Virus record (IMG/VR): IMGVR_UViG_3300029787_000071
Span: 1 to 53,025 of that record
Source of the DNA: a virus
Lineage: Duplodnaviria > Caudoviricetes
Direction: 5' to 3' (one strand)
Length of the DNA: 53,025 nt
How positions within the stretch are numbered: the first letter of the stretch is position 1; every line of letters starts with the position of its first letter. This document shows, one piece after another, positions 1-53,025 of the stretch. The position numbers were made by a program, and so were the translations under genes. Under the pieces are notes generated by a model. It did not search any database, was not told the DNA's origin, and saw only the letters and a list, made by a program, of their open reading frames with translations.

Positions 1-206
1 TCTGTGTCGGCCCCAGTGCCAAAAGTAATAGCATTACTAAGAAGCTTTTCTATCGCCCCACCCTCTCCATCAGTCCCATCGTGTTGGTGACCTGACGTTG
101 TAAACGCACCATCAATTGCGTTAAATTCTGTAGTAAAGTCAGAAGCCTGAATAGTTTCTCCGTCTACAAAATTAGTGGGATCAGTTTTAGTATACCCTGT
201 ACCCAT
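1..206 (-). CDS. Tail fibre protein, N-terminal part (gene continues across the contig junction into 53025..50877)
   Basis: ATG at 206 overlaps the upstream TAA (TAATG). Reads MGTGYTKTDPTNFVDGETIQASDFTTEFNAIDGAFTTSGHQHDGTDGEGGAIEKLLSN and is in frame with the 655-aa ORF at the other end through the 78-bp overlap. Confidence 0.85.
   Translation of the reverse strand, partial: MGTGYTKTDPTNFVDGETIQASDFTTEFNAIDGAFTTSGHQHDGTDGEGGAIEKLLSNAITFGTGADT
55..132. repeat. 78-bp exact repeat of the contig end (circularisation/assembly overlap)
   Basis: GCCCCACCCTCTCC...AATTCTGTA is identical to 52948-53025. Confidence 0.95.
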
Positions 207-1735
207 TACATTCTACCTCCCGGTGTAAATTCTAGTGAAAACCCTTTTAGTGTGTATGTAGGGTTAGTGCTTGTATCTGAAAATTTTATAGCTATGGCAA
301 ACCCTGAACCCTCTACAGATTGTCTGTAAAGCGGTGTGTACACTGCAGCGTCATACTCTGCCGTTCCCATGATAGCACTGCCGTAGAATGCTGACCCAGA
401 GGGGTCTAGCAAGTCGTACAAAGCAGGGCTTGGCAATAGTATGTCTCCGTAGTCGTATTCAAGGTTCATGTCTACAGAAGACACTGTGCCTGTGCCGATA
501 TAGTTTATAACAACTCTTTGCATATTTTTACGTATGCCTACGTCACCCATATTGTAATCAATAGTTCTATAAATACAGGCAATGTTAGTGCTATCAAATG
601 TGCTACCAGATTCTTGTTTATACACGTAACCCCCGTCGAAGTCTCCGTGTAAAACTAATTCATCGTCCGATATATCACCATGTGTAGCAGACTTGGGCTT
701 TATACCTTTTAAATCTGCATACTCCCACCCAATCTGTCCCGTGTCAGTGCTTCTCTTCAGAACAGCCATTAGTCCCGTAGAGTTAGCCTCCGTGCCAGAG
801 GTAGTCGGATAGTATAGTCTATACTGGCTCTTACGTCTTATTACATGAGACGATACGTTAGAGAGTTGGTCTGCAGACAATTCGTTTAACCTTGACTGCA
901 CCTGTTTAGAAATTGTTCCAAGTTCTGTATCTCCAATCTTTTCAGTACCTGCAACAGTTCTTAGCCCATCAGGCGCAAGGTAGATAAGATCACCTCCTAT
1001 CTCTTGTATGCTAAATCGAGACAGACATCCTATGTTTCTGGTAACAGGTTGGAGAACAAAATCAGAAACGCTTGACCCTGCTAACCTAAAGATGCTGTCT
1101 TTACAGAAGATAACTAAAGTTTCTCTAAATCTAGCTAATCCGACAATTTCATCTCCTATAGATATCTGACCTGCACCTGATGCGGCACTAAAGTCGTTCT
1201 CGCTATATGGCGCACTAAACTGTAACAACTGTCTGTTGCTTGTCATGCCAGCAAAAAACAAATGGTTCTTATGTTCAATAACAACTTCAGGCGCTGTGGG
1301 TTTTGTGCCTGAACCTGAACCTGCACCTCCGGTCAACGCTGTGTAAGTGCTACCATCAAAAATAGCTGCGTCGTTGACTCCATCCGCCATCGCAATCTTT
1401 TCAGTGCCTGTCCAGTTATATACTGTAAAGGTGTACTGCTCTGCGCTAGTGCGATTAGTCACAAAGTTTGTCCATCCAGAGCCTGTGCTTGTTGCTACAT
1501 TTGCACCTCTCGCTGCAACAACTTTATCTTGGAATATAGCCACACCTAGTATGCCACCAGACCCTGACATCTGATTTTCATCAAACTTAGTAAACCCTAG
1601 TATTTTAGAGTATCCTCCTGTAACAGATGGCTCATAGTTTTGCAGAGTGACAGCCTCTCCCGGTTTTGCAACAAACACACTTTTGTCGAGGACAAGTCCA
1701 CCATCGCAGTTTACAGGAAAAGCTTGTATTGGCAT
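206..1735 (-). CDS. Tail nozzle / tail tubular protein B-like (P22 gp10-like stabilisation protein)
   Basis: 509 aa, beta-rich, contains IGCLSRFSIQEIGGDLIYLAPDGLR. Lies between the adaptor and the tail fibre, as in podoviruses. Confidence 0.7.
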   Translation of the reverse strand: MPIQAFPVNCDGGLVLDKSVFVAKPGEAVTLQNYEPSVTGGYSKILGFTKFDENQMSGSGGILGVAIFQDKVVAARGANVATSTGSGWTNFVTNRTSAEQYTFTVYNWTGTEKIAMADGVNDAAIFDGSTYTALTGGAGSGSGTKPTAPEVVIEHKNHLFFAGMTSNRQLLQFSAPYSENDFSAASGAGQISIGDEIVGLARFRETLVIFCKDSIFRLAGSSVSDFVLQPVTRNIGCLSRFSIQEIGGDLIYLAPDGLRTVAGTEKIGDTELGTISKQVQSRLNELSADQLSNVSSHVIRRKSQYRLYYPTTSGTEANSTGLMAVLKRSTDTGQIGWEYADLKGIKPKSATHGDISDDELVLHGDFDGGYVYKQESGSTFDSTNIACIYRTIDYNMGDVGIRKNMQRVVINYIGTGTVSSVDMNLEYDYGDILLPSPALYDLLDPSGSAFYGSAIMGTAEYDAAVYTPLYRQSVEGSGFAIAIKFSDTSTNPTYTLKGFSLEFTPGGRM

Positions 1736-3105
1736 TAAACGGCTCTCATGTAGTCTTTTTGATTTGTTAGCTCAGTACGCATTCTTCGCACACCGTTCTC
1801 ATAATCACGGAATGCAAACTGTGCTGCCTGATCGTTACCACGAAGTATATGCACAAAATATTTTACACGCGCTACGATTACATCATGATAGCGCGTTGGT
1901 ATCTTTGGTGTGTCTGTAAACACACTTAGTTCTGGAGACGAGTCATAAAAATCAAACTCGACATCATATTGTGTATTTTCAGGTATGGGTGTAACGCCAA
2001 AAGCGTTGTCATTTTTAACACGATATACGCACTGAGGAGTGGTAAACCCATCATCGGGTGAGTTAAGGGCTAAGAACTCATTCTCTCTGTATGACGTATG
2101 GTAGCGACCTCTACCTTCATGGTATTCATCAATTGATTTATACTCTAAGGTTTTTGCAGACGCATCATCTTCAAACATCTCAACAAAGTCTATGTCTAAG
2201 TTTGTTGATGCAGTGTTACTAAGACTAATAAAAGTTTGTTGTGTAGATGCAGTAAATGTAGCTGTTTTAATCTCGCCGTTACCCACATTGTCTATAGTAA
2301 ACGTGGTTGACAGATCAGAGTCCTTGTCACTGCTAGAACCTGCAAACACATTCAGTGTTTCTGACGTTGATGACATGGTGCCAGATGCAATCCTTGCAGT
2401 AATTCTATACACTCTGTTTTCAACGGTGGGCAGAGCTTGATCTACGCAACCAGCATTCAAACGCAAAACACCCGCCGCATAAGTTCTGCCACTTACAGAG
2501 TTGCTTAGTGCGGGGGTGCCAGATGTGCTTGTTCCTGCAGGGTCGGAGCTTCTGCTATCCCAATATGATCCTAAAGTAAAAGTTTTGTCAAAGTCTCCCT
2601 GCCTGATTAGGTTTTGAGGGCGCATGAAGAACGTATCGTAGTCAACATCAGTGCAAAAGGTTATATCTCCTGATGTAGCTGTAAATGTAGAAGATACGCC
2701 TGTAAGCGTTTCTGAAGATTGAAAGGTGCCTTCAATAGGTTCAACTAACATGAACTGTTCATCTGAATGACCGCCGTGCGGTGGCACTCTACGCAGAATA
2801 CCTTTTGCAGATGACGTTCCGCCCGTGATCATTTCATTAGGAGTAAACCCACCACCGACACTAGAAACTTCTATTTTTACAGGGTATGTGTACTTACCTC
2901 TGCCACCAAACAGTGTGTAACGTGCGCTAAGAAAGTTCCAAGGCCACTGTATGTATTCTGCCTCAATGTCTCGTATAGCTCTGTTTATATCTTTCTTAAC
3001 TGTCGTCTGTACACCCCGTGTTCCAGACAGACCAGCAGCAGTCTCTGCAATGGTAGTTTCGTTAAGATCAAACAGCACAGCGTTAATTAGTTCTACATAA
3101 TTCAT
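1735..3105 (-). CDS. Head-tail adaptor / tail tubular protein A-like, with inserted beta domains
   Basis: N-terminal MNYVELINAVL..INRAIRDI..WPW and C-terminal DTPKIPTRYHDVIV are typical of podovirus adaptors. The central insert enlarges it to 456 aa. Confidence 0.7.
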   Translation of the reverse strand: MNYVELINAVLFDLNETTIAETAAGLSGTRGVQTTVKKDINRAIRDIEAEYIQWPWNFLSARYTLFGGRGKYTYPVKIEVSSVGGGFTPNEMITGGTSSAKGILRRVPPHGGHSDEQFMLVEPIEGTFQSSETLTGVSSTFTATSGDITFCTDVDYDTFFMRPQNLIRQGDFDKTFTLGSYWDSRSSDPAGTSTSGTPALSNSVSGRTYAAGVLRLNAGCVDQALPTVENRVYRITARIASGTMSSTSETLNVFAGSSSDKDSDLSTTFTIDNVGNGEIKTATFTASTQQTFISLSNTASTNLDIDFVEMFEDDASAKTLEYKSIDEYHEGRGRYHTSYRENEFLALNSPDDGFTTPQCVYRVKNDNAFGVTPIPENTQYDVEFDFYDSSPELSVFTDTPKIPTRYHDVIVARVKYFVHILRGNDQAAQFAFRDYENGVRRMRTELTNQKDYMRAV

Positions 3106-3111
3106 GATTAT

Positions 3112-3468
3112 CTACGCCTGATTTGCTAAGAAGAGTTCGTCAATTGTTAACACCGCCTCTAGTCGATCAGCGGTCCCTGCAGTTAACTTAATAGCATCCC
3201 CTTCGTTAAGATTTAATTCTAACAGCAAAAGCAGGTGATCATTTGCTCCAATACTTTTACTGCCTAATAATTTAAAAGTTGCACTAGCACTCGCATCAGT
3301 AAACTCTAAAGTTACAGGTGTAGCGTTGCCTGAAGTTTCACAAATCTGTATAGTTTTTAAAACAGCATCATGACCTGAAGGCACTGTGTACACAGTCGTC
3401 TGACTTGTGCTGCTAAGAGCAACAGCAGCATTTCTAAGTCTTACGGCTCTTGATAGAGTTGAAGTCAC
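3112..3468 (-). CDS. Putative small virion protein
   Basis: 118 aa beta-rich protein with TTVYTVPSG..LNEGDAIK pattern, in the structural operon. Confidence 0.55.
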   Translation of the reverse strand: MTSTLSRAVRLRNAAVALSSTSQTTVYTVPSGHDAVLKTIQICETSGNATPVTLEFTDASASATFKLLGSKSIGANDHLLLLLELNLNEGDAIKLTAGTADRLEAVLTIDELFLANQA

Positions 3469-3788
3469 AAAGGCATTCCTTTGGGTTTATTTATAACAGG
3501 TTTAAAATTTGTGCCAATAGATGCTACACATTCTATTTCAGGATTTATATCGGACACGCCCATCATTGTGTAAGACCCAGTTTTTGGGTTTATGTATAAA
3601 GTAAAAGTAATCATGAATTGAGTATCTCTTAACGTAAATGCGGGATACTCTCCATGTTTTGCGGCTTGAGTTGAAATACTGCCAAGCGGAAAGCACATAT
3701 TGTTAAAGGTTTGCGCCTTTACAAAAGTGATGCCACAATACAAAACACCAACAACATACATTGAAAATAGAACTATTCGTAATCTCAT
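3465..3788 (-). CDS. Hypothetical protein with N-terminal hydrophobic/signal segment
   Basis: Probable ATG at 3788 coupled to the upstream stop; hydrophobic N-terminus. Confidence 0.55.
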   Translation of the reverse strand: MRLRIVLFSMYVVGVLYCGITFVKAQTFNNMCFPLGSISTQAAKHGEYPAFTLRDTQFMITFTLYINPKTGSYTMMGVSDINPEIECVASIGTNFKPVINKPKGMPL

Positions 3789-4423
3789 TACATACCCCAA
3801 GTTTTCTTTAAATACGTCTGAACCAGAGTTGATTTTGTAAACATATCTTTTTGAGCTTTCATTAGATACGCATTTACTTCATACATGTTTTGCAAAATAA
3901 AAGACTGCTCATATGACACGTTAGAAGACATCCATCCGATTATGTTCTGCCTAAACCCCTTAGTAACTTTCTCCACACCGTGCGGGTAGATGATAGGAAA
4001 GATCACAGCTTCACCTGCGTTTAGTTTCTTACCTATTCTTCCTACCGGCGTGGCTAAAGTAAATTCTCCCCCTTCGTAGTCATCCGTTAAATTTATGCTC
4101 CAGCCGTAGTCAAAAAATACATTGTTTGATTTTGGCTGCGCTTTGAAAGCGTCTACGTGCAAGTCGTAGTAATCGCCTTCAAGGTATTTGTTATAAAAAT
4201 TTACTGATACTCTGGTAGGACAATACACGCTGTCTATGTAGTGCGTATCGTACAGCTTATCCGTAATTAGCTTCCTTACCTCGTCTGGGACACTCTTAGA
4301 TTCTTTGTTACTTTTTATGTCCTCTAGATCAGGAGCAGTATCTTCCCCATTCTTAAACGTGTTCTGGTCAATCTTGTCCAGACAAAAATTTACTTCATCT
4401 TCAGTTAATAGCTTGATAAACAT
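3788..4423 (-). CDS. 2OG-Fe(II) oxygenase, PKHD-type hydroxylase-like
   Basis: HxD (LHVD), YEGGEF, distal His (YPHGVEKVTKG) and 2OG-binding Arg (FRQNIIGW). Confidence 0.88.
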   Translation of the reverse strand: MFIKLLTEDEVNFCLDKIDQNTFKNGEDTAPDLEDIKSNKESKSVPDEVRKLITDKLYDTHYIDSVYCPTRVSVNFYNKYLEGDYYDLHVDAFKAQPKSNNVFFDYGWSINLTDDYEGGEFTLATPVGRIGKKLNAGEAVIFPIIYPHGVEKVTKGFRQNIIGWMSSNVSYEQSFILQNMYEVNAYLMKAQKDMFTKSTLVQTYLKKTWGM

Positions 4424-4458
4424 ATATACCTCCGTCAGTTCACATCAAAGCAAGAAGG

Positions 4459-4483
4459 GTGGGGTTTTTAAAAGGAACCCCAC
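4459..4483 (-). terminator. Hairpin downstream of the capsid genes, probable intrinsic terminator/attenuator
   Basis: 8-bp stem GTGGGGTT/AACCCCAC followed on the minus strand by an imperfect pyrimidine tract. Confidence 0.5.
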
Positions 4484-4500
4484 AGAAACCTTTAGTACGA

Positions 4501-4980
4501 TTACGTACCCGACGACACCGTGGCCGCTTCCGTCAGCGGGTTGCGCGAAATGTCAACCATGCAAACGTGAATGCGGAAACGAGCAGCACTTTCACCCGTT
4601 GAGCCACCATCAAGGATGAGGGCGTCAATCGTGTCAGCACTGGTAAAGATACGTGCGTTGGAACCAGAAGCGCCAACGGCGGCTTCTAGGAATGGCGTAA
4701 AGCCAGCAGCAAGCACAGAACCGTCAACAAAACAGTCTACGTCACCACCAGTTACACCAACGTCCAGCGTGATCTGACCATTACCACGCGCTTCAAGAAC
4801 TTCAAGCGCACCAGCAACAATCATGGTATCCGCAGGAACATCGACCAACTGGACGACATCTCCACCCGTACCGCCATCAGCGGTATCGTGGACCTGCGAA
4901 GTGATCACATAAGGGGTAGGCATCCGTGAAGGATGACCAACGGTTCCACCGCCATTGATGGTACGATCAATAGTAGCCAT
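4501..4980 (-). CDS. Putative capsid decoration / minor capsid protein
   Basis: 159 aa beta-rich protein directly after the major capsid gene, with a strong RBS (GGGAGG). Confidence 0.6.
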   Translation of the reverse strand: MATIDRTINGGGTVGHPSRMPTPYVITSQVHDTADGGTGGDVVQLVDVPADTMIVAGALEVLEARGNGQITLDVGVTGGDVDCFVDGSVLAAGFTPFLEAAVGASGSNARIFTSADTIDALILDGGSTGESAARFRIHVCMVDISRNPLTEAATVSSGT

Positions 4981-4994
4981 GATTCATCCCTCCC

Positions 4995-5969
4995 TTAGCT
5001 GTAGTCTACAATGCCGAGAACAAGTGACTCAGGGCGCAGGACTTTACGTCCATACACATGAAGACCACGAACAACGTCTGCAAACGCATCGGGGTCACGA
5101 ATCACTTCAGTCTTAGCAATTGAGTTAGCGGTTGCACAAGCGGAAATGTGACCAGCAAGAACTACGTTCTCACCAGTTCCAACGCCTGAAACCGAAACCA
5201 TGTCCGTGGTAGTCGTAGCATCAGCCGACTGCCGCAGAGCATTGGATTTGTAAAGCGTGAAGCCCATAATCTTCTGGTTTGTTACCAGACCATTACGTAG
5301 CGGTGACGTATCATCGCCAGTAATCTGAACTTCAACGATCTTTGCACCTGCTTTGTACAGGTTCTCGTAGACACGGGGGGGTGCTACAAACCAACGGTTC
5401 TCTTCAGGAACGTCTTGCTCATCGAGCTTACGAGCCATGAGAGCCATTAGGTTTACAACGTCATCACCGGCATCAGAACCTGTAACAGTAACAGGAGTAC
5501 CAGAAGTACCAAGGTTGGAGTCCGTTTCAATCGAACCGGAAGCACCTTTGATACCCGCGCCATCAAGCATAGCTTGAAGCACGTTTTTGTCGTAGTTACG
5601 CTTCAAGGAGAAAGCACCTGAAGAGGTAGCCATCGCCTCAAAGTTAACGTGGGATTGCCGCTCTTCAATGTCATCGACTTTGAACGCGAACGCTTGAGCC
5701 TGATCTACTTCCAGAGTAATCTCATCGTCAGCCAAGTCCTGCGGAGTAACCACAGCACCACGAGTGTACGCTGAGATGGAGACAGTAGGTTCTTTAATGA
5801 TACGAACCGTGTCACCATAATTCTCAATCTCCCCGGCATAGTCAGTGTTTGTAATATCTTCAACAACTGACGCACGGCGGAAAAATTTAAGAACCTTCTG
5901 GCTATAGATTTCGGCTTGGAAATTACCGGACGGTAGATTACCGTATCCGGCGGATACACCAATAGCCAT
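4995..5969 (-). CDS. Major capsid protein
   Basis: 324 aa; EIYSQKVL, DYAGEI..GDTVRI, VPEENRWFV and FADVVRGLHVYGRKVLRPE are typical of this podovirus capsid family. Follows the scaffold gene. Confidence 0.92.
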   Translation of the reverse strand: MAIGVSAGYGNLPSGNFQAEIYSQKVLKFFRRASVVEDITNTDYAGEIENYGDTVRIIKEPTVSISAYTRGAVVTPQDLADDEITLEVDQAQAFAFKVDDIEERQSHVNFEAMATSSGAFSLKRNYDKNVLQAMLDGAGIKGASGSIETDSNLGTSGTPVTVTGSDAGDDVVNLMALMARKLDEQDVPEENRWFVAPPRVYENLYKAGAKIVEVQITGDDTSPLRNGLVTNQKIMGFTLYKSNALRQSADATTTTDMVSVSGVGTGENVVLAGHISACATANSIAKTEVIRDPDAFADVVRGLHVYGRKVLRPESLVLGIVDYS

Positions 5970-5992
5970 TTCCTTAACCTTTCTCTATAAGT

Positions 5993-6829
5993 TTAGCCAT
6001 TTACGATACGTCCCTCCGCATTTGCTAAGTCAAGCTCTGCTTCAAGCTTGGCAAACTCCTGCGGTTTGAGTTTACGTATCTCTGAGGTCGTCCATACTTT
6101 TTTATTAGCATCGCTATTAGTAGAGACGTTAACAGGGGTAGTCCTAGTAACAGCCTCTGCAGCAGCAGCTAACTGTTTTTTAGAGGGACGCCCTCTGGGT
6201 TTCTTTGTACTAGCAGTGTCTGCTTTGTACAAATCTAGAACGCGAGAAGCGTACTGAACATCGCTGTTATTTTTGGTAATACCATCCGCGATACTAGGTG
6301 GCTGCTTGCCCAACCATTCTTTAAACTGGTCTGACTTCTTGATATCAGAGAAGTCTGGGTGCAGGGCTAGTAGTTCTTGGTAAGCACTTTTAGCCTGTAG
6401 CTGCTCTTCTTTTTTAGAAAGACGCTCAATCTCTTGTTTAAGTTCTTGAACTTCTTTTGTAGCATTTTTAGAAGCTAAAGTTTCTACTACATTGTAAACG
6501 TCAGGATAGTTCTCTTTGAAAGATGCAATGTCTGCATCATCCTCATACTCTTCCTCCTGTTGAGGTTGAGCAGTAAGCGTTTCACGTTCCATCTTCCATT
6601 CATGGAGTTTGGAGTCGTAGTGCTTCTTGAGATCATCGTAGCGTTTCTTGTAGTCATGCTCTTCCGTCTTTACCTCTGTAGAAACGGAAATAGTTTCATC
6701 ATCCATAACCTCGTCTTCAGTTTCACCTTCTTCTAGGGTAGCCTCTTCGTTTGGGATATCGTCCTTGTAAACGTCTGCACGATAGCTGCCACGATAAGGG
6801 CCTAGAGTTTCCTGTTCTTGGGTAGTCAT
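5993..6829 (-). CDS. Capsid scaffolding protein
   Basis: Acidic coiled coil with DYKKRYDDLKKHYD and C-terminal LDLANAEGRI, directly upstream of the capsid gene; RBS AAGGAGG. Confidence 0.85.
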   Translation of the reverse strand: MTTQEQETLGPYRGSYRADVYKDDIPNEEATLEEGETEDEVMDDETISVSTEVKTEEHDYKKRYDDLKKHYDSKLHEWKMERETLTAQPQQEEEYEDDADIASFKENYPDVYNVVETLASKNATKEVQELKQEIERLSKKEEQLQAKSAYQELLALHPDFSDIKKSDQFKEWLGKQPPSIADGITKNNSDVQYASRVLDLYKADTASTKKPRGRPSKKQLAAAAEAVTRTTPVNVSTNSDANKKVWTTSEIRKLKPQEFAKLEAELDLANAEGRIVNG

Positions 6830-6840
6830 TTTTCCTCCTT

Positions 6841-6907
6841 GCGGGGCCTCAGTGGGGTAGCCGCAGTTGGGTTAGTCTAGCAGGGCCGCTAGTTAGCGGG
6901 TGGCTGC
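6841..6907 (-). promoter_or_regulatory. Tandem RNA stem-loop motif abutting the scaffold RBS
   Basis: Two copies of GCRG-CYAC-CC-loop-GG-CC-CYGC (6880-6907 and 6841-6864). Confidence 0.6.
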
Positions 6908-8361
6908 GTCTGTGTCCGCAATCTTGGATCTTGATCGGGACTTTCTGCCATAAAGCTTCTATTAACGCTTTCTGGCGAAACTCTAATATTGTCTGTCTGT
7001 GCTTCCTGCGCTGGGGGGGCTTCCTCTAACGCAAGGGGTGTTCTTCCTTCGGGTGGGCTGTTAGGGAGCCTTGGTCGAAGTTTGTAAAATATGTGTTCAA
7101 ACTTAGTCTTTGGAACTTTATCAAATGTTGTTTGCTCATACTGGTCGCTATTAGCAATATTATCTCTAAACCATGAACTAGTTGAAGTTTGAGGATTCCA
7201 GAAATAGGTAGAGCCATCTGTTAAATCTTTTAGTTTACCTTCCCTTGCAGATTTAACTAAATCTCTAGCAATCTTTAACTGTTTTTCATCTAATTTTTTA
7301 TTTTTTTGAGATTTAAAACCATTAAATTGCACGGGATTTAGATTATCTTCTAGCTTCGTAACCTTTTTTCCTTTGTCATCTCTAAAATTAGGATCGGCCA
7401 TTCTATTAAACATTACGTTCAATACTTTTTGCAGAGCCTCTTTACTTTTAAAAACTCCTGCTTCAGCAACTAAAGTTCTAGATATTTCTTCATCTCTATT
7501 TTTTAATTTTTTTTTACCCGGCGGGTATCCAGTTGCAGCCCTTACAGGAACTTCCTGCTTTTGCTGGGGCTGTTGCTCTTGCTCCTCTAGCTTCTTCTCT
7601 GTCTCTGCTTTGCCGCTATTATTTATCTTTTCAAGCAGGTCCGTGCCTATGACTTCGGCTAGCTCTGGCGGTATGTGATACTCTTTGTTTGAAGCAAGTA
7701 TCTTCTGATCTCCGTTTACCTGTTGTGCAGGTTTAGTGATAGCGGCCTTGTCTATCTCTATACCGTCTTTCTCTTTCAGGTATTCGATAGCAGGTTCAAT
7801 GATACGTTCTTCAAAGTCTTTTCTACCAACCTTTGCAAGAGCGGCTGCATTTATGATAAACGCGCCTTCTCTTACATTCATGGGTACATCATCAGCTACA
7901 CCTGTCTGATCTTCTGCACCCGGTTGATCAATCATACCTGCCACCTGATCACCCATTGCTAGCTGTTGCATCTGTTCTCGCATCGGGCTGGCTACAGGTA
8001 ATGATGGTACTTTTACAGGTGGTTGGTCTTCAGTGGCAGTAGCCTGTCCAACATTAGTCATAGGGTCAGAGAGATCAGGATCGGGATCGGGGTCAGGATC
8101 GGTGCGGTTTTCAAACTCCTGCATCTCTTGAATATTTCTTTCTCTTGGAGATAAACGCCCCATACCACCAGCTTCTTCTAAGTCATCAGGAGAATCCATC
8201 GGTCCTTGGTTTTCACCTGTAGACAGAGTAACACCTAAGCTCATGGCAAACGCTTGCAGCGCAGAAGGTTCGTTGTTTTCAATAATCTGTACAACCTGTG
8301 CCTGCGCCTCTTGCGACATCTGTTGCATCTTAGCTGTAAACTGGTCTTGTGTTATTTCCAT
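6889..8361 (-). CDS. Virion-associated protein with SleB-like cell-wall hydrolase (lytic transglycosylase) domain
   Basis: RTLVAEAG..VLNVMFNR..QFNG..DLTDGSTYFWNP..HIFY matches the Hydrolase_2/SleB pattern (about 7080-7500). An upstream ADDVP..EGAFIINAAA domain is also present. Confidence 0.75.
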   Translation of the reverse strand: MEITQDQFTAKMQQMSQEAQAQVVQIIENNEPSALQAFAMSLGVTLSTGENQGPMDSPDDLEEAGGMGRLSPRERNIQEMQEFENRTDPDPDPDPDLSDPMTNVGQATATEDQPPVKVPSLPVASPMREQMQQLAMGDQVAGMIDQPGAEDQTGVADDVPMNVREGAFIINAAALAKVGRKDFEERIIEPAIEYLKEKDGIEIDKAAITKPAQQVNGDQKILASNKEYHIPPELAEVIGTDLLEKINNSGKAETEKKLEEQEQQPQQKQEVPVRAATGYPPGKKKLKNRDEEISRTLVAEAGVFKSKEALQKVLNVMFNRMADPNFRDDKGKKVTKLEDNLNPVQFNGFKSQKNKKLDEKQLKIARDLVKSAREGKLKDLTDGSTYFWNPQTSTSSWFRDNIANSDQYEQTTFDKVPKTKFEHIFYKLRPRLPNSPPEGRTPLALEEAPPAQEAQTDNIRVSPESVNRSFMAESPDQDPRLRTQTQPPAN

Positions 8362-8363
8362 AA

Positions 8364-10898
8364 TTATTTAGCCTTAAATTTTTCACAAACGGTTAGCATC
8401 AATCCTGTTAAGAAAAACTGAGCCGTCCTTCTATAGTAGTTGACAGAGTATCGCCAACCGCTTTTTAGGCCACGACCATAGGACACAAAGTCTTTAAACT
8501 CTTGGTAATGGTTTTCTGCCTCGCCTCGTTTAATCGCCTTTTTACCAGCGTGTCTGTAGCCTTTTCTAAACAATTCACCGTACCATTTACCGTGATACTT
8601 ACGAGCGCACCAAACTTCTGCTTTTGCTTTGTCTCGCGCTGAGAAGCTTTTAGCTGCAACTGCATGTGTCGCTATTACACAAGTGCCGCTATCAGGACCA
8701 GCACCCGTGTCGCTTTCATCTAATTCACCCTCACCAAAATCAATGTCTGGTGCATCCATCGCTGCCGCTGCACCAGCACCCTCGTATCCCGGCGCATCCG
8801 TGCCGCCTGTGCCTATGCTGCCAGCCTTGTCACCATATCCGAAATCTTCTTCAGTTCCGCCAGAAAAAGAAGCACCGGCCATGCTCTTTGCAACTAGGTC
8901 AGCCACCCTTTTCTGTTCTGGATCATTAGGGTCCATCGTATTCTTACCCGTTATTGACATAGTTTGTTCAGCAATATCTATGCTCAAGTTAGACGGGTTT
9001 TGGCTATTGTAACCTCCTGCACCATAACTAAAGGAGTTCGTTGCCGCAGCGGATGCTGCATCTGATAATGCTTGTTGCTGCGCAGCAGTAAAGCCTTTTG
9101 CACGCTCTAAATCGGTCGTCGCAAACGCTATATCAGTTAAAGGTTCATCTTTAAGACCGGCTAATTCCAGCTCACTGGCCGCATAAGCAGCCATGCCTGC
9201 TCTAGAAAGACCCATTGCTGATAATTCATCTACTCCCATAGTTGATAAGTCTTGCAGTTGACTTGCAAAAGAAGCGGATAGAGTTGCGGGTGCTGTGCTA
9301 ACTTCTAATCCGGTCATCCCTCGATCTGCAAGACTACCAAAGTCTATATCAAGGCCCTGTACTCCAGCTTGATCAGCCACGCTATTGTAAGCATCCACAA
9401 AACCTAAGCTTGCAGTCATAGCCTCTTGATTCATAGCTTCAGCAATCTGGCCTAGATCATCAGTATCCAAACCTCTGCTACTTGCATAGTTCTTAAGTGT
9501 AGATTGTATTGCTGCATTGGCAATGTCTATATCTTCAAAGTCAAGATAGGCTTGAACAACTGCAGCTTGATTTATATCCTCAATGCTTATGTTATTTGTT
9601 GTTATTCCTTTACCCGCAACTTGATCAGCTAAGGCATTCATATCAAATTGCAGATTGCCAATAGCGCCGGGTACTTCTGAAAAATCTAAATCAATCGCAG
9701 TCACGTTGGTTTGATCACTAGGGTCTGCAAAGCCTGTCATTCCTGCTGAAGAGGCTGTAGGCCCACTGAAAGAAACTCCCGCAGTGCTAAAGGCGTTTGC
9801 CATACCAACGGCTCTATCGCTAACCGCCTCATTGTAACCGAGTTTATCTAAGGCAAATTGAGATACATTATAAAAAGCTTTTATGGGAGCGGGCATCAGT
9901 GCTTCTACAAAACCCGGAGTTACTAACTGCCCTGTGTTTTTATCGAAGTTAAAACCTACCGTGCCGCTTGGCAGGTTAAAGGTAAACACTTGAGGGTCTA
10001 AAGTGCCAAACTCCATCTGCCTCCCATAAGCTTCTAGAGTCTGATCAGGGTTCGTTATTGCAGTAACGATTCCTTCAATATACTCTCCAACATTTTTAGT
10101 TGCTTGACTAATTAAACCGCTTACAGTTACATTTCTATTAGCAAGATCGGCTACGTTTGCAGCCTGTTGTCCAAGCGAAAGGGCGGTAGAGGTTGCACTG
10201 AGTGCGCTAGGAATATCAGTTATTTCTGTATTTAGTGCGTCTTTCACACTATTGAAACCTCCAAATACACCTGCAACACCTGTACTTGATAACGCTCCTG
10301 AAGCTACATTACTAGCCAAACCGCTGAAACCAGCGCCCGGACCAAAGGCTCCAAAAGCGCCTCCAACAAGACCAGCAGCCAGCCCCGGATTAGTGAGATC
10401 AGATATATCTTGAGCTTCTGTACTTGTCGCTGTATCAAGACCGATATCTCCAGCATCATCGCCTGATGTAACACTAGGAGGCCCAAAGACCTGTTCAAAC
10501 TGTTGTTGTGGCTGTGGCCTATCCTGAAATTGTGACGTAAAGGTAGCAAGATCACTGGCAACTGTGGACGCCTCTCCTAAGATGCTACTAAAGGTATTTG
10601 AGTCAAACTCATTAATACGGCTAGCCGCAGCTTCTTTAAAAGCATCCACGCTGCTAGGATCAGAGAAGTTTACTTCGTCAAGAAGATCACCAAACAAATC
10701 CTCAACAGCTAACTGTGATGTAGAAGCTGTAGCTACAGATAGATCATCCTTTCGACGCTTGACCCCCAGCCCCTCAATATCAAGAGACTGAGAACCACCG
10801 CCTACGTCAATGGTAGCTTCAGGAATAGCTTCCATAGTCACAGGTTTAGCGGATACCGCTCCTGCTCCTTGAAGTGCTTCTGCTATGTTAGTCGCCAC
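8364..10898 (-). CDS. Large acidic Gly/Ala-rich virion protein with basic C-terminal CVIAT domain
   Basis: 844 aa between portal and scaffold. The last ~105 aa start at GTCVIATH and are Lys/Arg/aromatic-rich. Confidence 0.7.
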   Translation of the reverse strand: MATNIAEALQGAGAVSAKPVTMEAIPEATIDVGGGSQSLDIEGLGVKRRKDDLSVATASTSQLAVEDLFGDLLDEVNFSDPSSVDAFKEAAASRINEFDSNTFSSILGEASTVASDLATFTSQFQDRPQPQQQFEQVFGPPSVTSGDDAGDIGLDTATSTEAQDISDLTNPGLAAGLVGGAFGAFGPGAGFSGLASNVASGALSSTGVAGVFGGFNSVKDALNTEITDIPSALSATSTALSLGQQAANVADLANRNVTVSGLISQATKNVGEYIEGIVTAITNPDQTLEAYGRQMEFGTLDPQVFTFNLPSGTVGFNFDKNTGQLVTPGFVEALMPAPIKAFYNVSQFALDKLGYNEAVSDRAVGMANAFSTAGVSFSGPTASSAGMTGFADPSDQTNVTAIDLDFSEVPGAIGNLQFDMNALADQVAGKGITTNNISIEDINQAAVVQAYLDFEDIDIANAAIQSTLKNYASSRGLDTDDLGQIAEAMNQEAMTASLGFVDAYNSVADQAGVQGLDIDFGSLADRGMTGLEVSTAPATLSASFASQLQDLSTMGVDELSAMGLSRAGMAAYAASELELAGLKDEPLTDIAFATTDLERAKGFTAAQQQALSDAASAAATNSFSYGAGGYNSQNPSNLSIDIAEQTMSITGKNTMDPNDPEQKRVADLVAKSMAGASFSGGTEEDFGYGDKAGSIGTGGTDAPGYEGAGAAAAMDAPDIDFGEGELDESDTGAGPDSGTCVIATHAVAAKSFSARDKAKAEVWCARKYHGKWYGELFRKGYRHAGKKAIKRGEAENHYQEFKDFVSYGRGLKSGWRYSVNYYRRTAQFFLTGLMLTVCEKFKAK

Positions 10899-11127
10899 GT
10901 TTGCTGTACTCTTTCTGTTGAGTATTAACCTGCGTCTTCAGGGATAGGAGGTGATCCACCACCTGCACTTTGCCCTGCAGAGAGCGCATCTCTGAGTCCG
11001 ATTTCTCCACCACCAGCAGGGCCTGATGCCTGTTCTTGAGATCCTTGAGGTAGTCCTCCAGACTGCCCCATGCCGCCTGATTGTTCACCAGCGGCAGCAG
11101 GGTCTGGCATGTTTCCTTGTTGAGCAT
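10888..11127 (-). CDS. Small helical protein overprinted on the portal 3' end
   Basis: Own RBS (GAGGA) and ATG. LLPLVNN..W..LEDYL..LQGK resembles the small protein that follows the portal in related podoviruses. Confidence 0.65.
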   Translation of the reverse strand: MLNKETCQTLLPLVNNQAAWGSLEDYLKDLKNRHQALLVVEKSDSEMRSLQGKVQVVDHLLSLKTQVNTQQKEYSKRGD

Positions 11128-13021
11128 TTAATCCTCTCAATACTTCTGCAAAGATTTGTGCATCGTTGATATCATTTACCAACAGATCAGGATCAATGTC
11201 CTGTGCAATGGCTAGCTCCCGCACAAGGTTTGGAATCTTGATAAAGGGTGCAAGCATGGGGTTTGCCACTGTCTGTAGCAGCGCGGTTAAACGCTGGCTG
11301 CGGACTTCCTTCTGCATGACTGCAGCGGTTCCCTGTGGCTTGATCTCCAAATCTCCCTGTATCTCAGGACGATCATCAGTAAACTGCATATTCCAAAAGA
11401 ACATGCACTCACCGAGCGGCTTGAGAAGAAAATCGTCAACATTTTTTATTACAGTTTTTACACTGAGGTTAGCACCACCCAGCAACATACTTAATCCTGC
11501 AGCGGTACGTCCTGTGCCAGACACGCCCGTTTGTCCGTGCATAATGCTGGGCAGTCCAGTTTCTTCATCGGCTAATTGTCGTGCAGCCTGATACATCTGT
11601 ATGTTTTCGCCAGCGGTGTTTGGAAACTTTACAGCGTTGATAGCTGTACCAGTAACACCAGACTGACGCCTAAACACTTTACCCGGATAGATATCATAGT
11701 TCTGTCCGGGTACAAGAGATGCCTCGTCTACATCAAATACTACATTACCAGCTAGTGCTAAGTTGTCAATAGCCATTCTTACATGACCATTCATTAGTAG
11801 CTGGGCGTCCTCCATGTTCTCAGGTATACCAACGCCAAACAACTGGTAAGGGTTAATTTCATATGGCGTTGCAAAATACGGAATACGGTAAGGTACAAAC
11901 GGATTGAGGACTAATCGTAGAACCTCATTGCCACAAACCCATACATTAACAGGCACCTCTGCAAGATCACTAACCTGCATTGGAATACCCATCTCTTCCA
12001 CAAGCTGGCTGTCCATGTTGCCCCAGAACTCAAGCACCTCGTACCTGTCAACGGCAGCAAGGTCTTCCAAGCTCTCAGCACGAATAGTGTCTTCAAAGTA
12101 TTTGTCCGTGTAATTAGGACCAGCGTTAAGACAGGTTGCAACAGCATCAGGATTAAAGAACGGCTTGTCCATCAAGTCCCGCATCTGTGACCTGTTTAGT
12201 CGGTGGCGCTGAATTACATAGGAGCAATCATCCACACTAGTAGCGGTGGGGTCTGGGTAAAAGTTCCAGCATGAAACCGACTCAAGGCGGGGTACAAGCT
12301 TTTTATACGGGTTGTAGTTTTTATCGTTATCCCATCTATGTAGAGTTTTACTCTCATTGAGCGGTCCCTTTACAATGCCTGTACCAAGAAGGGCGCACTC
12401 AAAGAGAGAGTGGCGCAGTATGTTCGTGGCGTTGTTTTCATGCAGTTGGTCATGGATGAGCTTTTCCATGTGCCGTGCTGTTTCGCGTGAAGGAGATATC
12501 TGAGGCTCACCCAAACGGCTTGGGCCTTCCTGCAGATCAATACCCTCATACTTTTCAGCTAGTCCTGCTAGCGGAGAAGCCTCAGTGGCCCCCGGTGGCA
12601 TATCACGGCCATCGCCGGGAAAACCGTAGGGGTCCATCGTAGGCTCTTCTTGCTGTTGTGGAGGTACAGGAGCTTTGCTTAAATGTGCAAACTCCGCTAC
12701 ACCTTCAGGCACTGGGCTAGGCTCAACAACGAGTGGGAACTTTTTGTTAGCAAAAAGCACATCAATTATCTGCCCATAAGCAGCGAGAACTTTTGTTTTG
12801 GTAATCTTAACGAACACTCTACTGTTCTCAGATTCACGGAACTGAGTTGTAGAGTCGTAGATACCTCTAAAGTTTTTGTAGGCTTTTAGCCAGCGTTGTT
12901 CATGCTGATAGCGGCCATGCTCTGCTTCTTCAAACTTTGACTTAACTGTGCCAACTACGTTTGTAGAAGCCTCATCAACAAAAGCTGCTGCTGTGATATC
13001 GCCTAAAGGTGAATCCTCCAT
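10925..13021 (-). CDS. Portal protein
   Basis: 698 aa; RWLKAYKNFRG, KITKTKVLAAYGQI, GTGIVKGP, WNFYPDP and ADEETGLP..GQ; lies downstream of terL. Confidence 0.92.
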   Translation of the reverse strand: MEDSPLGDITAAAFVDEASTNVVGTVKSKFEEAEHGRYQHEQRWLKAYKNFRGIYDSTTQFRESENSRVFVKITKTKVLAAYGQIIDVLFANKKFPLVVEPSPVPEGVAEFAHLSKAPVPPQQQEEPTMDPYGFPGDGRDMPPGATEASPLAGLAEKYEGIDLQEGPSRLGEPQISPSRETARHMEKLIHDQLHENNATNILRHSLFECALLGTGIVKGPLNESKTLHRWDNDKNYNPYKKLVPRLESVSCWNFYPDPTATSVDDCSYVIQRHRLNRSQMRDLMDKPFFNPDAVATCLNAGPNYTDKYFEDTIRAESLEDLAAVDRYEVLEFWGNMDSQLVEEMGIPMQVSDLAEVPVNVWVCGNEVLRLVLNPFVPYRIPYFATPYEINPYQLFGVGIPENMEDAQLLMNGHVRMAIDNLALAGNVVFDVDEASLVPGQNYDIYPGKVFRRQSGVTGTAINAVKFPNTAGENIQMYQAARQLADEETGLPSIMHGQTGVSGTGRTAAGLSMLLGGANLSVKTVIKNVDDFLLKPLGECMFFWNMQFTDDRPEIQGDLEIKPQGTAAVMQKEVRSQRLTALLQTVANPMLAPFIKIPNLVRELAIAQDIDPDLLVNDINDAQIFAEVLRGLNAQQGNMPDPAAAGEQSGGMGQSGGLPQGSQEQASGPAGGGEIGLRDALSAGQSAGGGSPPIPEDAG

Positions 13022-13038
13022 AGGACTTTCCTCTTTGC

Positions 13039-13251
13039 TTAGTAGTCTTTTTCGTCAGCCATGCGGAAGACTGCCGGATCGACCATGTTGGTCGCTTGAC
13101 GAGGCATGTCCACCTGCAGCGCGTCACGATCAATCGGGCCGATAAGCATCTGCTCAAGACCTTCACGGTAGAGAGAACCTTCAGCCGCTTCGCTGAGTTC
13201 ACCCTGCTTGCTCATCATACTCATAATGTAATCTGCTCCATACGCTTTCAT
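13039..13251 (-). CDS. Hypothetical protein
   Basis: 70-aa ORF with RBS (AAAGGA), co-oriented in the operon. Confidence 0.6.
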   Translation of the reverse strand: MKAYGADYIMSMMSKQGELSEAAEGSLYREGLEQMLIGPIDRDALQVDMPRQATNMVDPAVFRMADEKDY

Positions 13252-13266
13252 AGGTTTTCCTTTCTG

Positions 13267-14586
13267 TTAATCTAAGTATAAAAATCCTCTGGGGCCTTTT
13301 AGACGGTCAGAGACTTGTTGTTTTTCCATAGCGGAAAAAGCTTCTTCATCAGCACTTCTTAATTCTTCGTAATCGGGTCCAGCCCTTTTTCGTGCTTCAA
13401 AACCTTCCATTGTAGCATCAGCCACCGGAGTTGCTGCGGCTAATTCATCAATAACCGTTAATCCAAGACCAACACCGGGAATCAACGCTTTAGCTGTTCC
13501 TCTACCACCCTTTTTGATAATGCCCAGTATGCTTTTAGTTCTCTCAGACATCGGCTTCGGCTCATCAGAGGGAAGTGGTCTGGGCTGTGGTTTCTCTTGT
13601 TCTTCAGGAGGTGAAATAAACTTAGCTGTTCTTTCTTGTATTGTTGGTGTTTCAGGAATAGCAGGTCTGGCTTCTCGTCGCGCAGCCGCCTTTCTCTGCC
13701 TGTCCTGCATCTCAATCTGAGGAGTGATTTTTGTTTGAACATATATAGGAAGAGATACTTTTTTAGCTTCCTCTATACCTTTATCAGAAATAACAAGGTT
13801 ATGAGGACGCACTCTACTTTTATCCTCAATAATTTTTCCATTCTTGTCCCTACCCGCTATAACAGGAACACCGCCTTTTTCTTTTATGGCAAATATTTCT
13901 TTGCCCCGTCTAGAGCGTCTATTCTGACCACCTTCAGAAAGGGTGCCAAGCTCTGCATCTAACTTTTTAAAAGTAAATAAATTCTTTTCATCTTTACCTG
14001 TAGGGGGGTCATCATCTTTAAGAAGACCGCTCTCGTACATGTACTGTTCATATGCTCTAAATTCATCAAGCTGTTTAGTAATACTTTCTATACCATCAGG
14101 AAAAGCTTCGTTAATATACCTATTTAAATCTCCTGCTCTATCCCTATTTGTTTTTCTAAAAGCATTAAAACGGTTTGTTAGTTCTGTAATTGATCCTCTT
14201 ACATTCTTTCCCGTCTCCTGCATCATCTTTAATACAAGATTAACCCCATCATCAGTTATATTAATGGGGGTTTTAATAGCTACCCTTCCTGATTTAGCTT
14301 TAGGTGAACCAGTTACGTTAGGTGTTAATTGTTTTCCCGGCTCTACACCAGCCTTTATCTCTGCAGCGGTGGCGCGCCTTTTAGGTAGCATATCCTCAAG
14401 ACTAAGGTCTTCAAAACTTTCTATTCCTGCTTTTTGTGCTGCCGCTTGAAAGTCCAAAGCAATATTAGTGGTAAATTTCCCTCTGTATTTTTTTTGTAAA
14501 CTCTCAAAATCATCTGCATTTAAAGAAGACCTATTCTGAGCTTTTATCTCTTCAATTACTGTTCTAATAGCATCTGCTTTTTTCAT
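13267..14586 (-). CDS. Hypothetical protein
   Basis: 439-aa ORF between terL and portal; no motif recognised. Confidence 0.7.
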   Translation of the reverse strand: MKKADAIRTVIEEIKAQNRSSLNADDFESLQKKYRGKFTTNIALDFQAAAQKAGIESFEDLSLEDMLPKRRATAAEIKAGVEPGKQLTPNVTGSPKAKSGRVAIKTPINITDDGVNLVLKMMQETGKNVRGSITELTNRFNAFRKTNRDRAGDLNRYINEAFPDGIESITKQLDEFRAYEQYMYESGLLKDDDPPTGKDEKNLFTFKKLDAELGTLSEGGQNRRSRRGKEIFAIKEKGGVPVIAGRDKNGKIIEDKSRVRPHNLVISDKGIEEAKKVSLPIYVQTKITPQIEMQDRQRKAAARREARPAIPETPTIQERTAKFISPPEEQEKPQPRPLPSDEPKPMSERTKSILGIIKKGGRGTAKALIPGVGLGLTVIDELAAATPVADATMEGFEARKRAGPDYEELRSADEEAFSAMEKQQVSDRLKGPRGFLYLD

Positions 14587-14588
14587 GC

Positions 14589-16361
14589 TTAGTAACCAAA
14601 CGTAGAGTCAAACGGTTTTGGCTTTGCCTCTTGCATCTTGTTCATCATTGAGTTGATGGTTAGATGTCCTCTTGCGCGTGTCATGCACATGTATCGCAAA
14701 GCGTCGTAGGCGTGGTCATCTGCTTTTGTATCTACATCTTCAGGGTTTGTCTTTGACAGTGGTAGCCCTGAGAGAGTACGTATCAGATGTGTGCAGGTTG
14801 AAAGTATCTTTATTCTTGGTTGTTGTGTAAACTCGTCTACCTGCAAACGCCTGTGTAGTTCTAGTTTACCTGCAATCCTGTTTCTATCTGATGGAGTAAA
14901 TCTAGCTCCACAACGAATGAGAGTTTCAGCGATTGAAGGTCCGGTGCCTGTCCTGTTCCAACAGGAAGAGTCAAGCACCGAGTAGTACATGCCGGGATCA
15001 CCTCCCTCAAGATTTACAATGATATTGGCTAGAGTTTCTGCAGTCTGTCCTTTGCCGTAGAACTCCCTGTAAATCCAAAGGGTATCATCCCAATCAACTG
15101 CGCCCCACAGGACACAAGAGGGGGCGGCATACCCGTAGTCTGCTGCACGAAGGCGTAACCAACCTTGGGGTATCTGTGCCTGTGAGGCTTCCACAACATG
15201 AATGCTGCGGGAAAACTCTGGGAACGCCGCTCCCTCTGCGACATCCCAATCCCCTTCTAGAAGCCGCCTTCGTTCGACTTCTGGGAGCGACCTCAACATG
15301 GCTTCATATTCACCAGTTTCAGCGAGGTAGGGGTTATCAGTCAGACGCGCCGGAATGAATTTACGAAGAAACAGCGGCTGACCTGCTTTACCGTTAGTTG
15401 CTGTCTCAGGCCACAAAAGAGCGTTACCTGTATCAACATCGGTAGCTGCAAACGGTGTGTTAGGCGGTGCAGGGTCAATGTACATCTTCTTGACCCACCA
15501 ACCACCTACCCCTCCGGGGTTTCCTGTGCAGCGCATATATGCGTCAATCTGCGGGTCCGTTGTACGAAGTCTGGAGCGCAGATACTCCCACACGTAGGGA
15601 GTTGGGTAGTGCGTTATCTCGTCAATACCAATCCAAGTAAAAGCCTGACCTTGGTAGCGTGTTACGTCCTTGTCTTTGTCGAGGTAGGAGAACCATGCCG
15701 TAGCCCCAGACGGGAACTGCCACATAGCCTTGGACTCTCTGAATACGGCACCGGGAAAAGCTTTTGGATAGAGTTGTTTGCTTTTATCAACCAGTTCTGT
15801 AAGCTCGTCCAAAGTACGACGAATAATAAGAGCGCGATGATTGGGGTTGCTACAGTAGCGAAGCAGATCAGCAAGAAGAGCATAAGACTTGCCCCCGCCA
15901 GCAGCGCCGCCATAAAAAACATCCCTTTCAGGGCTTGCCAAAAAGTCAGTCTGCGGCCCCGAGTTTGGTTTGAAGATAACCTCTGCTTCATCCTCTACTA
16001 ACTCCCTTACGGGTTTTGGTACATTCTGTAGTGTGGTATCTTCAATGACCTTAGCACCGTTCTTGTTGAACAAAGCCTGTTCAACTTTCTTGATGCTGTC
16101 TTTCTTCTCTTTGGCCTTAGATGCTTTCTTCTGTGCTTTCTTCTTTGCCCTGTCCGCGTTGCGAACCGCAGCGGCAGAGGCCCGTCTCGCTCTTTCTTTT
16201 GCAGAGAGACGGTAGTTACCCTTTTCGCCCTCGGCTAATTTGGGACGGCCACGCTTGCGCTTGACAGGCTCTTCTCTTACGTCAGCTTTATCAACCAAAG
16301 GCAGGTGACTTTCGCTTGACGTTTTTCTTGTGCCTTCGCTCTGGTGATCTAAATCGTCCAA
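14589..16361 (-). CDS. terL: Terminase large subunit
   Basis: Walker A YGGAAGGGKS, Walker B IGIDE, coupling motif TGNPGG, nuclease DYGY and DDHAYDALRY. Start uncertain (TTG at 16361 or 16298). Confidence 0.95.
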   Translation of the reverse strand: MDDLDHQSEGTRKTSSESHLPLVDKADVREEPVKRKRGRPKLAEGEKGNYRLSAKERARRASAAAVRNADRAKKKAQKKASKAKEKKDSIKKVEQALFNKNGAKVIEDTTLQNVPKPVRELVEDEAEVIFKPNSGPQTDFLASPERDVFYGGAAGGGKSYALLADLLRYCSNPNHRALIIRRTLDELTELVDKSKQLYPKAFPGAVFRESKAMWQFPSGATAWFSYLDKDKDVTRYQGQAFTWIGIDEITHYPTPYVWEYLRSRLRTTDPQIDAYMRCTGNPGGVGGWWVKKMYIDPAPPNTPFAATDVDTGNALLWPETATNGKAGQPLFLRKFIPARLTDNPYLAETGEYEAMLRSLPEVERRRLLEGDWDVAEGAAFPEFSRSIHVVEASQAQIPQGWLRLRAADYGYAAPSCVLWGAVDWDDTLWIYREFYGKGQTAETLANIIVNLEGGDPGMYYSVLDSSCWNRTGTGPSIAETLIRCGARFTPSDRNRIAGKLELHRRLQVDEFTQQPRIKILSTCTHLIRTLSGLPLSKTNPEDVDTKADDHAYDALRYMCMTRARGHLTINSMMNKMQEAKPKPFDSTFGY

Positions 16362-16425
16362 GAGTTTTACCTTTGTGAAATACTATTTTACTATTGCCGC
16401 TTGTTTTCTTTTTCTTTGTTGCCAT
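16291..16425 (-). CDS. 44-aa highly basic peptide (not in ORF track)
   Basis: TAATG-coupled start; MATKKKKTSGNSKIVFHKGKTLGRFRSPERRHKKNVKRKSPAFG. Confidence 0.6.
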   Translation of the reverse strand: MATKKKKTSGNSKIVFHKGKTLGRFRSPERRHKKNVKRKSPAFG

Positions 16426-17006
16426 TACTTTAACTTTGGTTTACGAACCCCACCGCCTTTTGCGTATGGTTTTACTTTGCCTCCCTTTGCAAACTTTAAT
16501 CTTACATTTCCTCCAATATAGCTTTCACCACTTTCCGGGTCGTACCTGCCTTGAATACCCGCTGTTCCTTTTACTCTTCCAAAATCAACAGGTCTTTCAT
16601 ATCTCGCCCCTACAGCGGGCGGTCTGCGCTGTGCTTCCTCAAGCCCCATACCCTTAAAATCGAGATTCAGATTTAGTCCCTCTGGTAGCTGGCGATTAAC
16701 AAACTTCTCGCCCTGACGGGCAATCTCTTTTACCGCATCTCTGGACGCCTTGTCCTTCAACGCTCTGGCAGAGTACTTCTCAGGATTAAGAAAGTAATCT
16801 GCAGCTATATAAGCAGCCCCCATAGCACCTTTTGCTAGCTGCTCTCTGCTTACATCTTTTTCTACATCAGGGTTAGTAATACCAATGTCCCGTGAACGAG
16901 CGGTAAAAGCCGTCTCTTGTGCTCTCTCAGACTGATCAATCTGATACTTTAAACCATCTCTGATAACGGTGACAGCCTGCTTTAGTTGTTGTTTTTGGCT
17001 AGCCAT
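16425..17006 (-). CDS. Hypothetical protein with C-terminal FAKGG/YAKGGGVRKP tags
   Basis: 193-aa ORF ending KFAKGGKVKPYAKGGGVRKPKLK. Confidence 0.75.
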   Translation of the reverse strand: MASQKQQLKQAVTVIRDGLKYQIDQSERAQETAFTARSRDIGITNPDVEKDVSREQLAKGAMGAAYIAADYFLNPEKYSARALKDKASRDAVKEIARQGEKFVNRQLPEGLNLNLDFKGMGLEEAQRRPPAVGARYERPVDFGRVKGTAGIQGRYDPESGESYIGGNVRLKFAKGGKVKPYAKGGGVRKPKLK

Positions 17007-17187
17007 TTTGAATTATGTTATCCTCCATAACTAATCCACGGTCAATTGCAAAAGCGCGTGTCATAAAATCTTCTGTAAGTTTTATCTCAGTGCTTTTGTA
17101 AAACTTGCCCTTACCACGAATGTAGCAGGGATAGCTCAAGGGTTTTCTGGTTCGCGATAGTGTGACTTCTACATAAATTTTATTCAT
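16999..17187 (-). CDS. Hypothetical protein
   Basis: 62-aa ORF overlapping both neighbours by 8 nt. Confidence 0.55.
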   Translation of the reverse strand: MNKIYVEVTLSRTRKPLSYPCYIRGKGKFYKSTEIKLTEDFMTRAFAIDRGLVMEDNIIQNG

Positions 17188-17605
17188 GGTCTATGATAAC
17201 AGGGTCCACTTGCCCTGATTTCGCCGGAAGAAGAACCACTCCGTGTATAGCAGTAACATTATGTTCAACCTTATCATGCTTACCCACGCCTACTCTGTTT
17301 AAAATAGATTCTGCTGCTTTAATACGCTGTTCAGCGCGTGGGGTTGTTCCGTCATCGTCCAGTGCATTTACCAGACCTGCCGCTGCTTTTACTGAGTTAG
17401 CGGCTAACATGTTCTTTGCTCTCTCTACAATCTCATCGGCTAGAGAGTTCATAACTGCTTTACCAGTGGTTTCACAGTAGCCTGCTGCGCGTAAAGCTGC
17501 AGCGTTGTTACCACCATTATCCATGAGTGCATCAAGATACGCAAGCTGTTTTTCTGTTAGCTGGCGTTTTTTATTTTTAGTGGGTAAAAGACCTTCCTGT
17601 GCCAT
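17180..17605 (-). CDS. terS: Terminase small subunit
   Basis: LTEKQLAYLDAL..NNAAALRAAGY HTH-like start, AAESILNRVG and C-terminal GVVLLP; lies upstream of terL. Confidence 0.8.
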   Translation of the reverse strand: MAQEGLLPTKNKKRQLTEKQLAYLDALMDNGGNNAAALRAAGYCETTGKAVMNSLADEIVERAKNMLAANSVKAAAGLVNALDDDGTTPRAEQRIKAAESILNRVGVGKHDKVEHNVTAIHGVVLLPAKSGQVDPVIIDHE

Positions 17606-18090
17606 CAATAACGTACTTTACGTACTCCTCCACCCATTGCGTATTCTTTTTTAAACCCTTTAATCCCTGCAACAATGCCGCCCTCTTTCATACCAGCAAC
17701 TTTATTGCGATTCATCTCCATCAGGCTCTGCTGCGGATTTTGCTGCATGGTTCCTGCACCCATAATCTTATTTTTATCCGGTGTGCCGGTCTGAGCCATG
17801 CCTCCCATGTACATTTTCTTTTTCACTGACTTCTTCCTCTTCATCGTGGCGACATTCGTTGGCTTACCGCCGACACCTTGCGGCTTGGCTCTTTTACGAG
17901 CAACGGCGCTCTTTCTTTCTCCCGCTGTCATGGACTTGGCTTTGGAGCGCGGCACACACTTAGGGTAGGCACGTTTAGACTTAGACGCAGACTTTCGACC
18001 ACAAGCCTGAAACTTGCCATCTTTCTTGGGTGCGCCAATGTCTACCCAATCCCCCTTGGGGCCTTTGCCGAACCACTCCTTGAGGCTCAT
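17605..18090 (-). CDS. Basic protein (WVDI..CGR..YPKC domain) with xxGG tags
   Basis: True start is probably ATG 18090 (MSLKEWFG, TAATG-coupled). Carries MYMGG, MKEGG and a terminal YAMGGGVRKV. Confidence 0.75.
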   Translation of the reverse strand: MSLKEWFGKGPKGDWVDIGAPKKDGKFQACGRKSASKSKRAYPKCVPRSKAKSMTAGERKSAVARKRAKPQGVGGKPTNVATMKRKKSVKKKMYMGGMAQTGTPDKNKIMGAGTMQQNPQQSLMEMNRNKVAGMKEGGIVAGIKGFKKEYAMGGGVRKVRY

Positions 18091-18269
18091 TAGTAAGTCC
18101 CGCCTCGTTTCTTGTACGTGCGGACTAACCAAGCGTTTGCATACGCGCTGGGGTAGACTTTGAACTTACGTTTAGCCTCTGCCTTCACTCTTGCGTACAG
18201 AGCTTTATTCTTAGGCGTAGGAGACTTGCTACTTTTTTTTGCCTTTGGCTTTGCTTTTTTTGCTGGCAT
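18090..18269 (-). CDS. 59-aa basic protein, DUF5872-like (not in ORF track)
   Basis: MPAKKAKPKAKKSSKSPTPKNKALYARVKAEAKRKFKVYPSAYANAWLVRTYKKRGGTY. The SAY..LV..YKKRGG.Y pattern is recalled from viral DUF5872-like proteins. Confidence 0.7.
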   Translation of the reverse strand: MPAKKAKPKAKKSSKSPTPKNKALYARVKAEAKRKFKVYPSAYANAWLVRTYKKRGGTY

Positions 18270-18555
18270 TGCGTATCGCCTCTTTTCCTTTTTTAGCTAT
18301 TGAAACAACCTGTGTCTTACCCATGACCTTTGCACGTTGTTCCATTACAGTTAGTATCTGTATCTTTCTTGCAAAAGGTTTATTTACTCTTTTTACCTTT
18401 GCAACAGTCGCTCTTGCTTCTGCAGGAGTAGCAAACTTTATACTAACAGTATCCTTGGGGTTCTCATCAGTGTAAAGTCTTCGATCAGAACCTTTTGGCT
18501 TTTTGCCTGTTCCTTTTTTTGGATCAGGTTTTCTTTTTGCCACTTTTCTGCTCAA
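18229..18555 (-). CDS. Basic hypothetical protein
   Basis: 108 aa Lys-rich protein with RRLYTDENPKDTVSIKFAT core. Confidence 0.7.
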   Translation of the reverse strand: MSRKVAKRKPDPKKGTGKKPKGSDRRLYTDENPKDTVSIKFATPAEARATVAKVKRVNKPFARKIQILTVMEQRAKVMGKTQVVSIAKKGKEAIRNASKKSKAKGKKK

Positions 18556-18889
18556 GGATTTTTACAAGCTTAGGAGGCAGGTTTTTCCTCTGCGCTGCGG
18601 TTACGGGTCCACCCTTTGCCATCATTCTCATGCCACGCGCCATCATATCTGTGTCACGGGCGCTCATGCCCATTCCACGCGCCATTCCGCCACGGGCCAT
18701 GCCCTTGCTTTTCTTCATGGCACCACCTTTAGCCATGCCTTTTGTGGTCTTGCCACCTTTAGCCATGTACTTGGAGGTCTTACCACCTTTAGCCATGCCT
18801 TTGCTTTTTTTCATAGCACCGCCTCTAGCCATGCCCTTAGTGGTCTTGCCACCTTTAGCCATGTATTTAGTCTTCTTCTTAGCAGCCAT
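18524..18889 (-). CDS. Lys/Met/Gly-rich repeat protein (7 x MA[KR]GG)
   Basis: 121 aa made almost entirely of KGMAKGG-type repeats; RBS AAAGGA upstream. Confidence 0.75.
   Translation of the reverse strand: MAAKKKTKYMAKGGKTTKGMARGGAMKKSKGMAKGGKTSKYMAKGGKTTKGMAKGGAMKKSKGMARGGMARGMGMSARDTDMMARGMRMMAKGGPVTAAQRKNLPPKLVKILEQKSGKKKT
18690..18870. repeat. Coding tandem repeat (CCACCTTTAGCCAT units; 96-nt higher-order period)
   Basis: CCACCTTTAGCCAT recurs four times, plus variants. The 32-aa unit KYMAKGGKTTKGMA[RK]GGAMKKSKGMA[KR]GG.. is duplicated. Confidence 0.85.
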
Positions 18890-18894
18890 TGGTT

Positions 18895-19554
18895 CTAATC
18901 CTTTGCGTATAAGTTATCAAATGTAATGCTGGGGTCCATGTAGCTATCATTAATCTCTGCACTGTGTGTGTGTTGGCTAGGCACAAAGTCTGGTGGACCT
19001 TCACCTGTAACCCACAAAGCAGGATTTGTAACCCGTACCCTGTTGTTGGGGAGAGCAACTATATTTCCTGTAAACTCTCCTGCGTCTATTAGCTCTAGCA
19101 CATGAGATTGTTTGTGCTGCGCTGGGTCGTCTGAAATGTGACTGTCGGTGTAGTCCACAGTGAACATATACCGACCTGTATAAAACTCTCCCCCTATCTT
19201 ACACATCCAAGGGCTAGACGATACTCTGTCCATGCTAAAGACTGCGTGGTTTCTGGAGGAGCAGTCCCAAGGTTGTGCAAAGTGAGTGGGCATCTTTTGC
19301 GGCCACTCTTCAAGAATACTATCAGCGACTAATGCTGTGATGGGCATTCTAGCCCACATAGCTCCACCGTGAATATTCTCTTCTTCTTCACAGCCAGTAA
19401 ACACTACGTTAAAACTAAGACATCTGTCCGGTATTGTATTTACTGCTATTGCTAGTGCATGAAGGTACTCTCCCTCATACTCTACGTGATTATGTGTAAA
19501 CTCTTTACGCACCCAACACTTAAAGTGTGGGATATTAGAGGCTAAGTAAGCCAT
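18895..19554 (-). CDS. Conserved phage hypothetical protein
   Basis: 219 aa globular-looking protein (GGAMWARMPI, QPWDC, YMFTVD, HKQSHVL, ALPNNR); function unknown. Confidence 0.75.
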   Translation of the reverse strand: MAYLASNIPHFKCWVRKEFTHNHVEYEGEYLHALAIAVNTIPDRCLSFNVVFTGCEEEENIHGGAMWARMPITALVADSILEEWPQKMPTHFAQPWDCSSRNHAVFSMDRVSSSPWMCKIGGEFYTGRYMFTVDYTDSHISDDPAQHKQSHVLELIDAGEFTGNIVALPNNRVRVTNPALWVTGEGPPDFVPSQHTHSAEINDSYMDPSITFDNLYAKD

Positions 19555-19576
19555 AATACTCTCTACTAAGGTTGGG

Positions 19577-19978
19577 CTAGCACTTCCATCTTTTTCTAGC
19601 CTGACGCAGACGGCTATTTGGATCTCTAGCCGCCTTGGGAAACTTCTTCATCTGTCCTGCAGAGCGAGCGCAGAAGGACTTACGTCTCTTCGCGTCTTTG
19701 CTACCGGGTTCAACCTTGCCAGTAACAGCGCCCTTTAGTTTAGAGCCGGGGTTAGCCTTGCGATATGCTTTAATGCCCTTCTCGGTCATGCCAGCGCCCT
19801 TCTTAGTGGGTCGCTTCATTCCCTTACCTTTGGGCATTACATCAGGCTTCCTGACTCCTCCTCCCTTTGCGTACTCCTTACGGCTAATCGCTGCCACCTT
19901 CTCTGACTGCCGCTTGTGCAGCTTGGAGGCTTTGTTTAGCTGTTGTGAGACTTCCCTTAGTTCTTCCTTTGCGGACAT
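19577..19978 (-). CDS. Basic protein, DUF6321-like, with YAKGGGVRKP tag
   Basis: RRKSFCARSAGQ..DPNSRLRQARKRWKC C-terminus; internal KEYAKGGGVRKP. Confidence 0.75.
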   Translation of the reverse strand: MSAKEELREVSQQLNKASKLHKRQSEKVAAISRKEYAKGGGVRKPDVMPKGKGMKRPTKKGAGMTEKGIKAYRKANPGSKLKGAVTGKVEPGSKDAKRRKSFCARSAGQMKKFPKAARDPNSRLRQARKRWKC

Positions 19979-19979
19979 T

Positions 19980-20195
19980 TTACTTTTTCACATTTCGAGG
20001 TGGATTAGAATACTGTTTTTGTACGCTTTCTCTAAACTTTTTTATCCCTGCGCTATCCTCAGACGGAGAGGTTCCGCTCTTTACAGGTTTTGGTTTACCA
20101 TCGCTGCCCAACAGACCAAATGTAACATTATAAAGGGCCTTCATACGGGCCTTATGTTGGGCGGTTCCACTAATAGAAAGCTTTTTAGTAGCCAT
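19980..20195 (-). CDS. Small basic hypothetical protein
   Basis: 71-aa ORF tightly packed in the operon. Confidence 0.6.
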   Translation of the reverse strand: MATKKLSISGTAQHKARMKALYNVTFGLLGSDGKPKPVKSGTSPSEDSAGIKKFRESVQKQYSNPPRNVKK

Positions 20196-20196
20196 T

Positions 20197-20733
20197 TTAC
20201 TTCATCCTCGGTTTACGAATAGGTCCACCCATTCTACGGTTCATGGCATATACCTTGCCACCACCAGCTTTCTTTTGACTCTTATAAGCAGCGGCTCCTC
20301 TTCCAAGCTGAATGGCTTTGTCTGTAGCTTCTTTTAGCTCTTTGCTGCCCCCATAGGGTTTTCCCTCTTGAGAGGGTTCAGGATTTATCATGTTATCCAT
20401 GATAGATGCTACAGCACCACTAAAGCTTTTTTTAGCGGCTGCAATCTTTTCAGCCGTTAGCGGCGGTCTTGCTCTAGAACCAACGCGCTTTCCAACAGCA
20501 GCATCTGCTTGCGCTCTATCCATACCAGCTTTGGCCGCGCTTACTTTTGAGTTAAACCGCTTCTGCATCATACGCATCGCTTTTCTGCGCTGGGCGTTAG
20601 TAGCCCCTTCTTTTTTAGCAGACGCATCAAACTCTTTTAAAAGTGCACCCGGACTTCTACGCCCTTCAACTACTTTTTCTAACGCTTCGTCTAAATCTCT
20701 ATTTGTAATTTCAATTTTTCCAAATTTAGCCAT
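20197..20733 (-). CDS. Basic hypothetical protein with C-terminal xxGG tags
   Basis: 178 aa ending KKAGGGKVYAMNRRMGGPIRKPRMK; RBS GGAGG. Confidence 0.72.
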   Translation of the reverse strand: MAKFGKIEITNRDLDEALEKVVEGRRSPGALLKEFDASAKKEGATNAQRRKAMRMMQKRFNSKVSAAKAGMDRAQADAAVGKRVGSRARPPLTAEKIAAAKKSFSGAVASIMDNMINPEPSQEGKPYGGSKELKEATDKAIQLGRGAAAYKSQKKAGGGKVYAMNRRMGGPIRKPRMK

Positions 20734-20927
20734 TACCCGTACCTCCCTTGTTTTTTGTACATCTGCTTACAATGGCAATCTCCACAGTCACAATGAAGAC
20801 ATGGCTCTGGGCAATGACACTCCTGCGGTTGACATACGCATGTGATGCACTGATCATCTTCTTTTTGTTTTTCTGGCGTGTGTTGAATCATGTAGAACGC
20901 CGCGTATGGTCCTTGATATGCAGACAT
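20733..20927 (-). CDS. Small Cys/His-rich, metallothionein-like protein
   Basis: 10 Cys and 3 His in 27 residues (CITCVCQPQECHCPEPCLHCDCGDCHC). Confidence 0.55.
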   Translation of the reverse strand: MSAYQGPYAAFYMIQHTPEKQKEDDQCITCVCQPQECHCPEPCLHCDCGDCHCKQMYKKQGRYG

Positions 20928-21040
20928 TGTTTTTTATTGGAGAAAAGGCAGCTAACTTAATCTCGTCTCACAACTCTCCACTAGAAAAAATCTTATGTTT
21001 ATTGTTGGAGTGTAGACAGACTAATGGCTGCTAACTATCT

Positions 21041-21068
21041 ATTATAACGTCTATATAGGACTTGTCAA
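21041..21068 (-). promoter_or_regulatory. Consensus sigma70 promoter driving the morphogenesis arm
   Basis: TTGACA-N16-TATAAT on the minus strand. Confidence 0.8.
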
Positions 21069-21109
21069 GAAAAAAAGTTAAGCTGAGTGCAAATGAGTGC
21101 ATTTTTTGC

Positions 21110-21137
21110 TTGACAGATTGGAAATGGGCTGTATAAT
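21110..21137 (+). promoter_or_regulatory. Consensus sigma70 promoter for the oxygenase gene
   Basis: TTGACA-N16-TATAAT on the plus strand, back to back with the minus-strand promoter. Confidence 0.8.
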
Positions 21138-21242
21138 AGTATTAACTCTACTCCGGGGGGTTAATATATACATACCCCCCCTTAATATTAGCCCATATTG
21201 TAATATAATTACCCAATTTTGTAATAAAATTACCCAAAAGGA

Positions 21243-21884
21243 ATGAATATGGATAGTGCGCCTGAAGAAGTTGCAGAAGTTACAAGGCCGTGGTCCCTAT
21301 CCTCGTATACGTTTAACAGTTTCGCTCAGTATATTCAATATTTTAATCCTGATGAGTGTGAACAGTACATCCGTGATGCTCAAAAGGGTTTAAGAACTAC
21401 GTCATTTAAAAAAGGTGAGGTTGGTAGCCCAGAGGCTAACGCTAGTTTTGAATTAAGAAACTCCGATGTGTGTTTTTTCAAAACACATAAATCTGAAAAT
21501 AACCCCCTATTCTCAAAATTAACAGAAGTTCTGATAAATGCTAACCAATCCTTCTTTGGATATGACATTTTTGAGATAGAGGCTGCACAATTTTCTACAT
21601 ATTCTTCTGAATATAAAGGGTTTTATAATAAACATGTTGATATTATGCCTAATTCTTCTGGAATAGGCGTTAGAAAATTAAGTTTTAGTGTACAATTAAG
21701 CGACCCAGACTCGTACAAGGGCGGTGACCTTCTTTTACATACTACTAATAAACCCACTCAAGCTCCAAAAGAGATTGGAAGTGTAACTATATTTCCCAGC
21801 TTTACACTTCACGAGGTTACACCTGTAACAGAAGGTGTACGGTACTCATTAGTCGGCTGGGTAACAGGTCCAGCGTGGAAATAG
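21243..21884 (+). CDS. 2OG-Fe(II) oxygenase (prolyl 4-hydroxylase/PKHD-like)
   Basis: YNKHVD, RKLSFSVQLSDPDSYKGGDL and FPSFTLHEVTPVTEGVRYSLVGW. Confidence 0.92.
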   Translation: MNMDSAPEEVAEVTRPWSLSSYTFNSFAQYIQYFNPDECEQYIRDAQKGLRTTSFKKGEVGSPEANASFELRNSDVCFFKTHKSENNPLFSKLTEVLINANQSFFGYDIFEIEAAQFSTYSSEYKGFYNKHVDIMPNSSGIGVRKLSFSVQLSDPDSYKGGDLLLHTTNKPTQAPKEIGSVTIFPSFTLHEVTPVTEGVRYSLVGWVTGPAWK

Positions 21885-21974
21885 CCCTAAATCATTGAAA
21901 AATAATAAAAAATTATTAAAAAAGGGTAAAAAATAGTAAAATTGTAGCGGGATTGCATACAGATATATACACCC

Positions 21975-22229
21975 CCCCGGTGGCCCATGCGCGCCCCTGT
22001 GATGCTAAGTATTTGTTTTTATTGTGTTAATCAATTATTCATAATATACACTGTGCGACTAAGCCCCCGCAGCGTTTCGACCCCCGGCTAATAGTCCGCG
22101 CCCCTCTCTTATACCTGCAGCCCCCCGCGCGTTGGGTCAACTAAACCGACAATTTCCCCCGGTGGCCATTTTGGTGGTGCTTTGATGGGGGTGGGGCGTG
22201 CAATACAAACCGCCTGATCCCGGTGGCCA
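21975..22229. repeat. Three direct copies of CCCGGTGGCC in a non-coding region (candidate terminus/packaging region)
   Basis: Copies at about 21976-21985, 22158-22167 and 22219-22228. Confidence 0.6.
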
Positions 22230-22275
22230 GATTCAAAACGCTAGCAATATCCAAACGCTAGGCATTATTGCAGGC

Positions 22276-22302
22276 AAAAAAAAGGCCCCAATGAAGGGGC
22301 CT
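22276..22302 (-). terminator. Intrinsic terminator ending the early operon
   Basis: Minus strand AGGCCCC-TTCATT-GGGGCCT followed by a T run. Confidence 0.85.
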
Positions 22303-22324
22303 AAGTTTATTCTGGTTGGGGTTG

Positions 22325-22531
22325 TTATGCTGCGATGTAACGGGTTGCAATGTCGATGTCGCCCGGATCGATGGTGTATTCCGAACCCACAAAGCAAGCG
22401 ATCTGAGTCTTGGTCCCGCTCATATCGGTTGCGGTGATGTTTATCACGGTGAACTCGGTTTTGCTCCCGCGCTCGAACACCTCCCGGCTAAGGGCGATGT
22501 CGGTGATGTTGTGAAGTGAAAGCTTGTTCAT
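22325..22531 (-). CDS. Hypothetical early protein
   Basis: 68 aa; RBS GAGG; ATGA overlap with the HNH gene. Confidence 0.65.
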   Translation of the reverse strand: MNKLSLHNITDIALSREVFERGSKTEFTVINITATDMSGTKTQIACFVGSEYTIDPGDIDIATRYIAA

Positions 22532-23181
22532 TGTGTTACCTCGATTAGCTGGCGTCTAGTGAATTTAGCAGGGCGATAAAGCTCCCCGCCGTTTCGATGT
22601 TTGGCGCGATTACAATTTGAGCAAAGTAGCTGCAACCCGCCGGGATTTTCGGTGAGGTATCGAATGTAATATCGAGGGTGCATTGAGGTTGCTTTCATAT
22701 GCTTTGCGCCCCAGTTTGCGTTTATCTTTTCACGATGTTCTGTACCATCATTATGCACATGATCGATTTCAAGATACATCGAATCTCGTTCCCCGCAGCA
22801 TGCGCAACGATTGCCGAGACGATCATATAATTCCTTTTTATCTCGTTTCCTGTATTTAACGGCGCGTTCTTTGCCATTAATCCTAATGCTATGCTTTTGA
22901 CATAACCTGTCCCCTAATCCGCGCACCATGCTTTGATGCGTGTATTTTTCATCACAGCCCGGATGCTCACAAACACCAGCGAAGTGCGTCGCCAGACAAT
23001 GGGAGTTACAATATTGGTTAGAACGTCCCCTTTTTGCGTCCTGCTTAACTTGTTTATCTTGTCGATAGAAAATTTTCCCGCAGTCCGGGTTATCGCATTG
23101 CACACGATATCTAAACCCACGTCTTGTAATGTTATGGTTTTTACCACAAGTCCAACTGATTTCTTCTCTCTCTAAGATCAT
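22528..23181 (-). CDS. HNH endonuclease with Zn-binding motifs (possible homing endonuclease)
   Basis: CACCG..LEIDHVHNDG..LQLLCSNCNRAKH, plus N-terminal Cys clusters. Confidence 0.82.
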   Translation of the reverse strand: MILEREEISWTCGKNHNITRRGFRYRVQCDNPDCGKIFYRQDKQVKQDAKRGRSNQYCNSHCLATHFAGVCEHPGCDEKYTHQSMVRGLGDRLCQKHSIRINGKERAVKYRKRDKKELYDRLGNRCACCGERDSMYLEIDHVHNDGTEHREKINANWGAKHMKATSMHPRYYIRYLTENPGGLQLLCSNCNRAKHRNGGELYRPAKFTRRQLIEVTQ

Positions 23182-23190
23182 GATATTACC

Positions 23191-23280
23191 TCAAATGTCT
23201 TTGTTGAATGACCAAGCTTGCCACATGATGAAGATCAAAACGGCAAACGCTATTCCAAGTATGATCCAGTCGCTAAGCAT
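23191..23280 (-). CDS. 29-aa single-TM peptide (not in ORF track)
   Basis: MLSDWIILGIAFAVLIFIMWQAWSFNKDI; TGATG coupling and GGAGG upstream. Confidence 0.6.
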   Translation of the reverse strand: MLSDWIILGIAFAVLIFIMWQAWSFNKDI

Positions 23281-23642
23281 CACTCAACCCTCCCGTTGTC
23301 ATGGTCTGGGAAATGCTTGGTCCCGTAATATGTGCCATCGTCATGCTTGGCTTTGTACGGCTGCAAGTCCCATTCCTCGACCTGCGTCATATCCCGCCAG
23401 TCATCAATGCCGCAGGCTTCCATGAACTTGTCCGCATCGTAGCGGGGATTGTCCAAGCGGAATACGTTGTGGAAATCCACAGCGACGCTGTACATGGCAT
23501 TCCGCGCGGTGGCGGTGGCATATATCTCGTCTAGTTCGCTGTCTTCATTCCCGCCATATTCGAGGTCGTATTTGAGCTGGTTCAAATTGGTTCGCAGTAC
23601 GTAAGCGACGGTTTCAAAGTGCGATTTGCTAAAACGTGCCAT
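23280..23642 (-). CDS. Hypothetical early protein
   Basis: 120 aa with FSKSHFE..DNPRYDADKFMEACG pattern. Confidence 0.7.
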   Translation of the reverse strand: MARFSKSHFETVAYVLRTNLNQLKYDLEYGGNEDSELDEIYATATARNAMYSVAVDFHNVFRLDNPRYDADKFMEACGIDDWRDMTQVEEWDLQPYKAKHDDGTYYGTKHFPDHDNGRVE

Positions 23643-23664
23643 AGGTCTGTTTCCCTAATTGGTT

Positions 23665-23694
23665 AAAAAAAACCGCCCCCGGTGATGGGGACGG
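23665..23694 (-). terminator. Intrinsic terminator
   Basis: Minus strand CCGTCCCC-ATCACC-GGGGGCGG followed by T8. Confidence 0.8.
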
Positions 23695-23724
23695 CTTATC
23701 ATTAGTCGATACAGGGTAAACCTG

Positions 23725-23961
23725 TCAACTGGTTTTATCTGCGATGCTTTCAAGCTTGTCAGATGTCTCCAGCACACCTTTAGCAAGCTCTTCGATCACG
23801 AGAGATTTCCCGCCGCGACCGCCGTACTTCTGCATTGCCGCTGGCGATTGGCTGGCCATCCGAAACTGGATCTCGGCAATCGCCTCCTGAGCATCGTTCG
23901 ACAAGAAGATTTGAGATCCGCCGTTGGTGGCGCTGGTGGTGGGGGTTTTCTTACTAGGCAT
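23725..23961 (-). CDS. Hypothetical protein, possibly small DNA-binding
   Basis: 78 aa with RBS AAGGA; a strand-helix-helix pattern is only suggestive. Confidence 0.6.
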   Translation of the reverse strand: MPSKKTPTTSATNGGSQIFLSNDAQEAIAEIQFRMASQSPAAMQKYGGRGGKSLVIEELAKGVLETSDKLESIADKTS

Positions 23962-24063
23962 TGGTTTTCCTTTTCAAAGAATGAAGTGATAGACAATTAG
24001 ACAAACGACAGTGATAAGACACAATCGGTACGCGGCTTCAATAAATTCTATAGCTCCTCCTCC

Positions 24064-25131
24064 CTAGTTGATTGATTGCCAAGCGGGACCGGACATTACT
24101 AGCCAAAGGCCCCGCGCTCGTTCCATCTGCTCATTCAGCGTATACCCGCCGTGATCGGTGTTGATCATGTTGACCGATTTCCTACCAAGTGTGTGGGTTT
24201 TCTCTTCGCCGTCGATCTCAAACGTGCGGCTGTCGTGGGTGTGTGTCGCGTAATGGGTCAGCACATTGTACAAAGCCCATTTGTTTTTACCCAGACCACC
24301 GCCCTGCGAGTAGTCGCGGGAGTACTCATCCCACAGATCATAGAGCGCGTGAAACTTCTTTAGATTAATCGCTTCCTCGCGTTCGATCCCGTGCGCCTTT
24401 TCCCGCTCTAGTTTCTTTTGCCCTGCGATCTCTTTCGGGCAGATGCTTTTGAGAAAAGCGCCAGCGGTATCGTCCATAACGGGCGTCGCCTTCCACTCTT
24501 TGAACTGCTCTACATTCTGGCGGAATGTGCTGAATACGCTGTTGGCTGTACGCAACAGGGTGTTGGCGTCAAAGTGCTTAGAGTGTTTCACCTTGTTGTA
24601 TACTGCCTTGTCGCCACCGAACACCATGGAGTTCTCACAATAAGCCCGGTAAGCCCCGGCGAACTGCTGGAAAGCCCATTTAGAATTAACTGAATTGATC
24701 TGATCGGATCGGCAGTACACCATATCGCCGCCGCCTGTCATGTCCACGGCTTCGTCTAGATACTGAATAGAGCGTTTCGCCTTCATGCCAAAGTCGGTGT
24801 ATTCGTCACGGACCAGCACGTTGTCAGTGGGAAGATTACTTTCCCGCAGAATGTCGGCATGCTTACCAAACAATTCTATATGGTTTTCGAGGGTGTAGGT
24901 GCTGGATACCGCGCCGGGATCGGCGAGGCTTCCATCATGTGAGTACCGCAACGCCTTGCTGCCAGTGATCTCGGTGCCGTCCGCCGTATAGATATTGTCT
25001 TTGTACACTCCAAGCGGTTCAAAAAAGCTTAGATCAAATACATCGGAATGTTCGCGAACGGCGGAGGCTTTCACACCGTCATCGATGGTGGCGGGTATCG
25101 TCCGTGTCAAGTTCATTTGCATAACGTTCAT
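24064..25131 (-). CDS. DUF932-family protein
   Basis: VSSTY..NH, INSVN..AFQ..GAYRAYCENSMVFG, KHSK and NKWALYNVLTHYATH fit DUF932-like phage proteins. Confidence 0.75.
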   Translation of the reverse strand: MNVMQMNLTRTIPATIDDGVKASAVREHSDVFDLSFFEPLGVYKDNIYTADGTEITGSKALRYSHDGSLADPGAVSSTYTLENHIELFGKHADILRESNLPTDNVLVRDEYTDFGMKAKRSIQYLDEAVDMTGGGDMVYCRSDQINSVNSKWAFQQFAGAYRAYCENSMVFGGDKAVYNKVKHSKHFDANTLLRTANSVFSTFRQNVEQFKEWKATPVMDDTAGAFLKSICPKEIAGQKKLEREKAHGIEREEAINLKKFHALYDLWDEYSRDYSQGGGLGKNKWALYNVLTHYATHTHDSRTFEIDGEEKTHTLGRKSVNMINTDHGGYTLNEQMERARGLWLVMSGPAWQSIN

Positions 25132-25163
25132 TTCTGGTTTCCTATGTTGGTTGAACGAGGAAA

Positions 25164-25192
25164 GCCCTACAGCATATTCAAGGCAGTGTCAA
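25164..25192 (-). promoter_or_regulatory. Putative early promoter
   Basis: TTGACA-N17-TAGGGC upstream of the DUF932 gene. Confidence 0.5.
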
Positions 25193-25205
25193 ATACTTTT
25201 TTAAT

Positions 25206-25385
25206 CTGTACAGGATGGACCCGGCGGGAGCGTCGGTCAGGGAGGAAACTTGGCCCCCGCCGGGGAGGTGCAGGGGGAGAACCAGAAAACCCTGCACTAA
25301 CTAATGTAAAGGCCGACAAATTTATAGGCCGACAATTTTCTATCTCAGATAATGATCCCTCACCCACTCATACCAAGTGGGAGTA
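25206..25385. ncRNA. Candidate structured small RNA (three hairpins)
   Basis: Inverted repeats CCCGGCGGG/CCCGCCGGG (25220-25264), GTGCAGGG/CCCTGCAC (25268-25297) and CCCACT/AGTGGG (25363-25381) in an intergenic gap. Confidence 0.4.
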
Positions 25386-25431
25386 TTTGGTTTCATGTTT
25401 TCATACCGTATTACATCCTCCATAGCGTGCA

Positions 25432-25959
25432 TTACGCAACTTCTCCATACATATCAAACCAAGCTGGTTCAGAACGATTAGTCCATTTAGCAAAGTATGC
25501 TTTCTCACCACGGTAGTACGCCCTGTAAGCTGATATAGTATCATCAAATGATGCGGTATTAGGATTACACTTATATTCATCAGGCATACATTGTGGTGGT
25601 GGCGTGTGCATAGCCATAGATCTTTTATATGGTATGTTATTAGGTGAATAGTGTAGCCACTCCTTAGTAGCAGCTTTGTGTACCTTGCCATAGCGATGCG
25701 TATACTCATTCCCAAGATAGCCCCATAGGTCCGACAAATAATTGTAGTTACCACGCCCTAATCTTGCCCATGCTGTAGAAGGATGGTTCTTGTGGGCTAT
25801 CTGATATAAGCCTTCGCGGTCAGCAGCCCCATCACCATCAATTACCCTATGTGCAGTAGATAGGATTTGTGCATACTCCAGAACCATTTTAACTACATGC
25901 TTGTCACAGTGCATCTGCGCTGCAATCTTGGGGTTTCTGTCTAGATAGAATATATTCAC
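25432..25959 (-). CDS. Pyrimidine-dimer DNA glycosylase / endonuclease V-like protein
   Basis: GTG start after GGAGG; (M)NIFYLD..AAQMHCDKHVVKMVLEYAQILS, HKNHPS..W, EYTHRYGKVH and PQCMPDEY..AYRAYY. Confidence 0.8.
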   Translation of the reverse strand: MNIFYLDRNPKIAAQMHCDKHVVKMVLEYAQILSTAHRVIDGDGAADREGLYQIAHKNHPSTAWARLGRGNYNYLSDLWGYLGNEYTHRYGKVHKAATKEWLHYSPNNIPYKRSMAMHTPPPQCMPDEYKCNPNTASFDDTISAYRAYYRGEKAYFAKWTNRSEPAWFDMYGEVA

Positions 25960-26111
25960 TGTTGTTCCTCCCACCGTATATCTACAAGTTTAATGGCTAA
26001 TATTTCTTTCTCACCTTGAGATACATTAGCCAAGTCTAAATCTATCATAGCCTCATTATACAACTCAGCTATTTTATCTTCGTTACTTCCCTCAGTCTCA
26101 GGCACACTCAT
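25956..26111 (-). CDS. 51-aa acidic hypothetical protein (not in ORF track)
   Basis: MSVPETEGSNEDKIAELYNEAM..RWEEQQ; RBS GGAG; GTGA overlap with the next gene. Confidence 0.55.
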   Translation of the reverse strand: MSVPETEGSNEDKIAELYNEAMIDLDLANVSQGEKEILAIKLVDIRWEEQQ

Positions 26112-26188
26112 TTTGGTTCTCCATTGTGGAGGCTTGGTCCTAGCACATTCGGATAGGGGCGGTCAAGCTTTTTTTTAATCTGCGTAGA

Positions 26189-26368
26189 CTAATCTTCTGC
26201 GTTACTAACCAGCGGTCCTAGATAAGCCACCATGCGGTGATGGTCCACAAGTAAACTGGACAATAATCTTTTTGATACTGTTACACTTTTTTTACGACCA
26301 TCGCCGTCTACAATCTCGTGTATGTTTTGTAGTTCTTCTTTTGAAGTTTCTAGGCTTATCTGTCTCAT
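26189..26368 (-). CDS. 59-aa hypothetical protein (not in ORF track)
   Basis: MRQISLETSKEELQNIHEIVDG..LLVDHHRMVAYL; ATG immediately after the upstream TAA. Confidence 0.6.
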   Translation of the reverse strand: MRQISLETSKEELQNIHEIVDGDGRKKSVTVSKRLLSSLLVDHHRMVAYLGPLVSNAED

Positions 26369-26593
26369 TTACTTTATCTCAGTTATTACCCAACGTCCAC
26401 GTTCTGCTAGGTGAGGAAAACGTCTAGCCCAATCTTTAGGATAGATACCTAACTCACCTTCATACTTCCACTCCCAGCGCAGCGTCTTACCATCGTAAGC
26501 GCGGGTACTGTATTCGGGGTCCGGTCTTTTTTTACGATGAGAAGTTTTGTACTTGCTTTTTTTATGTGGAGAAGTTTTACTCATTTCCGACAT
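26369..26593 (-). CDS. Hypothetical basic protein
   Basis: 74-aa ORF in the operon. Confidence 0.55.
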   Translation of the reverse strand: MSEMSKTSPHKKSKYKTSHRKKRPDPEYSTRAYDGKTLRWEWKYEGELGIYPKDWARRFPHLAERGRWVITEIK

Positions 26594-26883
26594 TTTATCT
26601 GTCCTGTATCAATGTTGTAATAGACCAGTTCTACACCTAGTTTCTTCTGAATGGAAGATAGCTGACGATTAATCATCGTACCCGGCTTCCAATTAGCAGT
26701 CTCGGAACGGAACGACATTGTTTTTACCTCGACAAGTTTTACGTCTTTTGTTTCAGGATTTATGGCGACAAAATCTACAGGCCCAGTATTGTTCGTTTCA
26801 TTGTACACATGGTATCCAATGTCTGCGTAATATCGCATCACGCCTAGCTTTGACTGTAGACCCTTCTTCTCTTTGACATTCAT
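26581..26883 (-). CDS. Small PD-(D/E)XK nuclease (resolvase-like)
   Basis: GYHVY..GPVDFVAI..LVEVKT catalytic pattern. Confidence 0.7.
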   Translation of the reverse strand: MNVKEKKGLQSKLGVMRYYADIGYHVYNETNNTGPVDFVAINPETKDVKLVEVKTMSFRSETANWKPGTMINRQLSSIQKKLGVELVYYNIDTGQIKCRK

Positions 26884-26884
26884 A

Positions 26885-27292
26885 TCAGTACGACACTCTA
26901 TAGTCTTCTACAGGGGACTTGTAATTAGCACCAGACTTACATCTATCACACACAAACATGACTTTGTGCAGTAGTTTTTCTTTCCGACAAGATAAGCACT
27001 TTCTAACTCTGTACTGATCTTTGTTTCTCATGTTTTGTCTTGCACTCTCTAGTTGTTCGACAACTGTAGAAAAATCTACACGTTTTGGTTTCTTTTTACC
27101 CATGTAAGTAAACTGATTAGCATATCTATTCAAAATACCTATTACAGCATTTCTTGACATATCCACGCCATTGTAGTCTTTGTACTTAGGTGACATTACC
27201 TCTGCAATTTGACGGGCTGACAGACTACGCTCTCTGCTTAGTCGAAATATCTCTGTTATAAACTCGTCTTTGTGTTTTCTTGTGGCTACCAC
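26885..27292 (-). CDS. GcrA-like transcription regulator with C-terminal Zn ribbon
   Basis: LSARQIAE..SRNAVIG matches the GcrA N-terminal HTH; C-terminal CLSC..CDRC. Confidence 0.7.
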   Translation of the reverse strand: MVATRKHKDEFITEIFRLSRERSLSARQIAEVMSPKYKDYNGVDMSRNAVIGILNRYANQFTYMGKKKPKRVDFSTVVEQLESARQNMRNKDQYRVRKCLSCRKEKLLHKVMFVCDRCKSGANYKSPVEDYRVSY

Positions 27293-27386
27293 TTATCTTT
27301 TCCTTATCAAACCAACAACTTGCACATAGTTTTTGACCATTCCTTGTTACAACTGCCATATCGTTGCACTCTTCACAGTTAACCAT
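27225..27386 (-). CDS. 53-aa Zn-ribbon peptide (not in ORF track)
   Basis: MVNCEECNDMAVVTRNGQKLCASCW..; RBS GAGGAG. Confidence 0.55.
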   Translation of the reverse strand: MVNCEECNDMAVVTRNGQKLCASCWFDKEKISGSHKKTQRRVYNRDISTKQRA

Positions 27387-27630
27387 CAACGCACTCCTCT
27401 GGGTTTTTTAAGGATAGGTTACATATTTGATTTAGACAGTGTGTGATAAGCAGAATACCATGCTTGTCACTCGGCGCATGACTCATCACTGAAAGCATAG
27501 ACTGTATCAACGCAGATTCTGTTACACTTAAAGTATCCTCAAACTCCTCTAGACATAGATTGATTTCTGCCTCTACACGAGAGGCTACAATTTGTCTTTC
27601 TTCTTCAGATAAATTCATGTTTGATCCCAT
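27379..27630 (-). CDS. Hypothetical protein
   Basis: 83-aa ORF (start may be at MNLSEE). Confidence 0.55.
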   Translation of the reverse strand: MGSNMNLSEEERQIVASRVEAEINLCLEEFEDTLSVTESALIQSMLSVMSHAPSDKHGILLITHCLNQICNLSLKNPEECVDG

Positions 27631-27895
27631 CGACTATCAGTGAGTTAATTTTAGTAAGATTGACATTTCTATACCCTTTGGCATAATTGTCATAGACAGT
27701 CATCATTTGTTTGTTGGTATTACAATCTCTGCCGCCCTTCTTGTGCTTCTCGACACCAAGACGGCCATTAATTTTACGGATGCTGCCATCCGACTTGACA
27801 AACTCGATTGTAAAGAATTTATCCTGAACCGTGGCCTCGATTATTCGGCGCATCATGTCCGGGTTTTCTACTTTGCTTCCATATAGGGTGATCAT
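27605..27895 (-). CDS. SH3/WYL-like beta-barrel protein
   Basis: FFTIEFVKSDGSIRKINGRLGV..TVYD..GYRNVN; RBS GAGGTG. Confidence 0.65.
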   Translation of the reverse strand: MITLYGSKVENPDMMRRIIEATVQDKFFTIEFVKSDGSIRKINGRLGVEKHKKGGRDCNTNKQMMTVYDNYAKGYRNVNLTKINSLIVDGIKHEFI

Positions 27896-27924
27896 GGCTC
27901 ACCTCTGCTGTTGAAGGAAGCTGC

Positions 27925-27953
27925 ACCATACATGAGATTTTTTTGAGTGTCAA
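27925..27953 (-). promoter_or_regulatory. Promoter for the leftward early genes
   Basis: TTGACA-N17-TATGGT. Confidence 0.6.
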
Positions 27954-27965
27954 GCGAAAATATAT

Positions 27966-27994
27966 TTGACATGCTGAAAAATCCATGCTAGGAG
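27966..27994 (+). promoter_or_regulatory. Putative promoter for the replication arm
   Basis: TTGACA-N17-TAGGAG, divergent from the leftward promoter. Confidence 0.5.
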
Positions 27995-28032
27995 GCATGT
28001 TGCCGTGTCCCGAAATTGAGGATATTATATTT

Positions 28033-28821
28033 ATGAATAATATAATTAAAGATTATATCTATAATCTAGATATACCTCTTGGTACTTCTAAAAGATTAGA
28101 CTGTCCTGTATGTGATGGAACTAATACTCTATCTGTTACTCAGTTTAGTGATTGTATAAAATACTATTGCTTTCATGCAAACTGTAGTAAGGGTGGTGTA
28201 ATTAAGGAGGGACTAAGTGCATCCTCTTTCTCTGCACACGATGAAATCCTAAAACCACATGAACCTGTAGGGCTTGAGATAGAAAAACAGAACTGGCGCA
28301 AGAATAATTATCCTATACATTTCTTTGAGTACATTAGAAGAAACAATTGTACTTCTGCTTGGTCAAAGGGATTAGCTGACATACGGTATGACTACAAGCG
28401 AGACAGGGCTGTATTTCTTGTAAAAGATAGAGCAAAGATAGTTGATGCTGCTGGTAGGTACATCGGGTCCGGTCTGCATTCAGGACCAAAATGGTACAGA
28501 TACGGCGGAAGCAAGCTGCCGTTTATTTGCGGTAAACATGATCAAGCGGTGATTGTAGAGGATTGTGCATCAGCGGCATCTATATCAGGTTTTGCAACAG
28601 GTGTGGCGCTACTAGGCACATTTCTACAAGATGAGGCTTTATCTGAACTGGATGGGTTTGAAAAGATTACTGTAGCGTTAGACAAAGATGCCTCAGATAA
28701 ATCTGTGGACATTGCACTAAGACTGAACGCTGCATACGGAGACATTGTTGATGTGTGTCTTTTGGATAGAGACTTGAAAAGATTAACTGAGGATGAAGCA
28801 AAGGAGGTACTAAAGATATGA
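28033..28821 (+). CDS. DNA primase (Zn finger + TOPRIM)
   Basis: CPVC..CFHANC, KWYRYG, IVEDCASA, GVALLGT and VALDKDA. ORF is open from 27985; ATG 28033 is preferred. Confidence 0.88.
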   Translation: MNNIIKDYIYNLDIPLGTSKRLDCPVCDGTNTLSVTQFSDCIKYYCFHANCSKGGVIKEGLSASSFSAHDEILKPHEPVGLEIEKQNWRKNNYPIHFFEYIRRNNCTSAWSKGLADIRYDYKRDRAVFLVKDRAKIVDAAGRYIGSGLHSGPKWYRYGGSKLPFICGKHDQAVIVEDCASAASISGFATGVALLGTFLQDEALSELDGFEKITVALDKDASDKSVDIALRLNAAYGDIVDVCLLDRDLKRLTEDEAKEVLKI

Positions 28822-30008
28822 TTGATAAGGCTGTGCTTGTAGCATGTCTACAGAAGGACAACTTCAATCGTGTATCTGGTTTAATTAAGAAGGAGTATTT
28901 CTCAAAGGAGGTGGCTACCATTGTAGAAACTATTAGCCATCTACACAAAACATACGAGGGTGATCTCTCACTAGCTGATGTAGCATTGGCACATGATGAG
29001 CGTTATCCGGCCATGCCTGAAGCGACTAAGCAAAAGGCTACACAACAATTAGACGAACTAAAAGGCATAACAGTAAACCCTGAACTGGCAGGAAATGTTC
29101 TGCATAGTTTTTGGAAACGAGCAAAGGCAAAAGAGATAGGAGAAGAAGCCCTTGACATATTTCTTGGTAAATCTAGCGATACTTACTCTCTGCTTACTAG
29201 TGTAGAAGAACTAAAGAACAATGAGGTTAAAGGCTCCAAGAGCTACACAGTGCTTGAGGACAACATTGAAGATAGCTTGGAAGAGTTCGAGCGTGATCCT
29301 GAGTTCATCTTTCCTACACAGATACGCGACTACGTACCCGGCATAGACCGACAAAATCTTGGTGTGATCTTTGCACGGCCAGAGATAGGTAAGACAAGTT
29401 TTTCTGCGTGGCTATCCGGCTGGTATGTGCGGAACAAGTTTCATGTAGCATACTGGGGTAACGAAGAACCTGTGAAGAAGACTCGTATGCGTGTTGCTAA
29501 ATCTATTACAGAACGCTCTCGTCTCGAAGTTCTGCAGGACAAGCAGGGTTTTGTACAGGAGTATCAAGAGAACATACTACCATACATATCCTTCATGGAT
29601 TGTGTTGGTACGTCCATACAAGAGGTTGAGGACTACTGCTCACGCAATGAAGTTGACGTAGTATTCATTGACCAGCTAGATAAGATCAGGATCGATGGTG
29701 AGTTCTCACGCGGCGATGAGCGGCTGAAGGAGTTGTACTGCAGGTCCAGAGAGCTTGCCAAGCGGCATAACGTGGCAGTGTGGGCAATCTCCCAAGCGTC
29801 GTATGATGCTCACGGAAGAGAGAGTATAGACTATTCCATGCTTGATGGTAGTAAGACAGGCAAGGCTGGTGAAGCAGATATCATTGTGGGTATTGGTGTA
29901 GCGGAACATGAAGAGTTTAGAACCATTAAGTTCTCGAAGAACAAGATAAATGGTTGGCATGGGTCGTTGGTTTTACGGCGAGATGGTGATAGAGATATAT
30001 TCTCATGA
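28818..30008 (+). CDS. Replicative DNA helicase (DnaB/SF4)
   Basis: ARPEIGKT Walker A, VFIDQLD, AISQAS, SKTGKAGEAD and KNKING. Confidence 0.92.
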   Translation: MIDKAVLVACLQKDNFNRVSGLIKKEYFSKEVATIVETISHLHKTYEGDLSLADVALAHDERYPAMPEATKQKATQQLDELKGITVNPELAGNVLHSFWKRAKAKEIGEEALDIFLGKSSDTYSLLTSVEELKNNEVKGSKSYTVLEDNIEDSLEEFERDPEFIFPTQIRDYVPGIDRQNLGVIFARPEIGKTSFSAWLSGWYVRNKFHVAYWGNEEPVKKTRMRVAKSITERSRLEVLQDKQGFVQEYQENILPYISFMDCVGTSIQEVEDYCSRNEVDVVFIDQLDKIRIDGEFSRGDERLKELYCRSRELAKRHNVAVWAISQASYDAHGRESIDYSMLDGSKTGKAGEADIIVGIGVAEHEEFRTIKFSKNKINGWHGSLVLRRDGDRDIFS

Positions 30009-30559
30009 TCACCATTCTCGACATAGAAACTACAATGAACTTTGAAAGTTCTACATCATCTCCGTATGATGGTCAGCAGATTGTATTTGTTGGCTACAGA
30101 AGTTTTACGCCAGACCTGTCAGTGTTCGAAAGCAATGAGTTGTTTTTCTTTCACAACCAGTGTGAGCCTACACCTCAAGCAAAAGACAGGCTGCAGAAAA
30201 AGTTAGATGAAACAACCTGCTTAGTTGGTCACAACTTGAAGTTTGATTTGCAGTGGCTAAGAGAGTGTGGCTTTCAGTACGATATGTTTTTGTGGGATAC
30301 TATGATAGCTGAGTACCTACTTTGTCGTGGTATCAAAAAATCAATTAGCCTTGCAGAATGTGCCAAGCGCAGGGGCCTGTCTGAAAAAAGAGTGGACCTT
30401 ACTGACAATTATATCAAGGACAAAGTATCCTACGAAGATATGCCGTGTGATATAGTTAGAGAGTATTGTATGGCTGACGTAAATACAACGACTCAATTAG
30501 CCAAAGAACAACTAGCAGAACTAGACATGTCTTGGCCTAGCAAGGAGAGCCTAGTTTGA
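30005..30559 (+). CDS. 3'-5' exonuclease subunit of a split family A DNA polymerase
   Basis: ExoI LDIET, ExoII GHNLKFD, ExoIII YCMAD. Confidence 0.88.
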   Translation: MITILDIETTMNFESSTSSPYDGQQIVFVGYRSFTPDLSVFESNELFFFHNQCEPTPQAKDRLQKKLDETTCLVGHNLKFDLQWLRECGFQYDMFLWDTMIAEYLLCRGIKKSISLAECAKRRGLSEKRVDLTDNYIKDKVSYEDMPCDIVREYCMADVNTTTQLAKEQLAELDMSWPSKESLV

Positions 30560-32094
30560 AACAAGTTGTAAAACTTAGTATGGAGATGCTAGACGTTCTC
30601 ATCGACATTGAGAGAGCAGGAATAAAGATATCAAATGAAAAACTTGCAAAGATTAAAGCGGACTATCAAGCAGAATATGATCAGCTATACAGTGACCTTA
30701 TGGATATCGCTGAGATTGCTATGGGAGATACTCCGATCAACCTTGATAGCCCTGATGACCGCAGTAAGCTGCTATATTCCCGCGAGGTGGTGGACAAGAC
30801 TGCGTGGAAAGAAGCGTTTAATATAGGAACAGAGCAGCGCGGACATACCAAGAAACAAAAGCGTAAAACAAAAATGTCTCCTACAATGTTTAAGGAGACA
30901 GTGAAAGATTTAGCCCCTGTGTTCCGCAAGACCAGAGGCGAGAGGTGTGAGGACTGTGGTGGCACAGGCCGTAAAAGAAACAGACTAAAGTCTGGCGAGT
31001 TAAGCAAAAACACCGTGAAGTGTAAAACTTGTGGTGGCACAGGCGTTGTCTATGTAAAGTTAAACGAGCCAGCAGGATTAAGGGTCATACCTCGTGGACC
31101 ACAGGATACCGCCGCTGCAGGTTTTAGAACAGATAAAGAAACTTTGTCCGAGATACGTCTTGAGTTAGAGGGCAAGGCAAGAGAGTTCGTGGACAAGTAC
31201 ACACGTTACTCAATGATAAGAACGTACCTCAATACGTTTGTAGATAGCTTGGAGAAGTATCAAGATGATAGAGGTTTTATTCATCCTAACTTTAATCAGT
31301 GCGTCACTGCTACTGGAAGACTGTCGTCAAGTAGACCAAACTTTCAGAATATGCCGAGAGGAGCAACATTCCCTGCAAGAGAAGCGATTGTTTCTAGGTA
31401 TGAAGGTGGTTATATTTTAGAAGGCGACTACTCACAGCTAGAGTTTCGTGTGGCTGGCTATTTATCACAAGACCCTGTAATCTATAAAGAGGTAAAGAGT
31501 GGCTTCGATGTACACTCTTACACCGCTGAGATCATGGGGGTTAATCGTCAGGACGCAAAGGCTCACACCTTCAAGCCGCTGTATGGTGGTGTGCTTGGGA
31601 CTAATCGGGAGATGGCTTATTACTCTGCTTTCCGTAACAAGTATCAGGGTGTGACTGAGTGGCACGACAAGCTGCAAGAAGAAGCAGTAACAGACAAACA
31701 GGTTGTTCTACCATCTGGTAGGGAGTACGCTTTTCCCTATGCAAAGTATACTAGGTATGGTACAACTGTTGGATCAACATCGATCAAGAACTATCCGGTG
31801 CAGGGTTTTGCTACGGCAGACCTCTTACCATTAGCCCTGATAAGGCTTCACAAGTCTTTGAAAGAGATGGTAAATCCTGTTCCAAAAAGTAAAATAATTA
31901 ACACGGTCCACGATTCCATAATCATGGACGTTCACCCTGACGAAAAAGATTGGATGGTTGAATTATTAAAAAGGAGTATGTTGTGTATACCTGAAGAATG
32001 TAGTAGAGAGTTTGGTATTGACTTTGATATGCCCATTGAGATAGAACTCAAAATGGGTACTGATTGGCTTAATCTAGAGGAGCTAGAAATATGA
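30556..32094 (+). CDS. polA: Family A DNA polymerase (polymerase subunit) with DnaJ-like Zn-finger insert
   Basis: TATGRLSS..PNFQN, motif A DYSQLEFR, motif B RQDAKAHTFKPLYG, motif C VHDS; CEDCGGTG and CKTCGGTG. Confidence 0.93.
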   Translation: MKQVVKLSMEMLDVLIDIERAGIKISNEKLAKIKADYQAEYDQLYSDLMDIAEIAMGDTPINLDSPDDRSKLLYSREVVDKTAWKEAFNIGTEQRGHTKKQKRKTKMSPTMFKETVKDLAPVFRKTRGERCEDCGGTGRKRNRLKSGELSKNTVKCKTCGGTGVVYVKLNEPAGLRVIPRGPQDTAAAGFRTDKETLSEIRLELEGKAREFVDKYTRYSMIRTYLNTFVDSLEKYQDDRGFIHPNFNQCVTATGRLSSSRPNFQNMPRGATFPAREAIVSRYEGGYILEGDYSQLEFRVAGYLSQDPVIYKEVKSGFDVHSYTAEIMGVNRQDAKAHTFKPLYGGVLGTNREMAYYSAFRNKYQGVTEWHDKLQEEAVTDKQVVLPSGREYAFPYAKYTRYGTTVGSTSIKNYPVQGFATADLLPLALIRLHKSLKEMVNPVPKSKIINTVHDSIIMDVHPDEKDWMVELLKRSMLCIPEECSREFGIDFDMPIEIELKMGTDWLNLEELEI

Positions 32095-32927
32095 GCGATA
32101 TGATTACGATGGACGATCTGAACGAAGAGAACATGGCTAAACTTGCAGCTATGGTCGGTCAGACTGAAACACGTTCAAACGTGCAACAGGGACTACCCCG
32201 GCTAGCAATTGAACAACAGGCAGACAACGATGACGGTGAGCCGTTGCCAAAGGGCAGCTTCCGTATTCGTCTGGACAACAATACTGTGTATGCTAAGGAG
32301 ATCTCTGTGCGGATGTTTGTCCGCTACTACTCCTATGATTTGTGGAACCAACAGTCTCCTGAAGATTCTATCAGGACTGTTCTCGCTCCGTCTCTGAGTG
32401 ATGACTTCCCTGATACAAGTGGTGGTATGAAGTGTGGTAAACTGAACAAGCAAGAAGTTGAAGCTCTGTCAACTAACTCGCTTGAACATGCTAAACAGAA
32501 AAGCATCAAGTGTACGCAGGTTATATATGGTGTTATAACAGGTGCTAAAGATGCTACAGACACTACTGGTGAGTCTGTTGATCTCAAAGGCACTCCCTTT
32601 ATCTGGTCTGCCCGTGGTTCTGCATTCATGCCAGTGGCTAACTACATTCGTGAAGTGCCTTCCAACAAAATTATCTTTGGTCAGAAGGTTAACATTGCCA
32701 CCAAGCGTAATAAGAATGGAGGCATCACGTACTACACTCCAGTGTTTGATAAGCCGCAGCCTGTAAAGATTGTGGATGAGGATGTAGAAACTCTCAATAC
32801 TTTTATGAAGGACATTGAGAGGTGGAACGAGCGTGTACTCAAACAGTACAGCGAACGTAAGGAAAACGTGCTTGCTATGGATGACTTAGATGTAGCAAAA
32901 GCGTTGGAAAATGCAGAGGCCATCTAA
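32091..32927 (+). CDS. Putative ssDNA-binding protein
   Basis: 278 aa directly after the polymerase with an acidic C-terminus; inferred mainly from synteny. Confidence 0.5.
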   Translation: MSDMITMDDLNEENMAKLAAMVGQTETRSNVQQGLPRLAIEQQADNDDGEPLPKGSFRIRLDNNTVYAKEISVRMFVRYYSYDLWNQQSPEDSIRTVLAPSLSDDFPDTSGGMKCGKLNKQEVEALSTNSLEHAKQKSIKCTQVIYGVITGAKDATDTTGESVDLKGTPFIWSARGSAFMPVANYIREVPSNKIIFGQKVNIATKRNKNGGITYYTPVFDKPQPVKIVDEDVETLNTFMKDIERWNERVLKQYSERKENVLAMDDLDVAKALENAEAI

Positions 32928-33817
32928 TGACCTCAATGCTGCTACATAAAGTACAGCATTTCCTAGAAAAAGCGTCGAGGGGTGAAGGCGAAGGTCTTCC
33001 CCCTCATCTCATCAACGAATTTAAGGAGATGTGTGGCTCCGCTATCGAACGTCAGTTCAGTGAAAAGCGTGGTTCAAAAGTACGTATGTCTGGCGTAGGC
33101 AAGCCTCTATGCCAGCAAAAGTTATCCGCAAGAGATGACATAGAAGAAGATGTAGACTACACAATGGTTATGAAGTTTCTGTTTGGAGACATCATAGAGG
33201 CTATAGCAGTAACAGTTATGAAAGCTGCAGGTGTAAATATACAGAGTGAACAGGAAGGCGTTAGCCTAGACATTGGTGGCACCACATTGCGTGGCACATA
33301 CGATGTCAAAATAGATGATAAGATATATGATATAAAGAGTGCTGCTCCCGGTGCATTCTCTATGAAGTTTGCGGCTAATCGTGGGTACAACAACATCAAG
33401 AAGGACGATGTGTTTGGCTATGTGCCGCAGGGCTACCTGTACGCAGAGGCGGCTGGCTCTACCTTTGGTGGCTGGATAGCTATCAACAAGGCTACAGGCG
33501 AGTGGGCGGTATGTGAGACGCCGCTGGTGCAGGATGAAGATAGAGAAGCAGCCCTAAAATTAGCCGATAAAAATATACGCAGTGTTCTTGGTAGTGAGAA
33601 GTTTGAGCGTTCTTTTTCCGATGAACCTGAAACCTACAAAGATAAAGAGACAGGAACCCTTAAAAGAACAGGCAACCGGCTTATGAATAGAACCTGTTCT
33701 TACTGTGGTTTTAAGATGCACTGCTGGCCTAATGCTGCATACAAACAGAAGACAACTTCTACAGCAAATACTCGACCGAGAGTATGGTACACAAAGCATG
33801 TAAAGGATGAAATCTGA
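32927..33817 (+). CDS. PD-(D/E)XK (Cas4/RecB-like) exonuclease
   Basis: RMSGVGKPLCQ, FGDIIE, GTYD..YDIKS, QGYLY and CSYC..HCWP. Confidence 0.8.
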   Translation: MTSMLLHKVQHFLEKASRGEGEGLPPHLINEFKEMCGSAIERQFSEKRGSKVRMSGVGKPLCQQKLSARDDIEEDVDYTMVMKFLFGDIIEAIAVTVMKAAGVNIQSEQEGVSLDIGGTTLRGTYDVKIDDKIYDIKSAAPGAFSMKFAANRGYNNIKKDDVFGYVPQGYLYAEAAGSTFGGWIAINKATGEWAVCETPLVQDEDREAALKLADKNIRSVLGSEKFERSFSDEPETYKDKETGTLKRTGNRLMNRTCSYCGFKMHCWPNAAYKQKTTSTANTRPRVWYTKHVKDEI

Positions 33818-34233
33818 TGCCACTATATATTACAGAGACTATCACTGAGTTTGAAACAATGTTCAACCCAAAAGCTGCCTTCGTATACTTTGATACAGAT
33901 AAAGGAGATAGCACACACATAGATGCTCTACTAGTAAAATCTCTACACGAGAACATGCAGCTTCCAATTATATATAGAAAGAACATGTCTTCGGAGGGTA
34001 TGTGGACTGCAGAAGAGTTTAACTATGAAGGTTCTAGGAAAATGTCCCGCTGCTTTGATGCCATACGTTCTATGCTAAGACAAAGCAGGTTAGTAGTATT
34101 TCCATCTAGAAGTTTTTCTATTGTAAGAGATACGTCTCCTGAGTATGTACAGAAAGATTTAGGAGAGGGTTACATACAGATAGTAAACACTAACCCTGAA
34201 AATAAAAATAAGTTTGATTACTATGCGTTTTAG
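33817..34233 (+). CDS. Hypothetical protein
   Basis: 138-aa ORF, TGATG-coupled. Confidence 0.6.
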   Translation: MPLYITETITEFETMFNPKAAFVYFDTDKGDSTHIDALLVKSLHENMQLPIIYRKNMSSEGMWTAEEFNYEGSRKMSRCFDAIRSMLRQSRLVVFPSRSFSIVRDTSPEYVQKDLGEGYIQIVNTNPENKNKFDYYAF

Positions 34234-34582
34234 ATCAAAGTTTGAGTCAGAAGTTGCTGTAGCTATAAGCCGTATGGGTATTAGTTGGGAGTTTGAACCC
34301 GATAAGATACCATACCAGCCTGATCCCAAAGTCTACATACCTGACTTCTACATACCTCGTAATGATATATACATAGAAGTAAAAGGACGACTGACACAGC
34401 AGGACAGAGTAAAGCACCTGCTTGTTAAGAAACAGAACCCGGACACTGAAGTGAAGTTCTTCTTCGCTAATGCTAATAAAAAAATATACAAGGGTTCAAA
34501 GACTACCCATGCAGATTGGGCAGAGCGCCACGGATTTGATTGGGCGCATAAAAAGATACCTGTGGAGTGGTTTGATGAATGA
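34223..34582 (+). CDS. Endonuclease I (T7 gp3-like Holliday junction resolvase)
   Basis: FRSKFE, YIPDF, IEVKGR, DRVKHLLVKKQNP and WAERHGF. Confidence 0.9.
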   Translation: MRFRSKFESEVAVAISRMGISWEFEPDKIPYQPDPKVYIPDFYIPRNDIYIEVKGRLTQQDRVKHLLVKKQNPDTEVKFFFANANKKIYKGSKTTHADWAERHGFDWAHKKIPVEWFDE

Positions 34583-34949
34583 TGATGGTTTTACTTTTGA
34601 GCCGGAAGATGATCTTATAGACGATGAGATGCGAGATAGAATAGAGGAAGAGACATTCTTTTTAGCCCGAGATAGGCTGTACATTGTTTTTGATCCTGAA
34701 GGATTTGACAAGGTGAGTGTTCGTGCATATGATACGTCAGATTCCAAGGACGTATCTGCCGCGCACATCCTGCAACAAGGGATGCTCAGTCTCCTCGAAA
34801 CAGATTATGACTATCTCATGCAGTTAGGGCATGAAGCTACGCTGGAACAGATAGTAGAAAAATCACAAGAGAAGGAAGAGAGCAAAAAACTGATAGTAGA
34901 AGATGTGTACGACAATGTTATTAAGGTAAAGTTCAGCGAGGACAACTGA
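34575..34949 (+). CDS. Acidic hypothetical protein
   Basis: Likely ATG 34575 (MNDDGF) after GGAG; ends NVIKVKF. Confidence 0.65.
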   Translation: MNDDGFTFEPEDDLIDDEMRDRIEEETFFLARDRLYIVFDPEGFDKVSVRAYDTSDSKDVSAAHILQQGMLSLLETDYDYLMQLGHEATLEQIVEKSQEKEESKKLIVEDVYDNVIKVKFSEDN

Positions 34950-35206
34950 TGCCAGACGAAAAGAAGTATAAAACAGATCTAGTAGCCGCTGTAAACAGCC
35001 CACAGCACTACACACAGGGCAGCATGGAGACTATTGATATGATCAAAGAGTTTCTTACAGAGGAAGAGTTTAGCGGATATCTTAAAGGTAACATACTAAA
35101 GTATGTATGCCGCTACAAACACAAGGGAATGCCACTAAAAGATTTGATGAAGTCTGAGTGGTATCTAGAGAAATTAATTAAGGAACAAAAAACCAATGAA
35201 GAATAA
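34949..35206 (+). CDS. DUF3310 (SaV / T7 gp1.7-like) protein
   Basis: VNSPQHY..ETID..GYLKGNILKYVCRYKHKG..DLMKSEWYL. Confidence 0.85.
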   Translation: MPDEKKYKTDLVAAVNSPQHYTQGSMETIDMIKEFLTEEEFSGYLKGNILKYVCRYKHKGMPLKDLMKSEWYLEKLIKEQKTNEE

Positions 35207-37112
35207 TTACTTTCCAACAGATTACCAAGAGTTTATTCATCTGTCACGTTATGCACGTTGGCTTGGGAGTAGGCGTGAAACTTGGGCAGAGACTGTGGAG
35301 CGATACTTTGAGTTCATGCAACACACCATGAAGGACAAGTATGGACACACAATCCCTAACAGAAAAGAACTTGAAGAGGCTGTTCTTAGCCTTCAGGTAA
35401 TGCCCTCTATGAGAGCTTTAATGACTTCAGGGTTAGCCCTAGAACGTGACAACACTGCTGGCTACAACTGCTCATACATTCCTGTAGACTCGGCCCGTGC
35501 ATTTGATGAAATACTGTATGTTCTCATGTGTGGCACTGGTGTAGGCTTTTCTGCAGAGAGGCAGTACACCGCAAACTTGCCAACGGTGAACGAACACTTT
35601 GAAGAGACTGAAACAACCATCGTTGTACAGGATAGTAAGGCAGGATGGGCTAGGGGCCTCCGTGAGTTGATTGCGTGTCTCTACGCTGGTCAGGTGCCAA
35701 AATGGGACTTATCGCGTCTACGCCCCGCTGGAGCGCGTTTAAAGACGTTTGGCGGTAGATCGTCTGGTCCAGCGCCTCTTGATGACCTTCTTAAATTTAC
35801 AGTAAATCTGTTTAAGAATGCTGCGGGTAGGCAGCTATCACCGCTAGAATGTCACGATCTTGTGTGCAAAATAGCTAGTGTAATTGTTGTAGGTGGTGTG
35901 CGTAGGTCAGCACTAATCTCTCTATCTGATCTTAACTCAAACAGAATGCGAGTTGCTAAATCAGGTGATTGGTTTAGAGACTACCCGCACCGTGGGCTAG
36001 CAAATAACTCTGCAGTTTACTCAGAGCGCCCTGACATGAACACGTTCTTAAAAGAGTGGTACTCGTTGTATGAGTCAAAGTCTGGAGAGAGAGGTATTTT
36101 TAATCGTGAATCAGCACAAAACAAAGTGGCTAGTATTGGTCGTCGTGATCCTGATCATGAGTTTGGAACTAACCCTTGCTCTGAAATTATTCTACGCCCC
36201 TACCAGTTCTGCAACCTCACAGAAGTAGTTGTCAGGGCTGAAGATACAGTAACAAGCCTTACCAAGAAGATTGAGTGGGCCACACAGCTTGGCACCTATC
36301 AGTCCTGCCTCACTGACTTCAAATATCTGAGAAAGATATGGAAGCAGAACACGGAAGAAGAAAGGCTGTTAGGAGTTAGTCTTACAGGCATACTAGACAA
36401 TGAAATGCTATCGACTAACAACTGTATGCTTACAGACATGTTGGTTGGTTTCAGACAGATAGCCGTCAAGACAAATGAGAAGCTGTCTAAGAACATAGGA
36501 ATAAATGCCTCTACAGCTATCACTTGTGTAAAACCATCAGGTACAGTGTCACAGTTAGTCGATAGTGCGTCTGGCATCCACCCCCGGCACAGCGAGTACT
36601 ACATTCGCACTGTCCGTGGTGATAACAAAGACCCGCTAACACAGTTTATGATACAGTCTGGTATTCCTGCAGAACCTGCAATCGGCAATGAAGACAACAT
36701 GACTGTATTCTCATTCCCTGTAAGATCACCAAAGGGCGCATTGACCCGTGATAGCTTAACAGCGGTAGAACATCTGGAGTTGTGGAAGACATATGCAGAA
36801 AGCTGGTGTGAGCATAAACCTTCTATCACCATCTCTGTAAAGGAGGACGAGTGGCTTGAGGTCGGTGATTGGGTGTACAAGAACTTTGACCACATCTCTG
36901 GTGTATCGTTCCTGCCTCACTCGGATCACACGTACCAACAGGCACCGTACACTGACTGTAGTAAAGAAGAGTATGAGAGTTTAGTAAAGAAGATGCCCGA
37001 TACGATTAACTGGGAAGGGCTAAAAGAAATTGAAATAGAGGACACCACAACGGGTTCTCAAGAACTTAGCTGCACAGGCGAAGTCTGTGAACTTGTAGAC
37101 ATAGGAGTTTAG
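35196..37112 (+). CDS. nrdJ: Class II (adenosylcobalamin-dependent) ribonucleotide reductase
   Basis: PSMR, YNC, GTGVGF, GGVRRSA, TNPCSEI, CNL, TCVKPSGT and C-terminal CTGEVC. No NrdB small subunit is present. Confidence 0.9.
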   Translation: MKNNYFPTDYQEFIHLSRYARWLGSRRETWAETVERYFEFMQHTMKDKYGHTIPNRKELEEAVLSLQVMPSMRALMTSGLALERDNTAGYNCSYIPVDSARAFDEILYVLMCGTGVGFSAERQYTANLPTVNEHFEETETTIVVQDSKAGWARGLRELIACLYAGQVPKWDLSRLRPAGARLKTFGGRSSGPAPLDDLLKFTVNLFKNAAGRQLSPLECHDLVCKIASVIVVGGVRRSALISLSDLNSNRMRVAKSGDWFRDYPHRGLANNSAVYSERPDMNTFLKEWYSLYESKSGERGIFNRESAQNKVASIGRRDPDHEFGTNPCSEIILRPYQFCNLTEVVVRAEDTVTSLTKKIEWATQLGTYQSCLTDFKYLRKIWKQNTEEERLLGVSLTGILDNEMLSTNNCMLTDMLVGFRQIAVKTNEKLSKNIGINASTAITCVKPSGTVSQLVDSASGIHPRHSEYYIRTVRGDNKDPLTQFMIQSGIPAEPAIGNEDNMTVFSFPVRSPKGALTRDSLTAVEHLELWKTYAESWCEHKPSITISVKEDEWLEVGDWVYKNFDHISGVSFLPHSDHTYQQAPYTDCSKEEYESLVKKMPDTINWEGLKEIEIEDTTTGSQELSCTGEVCELVDIGV

Positions 37113-37119
37113 TGTAAAC

Positions 37120-37437
37120 ATGTTACCTATGTACAATCCTTTTTACTATAAACCTCTACCTGAAGAGATAACAATAAAAGAAAGTGACATAGAAGGTCTT
37201 GGTATTTTTGCAGTGGTGGATATAGAAAAAGATGTAGACTTAGGTATGACACACATAAAAGTTCCTATGTTTAGTGGTCTTATCAGAACTCCCATCGGTG
37301 GCTTTTTAAATCACTCAGATGATTATAACTGTGAGTTAAATATGTTACATGATTGGGATGACTGCCAGATATACAATCTCTTTACCACATGTGAAATAGA
37401 AGAAGGTGAAGAATTAACTTTAGATTACAGTATATGA
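37120..37437 (+). CDS. SET-domain protein (putative lysine methyltransferase)
   Basis: SDIEGLGIFA, FLNHSDDYNC and IEEGEELTLDY are the SET signature motifs. Confidence 0.85.
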   Translation: MLPMYNPFYYKPLPEEITIKESDIEGLGIFAVVDIEKDVDLGMTHIKVPMFSGLIRTPIGGFLNHSDDYNCELNMLHDWDDCQIYNLFTTCEIEEGEELTLDYSI

Positions 37438-37919
37438 TAAAAGAAATCCAGATAACTGAGGAGATGCGTCAAAAGGCGGATCACAAAGCTTTCATGCTAG
37501 GTGAGTTAAACAACTCTATACTGCGTGGAAACGGTTCTCATTCTGGATATCTTGGGGAGATGATAGCCGTAAGCGTTCTGGGTGGTGAGGCATCAAACAC
37601 CTTTGATTACGATATTATTCTTGATGACGGCACAAGAGTTGATGTGAAGACTAAGAGAACTTCATCTCCCCCACTACCCTATTACTCCTGTTCAGTTGCT
37701 AAGTTCAATACTAAGCAGGACTGTGATGGTTACGCCTTTGTAAGAATAAAGTATGATTTGTCTGTTGGCTGGTACTTAGGATACATAGGTAAAAAAGACT
37801 TTTTCCGAAGAGCCACAGAACATAAGAAGGGAGAACATGACCCTAGTAACGGGTTCGTGTTTAGAGCAGACTGTTACAATCTGCCAATACAAGACTTAGA
37901 GAGTTATAATGTCAACTAA
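37434..37919 (+). CDS. Hypothetical protein, PD-(D/E)XK-like fold
   Basis: GYLGE..DYD..VDVKTK. Confidence 0.6.
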   Translation: MIKEIQITEEMRQKADHKAFMLGELNNSILRGNGSHSGYLGEMIAVSVLGGEASNTFDYDIILDDGTRVDVKTKRTSSPPLPYYSCSVAKFNTKQDCDGYAFVRIKYDLSVGWYLGYIGKKDFFRRATEHKKGEHDPSNGFVFRADCYNLPIQDLESYNVN

Positions 37920-38136
37920 ACGTGACGCTCTGCTGTACAAGATGTCAGTATCTCTGACACAGGACGGCAACGTAGCGATTGATTTTGAGGGGCCTCCGTC
38001 AAAAAAAGATATAGAAGAAGCGTTTGATGGTTGGAACCCCGACTTTGAAAACACAAAAAAAATAGTCTCGCTGGTGGAATACCTACGAGACTATAGTGAT
38101 AGACAGTACGAAGATTTAAAAAGCTTTATTTTTTAG
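37909..38136 (+). CDS. Hypothetical protein
   Basis: 75 aa, last gene of the plus arm; converges on the spanin gene. Confidence 0.6.
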   Translation: MSTKRDALLYKMSVSLTQDGNVAIDFEGPPSKKDIEEAFDGWNPDFENTKKIVSLVEYLRDYSDRQYEDLKSFIF

Positions 38137-38527
38137 GCGGCTCTTTTTTCTCTTTTGGTTTAATTGCTTTCTCATAGTAGACTATGAGTTCTTGCTGTTG
38201 TTGTATATATCTTTTTAGTTCCGCCATGTTGAGTGCTAGAGTTTCGTAGTCTCGCACACTCACAGCGTAAAATACTAAGTCGCCATTCTCTTTCTCAAAT
38301 TTCTTTTTGAAAGCATCGAAGTTCCTGTCTGTAACCACATAGAAATATATGTCGTTCAGGCTAACACTCTTTGGTCTAGCCTGTGCAGGAATCTTTCTTT
38401 CTACCTCAATCGTTTTTACTTCTAGGGGCAGAACTTTCTTGAAGCTGCTGCACCCCGTCGCTAGCAGTAGCAGGAGGGGTAGCACCAGAAAGAACTTCCA
38501 GTGACTCAAAAAGTTTCTTTGTTCCAT
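38126..38527 (-). CDS. Outer-membrane spanin (Rz1-like lipoprotein)
   Basis: Lipobox LLLATG-C; overlaps the i-spanin 3' end in another frame. Confidence 0.75.
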   Translation of the reverse strand: MEQRNFLSHWKFFLVLPLLLLLATGCSSFKKVLPLEVKTIEVERKIPAQARPKSVSLNDIYFYVVTDRNFDAFKKKFEKENGDLVFYAVSVRDYETLALNMAELKRYIQQQQELIVYYEKAIKPKEKKEPPKK

Positions 38528-38855
38528 TGTTTATCTTCTTCTCTACAAGTTGTGGCTTTTTCAAACTAAGGACTAATAGGTTGTGCTTACGTAGCTTGCC
38601 TATCAGCGTGTCTCTGTAATCATTAGCCGCCTGTAGTTTTTTCTGCAGATCGTTGTTCAGTTCTTCAAACTTCTGACGATCCTCAATCATAGCGTTGATA
38701 GTATCATCCTGCAGTTGCTTTGCAGTCTCTAGCTTGGCATTGTTCTCAGTGAGCGTCTGTATGCGCTCCTGAGTATCTTTGTAAAAGTAGTATCCGCCGT
38801 AGCCAACACCGCCGACTAATCCAAGCACGACTATTAGTATGTAGATTTTAATCAC
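38406..38855 (-). CDS. Inner-membrane spanin (Rz-like)
   Basis: N-terminal TM segment followed by a long coiled coil. Confidence 0.75.
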   Translation of the reverse strand: MIKIYILIVVLGLVGGVGYGGYYFYKDTQERIQTLTENNAKLETAKQLQDDTINAMIEDRQKFEELNNDLQKKLQAANDYRDTLIGKLRKHNLLVLSLKKPQLVEKKINNGTKKLFESLEVLSGATPPATASDGVQQLQESSAPRSKND

Positions 38856-39166
38856 TTCTTAGCACTCATGTATGCGGTCATTCCCATGTACGCTCCAACC
38901 ACACCTGCCTGTCCAATGTAGAAAAGCCCAAACAGGTCGGAAAGTGCTTTGATCCTTGCATCGGGAAAGATAGGTAGAAACACAAGCGCAGTGAAGACTA
39001 TCATGGATACCATAGCTACCCAAGCCATCTTTTTCTGCGCTTCCATCTTTTCTTTTTGTTCTAGAGCTTCCATCACGGCTAGCTCATTATCACTCACTAC
39101 GCCATCATTGTCTAGGTCCAGAGCGTTGTACTCGCTGTCTGGCTCCAACTTCTTTTGTTCTCCCAT
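38852..39166 (-). CDS. Holin-like membrane protein with EF-hand-like loop
   Basis: DLDNDGVVSDNE followed by two TM segments; sits next to the spanins. Confidence 0.55.
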   Translation of the reverse strand: MGEQKKLEPDSEYNALDLDNDGVVSDNELAVMEALEQKEKMEAQKKMAWVAMVSMIVFTALVFLPIFPDARIKALSDLFGLFYIGQAGVVGAYMGMTAYMSAKK

Positions 39167-39350
39167 GTGACACCTCTACCGTTTCAATTACGGCTTCTAT
39201 GTTGTCGTGCCAGTGGTTAAGAAACTTATGCACTCTTGGATACTCAGGTACGACATCGTTTAGCTGCCACATAAATTCTTGCAGTATATTGTTGTAGTCT
39301 GGCATCCAATAGTACACTCTTAAAACCACTGGCTGTATTTTTATGATCAT
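39105..39350 (-). CDS. usg: Usg-family protein
   Basis: YWMPDY..LQEFMWQ..D..PEYP..HKFL..W...IEA matches the Usg pattern. Confidence 0.7.
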   Translation of the reverse strand: MIIKIQPVVLRVYYWMPDYNNILQEFMWQLNDVVPEYPRVHKFLNHWHDNIEAVIETVEVSHGRTKEVGARQRVQRSGPRQ

Positions 39351-39520
39351 TTAAGAATTTGATTTTTAGCCTTTAGAATGTTCATTCCCAGACCGTTGAT
39401 TGTGCTTAGAATGGCCTGTACCTTTTTATTGTCAGATTCGTTGGGCGTGATAGCTGCGAGAATGGAGAAGCCTCCAAACACCGCAAGGGCTAGCACGATG
39501 ATAGTAATAATTAGTTCCAT
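39347..39520 (-). CDS. 57-aa holin-like membrane protein (not in ORF track)
   Basis: MELIITIIVLALAVFGGFSILAAITPNESDNKKVQAILSTINGLGMNILKAKN..; RBS AGGAG. Confidence 0.6.
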   Translation of the reverse strand: MELIITIIVLALAVFGGFSILAAITPNESDNKKVQAILSTINGLGMNILKAKNQILK

Positions 39521-39522
39521 GT

Positions 39523-42500
39523 TTATCTCCTAAATCTATCAAGTTCTAGTTGTCTAATTTGTTCACTTGTCTTTTCTTTTTTCTGCATATTTTCGTGGTA
39601 GCCAATCGCGTTCAGCACCACCGTAAATACATCTTTGCTATATTTTCTAGCCTCTTCCCCTTCAGTTTCAATAATGTCAATCACAGCATCTACCATCTTT
39701 GGGTCGCTAAGAATGCGAGACATTGCTTGTGCCTTCTTCTTCCGCAGACTAAGCAGAGCAACTTCTGTGGCCACGTACTTAGGACTAATCACTCCGCGAG
39801 ATATGCTGTACGCACGAGACAACAAAGATTCTACAGACAGGCCCCGTGGAGTCTGTATCTGTATGCCAGATTCTCTAAGCTTTGCTGTAAGATCACGATT
39901 AAAGATAGACATGGCATCAGCCATACGATCAATACTTTTGAAAGTATCAGCACCAACAATATTTTTTATGTTGTTTGACACGCTGGGGTCTTTTACAAAG
40001 TTTAGGAAAGCTTGATGATCAAAGTCACGGGCGTACTGTCCCGGTCTAATCTCTCTCATGTCTCCATACGTAGCCTTTGCCAGCGATTCAACCGTAAGAT
40101 CAGAGAATAGTTTTCTAGCCTCTGCTTCACTCTTGTTCATACTCTTAGCTATCTGAGGCAGTAGGGTATCGAACCTCTGCTGGCCCTGCGGGTCAGTGAT
40201 AAAGAACTGCAAGAACCTGTCGTAGTTTCGTACATCCCGCGCACCCTCTTGCGTGGGAGTGTTTCTCAAAACCTCTTTCAAGAAGTTCTCACGCAGATTA
40301 AAGTCATTCCTGACCGAAGTGGCTGCACGTTTAGCTGAAGCCTCCACATCCTTTTGTGCTTTTTTGAGTAGATCAGTCCCGCCAAAGAAGTTATCAACAG
40401 CAAGGTTGTACTGTACAACACGGTCCTTATCTATCAGTCCTTCTCTCTCAAGTGCATCTAGGGCAGCACTAGATAGCTTTGAACCAGTTATGCCTTGAGC
40501 TTTTTGTAATGCTCGGCCTTGTGATATCTTAGAAAGATCGCCAAGAGGAGCTTCACCTGCTACATCTGCAACAGCCTCTCTAGCACCGCGAACAGTTTTG
40601 AGATCGTTTATGTGTCGAGCAAGAAGATCATTCATTATATTTTTTACAATCTTCTTACCTTTGCTGCTGAGAACATACTCGCCCGTGTCTGAGTAATATC
40701 CACCAAAAGTTTTCTTTACCTGATCAACTATGTCTGCACCAAACTGGCTGTCTCCGTTCATGATCCTCTTCATGTCAAGCCACTTAACAGGAGCCTCTGA
40801 AGTTGCAGGGTTATCGACCTTAAATCCAAGAGCGTTGCCAGATCGGTCCCTGTAGCGTCTAACTACATTGTTTAGCCAGTACTCTTTCGCCTGTCTTAGC
40901 CTACCCGATAGCTCTGGGAAGCCACTCTCATCCACTGTCTCTACGACGCTTTCAGCTAACTCAGCCATACGAGAGGCGTTTGCTCTTTCTTTACCGTACA
41001 GATTTCTAGAAGCTTTTGAGAAACCAGAGGATAGTTTTTGAATGTCAGTCATACCTACTTTGATGGAGAGTTCTGGTAGATCTTCTACGTCAGCAATCTC
41101 TCTCATAATTATAAACACATCAAAGTCGGACAGCCTCTCTCCCTTATCAGCGTATTCTTTTTGAAAGAAAGCTCTCACATCATAATAGCTTATTCCTCTC
41201 TCTGCATCATACTCAAACTCTGTCTCATCCATAGCATCTTGTATAACATCTTTTAACCTTGTATTTTCTTCAAGAGCTTTCTGTGCAGTAACTTTACCCT
41301 CTACATTTGAGAAGCCTTCAAGAGTGCCAGCGTTTGATAGCCGTCTGTTACCAAGCCTCTGCAGAAGCTTTGATGAACCAGTGTAAGGAATTACGTTAGT
41401 GTAGGCGTCATCGCCGTACAGACCACGCAGCCAATCTGTGATATCAACCTCTACACCTGCATTATCTAAATCTGAAAAGCGTTTGCTAGACTTTGCCAGT
41501 ATGTCCGCTCTTCTATGCCTAGCGTAAGCAGCTAAAGTATCACCTGCAGCTTCAGCGTTGGTCTGATATTGTTCTGGCTCAAGAAAACTATTTAAGAACT
41601 TTACAAGATCAGTCTCTACTTCTTCTACAGTTCTTTCAGTTTGTCTTAAAACTTCTGTCCCTGCCTCTTGAAGCGTTGCAACACCGCCCGTCTCAGGCTG
41701 TCTCAAACCAGCAAGACCGGGATCAGTGCCGTATACATCTTTATCTAGATAGCGCGAATCTAAGATTGCTTCTATAACATTGTCTAAAGCTTCTTTGTCT
41801 TCAACATTCTGCACAACAGCCGGATTAGATACTCTGTCCAGTAACTCTTGAACAAAGCCGTCTACTTCATTCTTGCTACGGCCAATTGCGTCAGTCTGTT
41901 CTGCAGCCGCATTACGCATCACAGCTACAAACGCATTGAACTTATCATTCTGCACACCAGCTTGATTTGCTGCCCCTGCTAGGTTATCTAACAAACCACG
42001 GAACTCACTTAGCTGCTGATTAATTTGATCTTCATTTTTGAGAAGAACCTCTAGCTCTTTATCAATCTTGCCTATGCCTTTTGACAGGTCAAGCTTATAC
42101 GTAGAGATGGTGTTCTTCATCATCATCAGAGGTATTAGCCCTGTAGCCTTACCCATCGTAGTCTCAAGAACTTCAGGGTCTACACCCGCATCTACCAGAT
42201 CATTCCTGACTTCTCCAAAGAACTTTAGCTGCCTGTAAACATTCTCTCTAGCCTCTACTGGCAGGGAGCGAATGAAAAAACCAAAGTCTTTAAGGGCTTG
42301 CTGATCTTTCTTGGGCAGGTCGCTCAGTCCTGTGATAAACCCTTTCTGAGCAAGCTCACGAACTTGATCATCACTCAAGGCACCGATACTGCTACCAAGC
42401 CCAGCTATGAGTGACCCTGCACCTCTAGCTGTGCCAGAGGCTACATCATACAGCTTGCTAAAGCCGACCACAGAGAAGATGCCGCCACCAAGTGCGCCAA

Positions 42501-43683
42501 ACAATGCTCCATACTCTTCACCAAAAACATTACCTGCAATGATAGAGCCAGTTATCGCTCCTGCCTCTGTAATCGGTATTTCAATAAGCTCTTTTGGTAT
42601 AGTATTTACACGCTCAGATCGGGCTAGTCGTAGTGCAGCCTCTTCTCTAGCTAACAGGTCTTTGTCGCCTTTGGTTCTAGCAGTGCGAACTTTGTTTCTT
42701 GCAGCTTCAATTTTTCTATTAGCCTCAACAAAACGAGTAGGCATTTGTTTGAGACGCACGTTAGCTGCTACACGCCTGCCGTACAGTGTTTTGCGTATGC
42801 CACCTAGCTTCAGCGCATTGGCTATAGGAAATACAGCATCATCCATCATTTTGAGAGTAACGTCTCTGATCTCGTCTTCAGATGCTTTTAGTACAGACTT
42901 TCCTAGATTATCCTCAAACTCCTTAATTAGCTTTTTACTGCCCCTTGAGAAGAACTTTACACCCGCTGCAGTGACGCCTACAAACTCAGGAATGGCACGA
43001 ACCACCTGTTCTGTAACGGTAGCCTCTGGACGCCAATACCCTGTAATCTCATCTGCCTCTCGCTCACTAATAGTGCCGACCTGACCAGCAAGACGATCAA
43101 CAACGCCTTTTACAAACTCCCCTTCGTTTTTTAACTCAGGAGAATCTTCAAACACTTTGTAAGTTGTAGCGAGCGCAGCACCGGCCATGCTTCTGCCTTC
43201 TTTTTCACGAAGCCTGTCGTAATAGTCCTCATACTTTTTTGAGTCGTACAGGGTCTGCTTTTTAGTTAGCAGAGACTCGCCAAGGAAGTCTGTCTGTTGA
43301 TTGGCATCCGTTACTCTATCTATACCCACTCTTAAAGTATTAGCAACACCAACAATATTATCTACAAAAAACTTACCAATTGAGAAACCAGTGCGAGCTA
43401 ATCCTAGAGTATCTTCCTCACCCGGAAGTCTTTCAATAGCACGTTCAATGTCTGTAGCCCTTTGAGTTAGCTGATCAACATCCGTTATTTGCGGAGGACC
43501 ACCAGTTTCTGCAGCCTGTCCCTGATAAGCGCGTAGAAGCCCTGCAGCTATGTCACCCACATCCTCCGTGTCTTCACTGATGGTTCTAGCTTCAACAGTG
43601 GATCGAAGGTCTTGAGACAGATTAATTGGCTTAGGAGCTAGCGTTTGCTCTTCTGTATCGTCACTTAATGAAATTTCTACCAT
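39523..43683 (-). CDS. Large internal virion (ejection) protein
   Basis: 1386 aa, helical, last of a series of large genes after the tail genes, as in podovirus ejectosome modules. Confidence 0.7.
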   Translation of the reverse strand: MVEISLSDDTEEQTLAPKPINLSQDLRSTVEARTISEDTEDVGDIAAGLLRAYQGQAAETGGPPQITDVDQLTQRATDIERAIERLPGEEDTLGLARTGFSIGKFFVDNIVGVANTLRVGIDRVTDANQQTDFLGESLLTKKQTLYDSKKYEDYYDRLREKEGRSMAGAALATTYKVFEDSPELKNEGEFVKGVVDRLAGQVGTISEREADEITGYWRPEATVTEQVVRAIPEFVGVTAAGVKFFSRGSKKLIKEFEDNLGKSVLKASEDEIRDVTLKMMDDAVFPIANALKLGGIRKTLYGRRVAANVRLKQMPTRFVEANRKIEAARNKVRTARTKGDKDLLAREEAALRLARSERVNTIPKELIEIPITEAGAITGSIIAGNVFGEEYGALFGALGGGIFSVVGFSKLYDVASGTARGAGSLIAGLGSSIGALSDDQVRELAQKGFITGLSDLPKKDQQALKDFGFFIRSLPVEARENVYRQLKFFGEVRNDLVDAGVDPEVLETTMGKATGLIPLMMMKNTISTYKLDLSKGIGKIDKELEVLLKNEDQINQQLSEFRGLLDNLAGAANQAGVQNDKFNAFVAVMRNAAAEQTDAIGRSKNEVDGFVQELLDRVSNPAVVQNVEDKEALDNVIEAILDSRYLDKDVYGTDPGLAGLRQPETGGVATLQEAGTEVLRQTERTVEEVETDLVKFLNSFLEPEQYQTNAEAAGDTLAAYARHRRADILAKSSKRFSDLDNAGVEVDITDWLRGLYGDDAYTNVIPYTGSSKLLQRLGNRRLSNAGTLEGFSNVEGKVTAQKALEENTRLKDVIQDAMDETEFEYDAERGISYYDVRAFFQKEYADKGERLSDFDVFIIMREIADVEDLPELSIKVGMTDIQKLSSGFSKASRNLYGKERANASRMAELAESVVETVDESGFPELSGRLRQAKEYWLNNVVRRYRDRSGNALGFKVDNPATSEAPVKWLDMKRIMNGDSQFGADIVDQVKKTFGGYYSDTGEYVLSSKGKKIVKNIMNDLLARHINDLKTVRGAREAVADVAGEAPLGDLSKISQGRALQKAQGITGSKLSSAALDALEREGLIDKDRVVQYNLAVDNFFGGTDLLKKAQKDVEASAKRAATSVRNDFNLRENFLKEVLRNTPTQEGARDVRNYDRFLQFFITDPQGQQRFDTLLPQIAKSMNKSEAEARKLFSDLTVESLAKATYGDMREIRPGQYARDFDHQAFLNFVKDPSVSNNIKNIVGADTFKSIDRMADAMSIFNRDLTAKLRESGIQIQTPRGLSVESLLSRAYSISRGVISPKYVATEVALLSLRKKKAQAMSRILSDPKMVDAVIDIIETEGEEARKYSKDVFTVVLNAIGYHENMQKKEKTSEQIRQLELDRFRR

Positions 43684-43685
43684 GC

Positions 43686-45851
43686 TTACCTTCCGGGTGG
43701 CCGATTACGTTTAGGCTGTTGCTGTACTTCAAACAGTTTAAGTATAGCGTCTTCTGTAGTTGCATCTGTTCTGCCTCTTCCACTAGGTTTTCGTCCAACA
43801 GTGGCTAGTGTAGCGTCTGCTGCAGGAGCCTGTTCAATGGTTTTAAAAGAAGGCTTTCCTTGTGAATCTACAGACCAACGAATAGGAACGATTGTTCCAG
43901 ACTGACCATCAAAGATACGATTTCTTCCGCTCTCTTCTAGCTCTCTAGATACTCTTTGGATAACTTCTGGATTACCAGTTTCAACCGCATTTTTCCATTT
44001 TTGTGAGTCATCTTTATTTAACACGTAACGGCCTGCCCTTAATTCAGGTTCAGAGTTTCCAACGAGGTTTGTTATTTGATCCCTATACACCTCTGCTTTA
44101 TAGTTTGGAGAGTTAAGTTTGCTTAAATCACTAATAATACTAGTTATAGACCCACCTTCTCTTTTATTTGGAAACTGAGTATTGAGGTCGTTTACTGTTT
44201 GTTCTAGATTATTAAGATTATAATTGGTAAATGTTGCACTGTTATCCAGCTTTTTTATAGTACGGTAGTATTCTGCATTATCGGTTTCTTTTGCAAGAGA
44301 AAATAGTTTTCCTCTTTCAATTGTTTTATCTACCATACCCATTATAAATTTTAGCTTGCCCTGCTTCTGCTGAACGCTCAAAAGATCACCACCAAACAAA
44401 TCAAGAGCGCGAGTAACGTCCGTATCTGAAATTGTACGGCCACCCGTTCCGCCTTGTAGAATTGATGTTAGCTGATACGCTAGCGCAGTTTCAAGCATCT
44501 TAATTTCGGCAGCGGCTAGAGCCTCTTTGTTATTACCTCGTTTAGCTGCGTCTAGCTCTTTTGTAACTTCTTCAAATTTAGCCCTAACACCTTCTTTATA
44601 GCTGCCTATACGCCCCTCTGCGGGGGGTCTGGCAAGAGCGTTGGCAACGATGTTTATAGAATCTCTGATAAGTGCCTCTCCACCTGTAATTCCAGAAAGG
44701 AGGGATGTTGTAAATCTTGACCCTGTGCCTGTTTCTCCAACCTTTTCTTGCAATCTCATCAAGTTTCTTTTTGCAGCTTGAGCAAGAGGTAGAGCTTCCA
44801 CCACACTTTCTCGCTCTTTTTTTGCAGTGCTATCTGTTGCTAAAATTTCAACTAATCTGCTTGGCGTAGTTCCAAAACCGCTGTTTGTACTTCCTGCTGA
44901 TTTATTTGCATAGGTGTCTACAAGAAGAAAATAGTCCTCAGTCTTTCTTCCCTGCTCATCTACAAAACCGTGCATAGGATTGTTAATCCAATCCATAGCC
45001 GCCTTCGTCTCTTCCTCAGAAGCCTGACCTGTAGTCGATATAAACTTTACAAAGGGGCTAGAGGCAGCACTCCAAAGTTTGTTATTGCCTTGGTATGCAC
45101 CCTGACCCTTATCATAGTTTCTATTGCCAAGCCTTCTAGTAGCACTGGCAACTTTTTCAGGCATGTTTGCGCCTTTCAAGCCGCCCAAAGTTGTTCTGTT
45201 TAAAGTCTCAACTACAGGTGAAATCCACTCTCCGTCAGGAACATATTTTACTTCACCCCCAGATTTTATCTGGGCAGCAGCACCTGATGGTGCTTGTGGT
45301 ATATCTACTCCCATGTCTTCTAGAGCTTGAATATCACGGAGAAGTAAAGGATTATTTCTAAGAGCAGGCCTAAAAAGAACACTTAACTGAGCCATTCGTG
45401 GCGCTCTTTTTGACACAGGACTAACTCTTTCATAAAAATCAGTCATGGTTTTAGCCGCCATAACTGCCCTAGCTAGCTGCGCCTCAAGAAGAGGAGCCAG
45501 AGTCGCGTCTTTTTTAGCCGCTGCGTATGCTTCAGGGTTTTGGGCTAAGTAAGTTATTGTAGACGTAACACCTTCAGCGCCTTTCATCTTTGGTATTTTC
45601 AAATCGCCGATAGTAATAAAGCTCTTAGTATCTGACGCACCCGCACGAATCCTAGCCGCTTCTGTAGTTGCGTCTGCAGATATCTGTCCAGCCTCAAGTC
45701 TAGTCTCTCTTTCAAACTGAAGCTCTTTCATGCGTTGTGCAGCAGCGTCTTCACGCTCTTCTTCTGCAGCTTTTTGTGCGCGATACCTATCAATGTTCTT
45801 ATCAACTGCTTGCAACGCACCTGTCGCAAAACTCATAAAAGGTGATACCAT
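43686..45851 (-). CDS. Internal virion protein
   Basis: 721 aa with SFATGAL N-terminus and coiled coil; synteny. Confidence 0.65.
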   Translation of the reverse strand: MVSPFMSFATGALQAVDKNIDRYRAQKAAEEEREDAAAQRMKELQFERETRLEAGQISADATTEAARIRAGASDTKSFITIGDLKIPKMKGAEGVTSTITYLAQNPEAYAAAKKDATLAPLLEAQLARAVMAAKTMTDFYERVSPVSKRAPRMAQLSVLFRPALRNNPLLLRDIQALEDMGVDIPQAPSGAAAQIKSGGEVKYVPDGEWISPVVETLNRTTLGGLKGANMPEKVASATRRLGNRNYDKGQGAYQGNNKLWSAASSPFVKFISTTGQASEEETKAAMDWINNPMHGFVDEQGRKTEDYFLLVDTYANKSAGSTNSGFGTTPSRLVEILATDSTAKKERESVVEALPLAQAAKRNLMRLQEKVGETGTGSRFTTSLLSGITGGEALIRDSINIVANALARPPAEGRIGSYKEGVRAKFEEVTKELDAAKRGNNKEALAAAEIKMLETALAYQLTSILQGGTGGRTISDTDVTRALDLFGGDLLSVQQKQGKLKFIMGMVDKTIERGKLFSLAKETDNAEYYRTIKKLDNSATFTNYNLNNLEQTVNDLNTQFPNKREGGSITSIISDLSKLNSPNYKAEVYRDQITNLVGNSEPELRAGRYVLNKDDSQKWKNAVETGNPEVIQRVSRELEESGRNRIFDGQSGTIVPIRWSVDSQGKPSFKTIEQAPAADATLATVGRKPSGRGRTDATTEDAILKLFEVQQQPKRNRPPGR

Positions 45852-46477
45852 TAGACCATCTCCTCTTCTTCCATTTCCATAAAGCTAGCATCCTTCTCCA
45901 TAGGAGGAGCCTCTGCACCCTGTTCTTCAGGCATGTCTTCATCCTCTTCCAACAGGAGATCAGTTGCGTACATAATTTTCTCGTACATGTCTGGCCTGTT
46001 TTCTTCCATGATAGACATGACTTTCTCTTCAGGTATCATGCCCTCTTCTTTTGCAAGTTCAGGGTCTTTGTTGAAGATAGTTGCAGGTATGCCGTTCTCT
46101 AGGGCTAGTCCTATAAAGTGCATGGCAATCGGCATCTTCAGTAGCTCTGACATGTCAGGACTCCAATAGCCCTCTGTGAAACCTGTAAAGGTAATTGTAT
46201 TTGTAATAGCCTCAATAGGCACACCACTAAGCATGAGCCGCAGGAAGTTCTCTTCTACCTCTGGCTGCTCAACACGGCTAACCACCCACTCCATAGCCTC
46301 TTCAGGTTGAGTATACTCTGCAGGTTTTTCCCACGCCCACTTTTGTGGCTCTGAGGTTAGCGAGTGGCCGGGAGGAGGCGCGTTGAATCTGTCAATGGCA
46401 TCAATGCTGCCTTCCTGTGGGCGCAGTGCTTCCTCTATCTTGGGGTCGCGGTAGTATGGATCGGGATTTAATGCCAT
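45851..46477 (-). CDS. Conserved acidic hypothetical (virion-associated) protein
   Basis: 208 aa; PPGHSLT.EP..WAWEKP..GYWSPD. Confidence 0.65.
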   Translation of the reverse strand: MALNPDPYYRDPKIEEALRPQEGSIDAIDRFNAPPPGHSLTSEPQKWAWEKPAEYTQPEEAMEWVVSRVEQPEVEENFLRLMLSGVPIEAITNTITFTGFTEGYWSPDMSELLKMPIAMHFIGLALENGIPATIFNKDPELAKEEGMIPEEKVMSIMEENRPDMYEKIMYATDLLLEEDEDMPEEQGAEAPPMEKDASFMEMEEEEMV

Positions 46478-46487
46478 TATATTTCCT

Positions 46488-47168
46488 CTATGCTGTTCTC
46501 GGAATGGCTAACTGTCTTAGCCGTGTGCCGGGAAGGGCCTGTTTAGTTCCTTTAGGACTAGTAGCGCCGGATATCATATCGGCTAAATCGTTTGTGCTGG
46601 TTACAGTGCCAGCCCTAGCCATCTGGTTGGCAATGGCTCTGGCTGCAGACTGCGCTCTATTAGATTGAGAGATAGCTGATTGTACTGCACGTTCACCGCT
46701 AGTGGCCTGTCTAGCCCTAGATGTTCTACCCGCTGCTGTCGTTGGCGCACGGGCTGACGAGGGAAGTCCGGGGCCTACTCTGCCCCTGCCCTGTGCCTGC
46801 GCTTGTTTACCGCCGCCCCTGTTAGCCGCCTTTGCAAACGCGCTAATTGCTTTGGCTGTTTCTTCACCTACGCCAAGATTTCTAAAAAGAAAATCTTGCG
46901 CCTGTTTGGCTAAAGAACGGTCATCAAAAAAATCTGTTACTTCATCATCAGGGACAAATTTAATTGCTGTGTCAGTCATTACATTTCCAAAGTCATCGGT
47001 ATCAAGAAACCCTGCAAAGTCCTGACCAAGACTTGTTTGTACAATTTGAGTATCTGGCAAGCTAAAAGGTTCTGTAAAAGAACCACCAAAATCATCATCA
47101 AACCCAAAGTCATAATCATAAGAATCTGTAGAAGGATAGTAAGTATCAAATATTCCAGCTAAACTCAT
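46488..47168 (-). CDS. Hypothetical virion-associated protein (acidic N-half, basic C-half)
   Basis: Likely ATG 47168 (MSLAGIF) after GGAG. Confidence 0.6.
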   Translation of the reverse strand: MSLAGIFDTYYPSTDSYDYDFGFDDDFGGSFTEPFSLPDTQIVQTSLGQDFAGFLDTDDFGNVMTDTAIKFVPDDEVTDFFDDRSLAKQAQDFLFRNLGVGEETAKAISAFAKAANRGGGKQAQAQGRGRVGPGLPSSARAPTTAAGRTSRARQATSGERAVQSAISQSNRAQSAARAIANQMARAGTVTSTNDLADMISGATSPKGTKQALPGTRLRQLAIPRTA

Positions 47169-47169
47169 T

Positions 47170-48579
47170 TTAAGCTCCCAATATACCAAACACGCCGTTG
47201 ATCACGGTGCTACCAAGCGCACTAAAGAACTGGCTCTCACGTTCTACTTCATACTGTTCTGAGTTGAAGTCCTGTGTCTGAGATAGAATAGCTGCATTGT
47301 GCGCTCTCTGTGCAGCGTTCTCAGATATCTCAACCATCCACTGAGCTTCATCCCTGTACCTTTGCCACAGCTTATCCAACGATGCTTGATTAACTCCTAG
47401 CAGGTTTAATGCGTTAACACGGTTAGTTTCATTCTGACCAGCCGTGTTAGCCGTGTTTACATTTCTACGCCACACTGCGTTAGATTGCTGTATCAGGTTC
47501 TCATTGGAGATGTTGAACCGCTCCCGTGCATCGTTAATCTTTGTAAAGTAACGTGCGGCTGCGTTAGTCTGGTCAGCGTTAAACTGCTCCATAGCTGCCA
47601 TACGGCTAGCATTAGCGTTGGCTACCTGCGTCTCTAGCTCAGTAAAGAACTGATCCACCTGTAGTTGAGACTTTGCGTTAAACTGTCTGGCTGCATTCTC
47701 CTGCGCCTGATCAGTAAACAGCTTCTGAAACTTAGACTGCAGATCAATCGTTTTTAGCTGTTGTTCATTGTTTAGGTTCTGCGTGTCCATCTGCAAAAAA
47801 GCACGGGCATTGTTTACAGCGCCTTGCATGGCTGCACTAAGATTAGCCCTATCCATTGCAGCGTATGTAGCTGCGTTCTGCAGAGTGGCTTGCTGTTGGT
47901 TGTTGAGGTTCTGTAACTGAATGGTGGCATACTTGTTTGCATCTTGCTGTGCAATCGGTATACCCGACTCCATGATTGCTTGGCTAATGGCTGCAGCGGC
48001 CATAGAGGACCGCCCTAGTCCTCTTTGTGCCATCATGCCACCTACTTGCCTGACTGCAGGTGCTGCCCATGCAGGGGGTGGTTTACCCTCTTCAAACGAC
48101 TTGAAGAGTTCGCCCATCTGGAACTTGAGCGTAGCCTTCTCGTCTAGCTCTGCAGTTGCCCCCTGTGCAATTGACTCTTCAGATACTGCACCTTCGATGT
48201 CACCTATAAGAGACTGTGCAGATACTTGGCCTTGGGCTGCAGCAAACTCTGGAGTATCCTCAGATACAAACGACTGATAAGTAGCTGCCGCTGTGCGTGG
48301 AGGTGTGGGTAACTCCAGACCAGTTACAGAGGCTTCTTTAACAGGTTCTGTTACAGGTGCAGCTACCTGTGTAGGAGTAAATAGTTCACTCTCCTGAACT
48401 TGCTGTTCCTGAAAAGGCACAACCGTTCCTGTAGGCAACGCAGGAGTCGCGGCTGTATCAAGGTCCGCTTGCTCTGTAACCTCAGTTAAAAGGTTAGCCG
48501 TTGCCTCTGGTGGAGTGAACTGACCTGCCTGTAACTCGTCAGCAGTTTGAGTCTCCTCAGTTTGATTTTCCTCTGCCAT
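47170..48579 (-). CDS. Gln/Ala/Asn-rich internal virion protein
   Basis: 469 aa; RGLGRSSMAAAAI..PIAQQDA and NAARQFNA repeats typical of podovirus ejection proteins. Confidence 0.7.
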   Translation of the reverse strand: MAEENQTEETQTADELQAGQFTPPEATANLLTEVTEQADLDTAATPALPTGTVVPFQEQQVQESELFTPTQVAAPVTEPVKEASVTGLELPTPPRTAAATYQSFVSEDTPEFAAAQGQVSAQSLIGDIEGAVSEESIAQGATAELDEKATLKFQMGELFKSFEEGKPPPAWAAPAVRQVGGMMAQRGLGRSSMAAAAISQAIMESGIPIAQQDANKYATIQLQNLNNQQQATLQNAATYAAMDRANLSAAMQGAVNNARAFLQMDTQNLNNEQQLKTIDLQSKFQKLFTDQAQENAARQFNAKSQLQVDQFFTELETQVANANASRMAAMEQFNADQTNAAARYFTKINDARERFNISNENLIQQSNAVWRRNVNTANTAGQNETNRVNALNLLGVNQASLDKLWQRYRDEAQWMVEISENAAQRAHNAAILSQTQDFNSEQYEVERESQFFSALGSTVINGVFGILGA

Positions 48580-48582
48580 GTT

Positions 48583-48750
48583 TTATTCCTTGTTTGTGAA
48601 CAAATCCTCGGCCTGTTCTTTATTTTCGTACTCAGCTAGCTTCTCACTAACAGTGACTAACTTTGCCTCTAGCTCTGCACATTTAGTCATTGCAACGTCA
48701 CGCTGACGTACCAGCACCTTCATTAGATTTTCTGTAATATTAAGTTCCAT
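48583..48750 (-). CDS. 55-aa coiled-coil peptide (not in ORF track)
   Basis: MELNITENLMKVLVRQRDVAMTKCAELEAKL.. Confidence 0.55.
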   Translation of the reverse strand: MELNITENLMKVLVRQRDVAMTKCAELEAKLVTVSEKLAEYENKEQAEDLFTNKE

Positions 48751-48937
48751 CTCGCTTGCTTTTCCTTTCTTTAATCATAGCCCAGAGCCTAAAGGCTAAA
48801 AGCACAGAGCCACCAACTAACATAAATAGTTGAAGGCCCTGCTCCACCCATTGCAACCAAAGCGGCGTAGATACTAAACTGGTAGCTATTACCGTATCAG
48901 TAGCATTTTTTAGTCCATCAGGCGTCTTTAGATCCAT
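48740..48937 (-). CDS. Small membrane protein
   Basis: 65 aa with a hydrophobic segment and basic C-terminus. Confidence 0.55.
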   Translation of the reverse strand: MDLKTPDGLKNATDTVIATSLVSTPLWLQWVEQGLQLFMLVGGSVLLAFRLWAMIKERKSKRDGT

Positions 48938-48940
48938 AGT

Positions 48941-48969
48941 ATTATACCTTATTTCAAAGAAAAAGTCAA
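48941..48969 (-). promoter_or_regulatory. Internal sigma70 promoter upstream of the internal-virion genes
   Basis: TTGACT-N17-TATAAT. Confidence 0.65.
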
Positions 48970-48974
48970 GATAT

Positions 48975-49268
48975 TTATTTGTTTAGTTGTTGTTTTATAA
49001 AGTCTATTTCTGCTCTTATACGTTCTATTTCTCTAGTCCTGCGTTCTACAATATCAGGACTCATCATGCTGACTAACACGTTTACTCTGTTTGATAAGGT
49101 ATCAACTGTAGAATCTAATTTATTTACTCTAACATCTAAATTACGAATGCGCTCTTCTGCATCCTCTAGATGCTCCAGCATATTCTTTATCTGGTTTTTA
49201 GCTATCGCTGCAGCAGATACAACGGATACAAGCATACCTCCTATGGTGACTAATAGAGATATGTCCAT
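48975..49268 (-). CDS. Membrane-anchored coiled-coil protein
   Basis: N-terminal TM segment plus heptad repeats. Confidence 0.6.
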   Translation of the reverse strand: MDISLLVTIGGMLVSVVSAAAIAKNQIKNMLEHLEDAEERIRNLDVRVNKLDSTVDTLSNRVNVLVSMMSPDIVERRTREIERIRAEIDFIKQQLNK

Positions 49269-49278
49269 CTATTAGTCC

Positions 49279-50100
49279 TCATTCCCACGTAAAATTGTCG
49301 GGGTGGCCGAGGATGTCGCTAAATTTACGATAAGGAAATCCCCTGTATTCGTAGGTTGCAGGATCAGCCTCGCTGCGCCACGCTCCATATGAACCGTATT
49401 CGGCGAACATCGCGTCGAACTCCCGACCTGTCATGTCGGACAGTGCTTCACGAGTTTTTTCATAGCCGCAGGGCAGACAAAGAAACTTTTCATCTTCCGG
49501 CCTGTCGCAATCGCATTTGATCGCCATCAACGCTTTAAGGTCGTCGGGGATCGACTCCAACTGTTCAAACCTACCAGACAGCGTTGCGGCAATGGCGTCG
49601 TGATCAAATGCCTCGCCCTTTGCAACGGGGTCTAACGTCGGAGAACCTGCGAAATAAACATCGACACCGTCCGTCTCAAAAACGCCGCGCAACCTTTCGT
49701 AGCTGTCTGTCGCTGTATTTTCCAACGATATGCCAATGACGATCCCGTCCGGCGTATGCCTGTCGATCAGAGATTTGTACCCAGCATAGCGCGGTTCGAG
49801 AATGCCGATGTTTACCGTTGCGGTGAAACCCTCACGGATGGGAACGCGCTTCTCGACGTAGCTGACAGGCCATTGCACGATCTCAAACGTAAAATCTCGA
49901 ACATTTGACTTGAGCCAATTGACCATATTTTGCGCTGCGGTTTTTTCTCGCGATCCTCGCCACGGATCATCCGTTACATCACCAAGCCACTCCTCTTCAG
50001 AGTAGGCCGCAATGATTTCATGGTCCGTTTCAGTCAGCCAACGATTCAAAGTGTATGTAGAGTTTACTCCTCCAGAAAAAGGTATAATAATTTTAGCCAT
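49279..50100 (-). CDS. QueC-like PP-loop (adenine nucleotide alpha-hydrolase) protein
   Basis: N-terminal IPFSGGVNSTY PP-loop variant and a C-terminal Cys cluster CDC..CLPC. Confidence 0.6.
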   Translation of the reverse strand: MAKIIIPFSGGVNSTYTLNRWLTETDHEIIAAYSEEEWLGDVTDDPWRGSREKTAAQNMVNWLKSNVRDFTFEIVQWPVSYVEKRVPIREGFTATVNIGILEPRYAGYKSLIDRHTPDGIVIGISLENTATDSYERLRGVFETDGVDVYFAGSPTLDPVAKGEAFDHDAIAATLSGRFEQLESIPDDLKALMAIKCDCDRPEDEKFLCLPCGYEKTREALSDMTGREFDAMFAEYGSYGAWRSEADPATYEYRGFPYRKFSDILGHPDNFTWE

Positions 50101-50864
50101 TAACTTGTTGCTCCATGATATGTACCACCGCCACTAGTTGTAACAGTCAAACCTCCCTTTTCTACTGCTTTACCTGCCGTGCCGCCAGAGCCGCCTGCGC
50201 CGCCCGATCCGGCCCCCGAAGCGACACCACATCCGTTGGGGCCGGGGACAGATCCGGGGCTACCTGCGGTGCCATCCGTCCCGTTTTCCGCTTGTCCAGA
50301 TGTACCGCTTGATCCGGCTGACCCGGCTGAACCGGCTGACCCTCCAGAGGTGCCGGGGCCGCAGGAGTAGCCGCCCTTCCCGTCACCAACTGGACTATAT
50401 CTTGAGCCAGCAGATCCGCCCCCTCCGGCCCCGCCTCCGCCGCCTGAGCCGCCACCGATGGTCCCAGAATTTACTACAGAATAAGTGCCAGTGCCGCTAC
50501 TAATATTAAACTCAATAGCATCAGTACCATTACCACCTGAACCGCCAGCAGAATTAGTTCCTCCATTGCTACCTTGCGCTCCGTCAAACCCAGTGACGCT
50601 TGCGCCAGATGCAACATTGATAGTTAAAGGAGATGCAGCATTCAATGCTCCGGTAATAATTCCCGGATCACCTGACGAACCAACCACGTCCACTCCGGAA
50701 GCAATATTTAATACTATAGGCGTAGTATCCGCAGAAGCGTTGTACCCGGCTGCTGTTGCTAAAGTAAGAACATTAACATCTGTAGTATTTGATGTAACAT
50801 TTAAAACTAACGCTCTCGAAGCAGCACTAGAGCCAAATCCTAAAACTTGATACCCAAAACTCAT
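50100..50864 (-). CDS. Glycine-rich tail-tip adhesin (T-even gp38-like)
   Basis: GGGSGGGGGAGGGG and GAGGSGGTAGKAV polyglycine motifs; directly after the tail fibre. Confidence 0.65.
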   Translation of the reverse strand: MSFGYQVLGFGSSAASRALVLNVTSNTTDVNVLTLATAAGYNASADTTPIVLNIASGVDVVGSSGDPGIITGALNAASPLTINVASGASVTGFDGAQGSNGGTNSAGGSGGNGTDAIEFNISSGTGTYSVVNSGTIGGGSGGGGGAGGGGSAGSRYSPVGDGKGGYSCGPGTSGGSAGSAGSAGSSGTSGQAENGTDGTAGSPGSVPGPNGCGVASGAGSGGAGGSGGTAGKAVEKGGLTVTTSGGGTYHGATS

Positions 50865-50876
50865 CTGCTACTCCAA

Positions 50877-53025
50877 TCAAGCGTCGTTAGCTGCATCAGT
50901 TGTAAAGAATAGTTTTATACCAATTAGCCGTGCATCCTCTGCCATGTCGTCGTTAGCATCAGAAACATCTCTAAATATTCTAAAGAAGCACATGTCTCCA
51001 GCGGCAGGGCTTCCTGCAATCGTTATCGCACCGCTCTCTGAAGTTACACAAAGGTCTTCTGCAGCACCTAGAGCGTCATCTGTCACGACCACTGCAGTGC
51101 CGTATGCAACGTCAATAGTGTCATTATCAGAGACTGCTACGCCTTGCAGACCCCAAGCAACACCATCTGTATCTGTTGCAGCAGTAGTCCAAAACGCTTG
51201 AAAAGTAACCGTTCCTTCATTCCAGCTTTTTGGAAATGCAACTTGAAACTGAGCGTGTTCATCCGATGAGGCATCAAAGTCCAAAACATTCATGTCAGGA
51301 CGACCAGAAGTTGTTTCCGCTGTAGCCAACGCTGCACACCCATTTGATGCAGTTGGACTCATAGCCGCTGCAGGGACAAAGATAGTTTCTTTACCTGCCG
51401 TCTTAATGGCTGCGCTTGAAACAGTAGGAGCTTGCGTAAAGTTAACTACGCCGCCAGAAGAGATTGACATAGCATCTGTGTCTGATGCAGAACCAATAGT
51501 GCCAGCATCAGGAACAGTTAAACTAGTTCCTGTAAGTGCCAGTGTTCCGGCGCTAGAGGGCAGAGTTACTGTAACATCTGAAGTAGACGCGGGTCCAATA
51601 AGAGTGACAGCGTTTGTGCCGTTGTCACTATCTTCAAAAAACTTTACAAAGCCAGCACTGGTTGCGCCATTTTTAATATCAGCACCCGCACTGATTACGG
51701 GAGTTGTCAGTGTTTTATTTGTTAGTGTGTCTGTTGACACTAGGGATACTAAAGTTGAGCTAGAACCTGCAGGTAGAGTTAAGGTGTTCGTCACTCCTGC
51801 AGAGTGAGGTTGGGCTATGACAATCTGACCGTGGGTGTTGTTTTCACAGTTAAACTGTATAGCACCAGAATTAGTGTTGCCCCGTACTGTGAGATGCCCT
51901 GTGCCTTTTGCTTCTAACTCAAGGTCAATGTTTGAGTCGTCACCAGTTGCAGACAGCTTCGGTGCATTGCCTGTAGCTGCGTTAGTAACGTCAAACTGAT
52001 TGACCGCAGAAGAAGTGGTCTGAAAAATAATTTGCTCATTGCCATTTTCATCTGCGATAAAGTGTGCATCGTCAATGAGAATGTTATGAGAATTAGTGTC
52101 TAGGTTAGCGCCCAGTTGTGGCGAAGTATCTTCAACAATATTACTTATGCCTGATGATGTAGCAAGACCAGCAACAAGAGTAGATTTTGTAATTTTCTTT
52201 AGGCCACCTCCAGACGTATCAACAGCAAGCATAACATCATCGTCTGCTGCGGTTGATATTTCAGACAGAGAGCCTACGGCAACGGAATTAAAGTTTGTGC
52301 CGTCTGCAATAAGTAGATTACCTGAAGTGTTTGTTCCCATAGTGATATCATCACCAGTGACGGTTAGATCACCAGAAATGACAAGGTTGCCTGAAGAGTC
52401 TAGTGTAAGAGCGGTGCTAGTTCCTATGGCACTGGTGCCAATCTTAAACTTGTCACTGTCTCCATCATCTATACCCATTGTAAATGTCTGTGTGCCAGAC
52501 AGTGCAAACGATAAGAAGGGATCGCCATCAGTTGCTGTGTTATTTATGATTAGCCCTGTGGTGCCTCCTGCACCGCCAAGAGTTAGGCTAGTGTCCGCTG
52601 CGTGAGTAAGAGTGATATCATTATCGGAACCAAAGCCAAGAACTGCACTATCGCTATCTAGCTTGAGATCGTTGCTGACTGTGACTGCAGTAGAGGCGTT
52701 CATATCAATTGTTGCTTCGCCGTCAATACGCAGAACACCGTCAGAGCTTTGCTGAATAAAGCTTGCAGTATCTCCAAACTGTATCTTTTCTGTAGTGGTT
52801 AACAGAATGTCATCAGAAAACTGGAAGTAATCTTCATCTTCCATCCATGTGAGAACGCCATCGGACGTGTTAGCATTAAATGTTACAGCTATATCTGTAT
52901 CAGCACCTGTTCCAAAAGTGATGGTATTACTGAGAAGTTTCTCAATAGCCCCACCCTCTCCATCAGTCCCATCGTGTTGGTGACCTGACGTTGTAAACGC
53001 ACCATCAATTGCGTTAAATTCTGTA
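50877..53025 (-). CDS. Tail fibre protein, main part (full gene about 740 aa, starting at 206)
   Basis: Frame is open from the contig end to 50877. Thr/Ser/Gly/Asp-rich, with EDTSPQLGANLD, TLTLP and TLTNKTLT fibre motifs. Confidence 0.85.
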   Translation of the reverse strand, partial: TEFNAIDGAFTTSGHQHDGTDGEGGAIEKLLSNTITFGTGADTDIAVTFNANTSDGVLTWMEDEDYFQFSDDILLTTTEKIQFGDTASFIQQSSDGVLRIDGEATIDMNASTAVTVSNDLKLDSDSAVLGFGSDNDITLTHAADTSLTLGGAGGTTGLIINNTATDGDPFLSFALSGTQTFTMGIDDGDSDKFKIGTSAIGTSTALTLDSSGNLVISGDLTVTGDDITMGTNTSGNLLIADGTNFNSVAVGSLSEISTAADDDVMLAVDTSGGGLKKITKSTLVAGLATSSGISNIVEDTSPQLGANLDTNSHNILIDDAHFIADENGNEQIIFQTTSSAVNQFDVTNAATGNAPKLSATGDDSNIDLELEAKGTGHLTVRGNTNSGAIQFNCENNTHGQIVIAQPHSAGVTNTLTLPAGSSSTLVSLVSTDTLTNKTLTTPVISAGADIKNGATSAGFVKFFEDSDNGTNAVTLIGPASTSDVTVTLPSSAGTLALTGTSLTVPDAGTIGSASDTDAMSISSGGVVNFTQAPTVSSAAIKTAGKETIFVPAAAMSPTASNGCAALATAETTSGRPDMNVLDFDASSDEHAQFQVAFPKSWNEGTVTFQAFWTTAATDTDGVAWGLQGVAVSDNDTIDVAYGTAVVVTDDALGAAEDLCVTSESGAITIAGSPAAGDMCFFRIFRDVSDANDDMAEDARLIGIKLFFTTDAANDA
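52948..53025. repeat. 78-bp exact repeat of 55-132
   Basis: Direct sequence identity. Confidence 0.95.

What the first reader, a model, noticed from the sequence alone, without database searches (positions are those of the whole stretch)
16291..20927. Family of small basic proteins sharing an AxGG(GVRK) tag: candidate capsid cargo-addressing / DNA-condensing system
Seen: between the leftward promoter and terL lie about ten small, very Lys/Arg-rich ORFs. Five otherwise unrelated ones carry the same short motif: FAKGG and YAKGGGVRKP (16425-17006); MYMGG, MKEGG and YAMGGGVRKV (17605-18090); seven MA[KR]GG copies (18524-18889); YAKGGGVRKP (19577-19978); KAGGGKV and RRMGGPIRKP (20197-20733). The codons differ between the GVRK copies, so the peptide rather than the DNA is conserved, and it is often at the extreme C-terminus. 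Inference: this is a portable tag, either a prohead-targeting or ejection signal (by analogy with the T4 internal-protein capsid targeting sequence), a protease site, or a modification site. It would load several basic cargo proteins into the head. I know of no functional description of such a system in this phage group.
Basis: partly seen in the sequence, partly recalled or inferred. Interest (0 to 1): 0.85.

Follow-up and report, generated by a model that had tools for sequence, protein, structure and literature searches.

The report
Shared C-terminal tag on phage proteins
A group of uncultured marine phages attaches the same roughly 20-residue glycine- and lysine-rich tail to dozens of otherwise unrelated small basic proteins encoded beside their DNA-packaging genes, which looks like an address label, but what reads it is still unknown.

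Summary
The window is a complete 53-kb HMO-2011-type marine podophage. The core GGx[VI]RK[PV] occurs 4 times in its six-frame translation. All four lie in genes between the leftward promoter and terL (0.04 expected; 0 of 5000 shuffles reach 4).

The full motif is a two-part tail of about 20 residues: [FA]KGGx[VI]Kx-YAKGGGVRK[PV]xx.
- Exact YAKGGGVRKP is encoded in 79 IMG/VR contigs by 33 different nucleotide versions, and in 0 of 185,579 prokaryote genomes.
- A profile search of 1.84 billion proteins found 88 clusters. In 86 the tail ends 2-7 residues before the stop. Their bodies form 58 unrelated groups.
- In one carrier family the body drifts to about 30% identity while the tail stays invariant.
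- AlphaFold2 predicts the tail to be disordered.

Every contig long enough to judge is HMO-2011-type, and the tagged genes sit in late or structural operons, mostly within 2.4 kb of terS.

One carrier domain, DUF6321, lies between terS and terL in T4-like cyanophages. That protein was detected in purified S-CREM2 virions.

Best reading (about 0.35): an uncleaved head-incorporation tag for a fast-changing set of basic cargo proteins. No receptor was found, and direct DNA binding, an enzyme site or a host target remain open.

The parts
16425..17006 (-). 193-aa basic protein (pI 9.9), tagged. The 22-residue tail FAKGGKVKPYAKGGGVRKPKLK is encoded at 16428-16493.
   Evidence: Family alignment A7: the body falls to 30-33% identity while 16 tail columns stay invariant. 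AF2: tail residues 174-193 have pLDDT below 50. No Pfam or PHROG hit.
17605..18132 (-). 175-aa (161 aa from the ATG at 18090) basic protein. N-terminal phrog_23735 domain, then MYMGG and MKEGG, then the C-terminal tag EYAMGGGVRKVRY encoded at 17608-17646. It ends at the start of terS.
   Evidence: (phrog_23735, E 5.5e-21, residues 16-101). Orthologues in 40 of 80 sources. CRP-2 has the same domain without a tag.
18524..18889 (-). 121-aa protein made of 7 MA[KR]GG units (pI 11.5, 18% Gly).
   Evidence: tblastn matches to this locus in 21 loci, scored through the antisense ORF that my gene caller picked. HMO-2011 has an unannotated 50-aa ORF with 3 MMRGGM-like units.
19577..19978 (-). 133-aa protein: N-terminal helix, internal tag YAKGGGVRKP (encoded at 19844-19873), then a C-terminal DUF6321 domain.
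   Evidence: Pfam PF19846, 48 bits against a cut-off of 28.5. AF2 mean pLDDT 72.8, helix 3-38, residues 34-42 below 50, domain helical. No PDB fold match.
20197..20733 (-). 178-aa basic protein with a variant two-part tag, KAGGGKVYAMNRRMGGPIRKPRMK, encoded at 20200-20271.
   Evidence: The same variant tail sits on three body groups that BLAST does not link (6, 6 and 4 members).
18090..18269 (-). 59-aa basic protein with a DUF5872 domain; no tag.
   Evidence: Pfam PF19197, 37.1 bits against a cut-off of 27.5. The same module is fused with DUF6321 in the cyanophage S-MS29 protein.
18229..18555 (-). 108-aa basic protein (pI 11.1); no tag.
   Evidence: Only a weak PHROG hit.
18895..19554 (-). 219-aa acidic protein (pI 5.1) inside the cluster. 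Matches phrog_3704, which is labelled 'ferredoxin'. No tag.
   Evidence: (E 5.7e-30). Absent from G001, G002, G003 and G005.
17180..17608 (-). Small terminase subunit (terS), flanked by tagged genes.
   Evidence: phrog_51 and phrog_641 terS hits; Pfam Terminase_2 falls below its cut-off. Homologues in 60 loci.
14589..16361 (-). Large terminase subunit (terL) with a basic N-terminal extension of about 125 residues.
16291..16425 (-). 44-aa very basic ORF (36% K+R); no tag.
   Evidence: No family hit.
16999..17187 (-). 62-aa ORF between terS and the 193-aa gene.
   Evidence: Homologues in 29 loci.
19980..20195 (-). 71-aa basic ORF; no tag.
20733..20927 (-). 64-aa Cys-rich ORF, the first gene of the leftward operon.
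21041..21068 (-). Promoter-like site with 12 of 12 matches to the sigma-70 consensus, upstream of the cluster. A second 12 of 12 site faces the other way at 21110-21137.
   Evidence: These are consensus matches only.
21243..21884 (+). 2OG-Fe(II) oxygenase of the prolyl-4-hydroxylase type, transcribed away from the cluster.
   Evidence: PF13640, E 1.2e-14.

Best explanation
The tail of about 20 residues ([FA]KGGx[VI]Kx-YAKGGGVRK[PV]xx) is a portable, uncleaved short linear motif in a disordered C-terminal tail. It works as an address label.

Proposed mechanism: it docks a fast-changing set of small basic proteins, made from the head and packaging operon, onto one conserved partner inside the assembling head. 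That partner would be the scaffold or the inner face of the coat shell, or possibly the portal. The cargo proteins would then be carried in the virion beside the DNA and released into the cell at infection. This is the same logic as the T4 internal proteins with their targeting sequence, or encapsulin cargo-loading peptides.

Shown here: the tag is portable, is under very strong selection at the peptide level, sits at the C-terminus, is predicted to be disordered, is confined to one phage lineage, lies in late operons, and rides on a cargo set that turns over quickly.

Inferred, not shown: that the tag binds a head component, that tagged proteins are in the virion, and that they are ejected.
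For: 1. One signal on many bodies.
- 172 tagged ORFs in 80 sources fall into 30 groups that BLAST does not link.
- 88 clusters (at 50% identity) out of 1.84 billion proteins carry the tag. Their bodies form 58 unrelated groups.
- 58 of the 80 sources have 2-4 tagged genes.

2. The constraint is on the peptide and exceeds that on the cargo.
- 33 nucleotide versions encode the same 10 residues, with every synonymous position varying.
- In the 193-aa family the body falls to 30-33% identity while 16 tail columns stay invariant.
- The tag core is identical between sublineages whose coat proteins are about 55% identical and whose terL proteins are about 60% identical.

3. Position. The core ends 2-7 residues before the C-terminus in 86 of 88 clusters and 2-6 residues before it in 136 of 172 ORFs. 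The other 36 ORFs are the DUF6321 type.

4. Disorder, as expected of a docking motif. pLDDT is below 50 at the tag in both AF2 models.

5. Lineage restriction points to a co-inherited partner.
- 75 of 87 IMG/VR tag loci, and 16 of 16 metagenome loci of at least 4 kb, carry homologues of this phage's HMO-2011-type genes.
- The exact pattern gave 0 matches in 185,579 prokaryote genomes.

6. Late or structural context.
- All 150 tags in loci that have a terS lie on the terS strand, at a median of 774 nt and a maximum of 2425 nt from it.
- In a second sublineage the tagged genes follow scaffold, coat and a 160-aa gene, with or without an oxygenase gene, or follow the tail module.

7. Cargo turnover resembles the T4 internal proteins. 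Relatives with terL 94%, 88% and 79% identical share only about 6, 6 and 2 of the 13 region genes. A T4 review describes the internal proteins as highly diverse, with only a conserved targeting sequence (passage).

8. Experimental anchor for one carrier domain. In cyanophage S-CREM2 the DUF6321 protein ORF137 lies between terS and terL. Both ORF137 and its neighbour ORF136 were detected in CsCl-purified virions, with 4 unique peptides (4.1% coverage) and 8 unique peptides (24.1%) respectively (Table 3 of PMC10665884).
Against: - No protein with the strict tag has been examined in any virion. No cultured phage with the strict tag turned up: tblastn of the 193-aa protein and of its tail against 50,697 phage records found nothing, though BLAST's low-complexity filter may hide the tail. 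The tag profile gave 1 weak hit in 5 cultured phages.
- S-CREM2 ORF137 is a distant relative and lacks the strict tag. It rests on only 4 peptides, and purified virion preparations can carry contaminants.
- The terS-terL gap is a known hot-spot for accessory genes in cyanophages (passage of PMC3037559). Linkage to the terminase genes may therefore reflect insertion tolerance rather than function.
- No receptor was identified. The only window genes with homologues in all four fetched tag-bearing contigs but none in HMO-2011 or CRP-2 were the 490-aa, 355-aa, 96-aa and 75-aa ORFs. The 159-aa ORF was found in 3 of the 4, the fourth contig breaking at that spot. That comparison has little power. 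The cultured phage HTVC033P has a homologue of the 159-aa gene and also 2OG oxygenases, yet no tag in the 31.5 kb examined.
- A shorter form of the motif ([FYLM]x[KR]GG) sits at a fixed distance upstream of DUF6321 in 27 of 54 homologues that lack the full tag. DUF6321 occurs in myoviruses and in unrelated podoviruses. The motif's partner may therefore not be a lineage-specific capsid surface.
Confidence: 0.35

Rival explanations
1. The tail is itself a nucleic-acid-binding arm: a glycine-rich, basic, flexible peptide of the AT-hook, RGG-box or histone-tail kind. It would make any protein that carries it stick to DNA or RNA. The proteins would then coat or condense phage DNA around the time of packaging, or act on the host nucleoid, with no protein receptor needed.
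For: - All carriers are basic (pI 9.9-11.5).
- The tail is disordered and is built of repeated KGG units about 9-12 residues apart.
- Arg and Lys of the core are invariant.
- The shorter motif occurs across phages with unrelated capsids, next to DUF6321.
- The same genome carries R-G-R-P strings in the terL extension and in the scaffold. That these are AT-hook-like is recalled, not tested.
Against: - Tyr, Ala, the Gly run and Val/Ile are as conserved as the basic residues, over about 10 consecutive positions and across 58 unrelated bodies. That is more stereospecific than charge-driven DNA binding usually needs.
- The tag lacks the R-G-R-P core of AT-hooks.
- Preference for the C-terminus in 86 of 88 clusters is not explained by DNA binding.
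- The strict tag is confined to one phage lineage.
Confidence: 0.25
2. The tag is the recognition site of an enzyme. It would be a substrate motif for the phage's own 2OG-Fe(II) oxygenases (hydroxylation of Pro, Lys or Arg), or in this genome for its SET-domain lysine methyltransferase. Alternatively it is a cleavage site next to the Gly-Gly.
For: - A prolyl-4-hydroxylase-type oxygenase gene is transcribed away from the cluster, and the two promoter-like sites each match the consensus at 12 of 12 positions.
- A second oxygenase follows the coat gene.
- In 14 of 87 tag loci an oxygenase homologue is present, always within 2 kb of a tag. In the second sublineage it often directly precedes the tagged genes.
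- PF13640 is present in 4 of 5 tag-bearing near-complete contigs.
- The window encodes a 105-aa SET-domain protein with GLGIFA, NHS and ELTLDY motifs.
- The motif lies at module junctions in DUF6321 proteins.
Against: - The SET gene is absent from 5 of 5 other tag-bearing contigs, both by family and by protein search.
- The Pro of the tag is replaced by Val or Ala in many variants, so prolyl hydroxylation at that site cannot be general.
- Some tag-bearing contigs have tagged genes directly after the coat module with no oxygenase between (L087, L093).
- 2OG oxygenases are common in marine phages and also occur in tagless HTVC033P.
- No protease family was found among the 49 window proteins scanned.
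- The residues after Gly-Gly are the most conserved, unlike a leaving peptide.
Confidence: 0.12
3. The tag is a short linear motif that binds a conserved host protein or structure, for example a ribosome, chaperone, protease or envelope component. It would give many phage effectors the same host address inside the infected cell, unrelated to the virion.
For: - Extreme conservation of a disordered 10-mer across varied proteins is typical of motifs that bind a slowly evolving partner.
- The cargo set turns over like accessory or host-takeover genes.
- The first operon promoter matches the host sigma-70 consensus.
Against: - The exact peptide pattern is absent from 185,579 prokaryote genomes, so it does not copy a host tail exactly.
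- The genes lie in late or structural operons rather than early ones.
- Related phages without the strict tag (HMO-2011, CRP-2, HTVC033P) were isolated on hosts of three different groups, as their records state. The host of the tag-bearing lineage is unknown, so this could not be tested.
Confidence: 0.13
4. The tag is the detached N-terminal arm of the DUF6321 module. It would serve to dock tagged proteins onto DUF6321 proteins in trans. This would rebuild, from separate small genes, the multi-module protein that cyanophages encode as one chain.
For: - In DUF6321 proteins the motif sits directly in front of the domain, and forms grade from KGGD-VMP to KGGxVR[KR]P-VMP.
- The cyanophage S-MS29 protein fuses a phrog_23735-like module, DUF5872 and DUF6321 in one chain; the S-CAM7 protein ends in the same DUF6321 module. 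Both lie between terS and terL.
- PHROG families phrog_727 and phrog_3477 match both the 175-aa and the 133-aa proteins.
- DUF6321 is present in 4 of 5 tag-bearing contigs.
Against: - The second sublineage carries tags, but no DUF6321 was found in its 89%-complete contig G005 or in its held loci.
- The AF2 monomer model shows no packing of the arm on the domain.
Confidence: 0.08

Closest known systems
Capsid targeting sequence (CTS) of the phage T4 internal proteins
   Same: A short conserved peptide is the only feature shared by a varied, fast-evolving set of small, mostly basic proteins (review passage). The genes lie in a variable region. The proposed result, cargo inside the head that is delivered with the DNA, is the same.
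   Different: As I recall, the T4 CTS is N-terminal and is removed by the prohead protease. Here the tag is C-terminal, no protease family was found, and there is no sequence likeness. This phage has a separate scaffold protein. Encapsidation is not shown here.
Encapsulin cargo-loading (targeting) peptides
   Same: A short conserved peptide at the extreme C-terminus of unrelated cargo proteins, joined by a flexible linker. As I recall, it docks on the inner face of an HK97-fold shell.
   Different: The consensus is different: the encapsulin peptide as I recall it is not basic. The system is cellular, not viral. No binding to this phage's coat protein has been shown.
Phage T7 gp6.7 and gp7.3, small virion proteins ejected into the cell
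   Same: Both are small proteins with basic, Gly-Gly-Lys-Lys-containing C-terminal parts: gp6.7 ends ...SAFGGKK, and gp7.3 contains ...ARAGGKK.... The record's notes call gp6.7 injected and gp7.3 needed for infectivity.
   Different: The likeness is 4-5 residues only. There is no homology and no evidence that those residues act as a signal in T7. This is an analogy, not membership.
Glycine-rich basic nucleic-acid-binding motifs (AT-hook, RGG box, histone tails)
   Same: Disordered, rich in Gly, Lys and Arg, repeated, and found on small basic proteins.
   Different: The tag lacks the AT-hook R-G-R-P core. Its non-basic residues (Tyr, Ala, Val) are equally fixed. A likeness to a histone tail is recalled from memory and was not tested.
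Pfam DUF6321 and DUF5872, and the cyanophage terS-terL (g16-g17) hot-spot proteins
   Same: Two region proteins are members of these families. Cyanophage fusion proteins carrying the modules sit between terS and terL. One of them is reported in a virion proteome.
   Different: These families have no described function; a search for either name found 1 paper, which only lists a gene. The strict two-part tag is not part of either family model, and most DUF6321 proteins lack it.

Membership tests
T4-type capsid targeting sequence | N-terminal position of the signal (recalled) | tested here: not met
   The tag is C-terminal in 86 of 88 clusters and in 136 of 172 ORFs.
T4-type capsid targeting sequence | Removal by a prohead protease encoded by the phage (recalled) | tested here: not met
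   No protease family among the 49 window proteins scanned against Pfam. A separate scaffold-like gene lies at 5993-6829. About 22 small ORFs were not scanned.
T4-type capsid targeting sequence | One conserved signal on otherwise varied cargo | tested here: met
   58 unrelated body groups among 88 clusters; 30 groups among 172 ORFs.
T4-type capsid targeting sequence | Cargo is found inside the head | not testable with these tools
   Only indirect evidence: a distant DUF6321 protein was detected in the S-CREM2 virion proteome.
Encapsulin cargo-loading peptide | Conserved peptide at the extreme C-terminus behind a flexible linker | tested here: met
Encapsulin cargo-loading peptide | Family consensus sequence (recalled) | tested here: not met
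   The tag consensus is basic, with Tyr-Ala-Lys, a Gly run and Val-Arg-Lys. It does not resemble the recalled consensus.
Encapsulin cargo-loading peptide | Binds the inner face of the HK97-fold shell protein | not testable with these tools
   The single modelling attempt gave no verdict (see Tried and rejected).
AT-hook | R-G-R-P core flanked by basic residues (recalled) | tested here: not met
   The tag core is G-G-x-[VI]-R-K-[PV]. R-G-R-P strings do occur elsewhere, in the terL extension and the scaffold.
Pfam DUF6321 (PF19846) | Score above the curated cut-off | tested here: met
   The 133-aa protein scores 48 bits against 28.5, residues 61-131.
Pfam DUF5872 (PF19197) | Score above the curated cut-off | tested here: met
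   The 59-aa protein scores 37.1 bits against 27.5. Only profile positions 1-38 of 116 are matched.
HMO-2011-type podophage | Homology of terL, portal, coat and replication genes to HMO-2011 and its relatives | tested here: met
   Against HMO-2011: terL 54%, portal 49%, coat 41%, ribonucleotide reductase 63% amino-acid identity. Nucleotide matches to CRP phages, HMO-2011 and HTVC115P.

The most novel reading that the evidence does not exclude
A lineage of abundant marine HMO-2011-type podophages has its own cargo-loading system. An uncleaved C-terminal peptide of about 20 residues is read by a conserved site in the procapsid. It loads an interchangeable, fast-evolving arsenal of small basic effector proteins into the head for co-injection. 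This would be a phage counterpart of encapsulin targeting peptides and a protease-independent analogue of the T4 internal-protein system. The same tag could be used to load foreign proteins into phage heads.
Probability: 0.3. Interest if true: 0.85.

Novelty: new variant of a known kind. Interest (0 to 1): 0.72.

Why it matters
If the tag is a head-loading signal, it would identify which proteins of a globally abundant, mostly uncultured phage group travel with the DNA into the cell. Such proteins are candidates for anti-defence or takeover effectors.

It would also show that cargo addressing by a short C-terminal peptide, known from encapsulins, is used by tailed phages that lack a prohead protease. 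And it would provide a compact tag for putting foreign proteins into capsids.

If the function turns out to be different, the tag is still useful. It is a very strongly constrained, virus-only short linear motif shared by at least 58 unrelated protein bodies. It links several domains of unknown function (DUF6321, DUF5872, phrog_23735) that occur in hundreds of cultured marine phages. That gives a concrete experimental handle on them.

Tried and rejected
1. DNA-level explanations (repeat, terminator, or ribosome-binding site for the next gene). Rejected. 33 nucleotide versions encode the same 10 residues, and the Gly codons vary among GGC, GGT, GGA and GGG. One copy is internal to a gene.

2. 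Chance in K/G-rich sequence. Rejected by within-protein shuffles.

3. Complex modelling of coat (alignment A3), scaffold (A4) and the 34-residue tail (A1). Score 0.00, below the mark. The tool's verdict was 'no answer', so this counts neither for nor against binding.

4. The SET methyltransferase as obligate partner. Rejected: absent from 5 of 5 other tag-bearing contigs and from 5 of 5 cultured phages tested.

5. The 159-aa post-coat protein or the 2OG oxygenase as tag-specific markers. Weakened: tagless HTVC033P has a 159-aa homologue and two oxygenases.

6. Receptor hunt by presence and absence across the 4 tag-bearing contigs fetched in full (G001, G002, G003, G005) and 2 phages without the strict tag. 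Too little power and confounded by divergence.

7. Cargo function. Pfam on 66 tagged proteins gave one member with a 3'-5' exonuclease / RNase H-like hit (E 1.2e-5), which I could not trace to a member, and one weak PX hit (E 0.0074). The other 64 had no hit.

8. Fold search of the DUF6321 model against the PDB. No match. The AF2 model of the 193-aa protein was too poor to search (mean pLDDT 48.9).

9. The protein atlas look-up of the 193-aa protein gave only unnamed viral clusters, scoring below 0.9.

10. Literature. Four motif strings gave 0 papers. DUF6321 or DUF5872 gave 1 paper, a gene list only. A search for HMO-2011 virion mass spectrometry gave nothing relevant. Supplementary tables could not be seen, for example Table S8 of PMC3037559 and the S-SCSM1 virion list. 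They may hold further virion detections of DUF6321 proteins.

Full report
**What the window is**

The window is a whole virus record of 53,025 bases, rated 100% complete by CheckV. Its terL matches Roseobacter CRP phages, Puniceispirillum phage HMO-2011 and pelagiphage HTVC115P at 63-67% nucleotide identity. Against HMO-2011, its terL, portal, coat and ribonucleotide reductase are 54%, 49%, 41% and 63% identical at the protein level. It is therefore an uncultured HMO-2011-type marine podophage.

On the minus strand, a promoter-like site matching the sigma-70 consensus at 12 of 12 positions (21041-21068) precedes 13 small genes (20927 down to 16291). After them come terL, a 439-aa ORF, the portal, two large ORFs, the scaffold, the coat and the tail genes. 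terS lies inside the small-gene block at 17180-17608.

**The observation**

| Measure (unless noted) | Observed | Expected from shuffles | Shuffles reaching it |
|---|---|---|---|
| Core GGx[VI][RK]K, 13 region proteins | 4 | 0.04 | 0 of 5000 |
| Same, without the repeat protein | 6 | 0.27 | 0 of 5000 |

- In the six-frame translation of the whole window, GGx[VI]RK[PV] occurs four times, all in real ORFs of this block.
- Ten of the 13 ORFs are strongly basic.
- Codons differ between the copies.
- ORFs on the plus strand over this region are antisense artefacts of the K/G-rich coding. The family hits all fall on the minus-strand frames.

**What the motif really is**

I back-translated YAKGGGVRKP and scanned IMG/VR. 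This returned 79 contigs holding 96 copies. By information content (my own estimate, no tool control) chance would give well under one match.

The copies fall into two classes:
- In the DUF6321 family the peptide lies 87-89 residues before the stop.
- In all other proteins it lies 2-6 residues before the stop.

Aligning the tails shows a two-part unit, [FA]KGGx[VI]Kx followed by YAKGGGVRK[PV] and 2-6 further residues. G-G and R-K are invariant, and Y-A is at least 90% conserved.

With a looser core, 172 tagged ORFs were found in 80 sources. Of these sources, 58 have 2-4 tagged genes. Once the tail is masked, the ORFs fall into 30 groups that BLAST does not link.

A profile of the tail was searched against 1.84 billion representative proteins. 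It found 88 clusters at E of at most 0.001.
- In 86 of them the core ends 2-7 residues from the C-terminus.
- Their bodies form 58 unrelated groups.

Selection acts on the peptide:
- 33 distinct 30-nt versions encode the same ten residues, and every synonymous site varies.
- In the 193-aa family the body diverges to 30-33% identity while 16 tail columns are invariant.
- Each cargo family keeps its own tail ending (KLK, VRY, PRMK and so on). The tails are therefore old and inherited with their cargo, not homogenised within genomes.

The exact pattern is absent from one genome each of 185,579 prokaryote species. AlphaFold2 gives pLDDT below 50 for the tag in both contexts modelled. The tag is therefore a short linear motif in a disordered tail.

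**Where it occurs**

- 75 of 87 IMG/VR tag loci carry a homologue of this phage's terL, terS, portal, coat or scaffold. Several of the other 12 are short pieces of HMO-2011-type contigs.
- In loci with a terS, all 150 tags lie on the terS strand, at a median of 774 nt and at most 2425 nt away. Of these, 98 are upstream and 52 downstream of the terS start. The loci are centred on tags, so very long distances could not have been seen.
- A second tail variant (...GGY[VI]KKYAKGGGVRKVR[STA]) marks a more distant sublineage, with terL about 60% and coat about 55% identical. There the tagged genes follow scaffold, coat and a 160-aa gene, often with a 2OG oxygenase, and precede terS. In other contigs they close the tail module.
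- All 16 metagenome loci of at least 4 kb with this variant carry homologues of this phage's genes.
- Each of 5 near-complete tag-bearing contigs has 2-4 profile matches within about 3 kb.
- No cultured phage with the strict tag was found. HMO-2011 itself has only looser forms: KKGGAVRK, three MMRGGM-like units, and a C-terminal NRGGMVKKRKK. None was seen in CRP-2 or in 31.5 kb of HTVC033P.

**The carriers**

Most carriers have no family. Of 66 tagged proteins scanned against Pfam, one had an exonuclease-like hit and one a weak PX hit (E 0.0074); the other 64 had none.

In the window, three modules are recognisable:
- phrog_23735, in the 175-aa protein;
- DUF5872, in the 59-aa protein, which has no tag;
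- DUF6321, in the 133-aa protein.

DUF6321 is very common. It matched 441 cultured phage records, mostly cyanomyoviruses, cyanopodoviruses and pelagiphages, and at least 7995 protein clusters.

In the T4-like cyanophage S-MS29 these modules are fused in one 426-aa protein. S-CAM7 has a 372-aa and S-CREM2 a 490-aa protein that end in the same DUF6321 module. All three lie between terS and terL.

In DUF6321 proteins that lack the full tag, a short form, [FYLM]x[KR]GG, is present in 27 of 54 against 0.8 expected. It usually lies 16 residues before my domain anchor. Intermediate forms lead up to the full tag.

**Experimental anchor**

Table 3 of PMC10665884 (seen as passages) lists the virion proteome of CsCl-purified S-CREM2. 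It includes:
- ORF137 (108049-109521; 4 unique peptides, 4.1% coverage);
- ORF136 (107301-108014; 8 unique peptides, 24.1% coverage).

The phage record shows that ORF137 is the DUF6321 protein and that both genes lie between terS and terL.

This is the only experimental evidence that a carrier module is associated with virions. It concerns a distant phage and a protein without the strict tag. The same gap is a known hot-spot for accessory genes in cyanophages (PMC3037559, passage), so position alone is weak evidence of function.

**Mechanism**

The pattern most closely resembles the T4 internal proteins. That pattern is one invariant, disordered, terminal peptide on many unrelated, basic, fast-turning-over small proteins, encoded in the head and packaging operon of a single phage lineage. 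A review describes the T4 proteins as highly diverse, with only a conserved targeting sequence that brings them into the scaffolding core (PMC3012670, passage). The position of the signal resembles encapsulin cargo-loading peptides.

Cargo turnover is fast. Relatives with terL 94%, 88% and 79% identical share about 6, 6 and 2 of the 13 block genes.

I therefore favour an uncleaved head-incorporation tag, at confidence about 0.35.

Against this reading:
- No receptor was found.
- The single modelling attempt gave no verdict.
- The short motif also occurs next to DUF6321 in phages with unrelated capsids.

The rivals, and why each ranks lower:
- Direct nucleic-acid binding (0.25). It fits the charge, the repeats and the wide spread of the short form. 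It does not explain the fixed Tyr-Ala and Val or the C-terminal preference.
- An enzyme site (0.12). An oxygenase is transcribed divergently from the cluster or lies adjacent to tagged genes, and this genome has a SET-domain protein. However, the SET gene is absent from 5 of 5 other tag-bearing contigs, and the Pro of the tag is dispensable.
- A motif that binds a host target (0.13).
- Docking in trans onto DUF6321 (0.08). This is weakened by the second sublineage, where no DUF6321 was found.

**Novelty**

The motif strings returned no paper from about 8.4 million full texts. The two DUF names returned one gene list.

The feature is real, widespread and apparently undescribed. Its function is inferred, not shown.

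Noticed in passing
window 37120-37437 (+): A 105-aa minimal SET-domain protein (PF00856, 29 bits against a cut-off of 22.4). It has GLGIFA, FLNHS and ELTLDY motifs, and its weak best PDB matches are histone lysine methyltransferases (KMT2D, KMT5A). It lies after the ribonucleotide reductase gene. It is absent from 5 related contigs and from 5 cultured phages tested. A lysine methyltransferase in a phage full of Lys-rich proteins is notable, but it is not linked to the tag.
   Followed up: yes
window 14589-16361 (-) N-terminal ~125 residues; 5993-6829 (-): terL carries a long charged N-terminal extension containing a KRKRGRPK string. The scaffold-like protein has a very acidic N-terminus and a KKPRGRPSKK string. 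Both strings look like AT-hooks (recalled, not tested).
   Followed up: no
window 21041-21068 (-) and 21110-21137 (+): Two promoter-like sites that each match the sigma-70 consensus at 12 of 12 positions and face away from each other. One points at the tagged-gene operon, the other at the 2OG-Fe(II) oxygenase gene (21243-21884).
   Followed up: partly
window 3788-4423 (-) and 4501-4980 (-): A block of coat gene, 159-aa gene and 2OG oxygenase is conserved in both tag-bearing sublineages (oxygenase about 54% identical). tblastn did not find it in HMO-2011 or CRP-2. HTVC033P and CRP-345 have distant homologues of the 159-aa gene.
   Followed up: partly
window 20733-20927 (-): A 64-aa ORF with 12 Cys in runs of CxC and CxxC, resembling a metal-binding protein. 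It is the first gene after the leftward promoter. No family hit.
   Followed up: no
window 18895-19554 (-): An acidic 219-aa protein (phrog_3704, labelled 'ferredoxin', E 5.7e-30) sits in the middle of the basic-protein block. It is 99% identical in 16 loci but absent from four related near-complete contigs.
   Followed up: partly
L085 2113-3393 (S-MS29), L086 2254-3372 (S-CAM7), L097 1253-2725 (S-CREM2): T4-like cyanophages encode multi-module proteins between terS and terL. The S-MS29 one holds a phrog_23735-like module, small CW...C modules, DUF5872 and DUF6321. The next small gene in S-CAM7 ends in ...YLKGGKKTYD.
   Followed up: partly
L001 15694-15846 (-) and near record position 24465 (-) of HMO-2011: HMO-2011 has an unannotated 50-aa ORF with three MMRGGM-like units. 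It also has MAKGGMIRKMQTGG upstream of about 650 further residues in a large open frame of the structural region, close to where the window's 469-aa protein (47170-48579) matches.
   Followed up: no
window 13267-14586 (-), 6889-8361 (-), 8364-10898 (-): Three large ORFs of the head module (439, 490 and 844 aa) have no Pfam or PHROG family. The 490-aa ORF has homologues in all four tag-bearing contigs fetched in full, but tblastn found none in HMO-2011 or CRP-2.
   Followed up: partly
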